Below are positions 1 to 64,000 of a stretch of 64,000 nt of DNA, one piece after another. The stretch comes from Selaginella moellendorffii (taxonomy: Eukaryota; Plantae; Lycopodiophyta). The notes under the pieces are model-generated. The model saw nothing but the letters and a program-made list of their open reading frames with translations, was not told where the DNA came from and ran no database searches. The stretch's first letter is position 1. The number at the start of each line of letters is the position of its first letter. The stretch spans positions 1,202,652 through 1,266,651 of the forward strand of contig NW_003314277.1 of the NCBI RefSeq assembly GCF_000143415.4, written 5' to 3'. The position numbers and the translations under genes are program-made.

Positions 1-388
1 ATTTCTTTAGTAGTGTATTCAACTTCTCTGTTTGTTGTTTCTTTATTTCAATGGAAACTTGGTATAGCGCGAGAGTTAAAATGGATAAACAAATTGGTCC
101 CTTGAAAGTTTGCATCCGGGAAGTCTGATCGTGATTCATTTGACGCTTTGATTCATCCAGCAGGGTTTTGCTTCAAGTTTTCAAGAACAAACTAAAACAC
201 GAGAAGGGGACTCATGAAACAAGAATCATGATCTTAACGAGACAAAGGAAAAATTGATTGCCAATGCATGTAACAAACAAAAAGTTGTACCCGGAACAAA
301 AATACGTCTGTTGTCTTCTTGCTAGGTGCTGCTCCTATTATTTCATCGGAAAAATCAAAAATTAGTGTTGAGACCACCCTTGCTAAGC

Positions 389-3300
389 TCAAGATGTTGA
401 ATTCACCGCGTCGTGGGTATCAATCCCTCTATCTACCGCCACTGTACCCGATTCCACCGAGCCAGTCATGGAAGAAGACTTCAATCCTTTGAAGTATGTC
501 GAGTAAGGAAAGAGCTGCGCGCAGCGAGCGCGCCATCCTGTTCAGAAAGAATAACACTTAAGTCATAACGAATCCAAAACCAAATTTCGAGGCCTACTCT
601 CAGCGGCATCTGGATCATCAAGCACTGATTGTAGCTTCTTGTGCACCGTCATGCATTGCTTGAGCTCCCATTTCTCTTCGCCACTGCAAAAACGAAATCT
701 TTGATACGAGAATCCTCTGCAGTTACCACATACCTTGAATCCAAAACAATTTTTACGGAGGCATCTTTTTCGCCAGGAGATAGTAGTTGGAGGACCTCGG
801 CCGCGACGACTCTATGTAGCAGCGAATCTAAAAAATGATAGAAGGCATTAGGAAAGCTCATAGGAGATGGAATAATGATCGTACCAGTATGACAGTCCAA
901 GAAGTCCTTATTTATCTCTAACAGAGTTCTGTCCCCAAAATCCCTGCCAAGCAAAAGAAGCGACAATGAGTTTGCTTTAGACATTGAAAAACCAAGACCT
1001 TAGCAAAGATCGCTCCGCAGCGACCACTTCCCAAACAAGCTTGTCCGTAGAATCAGGTTCTGGCTTGTTGTCCACCATGTTATAAAAACGACACTGCAGA
1101 CAATTCTTCAAACATTTGTTCCGAGAACAACAAGAGAAAGAAATACCAGGCAGTGATGAATGTCAGGATGGTCACTGTTCACTCTGATGAGCCTCTTGAT
1201 AGCCTGTGGGACAGTTTAAGCCAGGATGAAAAATGTTTGCACAAACCAACCTGGAATGCCAGGAGAACTTTTTGCCGACGCATGTAAATCTCAAAAGCAA
1301 GAAGATGTGTTTCAAGCGAGTCCGGTGAGTGCATTTGCAAGAGTTTCAAATACTTCAATGCCTCGCCCAGGGGATCTTCCACCTGAAATCCAGTTCAGCA
1401 CACAGCTGAAAGCCAGTAAAAGTACTTACATGAACAAGCTGCTCGCCGTCGGGATCGTTATCAAAAGGTTTCGGCGCCTGGGTTCCTTTCTTTGCACCTT
1501 TGCTGGCATTCGACGCCTTCTCTTCCTCCTTGGCCTTCTCTGCTTCCTAATAACAGAGGACACTTGTAACCGAATGTGTCATATGGATAAAACCGACCTT
1601 TTTAGCTCGAGCTTCTGCTTTTCTGCTCTTTTGACGCAGCTTCTTCCGTTCTGAAGGAGTCAATCCAGCATTGACTGCTTCTTCTTCCTCCACCGCGGTC
1701 TTTGGTGGCGAATCATATATACATAAATAGCACCTGAATCAAGAATGTCAATATGGAGTCATCACTGAACCAAAACGGACCTGATGGCGCTGCAAGCAGC
1801 TCGGTAGAAAAAGGGAAACGAGTGCAGACGGTCTTGAAATCTCAGCATATGAACGTATGCGCGCAAAGTCATTTTACGAAGACAGTACGTGTGGAAGTCA
1901 AACTGGTCCTCCGTCATATCATTGTAATGCTTCTCCACGGCCACAAACTTTTTCAAAGCTTTGCCTAAAGCTCCTTGTCGAAAATGACTGTCTCCGGATG
2001 CCAGCTCGTACCTAAGGCGAGGACTTTTAGAGCATCTGAAACACAAAACAAATACTTACCACATGCACTGCATGTCATACAGATTGTTGTGTTGATCGCC
2101 ATCCTTGGTGAAGAGCGCGGCAGTTTTCTCGGCAAGTTCAACCTGGTCGGCTTGCAACATGCGCTTCACGCATTCGCTATTTACAAATCTGTCAGCAAGG
2201 TCCATTGTCCTTGCCTCGTCAGCTAAGGATGCCGCAGCAACGGGATCACCGGCATGCTTTAATATCCTTCCCTGCAAGAAGAGACCCGGTGAGAGCGCTT
2301 CAACTGTACCTTCCATACCTTCACAAGATATAAGTCAATTGCCGTAGGCGTATGCTTGATCGCCTCGTCTATCTTCTCCACGGCGCGTTCAACGTCCCTT
2401 TTACGGTCAAAATGCTGCAACAACTCGCATCAGAAATGCTTCTACCTGCTAAAGTACAAACCTGCGCCAACAGATAAAGTATCCACATGAAAGCAGACGG
2501 AGGTTCTTTCTCAGTGCTACAAAGAAAACGTTAAAACCCAAACGCAGAGAAAATAGTTTGGTACCTCGAGGGAAAACATCCAGTTTTTCTCAAAGAATCT
2601 TCAAACTCCAAAATGACCTCCTCTAGAATGATTGCCTGTTGCAGAAACACTATTTAGATCGAAGCAAGAGGCAAGCAAATATTTACCCGGCTTGAAGAAG
2701 AATAAAGAGGACGCAGTGCTGAAAATAGCGATGGTACTCCCTGAATCACGATTGTAAAACATTTATGATTTCACTACGGCAGGAATCATACCTTTCTTAG
2801 AAATGGTCTAATATACTTGTCTAGTGCTCTGCGGAACGAATCTCCCTCCAAAAAATCCAATGGCATGCGCTGAAGACAAAATTTCCCAGCACAAGCAACC
2901 AACCTGTCATTTAATGTTCATGTTCTTAGATTGAAAGGGGGATAGTTAGGAACATCAACCCCTTGAAAACAAAACAAGCTAGCTAGTAAAATTGAAAAAA
3001 GGTTAGGCAGTACCTTGGCAACAGCAGAATCTGGATGCTTTGTCCTAAGATCGTCGTAGAGCAGAACGAGCTTCGCAGTGTCCTCCTCCGTCCGCGCATC
3101 ATGTTGCGATATGCCAATACATTTTTGCAGGCTTTCGTGGTACCTGCATTGACACGAGTATTGAGGAGTCAGTGGATAGCAAATGTATCGACTAGCTTAC
3201 GTAGTATTGTCAGGACAGATTTCAATCAAGTTCCTGTACCCTTTCTCGGCTTCTTCAAAACGATTCAGCTTCAATAACAAACCAGCCGTCACCTCCTTTA

Positions 3301-4375
3301 CGCCAAGCTTATCAACCTGAAAATGAGAGCAATAAATGAGTGATCAATCACAAAACCGATTACACACAATTTTAGCCTGCTTATTTCTCAACTCTTCCAA
3401 CGCTTTTTCTAATGCTCCTGATTCTTCCAAAAGAGACACCTGGTAGAGGCGGCATTAGTTTCCATTCGTGTCCATAAAAACGCACCTTGTACAAAAGCAT
3501 TTCGCTATGCTCATAACGCTCGTTATCCGGAGGAAAATCTTCTTCAAGCGTCCCTTCATAAGCCTGAAGAATCTCGACAGCAATATCGGCTCTAGCACGA
3601 TTACAATATGAGCACCGTATTCCAATCAGTACAGACTACAGAATATTACCGGCTGTTTAAATGCTGCGCAATGGCGAAACATATCCAGTTGTTCCGATGG
3701 TTAGGCTTTAAAGTTAGCAGCTGCCTCCTTGTTTCCACAAAGCCGTCGAGGTCCCTCATTTGCACCTGGCACAGAACAATTGTAACAAAACTGTCTTGAG
3801 GCAAAGCCTCTACACTACTTACTTGCAGCAGAGACAGATCCCTGAGTATCTGAATGGGCTTGTTCTCCGGATCTATTCTAAGCGCATTGCGGTAGCATTT
3901 TATAGCTTCGCGGTATTCCCTGTCGGAGCGGTAGAGAAGGCCATAGACATGCCAGCAAACATGGCTCTTCACATCGTTCTGATACCAAACATTGTTCTAT
4001 ATCATGTATATATCAGATTACAGAAAAACAGTACCTTCAATCCTTTGCGAACCAGCTCGTAAGCCTCGGTCTTTCGATCCATACAATTTAGCGTCAATCC
4101 TTTCATCGCCAAAGTCTCTGTTTTGAGAGCATAACAAAGAAGAAAAAAATTAGATACTAAAACTCGCAGAGAAGAAACTCTACCTCCATGCTCCGGAAAT
4201 TTTTTGAGAATCTGGTCAGCTGCCTTGAGGCCTTTCTTGTACTGCTTCGTCTCATAGGATTTCTGGATAGAGGAAGAGAAAATCGCTTAAACCCTAAACC
4301 TCCCAGAGAATTTCTTCCACTTACGACAATGAGCTTGAAGAGATTTGCCTCCTTGGGAGGCAATGACGTTCCCAT
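389..4375 (-). CDS. NAA15: N-terminal acetyltransferase A auxiliary subunit (multi-exon)
   Basis: Exon peptides [92 protein letters not shown] and [14 protein letters not shown]; many short GT-AG introns; ATG at 4375, TGA at 389-391. Confidence 0.95.
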
Positions 4376-4558
4376 TGCGCGCTCCACCGGTCGACGCTCG
4401 CGCGCCTATAATTTTGCGCAGCGAGCAGCAGCAAATAGCAGTAGAAAGACACGCCGTCGCCTCACGCCGGCACGGCTTAGGAAAAAACCCTAGCTACTGA
4501 GACTCAAGAGCCCTAAAAATCATTTGGAAGAAAAGAGAAACCCAATTAGGGCTTTTAG
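4376..4558. promoter_or_regulatory. Bidirectional promoter between NAA15 and UCH3 with telo-box motifs
   Basis: 183 bp between divergent ATGs; AAACCCTAG at ~4485-4493 plus related cccta/taggg motifs. Confidence 0.6.
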
Positions 4559-5806
4559 ATGGCTGACGAAGCTCCCGTGGCCAAGCGATGGCTGCCGCTC
4601 GAGGCCAATCCCGACATCATGAATCAGGTGAGACGCGCATTGCATTTTTCTCGATTCGATCGGGATCGGCGCGATTGCGGCAGCTCAAGAAATTTTGGTT
4701 TTGATTTTCCTCTCTTGCAGTTTTGCCACAGCCTTGGATTGAGCGAAGCTGCTGCTTTCTACGATGTCTATGGCTTTGATGACGATCTGCTGGCTATGGT
4801 TCCGGCGCCTGTGCTCGCCGTGCTCTTTCTTTACCCGATCAATGCCGAGGTAAGCAGAAAATATGTTTTTTTGGGGATTTTTGAGTTTAATTCTTTGCTG
4901 GTCCATTCTTTTGCAGTCGGAAGCTGCGAGTAAATCCCAGGAAGAAAAACTTCGTCGAGAGGGACAGAAGTTTAGTCTTTGTTTTTCTTTCTTTGTTCTT
5001 GTTGATAGAGGAACTCATCTCGTTTCCTATTTTTCTTTCCTTGTAACAGGTGAGCGAGAGCGTTTATTTCATGAAACAGACAGTCGGGAATGCTTGTGGC
5101 ACCATCGGTCTGCTACATGCGATTGGAAACAACACTTCTCAAATTCAGCACGGCAAGTCCCCTCTATATCGATCATCTCTAGTTTTACAGTACTAAAATC
5201 TTTCCAGCAGAGGGGTCGTACTTCAAACGTTTTTTTGAGTCGACCAGCAAGTTATCTCCTTCTGAAGTACATTGGCATGATTGAGTTCTTCCTTATTGAT
5301 TTTTTTTTTTTCTTTTTTTTGTTTGTTTTAGAGAGCGAGCTATCTCGAAAACGATAGGGAACTCGAGGGTGCTCACTGCGTCGCAGCAGCTGCCGGAGAC
5401 ACTGCGGTAATTAATTCATCAAAGTTTCGATCTTTCTTGTCATTGAAACATCGGTTTTTTTCAGCCTCCAGCGATTGACACTCCAGTGAACCTGCATTTC
5501 ATTTGCTTTGTCTGCGTGGATGGTACGCGCAAACTCCGCTAAAAATATCTCAACTTATTTCATTCTCTTGTCTAGGTGGTCTCTACGAGCTAGATGGCCG
5601 TAAAGAACAACCAGTCTACCATGGCCCTTCCTCTCCATCATCAGTGCTCAAGGTAACAAAACCTTGTGATCACATCATACAAGTTCTCTAGACACTCTTC
5701 TCTCCAGGATTCCGTGAAAGTCATCCAAAACTTCATCTCCATGAACCCCGGATCGCTAGACTTCAACGTCATTTCTCTCTCCAAGACCGAGAATCCGGAA
5801 ACTTAG
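4559..5806 (+). CDS. UCH3: Ubiquitin C-terminal hydrolase, UCHL3/UCH3 family (multi-exon)
   Basis: [42 protein letters not shown], catalytic [23 protein letters not shown] and LYELDGRK; stop TAG 5804-5806. Confidence 0.93.
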
Positions 5807-5865
5807 CACCAGCGTAAGCAAAGTGCTTAGTTTTACAGTCTTCAGGGAAAAGAGAACAAGATCTT

Positions 5866-7230
5866 TCAATGCAAAGGAAAGTTTTGTCCATCTCTTCTCG
5901 AGTGCAAGCACAGATCCTTGGGCGACATCCCGTCCCAAATCTCCCACCCTCGCTGGAACTCCTCATTCTGCTCGATACAGTCCGCCAGCGACGCGTTGCC
6001 GAGCCTCATCCGAATCTCCGCGGCCTCCCTCCCGGAGGCCCTGTCAAACACCGCCTCCCAGCCATCCTCCCACGCCTGCTTCGACGCATCGCACAGCTCC
6101 AGCGTCACTCCATCCGTGGGAATCCACCCGGACCTGTCCACGCTCCACCACCCCGTGTTCCTGTACAGCTTCCTCACGATCCGGTTGGACTCTCGTTGCC
6201 CGGCCTTGGGAGTGCACGGTCTGCAGTAAGCTCCGTTGAGAGGACCTTTGCTGAGGATGGACGCCACTGGGGTCTCGAGCACCGGCCAGGGGAAGTTCCG
6301 GTGGCTCAAGATGCAAAACGGCAGCATCTCTTTCGCCACCCGGATGCCCGAGACACGGAGGTGGACCTCGAACACGCGCTCCGAGTGGATGTTGCGGTAG
6401 CCTTGCGCGTGGAGACTGGGGAGGATGCTGAGCCGGTTGATGGTGGCCATGGTCGTCTGCCGGTCCCCAGCACCGAGCCTGTCGTTGAGACCGCCAAAGT
6501 CGTAACCATACGGCACCGTGTAGACTCCGGGACGAAAGATGGTGGCCGGGAGTGGCGCGGTCCAGTAGCCGTCCAGCCTTGTCCTCACGATCCATTTGTA
6601 CTGGAAGCCGTGCATCTTTTCGTAGGCCACGATGAGCTGCATGCAGCCTTCGACCAGGCTGAAGTACTGCAGGAGGCCCTGAGAAAGCAAGAGTTTTTGA
6701 GAAGGCAAGAACAAAGTTCCTCGTTTTCCACTTACTTGGACGCCGTTTGGAGAGCTTTTCGACTTGAGCAGCTCCTTGTGCATCGTGCTCTCGAGCATGT
6801 CATACGCCCTGAAGATCCTGGCGATCCGGAAGCGGGCGTTGACCCCGAGCAGTGCGATCTTCCAGGTGTTCTCGTCCAGCGGGACATTGAGGAAGATATC
6901 AGCGTCCTTGTGTGCGTCGATGACGAACTTCCGGATGCTCGGACCGGTTAGCTCGAAGTGTCGCAGCTGTCCCAACAGGCAAATCGCAACACGGGAGGCA
7001 TTGCCATCGTGGTCGCTGCTGCTGCTGCCGCTGCTGCTTCCCGGTGCTGAAACGCGAGTAGCGACCTGGAATGAAAAACGAAGAGAGAAAGGATTAGAAT
7101 CGCATTGTCAATAAGTTTAATAAGAGTCTACCTTTGGAGGAGAGTAGTGCTGCTGAAAAGTGTCAAATGCCACCCGACCAATCGTAAACAAGAATATGAA
7201 TCCCAAAAGAACAAAACGCTCTGGATACAT
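5866..7230 (-). CDS. Uncharacterised plant type II membrane protein (DUF7796-like, putative glycosyltransferase-like fold)
   Basis: N-terminal anchor MYPERFVLLGFIFLFTIG; intron ~7066-7131; RVAICLLGQLRHFELTGPSI, GLLQYFSLVEGC, WIVRTRLDGYW, GGLNDRLG and GPLNGAYCRPC motifs; 57-nt in-frame intron ~6681-6737. Confidence 0.75.
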
Positions 7231-7384
7231 TGCCTCATCACATACGGTGGTTGTGCGTCGTAGGATATTCCTTCACAACCGCCGGAACCATGCGGCCGCC
7301 GACGTGGGAAGGAGAATCTATTATCACTTGTTTGTTTAACTCTTGCTTTCAGCCGAATTATCAATAGCTTCTGCTGAAAAGGCC

Positions 7385-10082
<2,698 letters not shown>

Positions 10083-10404
10083 TGGCGATATATCATCGCC
10101 CGCTCTACGATCCAGTGATGAATCCGGGCCTAAATCGTCGCGTATCGCCAGATCTAGAGCTGCGACGCGACAGAAAAGCGCTGTGAGCCTAGATCTGGCA
10201 CGGAGAGAGCCTACCGCAAGGATACCGCCTCGCCGTTGCCGCACGCCCAATCGATCCACGTACCTCGCACAACCACAATCCCTAACCCTAGTCCAGGAAT
10301 AAGAGAAAAATGGGGGAAGGGAAGGAAAAAAAGGGAAGATCTCCATTTCATCCGTACATTCCATCCGTATAAATAGGGTTAAAAAATATTTCCGATCGAT
10401 CGTG

Positions 10405-10821
10405 CTATAGCGGCGGCGAGCAGAGAAATCCGGGGCGCGATCGCGCGACCTTGCATTGGAATGGGATGCGCAGCGCCGCGGGTATGTTGATCAATCCTCC
10501 ATCTCCCATGACGCGGAGGAAGATCTCCTTCCACCCCACGGGGCCGACGGCGCAGCTACACACGGCCTCGGTGGTGAGCGACCACAGCGCGCTGCAGCAC
10601 TCGGCGCTGGGGGCCGGCGGCAAGATCCCGTAGAGCGACGCGGAGCACGGGACCAGCTCTTCGCGCAGCTGGAGGCATCGATCGCCGTCGGGGATGGCGG
10701 GATTGGTGACGCTGCCTCCTCCTTTCTCGCCAAAGTGGCCCATGGCGCATTGGATTGTTCCAGCTCCCAGGAGCAACACAAGGATCGACCATGAGGTAGC
10801 GTTCGTTTCCCTGTGATCCAT
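10405..10821 (-). CDS. Secreted eight-cysteine (nsLTP/seed storage/protease inhibitor-like) protein, intronless
   Basis: Signal peptide plus C-x9-C ... CC ... CxC ... C ... C pattern. Confidence 0.75.
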   Translation of the reverse strand: MDHRETNATSWSILVLLLGAGTIQCAMGHFGEKGGGSVTNPAIPDGDRCLQLREELVPCSASLYGILPPAPSAECCSALWSLTTEAVCSCAVGPVGWKEIFLRVMGDGGLINIPAALRIPFQCKVARSRPGFLCSPPL

Positions 10822-11274
10822 CGTATGCTTTCCTTCTTTCCTTCTTTAGCGATTGTGTGTATACTTGAGAGGAGGAGTTTGAAAAAGAGATAGAGAGACA
10901 GGAGAGAATGCTAGTGGTGAGCTGGCTTATAAGTAGATCTTTCGTTGGAAGTTTTGGCTTTTATTTCTCTTTGTTGTCATCTTGCTCGAGAGTTTCTGGT
11001 TCCAAGTTGGTTGCTCACGCAGCATTCTTTGCTCATCGTTTAGAGATTGTTTAGTACTCGCAGCGATCAAATTGTTAAGATAGCCTTCATGCGGATTGAG
11101 AGTTAGGCAAAGTGGTGCTAACCAAAAAAGAGTATTATAATACTTTTGCAGCAGCGATGTGCGACGGATTCGGCAATCTTTCCATTGTGCGGTACGCAAC
11201 GAACTCAAGTTGTTAGAGAAAGAATAAGTGTTTCCCAATTTTTCGACAAACGATACAAGGCTTGGGAAGTAAGT

Positions 11275-11507
11275 GAAGATATCAGCGACCTCTTAGCTCC
11301 GAGAAAAGATACTCTACAACAGTATGTGATTTGATTTGAGAAGGTACTTGTTTTGATCCTTTTTTCTCAGGACAAACCACTGGTGGAAGACTTGCAACAT
11401 ACAAAACTCGGGATTTAATGAAGATTATCAGCGACCTCTTAGCTCCCGAGAGCTGGTCTCACAAATACTGTAGTATGTGATTCGACTAAAGCTTGAGAAG
11501 GTACTTG
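11275..11507. repeat. Imperfect direct duplication of ~75-85 bp
   Basis: tgaagat(t)atcagcgacctcttagctcc...agtatgtgatt...ttgagaaggtacttg at ~11275-11350 and ~11419-11507. Confidence 0.8.
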
Positions 11508-11523
11508 GATGGCTTATAGATGT

Positions 11524-14232
11524 TTATCCTATACCAGAAAGAGCTAATCCATTTCCTTCTTCCAGACCACCAACGCACACATTCCAGACGAGTCTATACG
11601 GCCCAGAGTGCTTCGGACACAGATCCATCACCTGATCCCCAACGCTAGCTCCACGCCCGCCATCGCCTTGCGTCTTACAAGAGCTCAGCAGCGAAGTCCA
11701 CGCGATATCATTCGGCTCATACGGCATCGCTTCGAGCAACTCTTGCGCCAGCAAAAGCTGCCCAGTCCGTCCCAAGATATCCACCAGGCACACGTAGTTA
11801 TCCAAGATCGGAGACAAACCATAGTCGCCAACCATGGACACGAAGAACAGCCACGAGTGATACAAGAACCCGCCGTGACTGCAAGCCGAGAGCAAGTTCA
11901 CGACCGTGATCTCTGTCGGCATCACACCACTCTGCACCATCTCCGTGAAGAGCTCCAAGCTTCTCCAGGGACGCCCGGACTGGGCATAGGCGCTGATCAT
12001 GATACTCCACGCCACCACCGTCTTCCTCTCGCCAAGATCATCGAAAACTCTCTCCGCGATCGCAAGACTGCCACACTTCTCGAAGAGATTCAAGAGTCCC
12101 ACCGCGACTTGGGTGTCACTGCTGTATCCACTCTCGATCGCCTTGGCGTGGATCGTTCGGGCCTCCGCGGCGGTGATCCCCCCAGCGCAGGCCTCGAGCG
12201 CTTTGAGATACGTGATCTTGTTTGGTCGCTGGCCGAGGAGATCCATGGCTTTGAAGAGATAGTGAGCTTCGCGACGATGCCCGCTATAGGCATACGCGGA
12301 GATCATTCCAGTCCAGGAGATCACATTCCGCTCCGGCATCTGATCGAAGAGCTCTCGCGCTGGATCGCTGTGGCCGAACTGCGCGTATCCAGTGATCATA
12401 GCGTTCCAGGCCGCGAGGTCGCGGAGTGGAAGAAGATCAAATACAACTCTCGCGGCATCCAAATGCCCGGAGAGAGCATTTGCGGATAGGATCGCAGTCC
12501 AGGCCAGGATGTTCTTCGCGACGATGGCGTGGAACGCCGCGTCCGCCTCTTGGGCGCGCTCGCACCTCCCAAACATCATCACCAGGGACGTCCCGACGTG
12601 AACATCGCCCGCAAAGCACGAATCGACGATGCAAGCGTGCACGACGCGGCCGAATTCGATCGAGGCGAGCGACGAGCACGCGTCCAGGATCGAGAGAAAC
12701 GTCACGCGATTGGGCTGTATGCCATCTAGATCCATGATCCGGAAGCCTGCCAGCGCCTCCTCCTCGCGATCGCACAGCACCAGCGCGAGCATCACCGCGT
12801 TCCTTGACACCACATCGCCCTCCTCCATCGCCGCGAACAATCGCTCGACGCTGGCGACATTGGCGTCGTGGGCGTCGGCGATGAGCACCGTGTTCCAGCC
12901 CACCAGATCCCTCTCGGGCATCCGATCGAGCAGCTTCTCGCCGTGGCGGGGATGCCCATTCTGGGCATACGCCGCGATCATCAGGTTCCACGAGAGGAGG
13001 GATCTCTGGGGCGTCGAATCAAACACCGCTCTCGCCTCCTCCACGCCGCCACACTTCCCATACATCGCGATGAGCCCATTCGCGACGATCAAATTCTCCT
13101 CCATCCTCGCCGTGGCGATCCGGCGATGGATCTTCCGGCCCTCCGCGAGATCGCCCAGCGCGCCGCAGGCCTCGAGCGCGCTCACGAACACGCATTTGTC
13201 CGGCCGGATCCCATCGCCTTCCATCGCATCGAACACTTCCAGCGCCTTCGCGGGATCTCCACTCTGATTGTAAGCCGCGATCATCGTCCCCCACGAAACG
13301 CTGTTGCGATCTTCCATGCCCAAGAACAGCTCCTCGGCGTCGCGCAAATGCCCGTTCTGGGCAAGCGCTGCGACGAGCGCGGTCGCGCACACGACATTCC
13401 TTTCCGGAATCCGGCGGAAGATCTCCACCGCCCAGTCGAGCTGCGCATTCTGCGCGTACGCCGTGATCATGGCTGTCCACGTCACCATGTTGCGCTCTTC
13501 CATCCGATCGAACATCTCTTTCGAGCGCTCCAATCGCCGGCACTTGCCGTACATGCTAGCCAGCGCGGTGGCCACCGCGTAGTGCATCTCTGTACCGCTC
13601 TCCCGGGCCTCCACGTGGACGGCGATGCCGTGATCGATTCTCCGCAAGCTCGAGCACGCATCGATGACGCTCACGAAGGTGATGGTGTCGGCGCGGATCC
13701 CATCCAGATCCATGAGCGCGAAGAGCTGGATCGCGGTGGCGGCGGCGCCGTTCTGCGAGTGAGCGGTGATGAGCGCCGTCCAGGAGATCACGCTCCTGTC
13801 GCTGGGCGGCATCTGATCGAAGGTGATCCTGGCCTGCTGCAAATGCCCGTTCTGGGCAAATGCCGCGACCATGATGTTCCACGAGTAGCAGTTCCTCGCC
13901 GGGATGGAATCGAAGACGCGGCTGGCATCCGCGACGCAGCCGAATCGCCCAAACATCTGGACGAGGAGATTGAGGAGGAAGGAGTCGCGGCATCCGTGCT
14001 TGGAGATGTGGGCGTGGACGCGCCGGCCCTCGGGTACTGCCCGCGCGAGCGTGCATTGGCGGATGAGGACGGCATAGGTATCCGCGTCGGCCGCGCGATC
14101 GAGGGCTTCCAGGCGATCCAATTCCCTTCTCACGGCGTCGCCGGATCCAGATCCCGCGACGCTGCCCCTGTGTAGAAGAGGCTTCTTGTGAGGCCTGCGA
14201 CTGCATTGGTGCAGCGCAAGCGTCCTTCTCAT
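11524..14232 (-). CDS. PLS-class pentatricopeptide repeat protein with E domain, no DYW, intronless
   Basis: 902-aa ORF with repeated 'A..VFD.MPERNVVSW..MI.AYAQNG' motifs; LLSACSHGG; E-domain YVCLVDILGRTGQL...MPYEPNDIAWTSLLSSC. Confidence 0.95.
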   Translation of the reverse strand: MRRTLALHQCSRRPHKKPLLHRGSVAGSGSGDAVRRELDRLEALDRAADADTYAVLIRQCTLARAVPEGRRVHAHISKHGCRDSFLLNLLVQMFGRFGCVADASRVFDSIPARNCYSWNIMVAAFAQNGHLQQARITFDQMPPSDRSVISWTALITAHSQNGAAATAIQLFALMDLDGIRADTITFVSVIDACSSLRRIDHGIAVHVEARESGTEMHYAVATALASMYGKCRRLERSKEMFDRMEERNMVTWTAMITAYAQNAQLDWAVEIFRRIPERNVVCATALVAALAQNGHLRDAEELFLGMEDRNSVSWGTMIAAYNQSGDPAKALEVFDAMEGDGIRPDKCVFVSALEACGALGDLAEGRKIHRRIATARMEENLIVANGLIAMYGKCGGVEEARAVFDSTPQRSLLSWNLMIAAYAQNGHPRHGEKLLDRMPERDLVGWNTVLIADAHDANVASVERLFAAMEEGDVVSRNAVMLALVLCDREEEALAGFRIMDLDGIQPNRVTFLSILDACSSLASIEFGRVVHACIVDSCFAGDVHVGTSLVMMFGRCERAQEADAAFHAIVAKNILAWTAILSANALSGHLDAARVVFDLLPLRDLAAWNAMITGYAQFGHSDPARELFDQMPERNVISWTGMISAYAYSGHRREAHYLFKAMDLLGQRPNKITYLKALEACAGGITAAEARTIHAKAIESGYSSDTQVAVGLLNLFEKCGSLAIAERVFDDLGERKTVVAWSIMISAYAQSGRPWRSLELFTEMVQSGVMPTEITVVNLLSACSHGGFLYHSWLFFVSMVGDYGLSPILDNYVCLVDILGRTGQLLLAQELLEAMPYEPNDIAWTSLLSSCKTQGDGGRGASVGDQVMDLCPKHSGPYRLVWNVCVGGLEEGNGLALSGIG

Positions 14233-14391
14233 GCCATTGGAGATAAACCCTAAACCCTTGCAAGAAGAAGGAGAATCTCAAGAATATTCGATAAAGTGGA
14301 CCATATTCGATAAACCTACATTTTTTGTTTATTCCAAATATTTAGAATATTCTTCTAAAAGAACTAGGGTTTAACGGACAAGCGCAATGCG
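14233..14391. promoter_or_regulatory. Bidirectional promoter between the PPR gene and SHOC1
   Basis: 159 bp between divergent ATGs; telo-boxes (aaaccctaaaccc, ctagggttt) and two copies of atattcgataaa. Confidence 0.55.
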
Positions 14392-17300
14392 ATGCGGCTC
14401 AGGTATCTCGACGCGGATTTCTTCGACAGGGCCGCCGAGAATGCTACTCTTGCCTGCGCAAGATCGATCCTCCATGTCTGCGTTCTCCAGCTCCAAGATT
14501 TCGATCGGCAGCAGCAGCAGCAGCGATCGCAGCTACCGGAGATCGTCCTCGGGCAAGCACAGCAGCAAATCGATGAGAGGCCGCTGCCGGAGCTAGGCGC
14601 GTGCTTGGAATCACTCCGGCCGGGCCTCCGGGACAAGCTCTTGGAGAGTCTTCTCCCGTTCAAGCTGGAATGCCGGCCGATCTTGCCAGATCAAGTCCCC
14701 AGGGCGCCGCCGACGCTGCCGTGCTTGCCGATATTCGTGCTGGAAATCCCCGAGGTTGATTCTCCGGAAGAGGATTTCTCAATCCAAGAAGAGATTTTCA
14801 GCGCGCAGCGTGAGCTCCCGCTGGAAGAAGAAGAAGAAGGAGAATTGGCTGCCTTGGATCGCCAGGCCGCGGTTCTCCACATCGAGCCTGTGGAGTTCCA
14901 GCCGGTGGTGGTCTCTCGGAATTTCCCTTCTCGCGTTTCAAGGCAGATATTCGTTCTGGAGAGCGAGGAGGTGGATTTTCCAGATCTTTTCACGTCACTG
15001 GATGGCTCTGGGATGGAAGAACACAGTGAGGAGCTGGCTTGGGATCCACAGGCTTTAGCATCAGGTCTAGCTATCCAGCCAATCGATCTCGGGATTTTGG
15101 AGCAGCTGGTGGCACCACAGGTGTTCGAGAAGCTAGTTATCATCCCAGAGCTATCCCTGCCATACTTTCCATCTCTTGATCAGCAAGGACCGATAGAAGA
15201 ATCGCTGTTTGGGAGCTCGACTCTTGGGAAAGTTTCCATGCTGGAAACTAAGCAAGTTGATATCCCTGAGGCGGGACTAGAGGAACACACTGTCGCACAG
15301 ATGGTAGACTCATTGGTCATGCAGCACGTCCAGCTCGAGTTCCTGGACAACTATATAGTGACGCCACAATTGTATGAGAAGCTGGTGCTCGTTCCAGAGC
15401 TTTCTCTACGCTGCCATCTCGTCAAGCTTTTGCCGGTTCCAGCGCTCCACTCCAGCGACAGGGAGGAAAAGGTGGAAGAATTCATTTTTGGGACTCTGGC
15501 TTCTCTTGCCAAGTACTCTCAGCCGTCCGCCACGGACTTCATATATCTGGACTGGCATCTCTCCGAAAGCAACACTTGCAATGATCACCGGTGCTTCTAC
15601 TTCAGGAGCCGTCATCTCTGGGGTCTTGTGGAGAAAATCGCCACTGCTCCAGCTCCACATCAACCAGGCAAGGAGAGCAGTAGCGTCTCTCAAGACTCAA
15701 AACTGCCACCATTGGAATTTCCCACAGAGCCCATCGGTCCGGCTAGAGTCAGCGAAGCGCACGTTTCACTCGATCTAAAGGTGCCTCTACGTGATGCTAA
15801 GCGAACCGATGCTAAGCGGCGGAGTGGCAACTTTGGAGTTCCTGGTGCAAGGCTGCCGTCGAGTCAGACATGCACGGAGATCTTCGTGGTGAACAGCAGG
15901 CTCGTCAACAAGCACGGACTGATTTCCAGGAGGAGTACGTACCAGCGAATTCTTGCTGTTGAAAAGGGGGGAGCGCAGGTGGTGGAGAGGGAACTAAGGC
16001 TACCGATCGACGTCATTCTGAGTCCTACAAAGTGCCTCGTCTTTTACAGCCCGGAGAAGCTGTGCATGCATGAACAAGCGAACAGTGTGGAGGGCGTCTC
16101 GGCGTGCATCGAGAGCATTATCGACAATGATATGAAGGCCATCAGCTTTGCCTTCCAGCAATGCATCATGGTAAGCTCTTCAGTTTGCTCCCTCTTATAA
16201 CTGATATTGTATTCTCTGTCAGGTCTTTGAAGGTGACAGAAGATTCACGACTGCCGTCCTTCAAAATGTCGATGACGTCTACGCAGCAGCCGTTGGTCTC
16301 AGCATCCACGCCCAATGCTTCGTTTCCCGCGATCCGGCAAACACCGACTCGATCGTTTTGAGCTGCGTCAAGGAAGCTCAAACCAGCGCCACCTCTCGTA
16401 CGTTTCCTCGAATGACAGAGTCCCCCACTGTGGCGGAAGCATTTCTGACAGAGTCGCCGGCAATCAACCCGCTCACCGCTCACGCCATCCTATCTTCCGA
16501 GAAAACTCTCGCCGCCTTCATAGCAATGGCACCACCGGAACAGCTCGCAGCCGCGAAACCTTTCGCCATATCTTCCCAATCGCTGCAGCTCTTCAAATCC
16601 CAGTGCGAGTATGGACAAGTGGAGAGACGTGTGGGACGTGGACAAGAGAATCAGGACTTTATAGAGGGATATGGACGACAGGGTGCAGCCGAGCCTGTGG
16701 GACAGAAGGCTCCATCGTGCGGCTACAGACATGAATTCCAGTATTTTCCTCCCGCGGCCGAGCTGGACGAGGAATGGAACTCGGGGGACCATTTCACGTC
16801 GGTTCCATACTTTCCGCCCGCCGGGCAGCTAGACGAGGACTGGGACGAGTCGCCAGCAATTCCAGCGACGCACACCTTTGAAACGGTGGCTCTCGATGAC
16901 ATCGAAGGGCGAGAAGGCATTGTCAGCAAGAAGTGCACGGCTAGCGGCTTTGGCTTCTCCTCAAACAGGCGCCAATCTTCGTCGTCCACCTCCGTCAAGG
17001 ACGCTTTGAAGAGTTGGCTGAGCGCTCGCGAGCAAAGCAAGAAGAATCTCAAGAGACCCCCGCCGGCAGCGCCACCTCTGATGGTGCACGACGAAACTCC
17101 GACTCGTAGCACTTCGTCGAGGAAGAGAAAGGACGCTACTGCGAGTGTTCCTGCTGCTGCTGCTACAAAAGAAGGTGGTGGGGTTAAGAGGAAGAAGCCG
17201 AGCAACGACATCTTCACGCTGTGGGAGAACTTCAAGTACCGGAATCAGCCAGCTGCTACTCCGCTGCTCTCAACTTCCAGGAGCTTCAAGAGGCCCTCGA

Positions 17301-17425
17301 GCTCCATATTCTCTTCGTCGCCGGGACAGAACAACAGCTCCAGTTGCAGCGTCCAGCAGCAACACAAAGCAGGAGGGGGAGTAGCAGCGGGAGGAGGAAA
17401 GCGTGCAAAGCGAACCACGATTTGA
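14392..17425 (+). CDS. SHOC1: SHORTAGE IN CHIASMATA 1-like meiotic XPF-related protein (2 exons; intron 16171-16222)
   Basis: N-terminus MRLRYLDADFF; SATDFIYLDWHL; RRSTYQRILAVEKGGAQVVERELRLPIDVILSP; VFEGD...YAAAVGL; ESPTVAEAFLTESPAINPLTAHAILSS. Confidence 0.85.
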
Positions 17426-17964
17426 CAACTCGGAACAAAACTTTGGAAACCAGGTTCCAATCACCAGGTTCCCGGGATCTCTCTCTTTCTCTTCGTTTTA
17501 CACGTCACTCAACTGGATCAAAATGCAAATTCAATGCCAACTTCGTGTGCCAATTACAATGGGCATTAAAATCCATATGGAATTTAGAGAACCAGTAGTG
17601 GAGAAATCTCGAAAACTCTCATCCATCAACGAACACTGTGCCCTACGGATACAGATAGAATTTTCTCTTGCAATTGCAAAACGTAAGTTAGTATATAAAC
17701 ATAAGACTTCTAGTTTGCAAACTAGTAATAGCTTCAATACAAAATAGAAAAGGTAAAGATCAAACCCTAAAATGGAGAATCTTGTAAATATTCGACAAAG
17801 ATCTAAAATATTCGATAAAGGTCGAAAAGGTGGTAGATCTTTCAATCTTTGAAAAAGTATGGATTCCAAGTAGGTTGCTCATACTATGTCCGAGACTTCT
17901 AGCGCGATCTTCAAAACCTCTCGCTCCACGCCAAGTTCTCCCTCGTGTTGCTCTCGCGACCAAG

Positions 17965-18333
17965 ATGACAATCCCCCAGCGCTTCTTCTGGCTGCTGTGC
18001 TGCTGCTATCTCCACTGCTGCTGCTCTTGTTTCTCGTCACCCAATCTGTGCGACCAAGTCCGGGAGGAGTTCCAGCCCTGCCTCGTCTCGGCCTTCGACA
18101 TCCTGCCTCCACCGCCATCGCCAGAATGCTGCAGCGCACTCCGAGCTCTCACCCACGACGACGCCTGCGCTTGCACCACTTCCAAGCACGTCCGCTGGAG
18201 CCAGCTCGCCTCATCGCTTCTGTACGGCCAAAGCCCCCAGATGATCCCCAACTGGCCAGCCATCGACAAAATCCCCTTCCAGTGTGGCATCCCGTCCTCC
18301 CGTTTCACGTACCGCTGCAAGAGATCCCCATAG
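17965..18333 (+). CDS. Secreted eight-cysteine nsLTP-like protein, paralog of 10405-10821
   Basis: CDQVREEFQPC...PPSPECCSAL...ACAC...KIPFQC...RC aligns with CLQLREELVPC...PSAECCSAL...VCSC...RIPFQC. Confidence 0.75.
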   Translation: MTIPQRFFWLLCCCYLHCCCSCFSSPNLCDQVREEFQPCLVSAFDILPPPPSPECCSALRALTHDDACACTTSKHVRWSQLASSLLYGQSPQMIPNWPAIDKIPFQCGIPSSRFTYRCKRSP

Positions 18334-18789
18334 CCAAGGAACACTAGTTAGAATAACGAACTCGTCACGCAAATCAAAATCGCTTTGTTTTTCTTTACCA
18401 GACGCTTGGTACCGATCGGGTTGAAACAAAAAATCTCTCTTTTATACATATGAACAGACAGCCACATTTCCCTGCTGCCATCAGTCCAAAAAATTGTAAT
18501 TCGCAGAAAGAAATGTGAAGAAAAAAAAAAAGAGGTGCCTACATTGTCAAGCTCTCGGTTATTCACACTCGCGCAACAGCCTGGGCCTCTCCTTGACGTG
18601 AATCTTTTCGCGCACGTCCTTTCCCACCAGCTTCAAGTTCTTTATTCTGTAACAGCATTTTCAACCGCGTTAGAAACAAGCGCCGCAAACAGAAAGGGAA
18701 GAAGTAGCTCACCTAAGTCGACACAATGCCTACGTGAAGAAAGATTTTCTCCTCCCGTGCGCGCGAATGCTGTGAAGAAATCGTCCGTG

Positions 18790-21522
18790 CTATACAAATG
18801 CCCCCTGAATATCGGCCTGGAAAGACTGCTCGCTCATGTAGTGATCGAAGGCTTGGTTTCTGTTCGAGGAGAAGATACTGTCGCCATCGCCAGGTCTCAT
18901 GGAGTTCGGAACTCCCGTGCTACCCAATCCGATGCCACCTCTCTTGAACTTCGCCAAGGCCTCAGCGCTGTAACCCCCTACCCAGCTATTATCTACTGTC
19001 GAAACGGCCCTGTAGTTCCTCGCAGAACTTGGAGAATACGGAGAGAGTGGATTGTCGTACTGCCTCGCCAAAGCACCCACGTCGCCATGGTCTGTAGGAG
19101 GGAAAAACTGCCGAATGCCTGCTTTATGTTGAAGCCGCATCGTCCTAGAGATATCGTTCTGCAAAGGGCTTCGACCAACCGCCATAATCGCAGGATCAAT
19201 GAGATCGAATTCGTTGAGTCGGCCACCTATACAAGACATCCTGGATCGAGCATTGAGCAAATGAAAGGCGACATACCTGCAGGACTGGGGGGCATACTGC
19301 TAGAGCTCCTGAGAGAGAACCCCGGAGGAGGAACCGAAGTACCAGAGAATCCCGGCGGTGCAAACAACCGTGCCTTCATCGTAGAGGTATGCACTGAAAA
19401 CAAAAGAGAAGAAATAAGTGAAAACTACTGTAGCTCACATAGCTTACCAGGATCAGCAGACGATATCGACTGGCTTCTAGAGAGCAACGGTGCTTCCACG
19501 GGAAATCCACCCAGCGCACTCTCAAGAGCATGTTGATTGCTGGTCGACGGTTCGTAGCCTATGTCTTCCTGACGAGCGAAAGAAAAGCGTGACTGCTGCT
19601 TCCCATGAGGCTTCCAAGGAAGAGGAGACTCCAGAAAATCGTCAGCCGGCTTTGGTGTAGTTCTCCCGGTCAGGAAAAGCTTTGTCAAATCTCCTGGACT
19701 CGCACCGTCCTCACTGAAGTCCATGGTCAATATGTCAGCTATGATGTTACTTTCGGCAGGTTCGTTGCTCGTCGCTCGCGCAAGCTTTGGATCCAGAGAG
19801 CTTGAAGAACTGCTCGGCCTTGGAGTTTCTGTGTCTTGAACACCAAGGTCCAGTCTTTCTAACGCAGAGATCATGTTGCTCTCGGCACGAGGAGGGCTCA
19901 AAATCTCGGAGCATAGTGCATGTCCATTGGGAAGATCGGAGCCAAGACTGATACTCATCTCGCCGACGTTCAACTGAACCGGACTATCACTGGCTGCTTT
20001 CTCCTGAAAGGAGTCCCCATCATGCTGTGAATCCATAGATGATCGGTATGCATGAACAGGACTGGTGCTTTCTTGACTGGAGTCTGTTTGAGGTTCGACT
20101 TTCATGGTCTTTGCTGGTGTGTCTCGCATACCCCTGTCGAAGAATATTGTAAGTGGAAAAACAAAAAGTGGACGTCCTACCATGCAGCAGCTGGAGGAAG
20201 ATTAGTCAGCTTCGGCACAGGAGAACTAGCTGGCTTTGAGACTGGAACTTTGTTCGGAGTTTGTTGACTTTGTCCCATCTGGCAAGTTAAAAAACGTCGT
20301 GAAATGATGTACAAGCTTAAAACAAACAGAATGCATACCGCAGCTGAGCAGCTCCCTTCCGCAGGTGGCGGCAAGACTCCGGCGGCCCGATGAGGCGGCC
20401 TTGTAAGATCATTAAACTGGATCTTACTGGAAGAAGCTAAAAGTCAGTGCAAGCGAAAGATGGTCAGGATCGACACATACTTGCCATACTTTGCAATCAT
20501 CTCCTCCTTGGTATAGCTGTCCTCGTCGGGCCCCTCGTCATGCAAGTATAGACAATCCGGGTTGTTGCACGGCTTCACAAGGCGAGTCAGTAAGAGCAAT
20601 CGGAAAATTAAACGAGACTCACCAAATTCTTTAGCCACGAGTTACAATACTTGTTAGTCCCGAAACAAGCTCTGCAGCCAGAAACAAATTTATCAGTCGC
20701 GCATTACTATCTGATGATTGTAGTTCATACCTCAACAACTTTCCCTCAAAGATGCAACCATCTATAGCATTTATGCATTTCACTGCATCATCATCTCTGA
20801 CAAAAGTCACATACCTGACGAAGAATAACCTGTGTGAGTTCTCAAACACAAAAGCTGAACAAACGAAAACGTACACGCTTGCAGTGGGACCATTATGCGA
20901 ATGCTGCCTAGATACCGCAACCTTCAAAATCTTGCCATACTGCCCAAAAAAATCTCGCCTCTCCAGCATCTGCTTCACACGGCATGGCGTTACCAAGACG
21001 CGAAGAACAGAGAAACAAAGTGTCACCTCTTCATCAGCGAAGTTCACCGGAAAGCCGACAATGTAGACGAGATTACGCTGTACTACTCGTACATTGCTTA
21101 GATGCTTTCTTCCCTCCTGCGTCTTCGACTTGGCCTTGTGCGATTTCCTCTTGCTGGCTGTAAACTCGAGCCTTGCAATCACAAAGACGAGCAAAGAATC
21201 AGCCTTTTCCTCTCACAGCCTCATCTAAAGTCTAAAGTTCTTACTCGGAGCAGCTTAGCCGCGTCCCGACGACCTTGTCCTTGTCATATGGCGTTCGGCA
21301 TGCCGGGCACCGCCCTTCGGTGTTCTCCTTGGCCGCATTTTCCATCACCTGGTGCCAGCACCACACGCAAATCTGCGAAGCACACACACGGATTATCGAC
21401 AACGCTCCACCGATTTCTTCTTCCACAGCTCAAACCTGGTAGCCGCAGTGGCACGGCTTCAAGTGCCGGTCCGTAATATCCATCTCCTCCATGCACAGCG
21501 GGCAGTCCAAATCCTCCTCCAT
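18790..21522 (-). CDS. NOT4: CCR4-NOT subunit NOT4 E3 ligase (RING-RRM-C3H), multi-exon
   Basis: MEEDLDCPLCMEEMD...PCHCGYQICVWCWH...GRCPACRTPYDK; RKHLSNVRVVQRNLVYIVG; FFGQYGKILKV; PCNNPDCLYLH; QSRFSFARQE; PPPGF; DPAIMAVG. Confidence 0.93.
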
Positions 21523-22026
21523 CGCGACGAGCAAGCTGGAATTTCCGCGAGGAATTGCCGACGATTGCGTCGAAAAGCCCTAGGAGCCCGGCCCAAAACC
21601 CTACAGCTAGAGTGGATCTCCAAGCTCGCGCCGACTAGTCCACGACCTTTCGCGCATCCACCATCGCCGCGCCTAATCTCTCGCAGGCCACTCTTTCTTC
21701 TCAATCCCTAGCGCCTTGCCGTCCTCCTAGCGGAAAAAATAATCGTAGAAGCGGCGTTTCGAGGGCCGCGATCGTGCCACGTACGACCAACGCATCCCGG
21801 TCGTTGATACGGCGCTTAATGCTCCTATTTGGTTAGCATGCTAAAAAAAGGCAAAACGAAGAGAGAATCGGACAGGAATGATTCCGGTTATGAGTATATT
21901 CCTCTTTCAGACTTTGACACGAAGCGAATTGTTCCTGGAAGAACACGAGATCACAAGCCTGTGGCTTTCTTGTGAGAACTCTCGCATCGAAATCATAGAA
22001 GAACAAGATTAAACCTTACTTCTTTC

Positions 22027-23441
22027 TTACTTGGTTGGCAGTGTCGATCTCTTGGCACCGCATTCCGAGCAAAACTTTGCATCCGATCGACCATAAGGAA
22101 CGTCGCATTTGTCACACCTTTCTCCCGGAGTACATGGAGTCTTCTCGCAATCAAAAATTTCTCTCGTGAGTTCTCGCGGAAAGAAAGAAAAGAATCGGTA
22201 GAAACTCTCACAGTCGTGCACGGGAGCGACCACTTTTGTCGTCCTTTGGAACCGGAGCTGGAGCCCCCGACTTCCACTTCAACCTGTGCAAATCCATGAT
22301 CAAAGCTGAGAGGAGATGAAGGCGAGCACGAAGTTTAATCCAGATCTGTTTAGATTGTGCAAGCATTAGATGACAAGCTTCCAAAGTTCTCGGAGATAAA
22401 AGTACTTGCCTTCAATCTCGAAGCCCCAGAGGAAGATGGTCCAGCAGCCTGTTCTGGAAGAAACGTCCTTGTTTCAAGCAAAGGATTTAAAAAAGGGAAT
22501 GGACGAACGTACTTGCGCCACGTTGGACGAGTCCAGGTGGCAGGCGATTGGAGAGCGCCGCGGCAGTGAGCCCGGTTCCAGCTTTTTTGGCGGGGCGAAG
22601 GGCCGTACAGCTCTTTTGATGGTGCTTGAAAGCTTCCGGACGAAATTTTCGATCGCAGTGAGGGCATTGCTCCAAATTGCCTTCCCATTGCGCATAGGCC
22701 CTGCGAAACATTCATCCACAAAATCAGTAAGAACTTTGATCACGAAGAGGAAATAGGAAGAGCTCATTCTGAGGGGGGAGAGAGAGAGAGAGAGAGAGAT
22801 GGAAGAAAAGAATGATCTAGGAACGGATTGGAAGAGCTCACTCTGAGAGAGTGATGGAAGAAAGAATGATCTACATGGATTGGAAGAGCTCACACTGAGA
22901 AGAATGGAAATTCTCGACCAAGAGAGAGAAAAAGAATGAAATGGAATACTTCAAGGGAAGGGATTGGAAGAGAAGAATGGAAATTCTCGACAAAGGATGA
23001 GAGAGAATGAAATGAAATGTCTACGAAGGAATAGATTGGAAGAGCTCACTCTGAGTCTGAGAAGAATGGAAATTCTCGACAAAGAGAGAGAAATCTTTGA
23101 AGGAAAGAGAGAGAAAGAACTTGAGGATCAAGGCAAGAAATTTGGAATGGAGCTTACGCGTCGTTGAATGCATCCACATTGTAGCCTCCCGAGCTCGTCG
23201 CGATGGGAATCTCGGCGGGCGGCAGCGGCAATGGCCGGCGCTCCTTTGGCGGCTTGAGCTCCTCCTCAGCTAGCCATTTCTTCTGGCACTGCGGGATGTG
23301 GATCGGCAAACTGGCCACGAAATATCACCAAAGTCTCACAGCAAGATCGCGCGGCAGTGAGATCGAATCGAAGCTTTACCTCTTTGTTCCATACTCGCGG
23401 CCGCAGAGGTAGCACATCAGCATTTTGGGCCTGGCGGCCAT
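22027..23441 (-). CDS. C2HC zinc-finger protein (ZNF474/ZC2HC1-like) with C-terminal zinc ribbon
   Basis: MAARPKMLMCYLCGREYGTK|SLPIHIPQCQKKW; CPHCDRKFRPEAFKHHQKSC; CDKCDVPY...AKFCSECGAKR. Confidence 0.8.
22740..23110. repeat. Purine-rich degenerate minisatellite plus (GA)n inside a long intron of the C2HC gene
   Basis: Repeated ggattggaagagctcac, agaatggaaattctcgac and aagaatgatcta blocks; (GA)n at ~22778-22799. Confidence 0.75.
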
Positions 23442-23682
23442 GTTGCCGCCCACGGCGATGTCCATCGGGGGCGCGATCCAAGAATTCCTGCCGAGACGAG
23501 GGCGATCGCGGAGAAAATCGGTGGCATTCCACGGCGCGCGATCGATCGAGAGTGATCCAAAGAAAGGATAGAAACCCCAGAAACGCCCACTGCCACCACG
23601 GACAGTATAACGTTCTCACGGATGGCGTGGGGCAATTGTAGCGGTTGGATCACAAACTCTACGGCTAGAATTAAATCCTTTC

Positions 23683-24301
23683 TCATTGATCGGCGAGTGG
23701 ATTTGGTCTTACAATATCGAAATTGACCATCGCGCAAGCGAGGAGTTTGTTCTTGGGGTCTAACATCTCGAGCTTCAATCGATACGCTCCCTGCAAGAAA
23801 AAAAACTTTAGATACATAGTTTGTACGAAGATCTTCTTACCGATGGCGTGACCGATGGCAAGTTTTGGGAGCTCTTGAGCACAAAGTTTCCTGCTTCAAC
23901 TGGACAGCTTGTTTTCTGGCACAGATCGTAGATCTCCCTGCGCACAAAAATTCCATGGAAGTAGACTGTGATCGCAAGCTTTCCCGACGCCAATCTAGCA
24001 CCTGATGGAAAACTCACGCTCTTTAATATACATATACAGCTCTGAAGAAGAACTTAACTTGATGAACCAGTGACTTGGAACTCGACGTCTTCGCCAGTAA
24101 TCGCAGGATCTGGGACAACTTTCACATCTTGGAGAGTGATCCCACGAGGGCGATGATCTGCACGAAAACGAGGGAAACGAGTTAACAAAACCAAGGAAAA
24201 CTTAAAGACAACTCACCACAAGGTGTCCATGAGCTGCTCGCCGAGACAACCGAGAAGGAAAGAACAGCTAGAAGCAGTAAGCTCTGGAAAAACTTCTCCA
24301 T
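23683..24301 (-). CDS. ML (MD-2-related lipid recognition / NPC2-like) domain protein
   Basis: Signal peptide, WTPC, VKVVPDP, YDLCQKTSCPVEAGNFVL...LPSVTPSGAYRLKL...LLACAMVNF; 4 exons. Confidence 0.88.
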
Positions 24302-24403
24302 AGCTAGGTTTCACAAAGAGGACAAAGCCTTTTCGATTCATAAATAGGCAACTCAAAAGGAAAGCACAGAACCCTTTTTATCGTTTTTGCGAAACTTAAA
24401 AGC

Positions 24404-25086
24404 TTACGCTGCCGCGTCTAATCGTCGCCAAACGATCTGGAACTGGATGTTTGCACAGGCCAAAAGGCTGGAGCCCTGAACGATCTGCATTCTAATCTTG
24501 TACTTTCCCTGAGAGAGAGAAAGAAAGTTTGTGAGAGTGAGAGAGAAGATCTAAAGAACAAAAGAAAAAAAAATCCTGTGACTTACAGAGGGCGTAAATC
24601 CAGGGAGCGCTTGGGTGCTGTTCAAGACGAAATCACCAGCAGCAATTGGGCACTTTGTTTTCTCGCACAAATCGTCCACCTCTCGATGCACAGGGATGTT
24701 ATGCCATAGCACAGTGACAATCACAGTGCCGGACTTGATTGGAACACCTTGAAAAAGCAGTCAATTCGCAAAGAATCACGCAATAATCACTTGGAAAAGA
24801 AGCTTCGCAGAGAAAACCTACTCGTGCTCGCTGGAACAACGAATGCCGCATCCTGGCCGCTCACAACGGGATCCGGCAGGACCTCCACGTCCTTGATCTT
24901 GACGGGATAGCTCTTGTACTTGTCTGGAGGAAGAGAGCAAGGATTGTTATGCCCTAATTCGCCAAGCAGCTAGACAGGACGAGGGAATGCCACGCGCTTA
25001 CCGCATAACTCCCAGGAGCTCGCCACAGCCAGAGCCGCGGTGGCCGCCATGGCCAAGACGCACAAGAGATTTCCCGCCGAAGCCAT
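24404..25086 (-). CDS. ML/NPC2-like domain protein, tandem paralog
   Basis: Signal peptide, WELC, YPVKIKDVEVLPDPVVSG, DDLCEKTKCPIAAGDFVL...LPGFTPSGKY...LLACANIQF. Confidence 0.88.
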
Positions 25087-25699
25087 AAAAATGCCCCAAT
25101 TCAGAAACCATACATACCAATTTTATAATCCATGGGACTTTTGATAACACACAGCAACAGTGAGTATCTCTCACATATATATGAAGTGTTTAAAGTATCT
25201 TGAGCAACGCAGAACCATGTAAAGAGTATATGAATGAATGAATGATGAAACAGGCAAGGCTTGTATAACAATAAAACTCTGTTATCATTCATTCATTCAG
25301 TTTACAAGGTCTTGCAGCAAGAAGCATGAGACCGATAGGATTAAATATGTTGCAGTGACAATTACTTTAGGATCTAGTTTTCTGAAGATCAATACGAAGG
25401 CCAGCCACAAGGGACGAGGTGGACAACATAGATGCTGATGAGATTGGAGGACAAACAGGCATAGCGCCTAATCACTGAGCCTGGGAACCTCAGAGCATTC
25501 CGTTCTTGTATAACGAACTCAGTCTCTATTGCCTAGAAAACAAGCTCAAATTTATTAAGTGAAGAGAAGAAGTCTGCAGAAAGTCAGTCCTCCTTCAATC
25601 TCATCCTCCTCATCTCTTCTTCCAACGCTGTCAGTAAGAGCTTCTTGCGTCCCTAGCATGCAAATAATACCTCATATATTATTATGTTTGTTTATCTAA

Positions 25700-28447
25700 A
25701 GACCAGCTTACCAGGTCGCGATAACCACGCACGAAAGGATGATCATCCAGTTGCACTGCTGTAGGTCTGTTTGTTCCTCTTTCGAAGCACCATGCAAAAA
25801 GTGATGGCATTCGACCAGGAAGCTGTTAGGGATCTCCTCCGCACCAGATTGGACATTGACTTCCCGTCCAAAGAAGTGTGGAGAGCTGTGATGAAACCAA
25901 CCACTTAAAATGTTAAAAAAAAATTTAAAAAAATGCAAAGCAAACCCTGGAGGGAAAAAAATCTTTGCTGATGCTTGAGTATTTACTCTGTGGCTCCAAA
26001 TTCTTGATCATTTCAAGTACAACACAGCCCAGGCTCCAAACATCCGCTGAAAGACTATCACAATACTGGAGATACAAGTTTCAGCAATGTGGCCACGATT
26101 ATCAATCCACAAACCTCGGCTGGCATCTCAGGAACGCTTCAATCTGGTAAGGAAAATCGTAACAGTTTCAGATTTTACAGAGACACGTACCGATTGCAAA
26201 CCGATGCCATAATGAGATAGCTTAACAACTTCATCCAAAGTATCCACAAGTATGTTTGCAGCTGTGAGCGCCCTGACAAAGAATCTACAGATCAGTATGA
26301 AGTTTTCACTTGGAATTGATCACTCTTAAAACATGAACCCGTGTCTTGTGCTTCTGCTATGAAGATACTCTAAGCCAGATAAAATCTGACTAGTGTAGTC
26401 TCGAACTGCATCTCTGTTGAATGACACAGTTGCAAGTGTTTTTCCACGTGCGTTCTTCTTATAAATGAACAGCATGCAATTCACAATCCATGGATAGTTT
26501 ATTGCTTCAACGACTGCCTCAGATGCATAGTACTGCACGATGTGGGGGTGCCGCAGAGCGCTGAGTTCTGCAACTCGCTGAAAGTCATAAGTCAGATGTG
26601 CATGAGCTACTAAGCTAGAGAGTAGACTACTTCCCACCTTAGCCAGGTTCTTAAACTGTGCAGGGAGCACATCGGAACTGTAAAGCACAATTCTGCAGCA
26701 GGGTCGGCCTCTGTAAAGGCCTTGAACATATATATGTTTGGAGTGGAGATCAGAGTGTGGAATAATGTCTGTCTGTCTCCACTCAGCAGTGTCAGCACCT
26801 GTCCTGCCAGCATGAGCTCAAATTCATAGCCTGTTACGTTTATACACACCTGCGTGCTGTCTTCGAAAGGTTTGCAAGATATTGATTATCTGATAAGTGT
26901 ATTGTCGAACTTCATCTTCGTTGAATGACAGACTTGCAAGTGTTATTCCAGGTACGTCCTCCTCATAAATGAACAGCATGCAATTCAGAATCCATGGATA
27001 GTTTATTGCTTCAACGCCTGCCTGAGATGCATAGTACTGCACGATGTGGGGGTGCCACAGAGCACTGAGTTCTACAACAACCTGAAAGCCAAAAGTCAGA
27101 TGTGTATCAACTACTAAGCTAGAGAGTAGACTTCTTTACCACCTTAGGCAGGTTCTCAAACTGTGCAGGGAGCACATTGGAACTGTAAAGCTCAATTCTG
27201 CAGCAGAGTCAGCCTCTGTAAATGCCTTCAACACTGGAGTGTGAAAAAATGTCTCGTCTCCACTCAGCACCTGTCCTGTCAGCGTGAGCTCAAATTCATA
27301 GCCTGTTACGTTTATACATGCTGCTGTTTTCGAAAGGCTTGCAAGATATCGATTATCACATCCATGTCTGGAAAGTCATAGTTACTCTGGTTCATGATTT
27401 CTTTCAGGGCCTTTGCATTTTATTCATCATAATTAGTTTTAGCCAGCTTCACAAACAGTTTTAATGATTCACAAAGTAAGTTTTTCAATTTTGTTGCATT
27501 CCCCCTTTCTTGTCGCCACCAATAAACCATGAATCGACAATATTATGCAGCCTCAAGTCAACCTTAACTTCCCAAAAACCATGTCTATGCAAGTGTAGAA
27601 CAGCTTCTACAACTTGGTAAGTGACTTCCAGAAGTTGAGACATGGTGAGTTTGACGGTCGCCACTCTCCATAAATATGCGACACTCACGATTCTTGGTAA
27701 GTATGTAATGCTTCCTGGTATCGTGGCAGTGGCACCATCCAAAAATCTTCACAATAGAGGAACTTGGACCTAGGAAAGGACCATTCGTCACCTCGAGATC
27801 CTCATCATAATCGAGCTCCACAAGTTAGCAGCCTGACCAAGCCAACCAAACCACTCCTCAGACCACTTCTCAGTAGGAGCAGTAGGCCAATCTTCCATGT
27901 TTATTCTGGGACAGTAGCCACTTTGTCTTTGGGATAAGTACTCGACAAGCTCCTCGGCATTCTTCACCAATTCGGTACAATCTTCGTTTGCCAAATTGTG
28001 GAGGTCATAATACGGATCCTGCTCCTGCTCAATATCGGACAGCCGCTCAAGAACATGGCCCGCCCACATACCCTCTTTTAGAACCCTTGACCTACGAATT
28101 GCGTCCGAGTTGATTATGTCCACACATTCCTGAAGCTCTGACAGAAGTTCCACAACTTCCCATCTCCTGTCATACCTGGATGCAGCGATCCACTCCCAGT
28201 GCTCTTTATGACTGCATTGCCCGAGAAATTCCTTCACTCTATCCAATACATGGGCAAGGCGCTCCAAGGCCGCAGATAGGGGTGGGATTGAGAAAGGTGG
28301 CCCGGCATTGATGATCTGCCCCCACAAGCGGCAGTACAGGGCATGTTGATTGCATACCAGAAACAGTAGCCTGCATAGACGAGGATACGCTTTGGCATTT
28401 GGCGCAAGCTCAGAAATCGCATCGATCGACCTCAGTATGTCCTCCAT
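25700..28447 (-). pseudogene. Decayed 4-helix-bundle (MLKL/MCAfunc-like) + degenerate kinase + intron-containing MAPKKK-like pseudokinase
   Basis: ORF 27788-28447 is similar to the helical domain of 28873-30579 (C.LL.LVC, EHWEW.A...YDR..E); frameshifted kinase remnants at 27480-27820; LRHPHIVQYY, YTSQILSGLEYLHS, ALTAANILV, KLSHYG, ADVWSLGCVVLEM; 3' limit approximate. Confidence 0.7.
26400..27358. repeat. ~480-bp tandem duplication of kinase N-lobe exons
   Basis: 26400-26890 matches 26900-27358 (both encode QYYAS.A.VEAINYPWI.NCMLFIY). Confidence 0.85.
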
Positions 28448-28872
28448 AGCTCCCTGAAACCCAGGCTTTGACTTGGGTGAAGGGGGGAGGGGGTGTGCAG
28501 ATATATGTAGCGCTGTTCATCTTCTTGAGCTCCACCCAAGTTGGCAAAAAATGAGCCAAGTCAACAGGGAGTCAATAAAGAATAGTTTGTTGTAATATTT
28601 ATTATCGCTTAAAGAATATTTTGAATTTTTATTGCGTACTGTTATATAATATCAGGTATTATTATAACTATAACAAATCATATCTCAAATCCATAGAACT
28701 AGTCTTCTTCTCTCTCGGCTTTTTTGTTTCTCTCTCTTCTTTTGATCATCAAGCTTCGACATGAAAGCTGACTTTGTCCTCCATAGAGTTTGGCTTTGGG
28801 GCTGGGTTGGGTGAAGGGGGGAGGGGGTGTGCAGGTATACGTAGCGGCGTTCATCTTCTTGAGCTTCACCCA
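28438..28872. repeat. ~100-bp direct repeat (28438-28539 and 28774-28872) that includes the start codon of the minus-strand gene
   Basis: tgtcctccatag...ggctttg...ttgggtgaaggggggagggggtgtgcag...gttcatcttcttgagct.cacccaa occurs twice. Confidence 0.85.
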
Positions 28873-30579
28873 ATGGCAAGGAAGGTGCATATCAAGGTTT
28901 GCAGCGCTCGTGGCTTGATGCCGAGAGATGGATGCGGATCAGCAAGTCCTTACTGTATGGTGAGTTTCGACGGGCAGCAGGTCAAGACCCAAGTACGACA
29001 CAGGACTCTGAATCCGGAATGGAACGAGACCCTGGATCTCAACGTTGAGGGGGATGCATTGCAGCGAAGCCATGTTCGTGTCTCTGTTCTGAATTACACG
29101 AATCGGCGTCCTCTGGGGAAAATCAAGATAGAGGGTAGTGAGGTTCCGCATTGTTCATCTGAGCCTTCCGATTCCGAGCAGCGAAAGTACCGGCTGAAGA
29201 CCGGCTTGAGCTGCGTCGCGATCAAGGAGAGAGGTTCGTTGACACTCAAGCTATGGTGGAGCGGCCCTGTTGACCATCATGAACATCCTTCACGTCGGGT
29301 CCGAATCCCTGCACCACAAATTGACAGCGTCAAGCATGAAGCTGAACTCGATAACATCATGATGAACATAAATCAGACTGCAAGTGCTGTCGAAGTCCAT
29401 AAGGAACAGTGCTTGCTGTTGTGTTTGGTTTGCAAGGACAGCGTTGAAATGGTGAGAGGGTATGCAGGCAGTAGTGAGCTCTTCTTAAGGAGGCTAAGAC
29501 AATTCATCAGGAAAGCAAACGGGGTGATTCGAGAGTGTTCCAAGCTTGAGGAGCATTGGGAGTGGCTTGCGGTTGTGAAATACGACAGGGAATTGGAAAT
29601 CGAGGAGATCGTGGAGGAACTTCATTTCATGTGTGGGCTCATTGACGAAAGTCCTATTCAGGCTCACCTGCCAGAAATCCATGCAGTAGCCCAGCTCGAC
29701 AAAGCTGCACTGGAAAAACAGGCACTAGATGGGAAATTTAAAAGTCACTATGCTAAATACATACTAGAGAGAGTAAATTCTTCAGAGCTGCCCGAGTTGA
29801 ACTCGGAGAATGTGAATGTTCATTTCGGGGAAATGCTCGGTAGAGGAAGCTATGGTGTTGTTCGTAAAGGAACGTGGCATCAAAGGCTAGTTGCAGTCAA
29901 GGAGTTCAGGGAGTCTAATCTTTCATCACGAGAACTGCGCGCAGTATCACGTATACAGGCTGCTCCTCACATTGTTCAAACCATCGGCTACTACAAGGTT
30001 GACGAAAGCTGTACCCACTTGGTCATGGAGGTAATGAGGATGGATCTAAAAGAGTATGCCAGCAAGAACAAAGGGCTCACGCACTTGCAACTGGTCGAGA
30101 TGCTGCTCCAGATTACCAAGGGCCTCAACTTCCTGCATGGGAAAAACATTGTGCACAGAGACCTCAAGCCAGAAAACGTTCTAATCGATTTCACTGATGA
30201 GGACGAAGAGCAGCTTGTCCTGAAACTCGCCGATTTCGGTACTGCATACATCAACTTCAATACTGAACTTTCACATACAGCTCCAATAGGGACGCGTATT
30301 TTCATGGCCCCTGAGCTACAGAGTGAAGAAATTAAAAGAAATGGTGAGACCGTGTACTCAAGATCGGTGGACCTTTACAGCCTTGGAATGACATTCTCCC
30401 AGTTGGTCTTGTCGCAGCCTGCCATTGGGACGCCAACAGCAGAGCTGGAGGCTCTGATATGTCGATGTTCTTCTGAAGAGCCATCCGAAAGACCGGTTGT
30501 TGATGAGGTTCTGAAGTCATTACGTAACATTTTGCGCAACATTCTGTGCTGCAGTCTTGTCGGCGGAAGTGCTATATGA
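28873..30579 (+). CDS. Intronless C2 domain - MLKL/MCAfunc-like four-helix bundle - Ser/Thr protein kinase
   Basis: C2: VCSARGLMPRDGCGSASPYC...TLNPEWNETL; helical domain with VHKEQCLLL...LRRLRQFIRKANGVIREC; kinase GRGSYG, VAVK, HRDLKPEN, DFG, GTRIFMAPE, DLYSLG, ERP. Confidence 0.88.
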   Translation: MARKVHIKVCSARGLMPRDGCGSASPYCMVSFDGQQVKTQVRHRTLNPEWNETLDLNVEGDALQRSHVRVSVLNYTNRRPLGKIKIEGSEVPHCSSEPSDSEQRKYRLKTGLSCVAIKERGSLTLKLWWSGPVDHHEHPSRRVRIPAPQIDSVKHEAELDNIMMNINQTASAVEVHKEQCLLLCLVCKDSVEMVRGYAGSSELFLRRLRQFIRKANGVIRECSKLEEHWEWLAVVKYDRELEIEEIVEELHFMCGLIDESPIQAHLPEIHAVAQLDKAALEKQALDGKFKSHYAKYILERVNSSELPELNSENVNVHFGEMLGRGSYGVVRKGTWHQRLVAVKEFRESNLSSRELRAVSRIQAAPHIVQTIGYYKVDESCTHLVMEVMRMDLKEYASKNKGLTHLQLVEMLLQITKGLNFLHGKNIVHRDLKPENVLIDFTDEDEEQLVLKLADFGTAYINFNTELSHTAPIGTRIFMAPELQSEEIKRNGETVYSRSVDLYSLGMTFSQLVLSQPAIGTPTAELEALICRCSSEEPSERPVVDEVLKSLRNILRNILCCSLVGGSAI

Positions 30580-30759
30580 AACCTGCCATGCACAAAGCAT
30601 ATATGTGCATTTTTAAGTATGGTAGCAACCATGCAGATCTATGGATATTTTTTTTTTCAATTGCTATAATAGCAATTTAAATATGATTGTATTTATAATA
30701 TTTTTGTTATTGGATATGTGGCATGACACATTAGACTGCAATGCACCCACAGCTTCCAA

Positions 30760-30980
30760 AAGTCGAGAAGTCATCTGACTCTCATGAAGAAGAAATCTGA
30801 ATGCCGAAGTTACCACACTTTGGAAAGTAACTCGTGCATTCGTCAACCCAAATGGCATGACATAAAATATATAACAGCCCCACTCTGTAACAAATGTTGT
30901 CTTTGCTTGATCCTCAGGAGCCACCTAGATCTGGTTATATCCACTATAACCATCCATATCAATTCTGTGATATCATTGCA
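30760..30980 (-). mobile_element. Ty3/gypsy reverse transcriptase relic
   Basis: MAPEDQAKTTFVTEWGCYIFYVMPFGLTNARVTFQ. Confidence 0.75.
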
Positions 30981-31728
30981 AATTTAGTAAGGTTTTTTTT
31001 CCTCATTTTTGCCTTTTTCTCATTTAATTTGTGATTTTCTGATTGTGACTTCTCTCTCCTTTCCTTTACACAAAATCAACTGTGTAATTTGCCCATCATT
31101 TCTCATGAGGTAATGGCACAAAGGCTTTTTTTGCTGGCTTCACCATGCTTCAAGTGTTGAGTATGTTGGTTTTGCAACAAACAATTGGATCATATGCTAG
31201 TTGCAATAAAGTATTAGCTTTATCAATTTCTCACACTCTTATAAATTTTTCAGATTTCAATGGTTTATTGTGCTTGAAAGTTTTCTTTCTAGGGCTTTTG
31301 CTTTTTGACTTGATTTTTATGATCATTATAGTGAGTTTGTTTTGGGGAGTGTGGATTATTACAACACAATATTTGTATATAAGTAAATAACTAATTTATA
31401 CCAATTCCTCTCCAATGCAGGTACTAATGTGTGTGGTTTCTATTTTAGATTCTTTCTATGGCCATAAGTTTGCAAATCACTACATTACAGTCATGTAACC
31501 AAGTGTGTGTCATTCAAACTACTCCAAAAATCTCAATTACTAATTTTCTGAGCTCAAAATCTCAAATCATTTCGTTAATGCTAATACATTTTAAGCTGGT
31601 ATGGTTTGAATTTTGAAGGTTAAGCATTAGAAATTTAGCAGTCACTATATTAAGTAAGGATAGTGAGATGATATACTTTATATATGAGGGGATACTATGT
31701 TTATATTGTTATGTATATACCTCCCACA

Positions 31729-31830
31729 TTTACACTTTTGTGGCGTTTTATTTTCTTTACAGGAGAGAGTGTATATATATATATATACACTCTCTCCTGT
31801 AAAGAAAATAAAACGTCACAAATGTGTAAA
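31729..31830. repeat. 102-bp near-perfect palindrome centred on (TA)n
   Basis: Arms tttacacttttgtggcgttttattttctttacaggagagagtgta... and ...tacactctctcctgtaaagaaaataaaacgtcacaaatgtgtaaa; 2 mismatches. Confidence 0.92.
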
Positions 31831-32490
31831 CTAGGAGCAAATAATTCCATATATAACTTAATAATACTTGTTTGCATACAACATCAAAATTAGAGACTAT
31901 GTCATCTTCTTTTCTTCCCACACAACAAACTTGCATGTATGTGTTTCCACATAACTTTCCTCCATTGCAAATCACAAAGTTAGAGGAGGAAGGTGAAGAG
32001 AAAGATCTCACTATTATAGAGATTTATAAAAGTAGTGTTGAATTTTTAGAATGTTGAAAAAAAATTTTGCTAGTGCAAGATAACATATTGAATATAGTGT
32101 ATGTTGTTGTAAATGGTGTGATGATTATATATAACATATATCCTTTGCATTAATTGCTCTTAAATATCTCTTACTTATTTTCATTCATTTCCTCTTTGTA
32201 GAACTACTAGCAAAACTACTGTCATGTATTTTAGACTATAATTTTCCATTGTATGGTGTAAGATGATGGACGAATGTGAGGTAGGTGAATCTGAGATGAC
32301 AAGAGAGGATTATTCTTGTGATTAATGGATTTAATTGAAAATTATATTTGAAAAAAATATAAAATTTTGAAACTGATTTCAAATCAAAATCAAAATCTAC
32401 ATAAATTCATTGAGTCATGAAAAGAAACCATTTACATTAAAGACAAAATTAAAAGATAATATTTTAATTTCTTTTCAAATTTTAAAATTA

Positions 32491-33060
32491 CATACAAATA
32501 TTTTAAGTATCTATAAATTCTTAGGAATATTTTATTACCCTAGCTGTTCACTGAATGTGCTTTAAAAATGCCAAAACCAAATACGTTCTTAGGGAAATTA
32601 TTCAGACTATGGAAAGAGTTCAAAAATAAGATAGTGACAAAAATTTTCATTCTACTTTAATCACTTAACCACACTTTCAACCACTTAAAAATGTCTCACT
32701 CATAACTTTCACAAATATTCATATCAATTTAGGGTGACTTCTATAATCTTATTAAACCTATAAAAATAGATTTAACTATTGTTATTTCAATTATTAATGT
32801 TAAAACTTTGGAAGGATGTATAACTACCTTAAATATGGCCTCAAATCAACTTTGATTTTATACTTGGTCCAAATATATAGCTTTTATATCACACACCAAA
32901 AATGTTATTCACATATCAAGTTTTTATATTAAAGATAAATCCATTTTCATTTGCCTCATTAGTAGTTTAAGACCATTTATATATATAAAACACTTTATTT
33001 TTTTCCTTTTAAATTAACTGAAAAAAGGTAATTGCTAACATTTCTAACTTGTTTATATAT
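32491..33060. repeat. AT-rich dispersed repeat; second copy at ~52145-52630
   Basis: Shared catacaaatattttaagtatctataaattc, aaatagatttaactattgttatt and taaagataaatccattttcatttgcctca blocks, some reordered. Confidence 0.8.
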
Positions 33061-33303
33061 ATATTCTTAACTAATTCTTTTGAAAAGGAAGAGATGCCAA
33101 GGTGTATGAATGAGAGGCTGTGCCGACAATAGAGAGGCGAGAGAGCAGCAGAACAAAAATCATTGGCAGGCTTGTCGCTAATATTGCAAAGTGGGACTTC
33201 AGCAGTCTCCAGGTGGTGGTAAATCCACCCAGTTGTGCCCAAACCTAATTTCTCAATAAACCTACAGAATTTGAGTAGTAAACGAGATCCTGGATTTCGA
33301 CTT

Positions 33304-34814
33304 TGAGGGGGATGCATTGCAGCGACGCCATGTTGGTGTCTCTGTTCTGAATTACACGAATGGGGGTTCTCTGGGGAAAATCAAGATAGAGGGTAGTGAC
33401 GTTCCACATTGTTCAGCTCGGCCCGAGCAGCGAGAGTACCCGCTGAAGATCAGCTTGGGCTGCATCGCGATCATGGAGAGAGGTTCGTTGACACTCAAGC
33501 TATGGTGGAGCGGCCCTGTTGACCATCATGAACATCCTTCACCTCAGGTCCGAATCCCTGCACCACAAATTGACAGCGTCAAGCATGAAGCTGAACTCGA
33601 TAACATCATGATGAACATAAATCAGACTGCAAGTGCTGTCGAAGTTCATAAGGAACAGTGCTTGCTGTTGTGTTTGGTTTGCAAGGACAGCGTTGAAATG
33701 GTGAGAGGGTATGCAGGCAGTAGTGAGCTCTTCTTAAGGAGGCTAAGACAATTCATCAGGAAAGCAAACGGGGTGATTCGAGAGTGTTCCGTGCTTGAGG
33801 AGCATTGGGAGTGGCTTGCGGTTGTGAAATACAACAGGGAATTGGAAGTCAAGGAGATTGTGGAGGAACTTCATTTCATGTGCAGCAAAAGTTTTATTCA
33901 GGCTTTCTTGCCAGATATGCAAGCAGCAGCCCAGCTCGACAAAGCTGCACTGGAAAAACAGGCATGAGATGGGAAATTTAGAAGTCACTATGCTAAATAC
34001 ATACTAGAGAGAGTAAATTCTTCAGAGCTGCCCGAGTTGAACTCGGAGGACGTGAGTGTTCATTTCGGGGAATTGCTCCATAGAGGAAGCTATGGTGTTG
34101 TTCGTAAAGGAACGTGGCATCAAAGGCTAGTTGCAGTCAAGGAGTTCAAGGAGTCTCAAGATCTTCCATCACAAGAACTGCCCGCAGTATCAAGTATACA
34201 AGCTGCTCCTCACATTGTTCAAACCATCGGCTACTACAAGGTTGACGAAAGCTGTACCCACTTGGTCATGGAGGTAATGAGGATGAATCTAAAAGAGTAT
34301 GCCAGCAAGAACAAAGAGCTCACGCTCTTGCAACTGGTCGAGATCCTGCTCCAGATTACCAAGGGCCTCGACTTCCTGCATGGGAAAAACATTGTGCATA
34401 GAGACCTCAAGCCAGAAAACGTTCTAATCGATTTCACTGATGAGGACGAAGAGCAGCTTGTCCTGAAACTCACTGATTTCGGTACTGCATACATCAACTT
34501 CAATATTGAACAATCACATACAGCTCCAGTAGGGACGAGGTTTTTCAGGCCCCCGAGCTGCTGAGTGAAGAAAGTAGAAGAAATGGTGAGAGCATGTACT
34601 CAAGATTGGTGGACCTTTACAGCCTTGGATCTCCCAGTTGGTCTTGTCGCAGCCTGCCATCAGGATGCCAACAGTAGAGCTGGAGGCTCTGATATGTTGA
34701 TGTTCTTCGGAAGAGCCATCCGAAAGACCAGTTGTTGATGAGGTTCTGAAGTCATTACGTAACATTCTGTGCAACATTCTGCGCTGCAGTCTTGTTGGCG
34801 GAAGTGCTATATGA
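33304..34814 (+). pseudogene. 5'-truncated duplicate of the C2-4HB-kinase gene
   Basis: Near-identical to 29045-30579; lacks the C2 N-half; nonsense TGA at 33965-33967; 1-bp deletion before APE (~34546); 3' UTR also duplicated to ~34934. Confidence 0.92.
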
Positions 34815-36728
34815 AACCTGCCATACACAAAGCATACATGGGCATTTAAAAGTATGGTGGCAACCATGCAGATCTATGGATTTATTTATTTATTTCTATT
34901 ATAAATTGCTATAATAGCAATTTAAATATGATTGTGTGAGTGCATGGAATATGGAAAGGGAATACAGAAATGTGCATATCAATTAGCCCAAAAACCCTGG
35001 CTTATATACAGGAGCAAGTGGTCCGGATTGAAACCAATCCGACGGCTACCAAAATCCCACTACGCTAATATTAGTATACGGCATCGTAGCCGTACACTTG
35101 GCCCTCACATCATCCTCTCCTCTCGGAATAATGGAAGACCATCAGGGTTCTCTTGTAGATGGGCCGGGATCTGGAGGAACATTAGGAGGAGGCATCGGTG
35201 GATCTGTAGGTGGCATTAGCTGCTCTTGATCCCTTTGTATGAAGCATTTTAGCCGCTGCACATGCACAATCTCTGGAGGATTGGTCTGCTGAACGTCATG
35301 CTAAACCTCATAAACTTGTGGTCCAACTTGCCGCAACACCCGATACGGTCCTTTTCACTGCGCAAGAAGTCCCTTAGATAAACCATGTACCGTAAGATGA
35401 GGAAAACGGACTAACACCAAATCATCCACTTTGTACTCCGCAGGTGGACGATGATGACAGTTGTAGCGTCGTTGTTGTCCTACTTGTACGTGGCATAAAT
35501 GTTCGGCAGACTCTGCTCGGACTAGTGGAAGAATGCTCGTCAAATACTGATCCCACGACCTAGAATCGGCAGCTCGCGGCAATCGCGAAGGTAAACCTAG
35601 CTCTGTTGGTAATATTAGATCATGACCATATAAAAGTTTATATGGTGAAGCACCAATAGAACTTTGCACCCCCGTGACATATGCATACCGAAGAGACGGC
35701 AAATAACCATCCCAATCCGAATGCTGAAAGTTCACATACTTCGCAATCATCCCTTTGAATGTCCGAACGAGCCGCTCCACCAGACCGTCTGATTGTGGAT
35801 GATAAGCACTCGTGAAAGTGTGGCGTATCCCCAACCGAGACGTCAAAACATGAAATGCCTCAGCCATAAATGCAGGACCATTATCCGAAAGAATCCGCTC
35901 TGGACAAGAATGCTGGAACACCACTCGATTTAGGAGGAAGTAGCCAACAGCAGTTGCAGAGGCGCTAGCAAGAGCACCAACTTCCACCCAACGAGTCAAG
36001 TAGTCAGAAGCAATAATAACATACTCATTGCCAGTAGTCGACCGTGGAAAAGGTCCCATAAGATTAAACGCCACCAACTCAAACGGACGGGAAACCGCAA
36101 TTGACTCCAACCGTCCTTCCGTAGCACGAGGGAGATTATTATGAGCTTGGCACCAAACGCAGCTACGCACATACCAGATAACATCATGTCGCATCTTCGG
36201 CCAGTAAAAAGACCTGCGCAACTTCTTGGTTACATGACGGTGTCCCATATGCCCACCTAGAACAGGAGAATCATGGTAGGCATGGAGAAACCGCGGAATA
36301 AAGACAAAAGGCACCACCAGCCGTAAATGATCCTCAGGATCCGTCCCCACAAAATAAAGAAGGCCATCTTCAAGGCGATATTGAGAATGTAAATGCCGGA
36401 AAGGCAAGTCATCAGCAAGTGATGTAGGATTCTCAAACCCATTTCGAAGCCTTTGAATCCATGGCTCAATCTTTTGAGCCTCGCGAACATCATCAAGAGA
36501 AGGTAGATCCTGCTTTGCGCCTTGTGGACACTGAACGTCAAGGACAGCAACCGCCGACGGCACAGAATCCTCGTCTAGAAAATCTACAGATGCTAGAACA
36601 ACAGGCTCGTCAGAAACATGAGAAGTGAGTGAAGAAGGAAGAGGAGCTCGAGAAAGGGCATCAGCATCAGCCATAGAACTCCCTGGGCGATGAACAACAT
36701 CAAAATCATATATCTGAAGCTTCAAAGC

Positions 36729-37877
36729 TGTCGCGCATGTGACTTCGGGTATCGAAAGTTACCTGTCGGCTAGTCCTTACGGACACTCTTACCTTACTGC
36801 CACGATGGCAGGAGGTTGGTATTGCTGGACCCGTTATCAGTCTCCGCCTAAGCTAGTTGAGAAACTGGTCCTCGCGTGTGCACTTGACCAGATGAGCATA
36901 AGGACGGAATTCCTACGTGCTATTTGTCAAGCATACTTGACCTGGTTAGAGAAACTCATTCGTTGACTTGCACTTGCTAGTGTTGGGAACCCCCGCGATG
37001 TTGAGATTGGTCCCTCAATATCGCTAGATGATAGCTTACCGTGTCTGCCAAACACCCTCGCTATCATGCCCTTTGTGTTAGTCTCATTTCGGTCCCAAAT
37101 GCTATTTATGGAAAGTGTCCAGATTTGCTCATTTTGCATATCTATGGAATGTAGAGATCGGCCTGAACACAATGGTGTTCGTCCCGTGTCCAAATTCACA
37201 TTCTAGCGCCATTCCATATTTAGTAAGTTTCGAGCTTGTCCCAGAGACTAACTCCTGATACTAAGGGAGGCTTGGGGTGAAAGCCCAAAGCATGTGTTCC
37301 TCAAGGGGGGGGGGGGGGGGGCTGTGGGGGGTTCCAAATGTATAGTAGGGATAGTGGGTAGGTCGGGCATGGCCGACCAACCTGAGGCATAGTCTAGCTC
37401 CCGCTTGCGTGCCTGTCCTTGTTCTGCGTCCGGCTTGGGTCTAAGCCCAAGTTCCATTCCATGCTAGCTGGTGGAGTACCCATGTCCTCGCGTTAGGCCA
37501 CCGGTATGCCGAAATAGCGCCAGACTCCGTTTGGCTCCGTTTTGCGTGCTGGTCCTGGCATTGGGATGCTGGTTACTCTAGGACTGTTCTAAGTCGCTCC
37601 GGGTTCCTGTCCCTTCGCTCCTTGGGCTGTATGCTTAGGAGTTGCTCCGTGGGTCGGTTCCGTCACTCCTTGGCTCCACGCTTGGGAGTTTGGCACCGTT
37701 CCTTTGTTCAGTGGCCCAAGGCCCTGAACCTCGGGTTCCTATGGACACGTGGCATGGACACGTGGCATGTGACATGTGGCATCTGTCACGTGGCACAAAG
37801 AGGGTTAGGTTCCGCTTCGTGGTGTTATCCTATGGTAAATCACCATAGGATAAAGGGTAAAAACCACGTGCGCTACA
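36729..37877. mobile_element. Solo LTR (1149 bp) inserted between RNase H and integrase
   Basis: TG...CA ends (tgtcgcgcatgtg / cacgtgcgctaca); 5-bp TSD AAAGC at 36724-36728 and 37878-37882. Confidence 0.88.
37744..37794. promoter_or_regulatory. Cluster of G-box/ABRE motifs in the solo LTR
   Basis: Three CACGTGGC copies plus one CATGTGGC within 51 bp. Confidence 0.55.
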
Positions 37878-38785
37878 AAAGCCCACCGAGCAGTACGACT
37901 AACCAGGTTCTTCCGCTTCAATAATGAAGTAACAGTAGTATGGTCACCTTCAAGTAACATCTGAGAACCATGTAGATATGCATGAAGTTTCTCGAAACCC
38001 CAAACTGCTGCTAAACACTCCTTCTCCGTCGTGGAGTAGTTCATCTCTGCTGGTTGTAATGTACGGCTTATATACGCAATAGGATGGTGTTGACCAGGCA
38101 CACTCGAGCTCTCTTGCATACACACACCTCCAAGACCAATGTCAGAAGCATCCATGCGCAAAATAAAAGGTCGAGTGTAGTCAGGATATGCCAAAACCGG
38201 AGGAGTCGTCAATAGCATTTTGAGATCCCCGAACGCCTGCTCACAATCCGAAGACCAGATGAAAGATGATGTTGATGACTTCAACAATGCTCACAATTGT
38301 GCAGTGCGATCAGAAAGATGATCCACAAAACGACCGAGATACTACACCTTGCCCAAGAAGCGCTGCACATCATTCACACATTTCGGAGTAGGGAACTTTA
38401 GAACAGCCACAAGTTTGTCAGGATCAACTTGCAAACCCTCACGAGAAATACGGTACCCAAGATAAGTTGTATCCTTGGACCCAAACGCGCACTTTGACCT
38501 CTTCAACTTTAAACCAATATCGCGTAGCCGATCCAACACTTTACAAACATCACGAACGTGCTCCTCCCACGTCCCCTCCGAGTGAATCAAGACATCATCA
38601 ATGAAGTCGGCAGTCACCTCTGGCATATCACAAAGAACCTCGTCCATCATCCGTTGGAAAGTTGCTGGAGCGTTGTTCAAACCAAACGGCATCACCAAGA
38701 ACTTGTACAAACCAAACGGTGTACGAAAAGCAGTCTTAGGAATATCTTTTGCGGCCATTGGTACTTGCCAGTACCCAGAAGCAAG

Positions 38786-40581
38786 TGTGAGACACAAAAT
38801 CCCTAGGCCCCAAAGTGGAGACGGAAGGGCGCCATGTGGTAGTGGCCGAAGCGAGAGCCAAACGAGCGTAACACGTTTGGACCAAAAGCTCCAACTTGAA
38901 AAGTCAAGAGCGGGAGTGGAACTCCCAACGAAGTGCTCGAGGAACGTGCACGAAGCGAGAAAAAAGCGAGGCTCCAAAAAGGGACCCAAAAGGACCAACA
39001 CATGACACGTGGAAGTGTCCGAGATGGACTCGAGTTGGAGTCCGAAGTGGAGTCCGAGATGGACCCGAGTTGGAGTCCGAAGTGGAGTCCGAGATGGACC
39101 CGAGTTGGAGTCCGAAGTGGAGTCCGAGGTGGACCCGAGTTGGAGTCCGAAGTGGAGTCCGAGATGGACCGAGACGGAGTCCGATATGGAGTCTGAGATG
39201 GACCCAAGAAGGAGTCCGAGATGGAGTCCGAGATGGACCCGAGATGGAGTCCGAGAAGGAGTCCGAGATGGACCGAGACGGAGTCCGATATGGAGTCCGA
39301 GATAGACCCGAGATGGGGTCCAAGATGGAGTCCGAGATGGACCGAGACGGAGTCCGATATGGAGTCCGAGATGGACCCGAGATGGGGTCCGAGATGGAGT
39401 CCGAGATGGACCCGAGATGGAGTCCAAGATGGAGTCCGAGATGGAACCGAGACCGAGACCGAGACCGAGGCCGAGACCGAGACCGAGACCGAGACCGAGT
39501 CCGAAACCAGGACCGAGTCCAAGTCCGAGTCCGAGTTCGAGCCCGAGTCCGAGTCCGAATACTAATACAGGCAGTTGGGTGAAAGCCCAAAGCGATCGTC
39601 CCCCAGGGGGGGGGGGGCTGCGGGGGGTTCCAAAAGTATAGTAGGGAGAGTGTGGGGGTTGGAGCCCAGTGGAGCCAGTTGGGCCAGGAAGGGCCAGTTT
39701 GGTCCAGGAAGGCCATACCCAGTGTTGGGTGATGAGCTGGCCACTGGGAAGTCCAAGACTAGAGTGAATACGGACCGACAAGCGGGGTAGCTTGGTAAAG
39801 TGTTCAAGAGCCGGCTCTAGTTCCCCCGGGAGATCGACTGGCCGATGCTCCCAGTCCAAGTGTGGGTGGCACTACCTACTTGGATACCTGGTGTGGCTCA
39901 ACGGAACCCGCTCTAAGCCCATGGCTAGAGCACCCAAGGGCAGAAGGCGAGGAGAGTACCCAGGTGGCTCGCGTAAGGCCACGATGTTCCGAAATGTTGT
40001 CCCAAAGGCCCAGACTATGGAAAGGAAGAGGAGCAGTCCTCTGGGGTAGTGACCAAGGACACAGTCGTGTGGTGAGGAAGTCCCAGAGGACCGTGGGACT
40101 TAGTGGTCGGGCCTGTGGGTCTCGATTGAGTGGCAGTGTTGGCAAACATTGCCAGGGGCAGAAAGGGACTTAGTGGGGACTGACAGAGGGATGTTGGGGA
40201 AGGCTATTCCCCTTGTCGGTGGGCATCCTAAGGATGCTAAGGAGTGGATCTGAGATGACCACTCACGGATGGTTTGCATAGTCTTGGAGAGCCAAGACTG
40301 TGATGCAAGTGGTATTGGACTACCAGTGTGGCAAAGGTGATTGGGCATGGCCTTAGCGTAACGGGCTGCTATGTCGGTGGTACCTTTGAGTGTCGGTCAT
40401 GGGATCGAATACGTGGAGCACTTGGACCAAGTGCAAATGTTGAGTGGCATGGATGCCATTCTCGGGGCTAGCAAGTCCCAAGTCCTGGATTGGACTTATG
40501 GAGGTTGTGAATGAAACTCCTCCAAGTGGTTAGAGGTGTGGTTAAGTGACTAAAGTAGAATGGAAAATTTAGTCACTTACA
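38786..40581 (+). repeat. 5' LTR
   Basis: Highly similar to 44722-46477; followed by PBS. Confidence 0.92.
39016..39560. repeat. LTR-internal minisatellite (ggagtccgagat/ggacccgagat units, then (ccgaga)n); also at 44952-45285
   Basis: Direct reading of the tandem units. Confidence 0.92.
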
Positions 40582-40584
40582 ATT

Positions 40585-40596
40585 TGGTATCGGAGC
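40585..40596 (+). other. Primer-binding site, tRNA-iMet type
   Basis: TGGTATCGGAGC 3 nt after the LTR; one mismatch to the canonical TGGTATCAGAGC. Confidence 0.85.
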
Positions 40597-43500
40597 TGTT
40601 CCTTAGTTCGACTTTTATTGGTGCTCAAGTATATCACCACTGGTGTTGGCAACGGAAGGTCCGAGAAGTGGGCCTATCCTTGAGGAGTAGCAGGTTGGGA
40701 AGACATGGCTCTCCATTACAGTTCATGTGTGAACTTGTAAACAAGATGGTGGATAGAAAAGGGGCCAATAATGGAACGACTTTGGGATCTTGGGAACAAT
40801 GCAAGGTTTTCCTCATTGAGTTGAGGAGGTGATCCGGATGAGCGTTTGACTCAGCAAGCGGGCCAATTTAGTTGTGGTAAACAACTAAAGTTGGGATCAC
40901 AGGAAAGATAAAGACTCCAAAGCAATAAGGGAGTCACAAGATTATCCTCATATAGCTGAGGTTGGTGCTCATGAATGTGAGACCAGAAGTAATGACCGTG
41001 GGAGGTCAAATACGGAAGAGGACTCAAGTCCTTGAAATGGTAGCCGGGGCTACCTGTAATAAATGCTGGAACAACCCAAGGAGTTGGAGGGTGTACTTAG
41101 AGATGAGTTGGTATTCTCATCACATGGACAAGTAGTCCTAAGGGGTAGAGGTTGCCCCAGAGAACAAAAACAAGTGTCAGAGTAACACTTGTGAAAATAG
41201 TCCTTCTGAGTAGGACAGGAATGCAGAAAGTGTATTCCAGTGAGCTAGTGCCTCACAAGTGGGACCTTACGGGTCTGTGGATGAACCAAGTCCAAAACTG
41301 CTGGATGACTCAAGTAGAGTCAAGGAAAGGTCCTAAAAGGACTGATTGGAGCATTTGGACTGAGGTGTGTTGTACCCCATGAAGGATGGGGGGGGGGGGG
41401 ATCATAGGATCCAAGGATGAGAACAGAGGGTATCTCATCGATGGCAAAATGTGCCATGCTAAAGTTATGGGAAAGGTGTTCCCAGAAGAAAACAACTTTG
41501 ACACAAAGTTGTGTGTGACCTCTATGGTGCAGTGCTAACGGATGGTTGGCCTGAGAAAGAGCGGTGTTGGTCTTGGCAAAGACTTAAACACGAAGGGGAA
41601 GTGTCATAGAGGTAGGCTCGTGGAACCGATGGTGTGGAGACACCAAATGTGCCAAGGTGTGATACCTTGAGGCTATGTTGGTGGGTTCATGAGAACCCCT
41701 TGCCAAAGGAATCCTAATGGAAATGGGAATGGCATAGCCTAAGTTGCAGAGCATGCAGTTGGAGTGTGGTGACCCAGATAATGATGGAGGTGTGAAAGCA
41801 CTAAACAATGAGTTGTAAGACTTGACAACTATGAGGCAACTAAGCAAGAGGTGCAAAATAACTGGTTGAACGGGTAGAAGGTAGCTACCCAAGACGGGGG
41901 ATATACCCTTACGGGGGATAAGTTACTTGTGTTGCGATATAGTAAGTCAATGTCATAAAAGGAAATACTCATTGTCAAGAAAGCCATCATTGGGACACCC
42001 GAACACTCTAGAACATCAGAAAGTGGTGTTTGATGTCGCGAGGGCAATGGATAAAGCCCAAGGGACTAATTCCCTAGCGAATGATGGATAGAAGGTGCTA
42101 TCCAAATGTCCAAGGTTGCGGAGACAAGAGAGGACTGTCTACCCGAGTTGGACAAAGCCAAGAATGGAATTTTGGCAAGGCTAGTGATGGGCATGTAAAG
42201 GCCCATAAACAACAATGTAATCCCAGTGTGTGGGATTATAAGGTGAGCATACCCGGATTGAGGAACCACTCCCTGGGCTATTGGGTAGGTTCATCCCTAA
42301 GTATACTTGCTAAGGCATGATAGAAAGTGCAAAGCTATCCTCCTGGTCTGGAGGAGAATAACCAAAGGAAACATATGGGGCCAAAAGGCAAGTAGTATTG
42401 GGATGGAACTGAACCATAGAAATCGAAAGGCATAACCAAGGTTGGTTATGCCAGCTGGGAGTGGAGAATCAAGTGGGGGCTCGAGGGTGTTGCCGCTAGC
42501 AACCGTGATGCCATGGAGAGTCTAAATATGGAATTGTCCATGTTAGACTATGTGGCAATTGGAAAGCTTGCAAAAAGGGAGGCCTTAGCAAGCTAAGGGA
42601 CAGAGTTCCTTCAAGGTTCCCAAAGACGATTCTAGGTAGCTTAGTACCTAGAAAGGCCAAGTGTAAATGGTTCATAGAATGCGCGAAATCAGAGTGGCGC
42701 AGCAGAAGCGTGGTCTTGAAGCTTGCCATGAGGCAAGGCTATCAAGGTTAGGGAAGTAGTTCCCGAGTGTTCAAAGAGAAGGCTTTGAACGAAAGTCGAG
42801 GATCAAGGGCTTTCACGCTTGTGCATGAACCATATTACAGTGGCCGGATGACTTGCTAAGTGAGGTTGGCAAGTCGGGGGGAACGAATACCCTAGTTGAA
42901 GGAGCCAACTTCAAAGGGGTGGCCTATGGGGCCGAGCATGGAGGAGTCCATGCATGATCACAGGCTTGTCAAGTGAGAGGACTTGGCAGTGCGAAGGAAC
43001 TAGGTTCCTAAGCTGTGATCTGTAGCGCGCTTTAAATATAAGTTGGTGCACCGGCGTGGGGAGTCACGCCAGGCATCCGGTGTGATGCCATCCGTATATG
43101 CATATACGGAGGTTGGGTTCGAGTCCCGACCCTCTAGTGCTTGGGTTCGAGTCCCAAATCACTAGGGCGTGGTGATGGTTTGGAATATGAGGACACTCAT
43201 ATTTCGGTGGTCATGGACTCTCAGTGTGGAGACTGGTTTGGGCACACCGCCAAGCGAGGGATGCCTCAGAGTTGTGATGCACGGTTAGATTGCTTAGTGT
43301 GAAAGCTCGGCATATCTAACTTGAATGCTTTGGTGCAAGTGGCACCAAGGACGTGGTGAGTGAGATGGGGACACCTAATCTCAGTTGCTATGGGCCCTTG
43401 GCCGGAAGGGCTGGCTTGGGCGCACCGCCAAGTGTGGGGGATGCCCCCGGGGTCGTAGTTAACAAGTTAAAGGTCTGGAAGACCTAGTACCTATTGGCAA

Positions 43501-44486
43501 ACCTGTTAAGGTGCCGAGGTGAGATAACTAGGTGATCTTGTGGCTAAATAAAGACAAGGTCCTTGTTTGGGTTAAGGAATAAGGTTCCTAGTTCAAAGTG
43601 TTGATTTGAACTATTGATGATGGTGTGGCTTGGTCAAGGTGACCAAGTGGGAAAAGCACCTTAGGGAAATGAGCTATGTCATTGCGATGGCATAGTGTGT
43701 CCAAGGAAAGTAGTCTCTAAAGAGACCCATGGGAGGGTCACAAAGTTGGGCCGTGGATAGAGCCCACAGCAGAAGATGCTAAAAGAGACTTACTAGGGGT
43801 GAACACCCTAGTCTTGGCAAAGCAGAGCCTTTGCTATGGAATCAAAAGAATACCTCAAGGAGGGAGGTAGAGATTCGATGTTGTTTGGTGCAACAATCAA
43901 CGGATAGGAGCAAAAGATGAGTGGCCAAGATAGGGCCGTGGAATCCCTTGTAAGGAATCCAAGTGACAAAGTTAGGCGAGGAGCATTAATGTGTTGGACG
44001 CTAACAAATTGCGGGAAAGGAAGCGTGTTTCCAAGGATGGATTCCGAATTGCTCCGATTTGGCGAAAGTGGAAGCTCCAAGGGAGGGAGCGGTAAGGTAG
44101 CCAAATGATAGGGCCATGGACAGCCCTAGCACAAAGTATGATAAATGGAACTTAGTGCCCAAGGTGGCACGAAATAGAAGAGAGGATGATGGTGCCCTCA
44201 AGTAATGAGCTTCCTAGGATGGGGAAGTGGAGTTGCACAATCGGTGCAATGCAAGGTGTTGGAGACACTTAGGAAATTGACTTCCAAAAGTCAAAAAAGT
44301 AAAAGTTCCAAGGTGTAAACGTTCAATAGATGGAAATTGAGACTACTCGAGAAGGAGTAGTGGGATTGACTTAGAGAAGGGTCTCTAAGAGGTTTAGCGA
44401 GAACTAAACCAATAAAAGGAGAGAACCACTACATGTGGTCCAATCAGTCTCTAAGTTGGAGAGACTACCCTCCTTAGAGGATAGGC

Positions 44487-44616
44487 AAGGCATGGTGAAC
44501 CTTCAATGTCAAACCATTGACGAATATGGAGAAGGCATGGTGAGCCTTCAATGTCAAACCATTGACGAATATGGAGAAGGCATGGTGAGCCTTCAATGTC
44601 AAACCATTGACAAATA
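44487..44616. repeat. 3 x 45-bp tandem repeat just upstream of the PPT
   Basis: Unit aaggcatggtgagccttcaatgtcaaaccattgacgaatatggag. Confidence 0.92.
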
Positions 44617-44721
44617 TTGGCTAGGTGCCAAGGATGGAAATGGTAACACATACGAGTGTTACTTTACAAAATGGTTTACCGTTCGATGAGGACATCGAAC
44701 TTTGTCTATGGGTGGTGGAGT

Positions 44722-46477
44722 TGTGAGACACAAAATCCCTAGGCCCCAAAGTGGAGACGGAAGGGCGCCACGTGGTAGTGGCCGAAGCGAGAGCCAAACG
44801 AGCGTAACATGTTTGGACCAAAAGCTCCAACTTGAAAAGTCAAGAGCGGGAGTGGAACTCCCAACGAAGTGCTCGAGGAACGTGCACGAAGCGAGCAAAA
44901 AGCGAGGCTCCAAAAAGGGACCCAAAAGGACCAACACATGACACGTGGAAGTGTCCGAGATGGACTCGAGTTGGAGTCCGAAGTGGAGTCCGAGATGGAC
45001 CCGAGTTGGAGTCCGAAGTGGAGTCCGAGATGGACCCGAGTTAGAGTCCGAAGTGGAGTCCGAGGTGGACCCGAGTTGGAGTCCGAAGTGGAGTCCGAGA
45101 TGGACCGAGACGGAGTCCGATATGGAGTCCGAGATGGACCCGAGAAGGAGTCCGAGATGGAGTCCGAGATGGACCCGAGATGGAGTCCGAGATGGACCCG
45201 AGATGGAGTCCGAGATGGACCGAGACGGAGTCCGATATGGAGTCCGAGATGGACCCGAGATGGGGTCCGAGATGGAGTCCGAGATNNNNNNNNNNNNNNN
45301 NNNNNNNNNNNNNNNNNNNNNNNNNNNNNNNNNNNNNNNNNNNNNNNNNNNNNNNNNNNNNNNNNNNNNNNNNNNNNNNNNNNNNNNNNNNNNNNNNNNN
45401 NNNNNNNNNNNNNNNNNNNNNNNNNNNNNNNNNNNNNNNNNNNNNNNNNNNNNNNNNNNNNNNNNNNNNNNNNNNNNNNNNNNNNNNNNNNNNNNNNNNN
45501 NNNNNNNNNNNNNNNNNNNNNNNNNNNNNNNNGGGGGGGGGCTGCGGGGGGTTCCAAAAGTATAGTAGGGAGAGTGTGGGGGTTGGAGCCCAGTGGAGCC
45601 AGTTGGGCCAGGAAGGGCCAGTTTGGTCCAGGAAGGCCATACCCAGTGTTGGGTGATGAGCTGACCACTGGAAAGTCCAAGACTAGAGTGAATACGGACC
45701 GACAAGCGGGGTAGCTTGGTGAAGTGTTCAAGAGCCGGCTCTAGTTCCCCCGGGAGATCGACTGGCCGATGCTCCCAGTCCAAGTGTGGGTGGCACTACC
45801 TACTTGGATACCTGGTGTGGCTCAACGGAACCCGCTCTAAGCCCATGGCTAGAGCACCCAAGGGCAGAAGGCGAGGAGAGTACCCAGGTGGCTCGCGTAA
45901 GGCCACGATGTTCCGAAATGTTGTCCCAAAGGCCCAGACTATGGAAAGGAAGAGGAGCAGTCCTCTGGGGTAGTGACCAAGGACACAGTTGTGTGGTGAG
46001 GAAGTCCTAGAGGACCGTGGGACTTAGTGGTCGGGCCTGTGGGTCTCGATCCAGTGGCAATGTTGGCAAACACGGCCAGGGGCAGAAAGGGACTTAGTGG
46101 GGACTGACAGAGGGATGTTGGGGAAGGCTATTCCCCTTGTCGGTGGGCATCCTAAGGATGCTAAGGAGTGGATCTGAGATGACCACTCACGGATGGTGAT
46201 GCAAGTGGTATTAGACTACCAGTGTGGCAAAGGTGATTGGGCATGGCCTTAGCGTAACGGGCTGCTATATCGGTGGTACCTTTGAGTGTCGGTCATGGGA
46301 TCGAACACGTGGAGCACTTGGACCAAGTGCAAATGTTGAGTGGCATGGATGCCATTCTCGGGGCTAGCAAGTCCCAAGTCCTGGATTGGACTTATGGAGG
46401 TTGTGAATGAAACTCCTCCAAGTGGTTAGAGGTGTGGTTAAGTGACTAAAGTAGAATGGAAAATTTAGTCGCTTACA
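44722..46477 (+). repeat. 3' LTR (contains an assembly gap)
   Basis: Copy of 38786-40581 with scattered SNPs and a ~28-bp deletion. Confidence 0.92.
45286..45531. other. Assembly gap (N run)
   Basis: 246 N between the minisatellite and the G-tract. Confidence 1.
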
Positions 46478-47392
46478 GCAAGATCTAACTTGGTGAACCA
46501 ACGACTTCGCCCTAGACGATCCAAAAGATCAGCAGTGTGAGGAAGAGGGTACACATCCGGGATCGTCACTTCATTTAATGGACGATAGTCGATGCAGAAA
46601 CAAATACTCCCATCAGGCTTCGTCACAAGATGAGGTTCACATGCCCAAGGACTCCGCGACTTCCGAATAACACCCTTCTCCAACATCTCCTTGACGTTTG
46701 CACGTAAAATCTTGATCTCCTTGGATGACCGACGACAAACAGGAACCTTGATTGGACAAGCATCCCCGGTTGGAATCGGATGACGTGTGGCAATCTTGGC
46801 CCCAGACGATAGGTCAAAATCAAAGAGATCAGAATACTCCTTCATGAGCCGGTCAACAGCTGCAACACAAAGATCATCGGAGGGATCGGAAAAGGGAAGA
46901 GCAGAACAAGATGGAAACGTAGGAGGAAATAGTGGGGAAACAAAAGTAATAGAAGCAGAGGTAGAAGTAAAAGGACGAAAAGGTACGGAAGTGAGAGGAA
47001 TGAATGAAATATAAGGAAGTATGAGACAAGGGGGAGAAGCCTCAAAGTCACACTTAGCATGATTGCGCTGCAATCAATCCATACCAAGAATGAGGTCAAA
47101 AGCTTGACTCAGCACCGCCCGCAATGACTGCAACTCAAGCTCAAGATTGCCCACATGCACAACCAGGTCCGCCTCATCTCGTGCACATGCATGGGTACGG
47201 CCGTTGCCATAAAGAATGAAAACTGGATCCGCCGCACGACGCAAGTGTAGACGACAACGTGTGGTAACAGGTCGAGCAATAAAAGATAAACTCGAACCTA
47301 TATCAACCAACACGGAGAGAATAATAGGAGACCTCTTGTTATAAAAACGAGCTTGGAAAGTAAACACTGGATGAACTGGTGCCGAGTGATCG

Positions 47393-50300
47393 TCTAGATC
47401 TAGCTTTTTTCCATTCCCTTTCTTTTGTTATTCCTTTTTAGGATTTTGGTTTAGATCTAGCTTTTTTACATTGTCTAGATCTTCTATTTCCTTCTCACTT
47501 TTTTGTCGTTTCTCTTCTTTCGCTCTTTCTTCGTTTGTCTTTATGGTAGATCAGCAATCTCCTCCTTTGACTCTGGAGCAGCAGTTGGTACAATTGCTTG
47601 ATGCTATGCGTTTGCAATTGAACAACCAAACTCAGTTGATGGCGGCATTCACGGCACGTGGTACAACCCCTCCTACTCTTAGTGCTAATCCTCGCATTCG
47701 GCCGGAGTTCTTTCGTGGGAATCCTAGGGATGATGTGTACCATTGGTTCGATCACTTCACAGTGATTGCCACATATCATTCTTGGGATGATGTTCGACGT
47801 TTGCGTGAGTTTCCCACATGTCTCCAAGGGACAGCATTGCAATGGTACAATGGCCTGAGCACAGCTACTCGTGAGGACTGGAGTGTTCTCCTGGACGTCT
47901 TCAAACGCGCCTTTGGACATGCCAACGACTATGATGATGCCTTCCAACAATTGCATCATATTTGCCAAGGGCCATCTGAGTCGGTGATGCAATTTGGCGT
48001 TCGTTTCCGAAGTCTTTTACTTCGTGCGGAGCCAAATATATCGGAGCGGATCAAGCTAAGAATGTTGTGGCCAGCACTTCATCAAAATTTTGTCGGACTT
48101 GTGCATGCACTTGCTCCTGCCACCCTTGACGATACTCTTTGTTTAGCATAGCGTTATGAGACGTCACCTCTTCCACTTCTCGCTACACGTCTTTCAGCTC
48201 CACTTCCTTTGGGTGATGGTCCTGTTCCAATGGAGGTTGATGCTACTGCTGCTCGCGTCCAAGGACAAGGTCAAGGACGTGGTTGTGGTTGTGATGTTCG
48301 CTGCTAGGCGTGTGATGAAGTTGGTCATACTTATCAGCATTGTCGATAGTTTCCGAATTGGCGACCTCCATTTCCTGGGTGGCGACCTTAGCATCAGCAA
48401 TGTCCTGTTGGTGCTACTGCAGTTGATGGTTTGGACACCGAGTTACATTCGGGAAACGAGGAGTCACGCAAGTAACGGAGGAACCTTGCGCAAATAAGTT
48501 AGTGACCCCTTTATCTTTCTTTCGGGAGTATCATCAAAGGGTTCACTCAGCACCGGTTCATCAAGTGTTTACTTTCCAAGCTCGTTTTTATAACAAGAGG
48601 TCTTCTATTATTCTTTCCATGCTGGTTGATACAGGTTTGAGTTTATCTTCTATTGCTTGACCTGTTGCCACATGTTGCTGTTTACACTTGCGTCGTGCGG
48701 CAGAACCAGTTTTCATTCTTTATGGCAACGGCCGTACACATGCATGTGCACGGGATGAGGTGGACTTGGTTGTGCATGTAGGTGATCTCGAGCTTGAGCT
48801 GCAAGCATTGTGGGTGGTGCCGAGTCAAGCTTTTGACCTCATTCTTGGTATGGATTGGTTGCAACGCAATTATGCTAAGTGTGATTTTGAGGCTTCTCCC
48901 CCTTGTCTCATACTTCCTTATGTTTTATCCATTCCTCTCACTTTTGTACCTCTTTGTCCTTCTACTTCTACCTCTGCTTCTATTACTTTTGTTCCCCCAC
49001 TATTTCCTCCTATATTTCCATCTTGTTCTGCTTTTCCCTTTTCTGATCCCTCTGACGATCTTTGTGTTGTAGCGGTGGACCGGATCATAAAGGAGTATTC
49101 TGATCTCTTTGAATTTGACCTCTCGTCTGGGGCCAAGATTGCCACACGTCATCCGATTCCAACCGGGGATGCTTGTCCAATCAAGGTTCCCATTCATCGT
49201 CGGTCACCCAAGGAGATCTGGATTTTACGTGCAAATGTTAAGGAGATGTTGGAGAAGGGTGTTATTCGGAAGTCGCGGAGTCCTTGGGCATGTGAACCTC
49301 ATCTTGTGACGAAGCCTAATGGGAGTATTCGTTTATGCATCGACTATTATCCGTTAAACAAAGTGACGATCCCAGATGTATACCCTCTTCCTCACACTAC
49401 TGATCTCTTCGATCGTCTAGCGCGAAGTCGTTGGTTCACCAAGTTAGATCTTGCTTCTGGGTACTGGCAAATACCGATGGCCGCAGAAGATATTCCTAAG
49501 ACTACTTTTCGTACACCATTTGGTTTGTACAAGTTCTTGGTGATGCCATTTGGTTTGAACAATGCTCCAGCATTTTTCCAGCGGATGATGGACGAGGTTC
49601 TTTGCGATATACCGGAGGTGACTACTGACTTCATTGATGATGTCTTGACCACTCGAAGGGGACGTTGAAAGAGCACGCTCGTGATGTTTGTAAAGTGTTG
49701 GATCGGCTATGCGACATTGGTTTAAAGCTGAAGCGGTCGAAATGTGTGTTTGGGTCCAAGGATACAACTTATCTTGGGTACCGTATTTCTCGTGAGGGTG
49801 TGCAAGTTGATCCTGATAAACTTGTGGCGATTCTAAAGTTCCCTACTCCGAAGTGTGTGAATGATGTGCAATGCTTCTTGGGCAAGGTGCAGTATCTCGG
49901 TCGTTTTGTGGATCATCTTTTTGGTCGCACTGCACCGTTGCGAGCGTTGTTGAAGTCATCAACATCATCTTTCATATGGTCTCCGGATTGTGAGCGGGCG
50001 TTCGGGGATCTCAAAGAGCTGTTGATGACTCCTCCAATTTTGGCATATCCTGACTACATTTGACCTTTTATCTTGCGTGTGGATGTTTCTAACATATGTC
50101 TTGGAGGTGTGTTGATGCAAGAGAGCTCGAGTATGCTTGGTCAGCACCATCTCATTGCGTATATAAGCCGTATATTACAACTAGTGGAAATGAACTACTC
50201 CACGACAGAGAAGAAGTGTTTAGCAGCAGTTTAGGGTTTCGAGAAACTTCATGCATATCTACATGGTTCTCGGACGTTACTTGAATGTGATCATGCTGCT

Positions 50301-52146
50301 ATTACTTCATTATTGAAGCGGAAGAACCTGGTTGGTCGTACTGCTCGATGGGCTTTGAAGCTTCAGATATATAATTTTGATGTTGTTCATTGCCCAGGGA
50401 GTTCTATGGCTGATGCTGATGCCCTTTCTCGAGCTCCTCTTCCTTCTCCATTCTCTTCTCATGTTTTTTATGAGCTTGTTGTTCCAGCCTCTGTGGATTT
50501 TCTAGATGAGGATTCTGTGTCGTCGACAGTTGTTGTACTTGACGTTTAGTGTCCACAAGGCGCAGAGCAAGATCTACCTTCTCTTGATGAGGTTCACGAG
50601 GCTCAAAAGATTGAGCCGTGGATTTGAAAGCTTCGAAATAGGTTTGAGAATCTTGCATCATTTGCTGATGACTTGCTTTTCCGGCATTTACATCCTCAAT
50701 ATCGCCTTAAAGACGGCTTTCTTTATTTTTTGGGGACGGATCCTGATGATCATTTACGGCTGGTGGTACTTTCTATCTTTATTCTGCGATTTCTTCATGC
50801 CTACCATGATTCTCCTGTTCTAGGTGGGCATATGGGACATCGTCATGTAACTGAGAAGCTGCGCAGGTCTTTCTATTGGCTGGAGATGCGACGTGATATT
50901 ATTCGGTATGTGCGTAACGGCGTTTGGTGCCAAGCTCGTAATACTCCCCCTTGGGCTGCGGAAGAACAGTTGGAGTCAATTGCAGTTTCCCGTCCGTTTG
51001 AGTTGGTAGCATTTGATCTTATGGGACCTTTTCCACGGTCAACTGCTGGCAATGAGTATGTTATTATTGCTTCTGACTACTTGACTTGTTAAGTGGAAGT
51101 TGGTGTTCTTGCTAGCGCCTTTGCCACTGCTGTTGGATATTTCCTCCTCAATCTAATGGTGTTCTAGCATTCTTGTCTAGAGCTAATTCTTTCGGATAAT
51201 GGTCCTGCATTTATGGCTAAGGCATTTCATATTTTGACATCTCGGTTGGGGATACGCCACACTTTCATGAGTGCTTATCATCCACAATCAGATGCTCTGG
51301 AGGAACGGCTCGTTCGGACATTCAAGGGGATGATTGCGAAGTATATGAACTTTCATCATTCAGATTGGGATGGTTATTTGCTGTCTCTTCGGTATGCATA
51401 TGTCACAGGGGTGCAGAGTTTTGTTGGTGCTTCACCATATAAACTCCCATATGGTCATGATTCAATATTACTAACAGAGCTAGGTTTACCTTCACAATTG
51501 CCACAAGATGCAGATGCTAGGTCATGGGATCAGTATTTGACGAGTATTCTTCCACTTGTCCAAGCGGAGTCTGCCGAACACTTAAGCTGCATACAAGTGG
51601 GACAACAACGGCGGTACAACTCCCATCATCATCCACCTGCGGAGTACAAAGTGGATGATTTGGTGTTAGTCTGCTTTCCCCATATTACGGTACGTGGTTT
51701 ATCTAAGGGGCTCCTTACACAGTGGAAAGGACCGTATCGGGTGTTGCGGCAAGTTGGACCACAAATTTATGAGGTTCGGTATGACGTCCAGCAAGCCAAT
51801 CCTCCAAAGATTGTGCATGTACAGCGGTTGAAACACTTCATACAAAGGGATCAGGAGCAGTTAATACCACCTACAGATCTACCGATGCTTCCTTCTAACG
51901 TTCCTCCAAATCTCAGCCCATCTACAAGAGAACTCTGATGGTCTTCTATTGTTTTGGGAAGAGGGGATGATGTGAGGGCTTAGTGTACAGTTACGATGCC
52001 ATATACTAATATTAGTGTAGTGGGATTTTGGTAGCCATCGAATTGGTTTCAATCTGGACCACTCGCTCCTATATATAAGCTAGGGTTTTTGAGCTAATAG
52101 ATATGCACATTTCTGTATTCCCTTTCCATATTCCATGCACTCCACA
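47393..52146 (+). mobile_element. Ty3/gypsy element (gag-PR-RT-RH-INT-3'LTR), degenerate, no 5' LTR, non-chromovirus
   Basis: Gag from ~47543 (FRGNPRDDVYHW, CLQGTALQWY, CCHC knuckle C*ACDEVGHTYQHC); LVDTG; RT FIDD; integrase with WKGPY...VHVQRLK; PPT ~51956-51970; LTR 51971-52146; many stops and frameshifts. Confidence 0.92.
48451..48490 (+). promoter_or_regulatory. -1 programmed ribosomal frameshift signal between gag and pol
   Basis: G GGA AAC in gag phase; stem cgcaag...cttgcg 9 nt downstream; the -1 frame runs open into the protease. Confidence 0.75.
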
Positions 52147-52753
52147 TACAAATATTTTAAGTATCTATAAATTCTTATGAATATTCTATTATCCTGACTT
52201 TTATAATCTTAATAAACCTAAAAAAATAGATTTAACTATTGTTATTTTGATTATTAATGTTAAAAATTTGGAAGAATGTATATGTAACAAAATTTTCCAT
52301 TTTACTTTAATCATTTAACTACATTTTTAACCACTTAAAGATGTCTCACTCACAACTTTCATAAGTATTCATCAATTTAGGGTACTACCTTAAATATAGT
52401 CTCTAATTGACTTTATACTTGGTTTAAATGTCTAACTTTTATATCACACAAGAAAAATACTATTGATATATCAAGCTCTTATATTAAAGATAAATCCATT
52501 TTCATTTGCCTCACTGGTAGTTTAAAACCATTTGTATCTATAAAACACTTTATTTCTTTCCTCTTAAAGTAACTGCAAAAAGGTAATGGCTAACATTTTC
52601 TAACCCATTTGTATTATTCTAAATTAATTCTTTTTGTAATAGAATGAAATGAAAGAGATGACAATTTTATTAAATAAGCATAAATACCAAAACTATCGTT
52701 TTTCTGAGCTATAATTAATTTAGTTATTGTGTAAAAGGCCAAGATTAAAAAAT

Positions 52754-53676
52754 AGAACATTAATATTTTAAAAGGCATTATGAAGTTACTCAGTTCTTCT
52801 GCTACTCTTTCACCTCCCTGTTGTTGGCACAACCTCTTATTCATACACCTCAGCATTGTTACATCAACTATCTAGTGAAAGAAAAACCGAAACTTCAACT
52901 TCAACTTCATCTTCATATGGAAAGATGTTATGCTTGCTCTTTATGGTTCTGGAAGAACCTGAAGATGATCACCATCTCTGCACTTGCTCACTCCAGGCTG
53001 GATGCTGCTGCTGCTTACCAAGAATCTGGAATGGAGCTCATAGTCAAAGATGTTGGACGTCTTGCCGCCGCCTCCAAAGTAATCAAACTCAGAGAATTCA
53101 TAGGTAAATTTGTCTCTGGTGCGTTCTGCCAGGTTCTTGGACTTGATCAGCCTGATTGAGAAGCAGACCCTGAGCATCAATGTCGGGAAGTTCATACCGC
53201 CACTTGATTGTCTTGATCTCCATGGAGTGAACCGGAGAATAAGGGACGATCTGATGCCAAAGTTGCAAACTCGAGATTGAATCCTCGGGCCAGGAATTGA
53301 TTCCCAAGGACTGGACGGATGTGCTTCTGTCTCTGCAAGACGCTGCTGATAATAATCTCTCAGGCATGGCCCTGCTCACTGTAAGTACACGCAAAGTTCT
53401 TGATCTGGTTGCAGCTGAATTGACAACATGAAGGGAGCTGTACTGGGCGATGGCAGAAGTGATTCAGAACCCTTGGTCATACAAAAACCGCATGAAGAAA
53501 TCCAAGACGCAATTGGGACCAAGCGCCTCTAAGGCCTTCAGATGTCCCCAGCTTGTCTACATACACGCAATCCTGAAAGAGGCATTAGCCAGCTACACGG
53601 TTCCTTGGAAAGCATTTAGGACGAAAGTGTTTTGGATCTCTTCCGATTGCCAGATGTTGATGAGCACCGTGGAGCC
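52754..53676 (+). repeat. Left arm of ~0.9-kb inverted duplication; contains cytochrome P450 pseudogene fragments
   Basis: Reverse complement of 56686-57545; YWAMAEVIQNP and LVYIHAILKEAL motifs with stops. Confidence 0.85.
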
Positions 53677-53699
53677 GTGGAGCACGAGTAGGTTTTCTC

Positions 53700-54855
53700 T
53701 GCGAAGGTTCTTAGCTGTATTTTAATCCAAGATGCTGAGTAACCTTAAGGTTAGAGACATGTTGTTTCTTTCTTCTTATTGTTCTTGTGATGAGTATTTT
53801 ATTGTAGGTGCTGATGATTGCCTTGCTTCTCAAAATGATCATGAGACGCCGGTTTTCAGTTTTACAGGTGAAACTTCGTGCATTTTGCTCTTCATGTGTT
53901 CTAACTTGTGGAAGCAGTGGGAGGCACTTGCTTTGCTACTGATTGGTATCAGTGTGAATCAGCTGCATACAACGCCAACTGGGACAACAGTCGTCGTTCC
54001 GCTTCAATCCATTGCATATGTATACACCTTGATTTTTGTAAGTCAGATTTTCTTTGCATGCTGTGCTGTTTGCTCAATCTACGATCTCCGTTACAGGTCA
54101 CTATGCCATCCATGGCGTCCGTGTTCAATGAACCGCGCCCTTGAGAGTCAGTTGGAGACAAGTGTTCATCTTCACTTGTAAATGTTTTTCTCTCTGTTTC
54201 TTTTTGCAGAACCTGTTTCTTTACAGTTATGGAGCGATGTTCACCTTTCTAGCGATTCTGGTTACTGCTGATTTTAGTGGTATGGCCTTTACTCTATCTG
54301 GTTTTTTTCTTTTTCTTAATCCATGTGCGCTTTGTCAGCTGGGAATGGGCTTAATCGGGCCACTCTCGGGCAACAATGTTTCTAATCTTCAACAACGCAG
54401 CGCAAGGAATACTCTCTTGCTTCTTTTTAAAATATGCCGGTAAGTCTTGAACTTTTGATGTGGCGTTTCTATAGGTGCGTTTTTCCAGATGCAATCTTGA
54501 AAAAGTACTCGTCTACTGTTGCAACAATCTTTACGGCTTTGGCTTCTGTCGCCTTATTCGGCACAAACTGACAATCAACTTTGTCTTAGGAGTATCAATT
54601 GTTATAATTTCTCAGGTATCCTCGTAGCTCTATTGCAAATACTCTGCTAACGTAATAATGTAACAGTTCTTCTCGGCACTAAGCAAAACGAAGGACGAAA
54701 AGCTTGACAATCAGATGGACACGTTCGTTGACAAGCATAACACTTACACGAGGTAACCTATATATTTGACCTCCATTTGTGCGTTCTAAGTTTCACCCTT
54801 CTTTCCTTTAGGCCCAAGGATGATCGATATGACTGCTGGTGCTGGTGAACAGGTA
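53700..54855 (+). pseudogene. 5'-truncated CMP-sialic acid/nucleotide-sugar transporter-like fragment with introns
   Basis: [71 protein letters not shown]; frameshifts. Confidence 0.8.
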
Positions 54856-55108
54856 TGGACTTCGATATTATGTGCTATGTATACTTAAATCCGGTGCTAA
54901 CAGGCAAATCTTAAAGTCGTTATACTGGATGACAGACAACCTTTGCTTCCTACTTAAGCTCGAGCGCAGTAATAGTAGTATATGGAGCAGCATACTGTAC
55001 AAAACCGCGGTGATGGGTAAGGAGACGGTAGCGTTTCCATTCAAGCTAATTTTTGCTGAGGAAGGTTTGAGTGGCTGTCTCAGAGCGAATGCACACGAGC
55101 TAAATAAG

Positions 55109-56400
55109 ATGGGGGGGAAAGATGACTGTGATTTCCTCAAGTTACAACCGTTTCGTGTTTTCTTTTTCTTTTTCCAGTGAGGTGCCGTAGCAGACCGGGC
55201 TTGCTTGTTCTGTTCTATATTTTCGGCGTCTACAACTTCACTTGTCTCTGGAGCCACAGTGGTACAACAGGCAGCTGGCCTACGAGTGCGGCCTTTCGGA
55301 TGCTACTGTTACCCTGGATTGCCGCTGATAGTATCAACAGCTTGGTTAGTTAAATCCTCTTCTATTCACTGATTGCTGTTTTCTTTCTTTCCTTTTTTTA
55401 AAATTTTTTCAGACCGCGGACGAGTTTCGCAATCTTCAAACTGTGCTGAAGGAAGCTGCTTTTAACAAGACTGTCATCGTGACTCCTTTGAATAAGGCTT
55501 GGGCATCAGAACTGCTATCCTACTTCCTGGCTAGCTTCCAAGACGGTGACGATACGACTCACCTTCTTCCGACGCTGCTGATCTTCACGTTGGATCCATC
55601 TGCGCACAAGAAATGCCTGGAAGCTCATCCGCACTGCATCCTCCTTGAGAGCAATGGCGTGGACCGGCTTCTCTTTCAGCAGAGAAGCCGTACATGACTC
55701 GGGACTACTTGAGAATGACAAGGAAGAAAATATCGTTCTACAGATGGGATACAACTTCATCTTCTCGGTAAAACTTTGAACCACTTTCTCCTTGCCTTCC
55801 TGTACTAATTCTTCTCCAGGAATTGTCTCCAGGATGCAGACGTCTTGTGGCTGCGAAATCCCTTCTCGAATTTCTCTCCGGAAGCAGACGTGGAGCTGGC
55901 TTGTGACTTTTTCAATGGCAACGAGACGGACATTCGCAACCAGGACAACACGGGGTTGATGCACGTGAGATCCAATAACCGGACGATCGAGCTCTTCAAG
56001 TACTGGGACAGGCACGCCAAGTTCTACTACCACATCCACGACCAGGAAGTCTTCGACAGGATCAAGCTCCTCGCCGAGTTCCGGGCCATAGGAGCCAAAG
56101 ATTCGGTTCATGCCAACGGAGGTTTTCAGTGGGTTTTGCAAGCCAGCCAGCGACATGGAAAGAGTTTGCACCATTCACGCCAACTGCTGCCAGGGCCTCC
56201 GCTCCAAGCTTGCGGATTTGCAGCTCGTCCAAGAGGACTGGAACCATTTCATGCGGACCAGGAACAGAGCAAATCGGCCCAAGAGGTTTCGAGCTCCGAG
56301 GATATGCCTCTTCTCGGCCTTTACGTCGAAACCGTGCTACAGGTCTTGCTACAGTAGAAGTTTGAATGTTTCCGTTAAACTTGTTCTTCGATGGGACTAG
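55109..56400 (+). pseudogene. Nucleotide-diphospho-sugar transferase family (GT77-like) gene, frameshifted
   Basis: NKTVIVTPLNKAWA, GYNFIFS|DADVLWLRNPF, HDQEVF, CTIHANCC; frameshifts at ~55670 and ~56100. Confidence 0.8.
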
Positions 56401-56505
56401 GAAAACTTGTTTTCATCAGATTTTCAATGAGTTCTTGTAAGTGCATAATGCTTCCTGTTTTGTGAATTGCCAGTTTTCACCCTCATTCATATAGAGATTT
56501 GCAGC

Positions 56506-57545
56506 TCAGCTGGGGAGTTGCAAAGTTAGCTCTGAAGCCAGCTTGCTTGTTTCTCTATCAGGTCGACCGAGTTTTGATCCGGTGGAAGGCTGGGCTTGCA
56601 AAACTGCGAAGGGGATGAAACGAACAGCAACTGGATGCCCCGGGCACATCCTGCATCCAGCAGAGAATGGGATCGTCTCCCGAAAGGCTCCACGGTGCTC
56701 ATGGACATCTGGCAATCGGAAGAGATCCAAAACACTGGCCTAACCCAGAAGACTTTCGTCGTACCGTGTAGCTGGCTAATGCCTCTTTCAGGATTGCGTG
56801 CATGTAAGGCAAGCTGGGGACATCAAGAGGCGCTTGGTCCCAATTGCGTCTTGGATTTCTTCATGCGGTTTTTGCATGACATAGGGGTTCTGAATCATTT
56901 CTGCCATCGCCCAGTACAGCTCCCTTCATGCTGTCAATTCAGCTGCAACCAGATCAAGAACTTTGCGTTTACTTACAGTGAGCAGGGCCATGTCTGAGAG
57001 ATTATTATCAGCAGCGTCTTGCAGAGACAAAAGCACATCCGTCCAGTCCTTGGGAATCAATTCCTGGCCCGAGGATTCAATCTCGAGTTTGCAACTTTGA
57101 CATCAAATCGTCCCTTATTCTCTGGTTCACTCCATGGAGATCAAGACAATCAAGTGGCGGTATGAACTTCCCAACATTGATGCTCAGGGTCTGCTTCTCA
57201 ATCAGGCTGATCAGGTCCAAATAGAACCTGGCAGAACGCACTAGAGACAAACTTACCTATGAATTCTGTGAGTTTGATGACTTTGGAGGCAGTGGCAAGA
57301 TGTCCAACATCTTTGACTATGAGCTCCATTTCAGATTCTTGGTAAGCAGCAGCAGCATCCAGCCTGGAGTGAGCAAGTGTAGAGATGGTGATCATCTTTA
57401 GGTTCTTTCAGAACCGTAAGGAGTAAGCATAACATCTTTCCATTTGAAGTTGAAAATGGAGTTTTAGTTTTTCTTCCACTAGATAGTTGAGGTGTATGTG
57501 CCGAGAGGAGTAACTTTATAATGCCTTTTAAAATATTAATGTTCT
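56506..57545 (-). pseudogene. Right arm of the inverted duplication; cytochrome P450 pseudogene extending to the heme motif
   Basis: IPFSAGCRMCPG (cf. PFGAGRRMCPG); mirror of 52754-53676. Confidence 0.8.
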
Positions 57546-57546
57546 T

Positions 57547-58235
57547 ATGTGTGTATGGAATATAGAAAGGGAATCTAAAAAAGGTGTATATCAATTAACC
57601 CAAATAAAAGCAAGTGGTCTAAATTGAAATCACTCTAACAACTACTAAAATCCCACTGCACTAATATTAGTATATAGCATTATAGTTGTATATTTGGCTC
57701 TCACATCATCCCCTCTTTTCGGAATAATGGAAGATCATCAAAGTTCCTTCATAGATAGGTTAGGATTTGGAGGAATATCAAGAGGAGGCATTAATGAATC
57801 TATAGGGGGTTATTAATTGTTCCTAATCCCTTTGTATGAAATGTTTCAATTGTTGTATATGCACAATTTATAGAAGATTGGTGTGTTGAATGTCATGCTA
57901 AACCTCATAAACTTGCAGTCCAACTTGCTACAACACCTGATATAATCCTTTTCATTGCCCTTTACATAAATCATGTACCATAAGATGACAAAAACAAACT
58001 AACACCAAGTCATCCACTTTATACTCTATATGTGGATGATGATGGGAGTTGTAGTGCCATTTTTATTCCACTTGTACGCAACTTAAGTGTTCGGTAGATA
58101 TAGCAATTGCGAAAGTAAACCCAACTCTGTTAGTAATATTGGATTATGACTATATAAAAGTTTATATGGTGAAGCATCAATAGAACTTTGCACCCTTATG
58201 ACATATGCATACCAAAGAGATGGCAAATAACCATC
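57547..58235 (-). mobile_element. Heavily decayed LTR + integrase C-terminus of the same gypsy family
   Basis: Collinear with 34933-35713, with many C>T/G>A changes. Confidence 0.85.
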
Positions 58236-59866
58236 AAGCTCTATTTCGTTAAAGTGGGATTTATTCAGTAAAATGGGACTAGGTACAAATTTTCAAGTAT
58301 TTGAAAATGACATGAAATTATATGTTTTTTGTCCAGGGGCTAGACATATCTGGGGCATGGTGACTAGCGCGGTGACTTTGTGTCCAGACTGAGTCCATCT
58401 GGTTGTATAATAAATCTCATTGTCAAGATGAACAAGCCGAATCTGAAGCTAAAGAAGAGCGATGGCATGCGCGCACACACTATTTGTTTGTTCATTAAGC
58501 GTGTGGTGAGCTTTCCAAGATGAACGTCATTCCTATTAGCTAGACATATAACTTAATGGTGAGAACATTTAGATATTATTCAATGTTATCTTTTTCTAAC
58601 GAATCTAATTGTGAAGGTGTAGCAAGAGGCATTGCTAGTCTGGAGAAGTCATTTAACTCATTTGACCCTTAGTGTATTTTCATGAAACTAAATAACATTC
58701 ATATTATTAAGGAATTTCTCTAGTACCTTTTTTTTACGACATAGAGGCTTGCATTTCTTTCAAAGGTGATTTAGTAAAAGGCCTGAGGGCACATGCCATT
58801 CTATTTCTCAGACCGGTATTAAGATATACTAGTGCAAAGGGAAAAAGGTATTTGGTGATCAAGTAAATGGCATGAGGGCACACGCCATTATAAGCCTAAG
58901 CGCTAGTGGACACCTCCTTTTTGGTACTCTCAGCGGTACTATCATCCTTCTCCGGGTCAGTTGTTTTGCTTTGGATTGTTGTCTTTGACGTTACTGGGGC
59001 GTTCTCGATAGTTGTTAATGTTACCGTTTGTTCAGAAAAATGATCACCTGGAGTATAGTACGGGGAGTTTGGAAGACTTATATATTCTACATCTTCACCT
59101 ATTTCCTTCTCCGTCTCCTTTTCTGCCTCACTTACAGATTTTGTGCTTGCCATGAGAACGCTCTTCACCCTAAAATATGGAGTTCGTTGTGTTATAAAAG
59201 GAAACCAACACACACGCTGCAAGGGAATGATGGTACATAAAGCATGTAAGCCCACAATATGGGTTTATGTGCCATTAATATGGGCCACACGCCATATTAT
59301 TAGATTTATGCACGTGTGATTGGTAAATGCATATGTCACATCATCTTTGTTTTACCTCACACACTATATCAGGCCTAATGAACCATATCACATGTGCGCA
59401 TATGCTATATATATGGAGAAGTATTATGCAAGGATAGAAAAATTCAATGCATGATTGTGGAGAGCAATGGCATGAAGCCACATGCTAAATAACATTTTAG
59501 AGAAAGAATTAAAATAAAAACATGCAAACAATACTGAGTGGACCAAGACTTAGAAGTGCACAATTGAATGAGGTATTTCTAATAAATATTTCACTCACCT
59601 CATATAGGAATGGCTACCACTCTCAAATGGCGTATCGCCTCATGCCATCACCTCGCAATTTGTTATAACAATCCGATGAATTCATATTCGGCTTGTTCAC
59701 CTTGAACTTTAAGTAAGATTTGCTAGAACAACTAAGAATTTATACTTGTTATTTGTATCATCTCACCTAGGAATGGCGTAAGGCCACATGCCATCACGCC
59801 TCCTTTGATTCAGATTCGGATTGTTCACCTTGAAATAAAATACATTAGAAACTTAGTAAAGGAATA

Positions 59867-62678
59867 TTAATGAATCTCACCTTGAACCCGGGCTATGAAT
59901 GCTCTTGCTGCATCTCTTGCATGGTCTGGCAAGGTGATGGTGGCACTCTGCTTCCGCATCCAACCATGCACAACATTATCCACCGATATGCTCATGCTGG
60001 GATCCCTTGGATTCAGCACCCATCTCTTTTCTAGGCAATCCTTCGTATATCCGAAACATGGCTTGAACCACTCCACAGTTACATTAAAGGAGTTAGTTTC
60101 CGCGTCCTCCTCTGCATCAGTGATGCAGCGCCCCACCCATATCATTTGTTTTTTATTACTGGGTCTGACAAGCACGACCATTCCTTTGCAGACCTGTACT
60201 GGATTGAATGCTGAATCCGGCTTCTTGTTCCTCGGCCCACAATAGTGATCATCAACATCGTTATCTGTCACTGCATTTCCAGAGGACATTGTTCCGCTAC
60301 TATCTGGTGCTCTGGGTTCTGGCCAAAAGGACTCTTCCAATTCTTCATATACAACTGGCCCATTTTGGATAGCAGATATAATCTTCTCCCAGTATTCGAT
60401 CAAAGGCTTGCACCTCTGAAAATAGGATTCTCCACCAAACACCAACCCCCTCTTCCAGAAGGCAATATGCTGTCTAATCCCGGCCACTATACTTTCCTGG
60501 TCTTTGAGTCCATCCGGGTGTATCGGCCGTGGGGAACCCTGAGGAATCATAGGTTCCCCAGTTATGGGATCTCTCTTGAAGACTTCAATGCCGTCCACTG
60601 GCAGCCACACTGTGTCCCATTCTCTCATCTTGTACCTCATCACTGGAGCACTGTCGCGCATGCTGAAATGAAATTGAAGAGGCTTGGAGTGGCCAATCAG
60701 CGTTTCGGATCCGTCCCTAATGTAGCCTCTTACAAACCCCTTAAAGTCTGGAACCTCTGTCACAAGTGCAGCTTCAACAGTGCCTTTGATGCAATTTTGG
60801 AATTCATCGTAGAGTTGTGGGAGGGTGAGGACATTGGATCGCCGGAGGGACTCTGCCAGGTGACTGAACATGGCATCGACGTCTTCATGAGTGTGCCCAA
60901 CTATGAGAAAGCCAAGTGTAACCGTTTCAAATATGCCTTTGGCAACAAGCATCGCCAAGTACGCGAAGACGTACATGTTTTTGTTCTCACTGCCAGCATT
61001 GTCTGTTTGGAGCAGAAGATGGGGTGGAAGGCCACATCGGCCGCAAGAACTTCCTTGAGATTCTACTTCGTTTGGATGAGGCTGTGCATTCACTGGGCGA
61101 CCAGCCTCGTCGGAATGGCATGAGGCCTCACGTGATAACCCTACAATCTGACGGCCAACATATTCACTAGGATGGCATGGGGCCCCACGCGATACTGCAA
61201 GCCTTTGCTCCTCCTCCAGCTGAACCCTGTATGGGGTTCGATCGACAAGGGCCTTATGCAAGGGTTGGCCGTTCAGCTCAGTCTGCGCACTTTGTAGAGA
61301 CTTTAAGTGTTTTGCTAGGGACGCAATCATCATGTTTGCACCCCCGCCACCCCATAGAGGTACAAAGAAGTTCCCATAGTTCTGGGCACCATGCCCATGA
61401 GCGATTATGCCAAACAGAGACACAGACAGCTGCATGGATGAAGAGATTGCCTTGGGGGCAGGATTGAGTCGAGGTAAGCATGTCTTTTTCTGGTCCATTT
61501 TGTCATGGATGATGCAGAGGTAAGAGTCAGGTCTCTCCATGGAGAGAATCCTGTTATGATAATATGCAGTCCTGCAGCTTCTCTGCTCGATGTTGGGTGT
61601 CTCGTGTTCCATCTTCCAAGAGGCGGGTTTTATGTGGTTGCTGCTCGCTACATGTCTTGACAAACCTCTTGAAGATTGCCTCTCCATATACAACATGACC
61701 CCTGGTTTTGTGCGTACCATCATTCCCATGGACTGCCTGTTGAACCCTTTGTTCCTCGAACTCAGTTTTGATTCTGTAGAATGTGGTTCGAGGGACTCCA
61801 TAAATGATTCTCCATGCCTTCATGCAGACCAAACCCCTCTGGAAGACCATGCCCCCCACCTGATGTTCTGAAGCATCAACAGATGACCGTAATGCCTCAT
61901 ACACAAAATTGCGAGCTGCCTTCCAGGACAATGTCTTGTATCTTGCTCTCTCCTCTTCAATAGCATCCCAATCAGCATGTTGACAGCACCTCCTCTTGCA
62001 ACAAGCAACTGTCGAGACCATTCGAACCTCCATCGCCATTTTCTGCCTTTTCGGTTCGTTGCTCAGATCCCTTTGGCTGCGCTTTAGGAAGGTGTACTTT
62101 CTTTTCCCATGAAGAGATGTTCTGTCATCAGTTGTAGTGGTGTTTGATTGTGAATCCTTCACATTCTCAAACACTAAGTGCCTCAATTTCCACCGCACAA
62201 TGCTTCCAATAGTCAGACTGTTTTCTTCTGTGTCAACAACCTCTAAAATCGCAACTCCAATATCATCCCAGCCTAATTCTTGATTAGCAACCGCATCTCT
62301 TGGATCGACAACTGTGGCTAAGCCCTCAGCTACCACCTCCCCCTCGGGGTTGTTTAGAAACACCTTTGCCTGAATCCATGTAGCATGGTTCTTAAGATCC
62401 ACGGAGGGAACATGCGTCACACTTGCGCTGTCCCCAACATCTGCTTTCTTCTGAAGATTTTTCAAGGCAACAACAACATTTACCCCGACGACCATCTCTC
62501 CTCGTTCAATAGCAACCACATTCCCATCGAAGACAGTCTCTACTGATACAGCAGCATTGCCTTCCCCAAGCCTTTGACAGTGTATAACAAAGTTCCGATC
62601 CATAGACACAAAGGTCCCTTTTGCAACTCTCTTCCCACCATTCAAAATGTAAACCTTTTCCCCAACCCTGAAGGCCAT
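59867..62678 (-). mobile_element. DNA transposase gene, Sola1/DUF7869-like DDD core, disrupted near 61590
   Basis: IIHDKMDQ, LLQTDNAGSENKN, FLIVGHTHEDVDAMFS; upstream ORF with CCKRRC and VCMKAWRIIYGVPRTTF (HTH-like); frame switch between ORFs 61554-62678 and 59867-61801. Confidence 0.7.
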
Positions 62679-63043
62679 TCTGAAAGTGCAGAAAAGAAGT
62701 TAAGACCATACAAAAAATGATTGGAGAATGGCCTAAATCATAACATACCAAAAAACCTCAATAGCATGAGGCCACATGCCATTATTCAAACATGCTATTA
62801 CACCCACGTGAAATTTCGCATTCACAAAATTGGCATGAGGCCTCATGCCATCTTGATATACACACAGCTGCAGGCAAGTAAAAACATACATGACAATACG
62901 CTAGCCATGAAATTGCAAGGGCCCAAGATGGCATGTGGCCTCATGCCATTTCTAAATGTGGTCCTAAGCCATTCCATGGTGAACATACCAGGAAGCACAA
63001 GTGCCGAATATCAAGAGGAAGCGGTAGCCACACCAAAGACAGT

Positions 63044-63175
63044 GCCGCTCGCAACACCGCAACTACTCGTAGCGCCGCTCGCAACACCGCAACTGCTCGT
63101 AGCGCCGCTCGCACAAACTGCCACTCGCATAAACTGCCGCTCGCAATGGCGCTCGCAATGCCGCAACCGCTCGTA
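63044..63175. repeat. GC-rich minisatellite (30-bp unit gccgctcgcaacaccgcaactrctcgtagc and shorter derivatives)
   Basis: Direct reading. Confidence 0.75.
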
Positions 63176-63972
63176 GACGCATAAACCACAGCTCACAACG
63201 CCGCTTACACAAGCAGCGTTGACTGCGCTCAGCGGAACCAAGAACACGGCGCACAAAAATGATAGACCTAGGAATGAGTTCGAGAATTCAAAAATAACAC
63301 ACGCTTGAACGTCACATCAAATCCTCTGACAAACCAAATCTTATGATTCCTCTGACAAATTTCAAACTGAGTAGCTTCTAGACTTTGGTGTCGGAGGTTG
63401 AACTTTGTCACATCATGTCCTTGCCTTGATCCAGCTGTGCCATGTCAGTGATTCGAACTTTGCCATGCCATGTCAGCGATCCGCGCCAAGATTATTCGCC
63501 GTGTAAAGGAATAATTATGCTGTGTGTGTACGTCCATTTATAGCAATATAAGGCCACATGCCATTCAAAGAATAATGCTAGTCGAGCATTTTTTGGTGCA
63601 TTTTTGGGTTCAAAATTGCATGAGCCCACACACTATAAAGTTTACCTGTACCAAAAATAGAAACAGCTTTATTTACTTGGGAATTTAAGTGGTTGAGGCA
63701 TTTTTAAACTTACAAACACATGCCCTACTTACATTCCTTTGATTGCTTAAAATTCAAAAATATTATAAACCTTTCTTTTTGCATTTTCAATGTTTTCAAT
63801 TATGGTTTTTGATTTTTGCAGGACCAGCCTAGTAATCTATTTGCATCCCGTCATGTTTATAGCTAGCTTTCGTTTGTCCCCTTCGCTAGCCTGAGATACA
63901 TCTGCTCGGCATCTGCCTCTTACAGCATTTGCCCAGAAAGGGCATCTTTCTTCACGCAGCATTTGCCACATG

Positions 63973-63998
63973 TTTAAGGTTTAGGGTTTAGGGTTTAG
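63973..63998. repeat. Short TTTAGGG telomere-type array
   Basis: tttaagg tttaggg tttaggg tttag, then ca at the window edge. Confidence 0.6.
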
Positions 63999-64000
63999 CA

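What the first reader, a model, noticed from the sequence alone, without database searches (positions are those of the whole stretch)
28873..30579. C2 - MLKL-like four-helix bundle - active kinase fusion
Seen: an intronless 568-aa ORF with an MCTP-like C2 domain, a ~110-aa helical domain, and a kinase retaining VAVK, HRDLKPEN, DFG and APE but with a shortened subdomain X. The helical domain (INQTASAVEVHKEQCLLL...LRRLRQFIRKANGVIREC) resembles MLKL N-terminal/MCAfunc domains. Known: MLKLs are 4HB-pseudokinases that permeabilise membranes, and C2 domains target lipids, often via Ca2+. Inference: a self-contained membrane-targeted, self-phosphorylating cell-death or channel protein, an architecture I do not know to be described.
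Basis: partly seen in the sequence, partly recalled or inferred. Interest (0 to 1): 0.8.

Follow-up and report, generated by a model that had tools for sequence, protein, structure and literature searches.

The report
Clubmoss C2–MLKL-like–kinase fusion gene
A Selaginella gene joins a lipid-binding C2 domain to an MLKL-type "executioner" helical bundle and a kinase that keeps all catalytic residues; bundle-plus-active-kinase proteins are already known in plant immunity, so only the added C2 domain and a conserved pseudokinase partner gene next door are new.

Summary
Window 28873-30579 (+) is an intact 568-aa ORF of Selaginella moellendorffii. It is transcribed and no splice joint was seen. It encodes C2 (Pfam 1e-16), a helical middle domain, and a kinase (Pfam 1e-40) with every catalytic motif and a C-lobe about 24 residues short.

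The middle domain has no Pfam match. An AlphaFold model (pLDDT 79) finds MLKL structures as the top seven re-aligned PDB matches: AtMLKL2 Z 12.5 over 157 of 167 residues, then human and mouse MLKL and AtMLKL3. The "MLKL-like bundle" guess is therefore supported, brace included.

The novelty claim is only partly right. Four-helix-bundle plus active kinase is a described plant class (Pm13/MLKL-K, R3AK, hundreds in grasses). The new points are:
- the N-terminal C2, which keeps only 1 of 5 Ca2+-ligand aspartates;
- sequence-level restriction of the bundle to S. moellendorffii in an exhaustive search;
- fast evolution (dN/dS about 1 between paralogues);
- a head-to-head 4HB-pseudokinase gene, paired the same way at a second locus.

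A decayed tandem copy lies at 33281-34811. The cell-death or membrane function is inferred, not shown. Verdict: new variant of a known kind, of moderate interest.

The parts
28873..30579 (+). Complete CDS of the C2-4HB-brace-kinase protein (568 aa plus stop). It is identical to P0001; RNA contigs span at least 28748-30587.
28873..29262 (+). C2 domain (residues 1 to about 130). Of the five canonical Ca2+-ligand Asp positions only D19 is kept (S25, N74, T76, about R79 at the others).
   Evidence: Pfam C2 E 1e-16; alignments to dysferlin and synaptotagmin-7 C2 domains
29326..29637 (+). MLKL-like four-helix bundle (residues 152-255), with a short extra helix at 229-235 between helices 3 and 4.
   Evidence: AF2 pLDDT 79; VIA Z 12.5 AtMLKL2, 10.2 human MLKL NTD, 9.7 mouse MLKL, 9.2 AtMLKL3; Foldseek top hits AtMLKL3, hMLKL, AtMLKL2; Atlas TM 0.72 to an MLKL_N cluster
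29653..29778 (+). Two brace helices (residues 261-285 and 291-302) linking the bundle to the kinase.
   Evidence: aligned with the brace of AtMLKL2/3, chain residues up to 228-233; brace motifs shared with P0043 and P0024
29821..30549 (+). Protein kinase domain (residues 317-559). All catalytic motifs are present. The alphaG region is about 24 residues shorter than usual.
   Evidence: tree places it with plant 4HB-kinases inside a TKL-like clade
26061..28447 (-). Divergently transcribed neighbour. It has a homologous 4HB plus brace (ORF 27788-28447, 219 aa), then degenerate pseudokinase remnants with frame breaks relative to paralogue P0121. It is transcribed at low level.
   Evidence: paralogous pair P0121/P0002 head-to-head 136 bp apart
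33281..34811 (+). Tandem copy 2 (annotated as the 390-aa P0003). It is 5'-truncated at codon 51, has an in-frame stop in the brace and a frameshift in the activation segment: a likely pseudogene.
28473..28873 (.). Shared intergenic and leader region with a 67-nt direct repeat (28473-28539 and 28807-28873, 93% identical). No RNA coverage over 28378-28731.

Best explanation
This is an expressed gene of Selaginella moellendorffii, with no intron seen. It encodes a plant MLKL-type kinase fusion protein with an extra N-terminal C2 domain. Shown here: the domain order is C2, then MLKL-fold four-helix bundle, two-helix brace, and a TKL-derived kinase with a complete catalytic set. The gene is transcribed. 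The bundle sequence family was found only in S. moellendorffii and evolves fast. The gene sits head-to-head with a 4HB-brace-pseudokinase gene, and the same pairing occurs at a paralogous locus. Inferred mechanism: the C2 has lost most Ca2+ ligands, so it probably binds lipid without Ca2+ and keeps or brings the protein to a membrane. The kinase and brace hold the bundle in an auto-inhibited state, as in MLKL and Pm13. On activation by phosphorylation, either its own or exchanged with the neighbouring pseudokinase partner, the protein oligomerises through the brace. It then triggers an immune or cell-death output, through the bundle acting on the membrane, through kinase signalling, or both. 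Its most likely biological role is innate immunity, as for AtMLKLs, Pm13 and R3AK.
For: Domains and motifs. MLKL fold including the brace: AF2 pLDDT 79.4; VIA re-alignment top 7 all MLKLs, with AtMLKL2 Z 12.5, rmsd 2.9, 157/167 aligned; Foldseek-independent search of 48,161 representatives has MLKLs at ranks 1, 2 and 4; Foldseek top 4 are MLKLs; the ESM Atlas model gives TM 0.72 to an MLKL_N cluster and 0.61 to MCAfunc. Link to plant 4HB-kinases: a colinear BLASTP alignment of residues 171-558 with P0043, whose N-terminus hits RPW8 at 4e-4, MLKL_N at 0.009 and DUF1221 at 0.011; conserved bundle and brace motifs in A5; the kinase tree groups the Selaginella kinases with P0043 and P0024, support 94/83. 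Expression with strand. Conserved head-to-head pairing. Selection: dN/dS 0.98 overall and 0.69 in the kinase at dS 0.08; only 0.7% of simulated neutral descendants stay open; both paralogues are intact. This pattern is typical of fast-evolving immune genes. Functional precedent: AtMLKL (bioRxiv 10.1101/681015), Pm13 (PMC10951266, PMC11297308), R3AK (10.64898/2026.08.07.743466).
Against: There are no functional data. Pfam MLKL_N, DUF1221, HeLo and RPW8 do not reach significance on the Selaginella domain itself (best RPW8, E 0.05). Structural Z scores of 9-12.5 are within the range that helical bundles can reach by common arrangement (tool notes), and Foldseek E-values are 0.4-1. The AF2 alignment had only 8 sequences. 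A dN/dS near 1, a dead tandem copy and a frame-broken neighbour also fit a decaying family. The shortened alphaG region might impair substrate docking or activity. RNA depth is low. The kinase tree uses a biased sample and the Selaginella branch is very long (1.57). No NLR-like gene was detected nearby by a single-query tblastn.
Confidence: 0.6

Rival explanations
1. It is a signalling or sensor kinase fusion protein. The bundle (and perhaps the C2) acts as a regulatory or decoy domain and makes no pore. The output goes through kinase activity, as proposed for Pm13/MLKL-K, where brace plus active kinase kills and the 4HB alone does not.
For: Complete catalytic set. Pm13 precedent (PMC11297308). 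The highest dN/dS lies in the C2 (1.53) and 4HB (1.03) and the lowest in the kinase (0.69), as expected if the N-terminal domains are under diversifying pressure as sensing surfaces.
Against: In AtMLKLs, animal MLKL and R3AK the 4HB is the executioner (10.1101/681015; 10.64898/2026.08.07.743466). A C2 domain fused to a bundle suggests action at a membrane. Nothing here separates the two readings.
Confidence: 0.25
2. It is a young, lineage-specific duplicate family drifting towards loss. The ORF is still open and weakly transcribed but has no maintained function.
For: dN/dS 0.98 between paralogues. Copy 2 is truncated and broken. The neighbour is frame-broken relative to P0121. P0122 is a 196-aa fragment. 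RNA depth is low. No relatives were found outside S. moellendorffii.
Against: Two full-length ORFs of 566 and 568 codons survive at dS 0.08, while only 0.7% of neutral simulations stay open, counting substitutions only. Every catalytic residue is kept in both. Kinase dN/dS is 0.69. The head-to-head pairing is kept at both loci.
Confidence: 0.1
3. The middle domain is a generic up-down helical bundle unrelated to MLKL, HeLo or RPW8. The resemblance is only a common arrangement of helices.
For: No significant Pfam hit. Foldseek E-values are 0.4 or more. Designed bundles and THATCH or talin rods score Z 8-9.6 in the same list.
Against: MLKLs rank first in four searches on two independent models. 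The match covers 157-158 of 167 residues, including the brace. The bundle-brace-kinase order is the same as in MLKL. There is sequence continuity with P0043, which gives sub-threshold hits to RPW8, MLKL_N and DUF1221.
Confidence: 0.05

Closest known systems
Plant MLKL_NTD-kinase fusion proteins with catalytically intact kinases (wheat/Aegilops Pm13 = MLKL-K; wheat R3AK helper MLKL)
   Same: Four-helix bundle, helical brace, and a kinase that keeps the catalytic residues. A fast-evolving, lineage-restricted gene family. An immune cell-death role is documented for those proteins.
   Different: An N-terminal C2 domain precedes the bundle. The bundle is too diverged for Pfam and had no sequence relatives outside S. 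moellendorffii in an exhaustive search. The kinase has an HRDLKPEN-type catalytic loop and a shortened alphaG region. The partner next door is a 4HB-pseudokinase, not an NLR. It is a lycophyte gene, not a grass gene.
Arabidopsis AtMLKL1-3 (DUF1221/HeLo-brace-pseudokinase; PDB 6LBA, 6KA4)
   Same: Best structural match of bundle plus brace: Z 12.5 and 9.2, 157-158 residues aligned. Same domain order.
   Different: AtMLKLs are pseudokinases with a C-terminal Ser-rich extension and no C2. There is no significant DUF1221 sequence match here. The neighbour gene (P0121 type) is closer to this architecture than the target is.
Animal MLKL (PDB 4BTF, 6UX8, 6ZVO), activated by RIPK3
   Same: 4HB plus two-helix brace plus kinase-fold domain. 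Z 9.6-10.2, rmsd about 3 A over 127-133 residues.
   Different: MLKL is catalytically dead and is phosphorylated by a separate kinase. Here the kinase is predicted active and is fused to its own bundle and a C2. Sequence identity is 12-14%.
Wheat Pm4 (kinase fused to multiple C2 domains and a transmembrane PRT_C region); protein kinase C (C2 plus kinase)
   Same: A C2 lipid-binding module and a Ser/Thr kinase in one polypeptide. Pm4 is an immune receptor.
   Different: Those proteins have no four-helix bundle and a different domain order. PKC C2 domains of the conventional type bind Ca2+; this C2 lacks 4 of 5 ligands.

Membership tests
MLKL family in the strict sense (animal MLKL, plant AtMLKL) | Four-helix-bundle (HeLo/4HB) executioner domain fold | tested here: met
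   AF2 model pLDDT 79. MLKL chains rank top in VIA wide, pdb_via and Foldseek. Atlas TM 0.72.
MLKL family in the strict sense (animal MLKL, plant AtMLKL) | Brace helices linking the bundle to a C-terminal kinase-fold domain | tested here: met
   Helices 261-285 and 291-302 align with the AtMLKL2/3 brace. The kinase follows at residue 317.
MLKL family in the strict sense (animal MLKL, plant AtMLKL) | Kinase-like domain is a pseudokinase lacking catalytic residues | tested here: not met
   K343, E354, HRD 428-430, N435, DFG 454-456 and APE 479-481 are all present.
MLKL family in the strict sense (animal MLKL, plant AtMLKL) | Sequence membership in Pfam MLKL_N (PF22215) or DUF1221 (PF06760) | tested here: not met
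   Neither family is listed at E up to 10 for the Selaginella domains. The best clan-related hit is RPW8 at E 0.05. Only the bridging protein P0043 gives 0.009-0.011.
MLKL family in the strict sense (animal MLKL, plant AtMLKL) | Bundle is N-terminal | tested here: not met
   A C2 domain (residues 1 to about 130) precedes it.
MLKL family in the strict sense (animal MLKL, plant AtMLKL) | Membrane permeabilisation, Ca2+ influx or cell death on activation | not testable with these tools
   Needs expression and liposome assays.
Plant 4HB(MLKL_NTD)-kinase fusion proteins (Pm13/R3AK type) | 4HB plus brace fused to a kinase that keeps catalytic residues | tested here: met
   class definition from PMC10951266 and 10.64898/2026.08.07.743466
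Plant 4HB(MLKL_NTD)-kinase fusion proteins (Pm13/R3AK type) | Common descent of the 4HB-brace-kinase module with other plant members | tested here: inconclusive
   Colinear 23% alignment with P0043. The A3 profile hits P0043 with E 6e-5 in a 125-sequence set. The kinase tree gives 94/83 support but uses a long branch and a biased sample. The literature reports repeated independent fusions.
Plant 4HB(MLKL_NTD)-kinase fusion proteins (Pm13/R3AK type) | Genetic pairing with an NLR (R3AK type only) | tested here: not met
   No NB-ARC similarity in the window or in L001 by tblastn with one NB-ARC query, which is a weak test. The conserved partner is a 4HB-pseudokinase.
C2 domain (PF00168) | Sequence match above Pfam threshold | tested here: met
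   61.4 bits against a cutoff of 22, E 1e-16.
C2 domain (PF00168), Ca2+-dependent subtype | Five conserved Asp ligands in loops 1 and 3 | tested here: not met
   Only D19 is kept. S25 replaces the DPY aspartate. N74, T76 and an Arg replace the loop-3 aspartates, in alignments to dysferlin and synaptotagmin-7.
Eukaryotic protein kinase (PF00069) | Pfam match plus a full catalytic motif set | tested here: met
   E 1e-40; motifs. The alphaG region is shortened; whether it is active is not testable here.

The most novel reading that the evidence does not exclude
The divergent gene pair is a two-component, necroptosis-like module built from two MLKL-type proteins. The membrane-tethered C2-4HB active kinase phosphorylates its neighbour, a 4HB-brace-pseudokinase, much as RIPK3 phosphorylates MLKL. 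The two then co-assemble through their bundles and braces into a membrane-damaging complex. That would be a kinase/pseudokinase executioner pair that arose independently in a lycophyte and is kept together by a shared bidirectional promoter.
Probability: 0.12. Interest if true: 0.8.

Novelty: new variant of a known kind. Interest (0 to 1): 0.5.

Why it matters
Plant MLKL-type proteins have recently emerged as immune executioners and resistance genes, but all studied cases come from seed plants. This lycophyte gene suggests the 4HB-brace-kinase module also occurs outside seed plants, with moss relatives such as Sphagnum P0024. It shows the module can gain a lipid-binding C2 domain. It also shows an active-kinase version and a pseudokinase version kept as a head-to-head pair at two loci. 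If functional, it offers a compact system for three questions: how membrane targeting, kinase activity and the bundle cooperate; whether a plant kinase/pseudokinase pair works like RIPK3 and MLKL; and how often such fusions arise. If it is only a decaying lineage-specific family, it is of minor interest.

Tried and rejected
1. AF2 on the full-length protein with only three near-identical sequences failed (pLDDT 34). I discarded it and re-ran the domain alone with an 8-sequence alignment.
2. A 98-sequence alignment for residues 140-568 (A4) misaligned the neighbour and P0121 and pushed kinase flanks into the bundle. I did not use it for folding. I used it only for kinase columns and spacing.
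3. Word-index searches on the middle region and on the C2 region found only the Selaginella paralogues.
4. The exhaustive profile search gave two extra hits, P0123 and P0124. Both are internally repetitive proteins matched in many short stretches, and I rejected them as spurious.
5. The weak Pfam 'RIN1-like' hit (E 0.02) is below threshold and was given no weight.
6. The dN/dS of copy 1 against copy 2 beyond the bundle is invalid because of the copy-2 frameshift. I ignored it.
7. Allele versus paralogue: the second locus is colinear for only about 6 kb, at 81-91% DNA identity, with rearranged flanks. I treated it as a paralogous segment, but very diverged haplotypes cannot be excluded.
8. A Streptophyta 'C2 + kinase' Atlas cluster (549 aa) could not be retrieved or inspected. 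Whether it shares the bundle is unknown.
9. The search of earlier findings returned nothing bearing on this gene.
Full report
**What is there.** The window is Selaginella moellendorffii DNA. The encoded protein is identical to P0001. Its closest relative (84% identity) is an NCBI S. moellendorffii protein named 'RAF proto-oncogene serine/threonine-protein kinase-like'. The ORF runs from the ATG at 28873 to the stop at 30577-30579 and encodes 568 aa. Pfam finds a C2 domain (residues 4-90, E 1e-16) and a protein kinase domain (317-559, E 1e-40). It finds nothing significant between about 140 and 312.

**Kinase motifs.** In a 98-sequence kinase alignment every near-invariant catalytic column is kept. 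The C-lobe is truly short. The spacing from the subdomain-IX Asp to the subdomain-XI Arg is 40 residues, against a median of 64 in other kinases and 60-61 in the two nearest plant 4HB-kinases.

**Expression.**
- Two stranded raw RNA-seq runs cover 28732-30678 with first mates on the minus strand, as expected for a + strand RNA in common stranded libraries.
- The same runs cover the neighbouring gene region in the opposite orientation.
- There is no coverage in the 28378-28731 spacer.
- No splice joints were seen.
- Small assemblies from two other studies, whose RNA label is only a guess, give colinear contigs over 28748-30587.
- Depth is low, at 1-3x from about 12% of each run. The gene is therefore transcribed, weakly, and no splice joint was seen across the ORF.

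**The middle domain: sequence searches.** Sequence methods say little.
- The word-index search finds only three Selaginella proteins.
- An exhaustive HMMER profile search of 1.84 billion cluster representatives finds only three Selaginella clusters, P0002, P0121 and P0122, plus two spurious repeat proteins.
- The best clan-related Pfam hit on the domain itself is RPW8 at E 0.05.

**The middle domain: structure.** AF2 on the full protein with three near-identical sequences failed (pLDDT 34). I then aligned residues 146-312 with the paralogues, the neighbour gene's homologous domain, and two distant plant proteins, P0043 and P0024. Their N-termini align colinearly with shared motifs. AF2 on this alignment gave pLDDT 79.4 and pTM 0.76. 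The model has an up-down four-helix bundle (152-170, 177-196, 202-221, 240-255), a short helix at 229-235, and two further helices (261-285, 291-302).

Searches with this model gave:
- **VIA-align against 48,161 PDB representatives, without Foldseek:** human MLKL NTD first (6ux8, Z 10.2, rmsd 2.8 Å, 127 residues), mouse MLKL second (4btf, Z 9.7), and AtMLKL3 fourth (6ka4, Z 9.2, 158 of 167 residues, 18% identity).
- **Foldseek:** the top four are AtMLKL3, human MLKL (two chains) and AtMLKL2, but E-values are only 0.4-1.
- **Re-alignment of Foldseek's list:** AtMLKL2 is first (6lba, Z 12.5, rmsd 2.9 Å, 157 residues). The top seven are all MLKLs.
- **ESM Atlas, using its own model of this protein:** nearest an animal MLKL_N cluster (TM 0.72) and then a plant MCAfunc cluster (TM 0.61).

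The tool notes warn that helical bundles can reach Z of about 13 by common arrangement, so no single score is proof. However, MLKLs rank first in four searches on two independent models, with near-complete coverage that includes the brace. The bundle-brace-kinase order is also the same as in MLKL. Together these make the MLKL-type assignment well supported.

**Link to known plant MLKL-type kinases.**
- P0043 is a 567-aa intronless gene on a plant-like metagenome contig, next to an NB-ARC gene. It aligns colinearly with residues 171-558 of the target.
- Its N-terminus gives sub-threshold hits to RPW8 (4e-4), MLKL_N (0.009) and DUF1221 (0.011).
- In a maximum-likelihood tree of 61 kinase domains, the Selaginella kinases group with P0043 and Sphagnum P0024 (support 94/83). 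This group lies inside a starred TKL-like clade that holds Raf/EDR1-like and pyk3-like kinases.
- The Selaginella branch is very long (1.57), and the sample is biased towards hits of the query.
- I read the 4HB-brace-kinase module as probably sharing ancestry with bryophyte 4HB-kinases and having diverged quickly. I do not consider this settled, because the literature reports repeated independent 4HB-kinase fusions (10.64898/2026.08.07.743466).

**The C2 domain.** In alignments to dysferlin and synaptotagmin-7 C2 domains, only the first loop-1 Asp (D19) is retained. The DPY aspartate is Ser25. The loop-3 aspartates are Asn74, Thr76 and an Arg. Classical Ca2+-dependent lipid binding is therefore unlikely. 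Ca2+-independent lipid or protein binding is the more likely role; this is inference from general knowledge of C2 domains.

**Genomic context.**
- **The neighbour.** On the other strand, 426 bp from the start codon, a 219-aa ORF (27788-28447) encodes a homologous bundle plus brace (28% identity, E 2e-9).
- **Its paralogue.** P0121 is 543 aa and continues into degenerate kinase-like sequence. It has EIDLRLHN in place of HRDLKPEN, ADGE in place of DFG, and a second partial kinase with HGA and HYG. It is an MLKL-like 4HB-pseudokinase.
- **The second locus.** On scaffold GL377566.1, P0121 lies head-to-head with P0002, 136 bp apart. The pairing is thus kept at two loci, which are colinear for about 6 kb at 81-91% DNA identity.
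- **State of the window's neighbour.** Here the neighbour has frame breaks relative to P0121 after the brace, and a duplicated kinase-remnant segment. It may encode only bundle plus brace, or it may be decaying. It is transcribed at low level.
- **Copy 2.** A tandem copy of the target at 33281-34811 starts at codon 51. It carries an in-frame stop in the brace and a frameshift in the activation segment. It is a likely pseudogene, although it is annotated as a 390-aa protein (P0003).
- **NLR linkage.** No NB-ARC similarity was found in the window by a single-query tblastn.

**Selection.** Between the target and P0002, dS is 0.08 and dN/dS is 0.98 overall. By domain, dN/dS is 1.53 for the C2, 1.03 for the bundle, 0.92 for the brace and 0.69 for the kinase. 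Only 0.7% of simulated neutral descendants with the same number of substitutions remain free of stop codons. Both paralogues are intact and keep every catalytic residue. This fits a mix of constraint and diversification, as in many immune genes, better than pure decay. With two sequences it cannot be proved.

**Comparison with what is known.**
- AtMLKLs and animal MLKL are bundle-brace-pseudokinases (10.1101/681015).
- Plant proteins with the same bundle fused to a catalytically intact kinase are already described. Pm13/MLKL-K is one; for it, brace plus active kinase triggers death and the bundle alone does not (PMC10951266, PMC11297308).
- R3AK is another; there the bundle executes death (10.64898/2026.08.07.743466).
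- 714 MLKL_NTD-kinase proteins were collected from Poaceae and Arabidopsis alone.
- Kinase-C2 combinations occur in Pm4.
- I found no report of a C2-4HB-kinase or of Selaginella MLKLs in four literature searches. No Atlas cluster combined C2 with an MLKL-type bundle. A Streptophyta 'C2 + kinase' cluster of 549 aa could not be inspected.

**Verdict.** The structural guess is supported. The claim of a wholly undescribed architecture is not. This is a new variant of the plant MLKL-type kinase fusion class, with four distinguishing features:
- an N-terminal C2 domain that lacks most Ca2+ ligands;
- a shortened kinase C-lobe;
- a bundle restricted, at sequence level, to S. moellendorffii;
- a conserved head-to-head 4HB-pseudokinase partner.

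The membrane-targeted immune or cell-death mechanism is an inference from relatives and needs the listed assays.

Noticed in passing
window 28473-28539 and 28807-28873: A 67-nt direct repeat (93% identical, 334 bp apart) lies in the leader regions of both divergent genes. The second copy ends exactly at the target's ATG. The paralogous locus has only 136 bp between the two genes, so the spacer here looks expanded by a local duplication.
   Followed up: partly
window 26061-28447 (-): The neighbour gene is a 4HB-brace protein followed by degenerate pseudokinase sequence. Relative to paralogue P0121 it has a frame break near 27825 and a duplicated kinase-remnant segment (27283-26875 resembles 26889-26182). 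It could yield a bundle-plus-brace-only product.
   Followed up: partly
window 33281-34811 (+): A tandem 5'-truncated copy of the target has an in-frame stop in the brace and a frameshift after GTRFF. It is annotated in NCBI as the 390-aa 'gdt4-like' kinase (P0003).
   Followed up: yes
L003:2860-5946 (ENA metagenome contig ERZ24794452 NODE_1561): An intronless plant-type 4HB-kinase (P0043) lies about 400 bp upstream of a gene with NB-ARC and WHD_ROQ1 domains, on the same strand. This recalls the NLR/MLKL pairs described in Poales. The source organism is unknown.
   Followed up: no
P0024 (Sphagnum magellanicum, 793 aa): Its architecture appears to be 4HB-like N-terminus, then an active-looking kinase, then a C-terminal DUF676/alpha-beta-hydrolase domain. 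This is another unusual extension of a plant 4HB-kinase.
   Followed up: no
AF2 model of residues 146-312 against the ESM Atlas: The best shape match (TM 0.61, 144 residues) is the N-terminal part of plant U-box/ARM E3 ligases (PUB type). This hints that those ligases carry a similar bundle-plus-brace module.
   Followed up: no
window 11527-14232 (-); 30664-30924, 35358-36725 and 38345-39859 (-), 48688-49665 (+); 59870-61801 (-): Other content of the window: a 902-aa PPR protein gene; LTR-retrotransposon integrase and reverse-transcriptase fragments flanking the kinase cluster; and a DUF7869 ORF typical of a DNA transposon.
   Followed up: partly
P0122 (XP_024536120.1, scaffold GL377566.1): A further 196-aa fragment copy (part of the bundle, the brace and half the kinase) is annotated as 'negative regulator of the PHO system-like'. 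The family therefore has at least four target-type loci in this genome, two of them fragmentary.
   Followed up: partly
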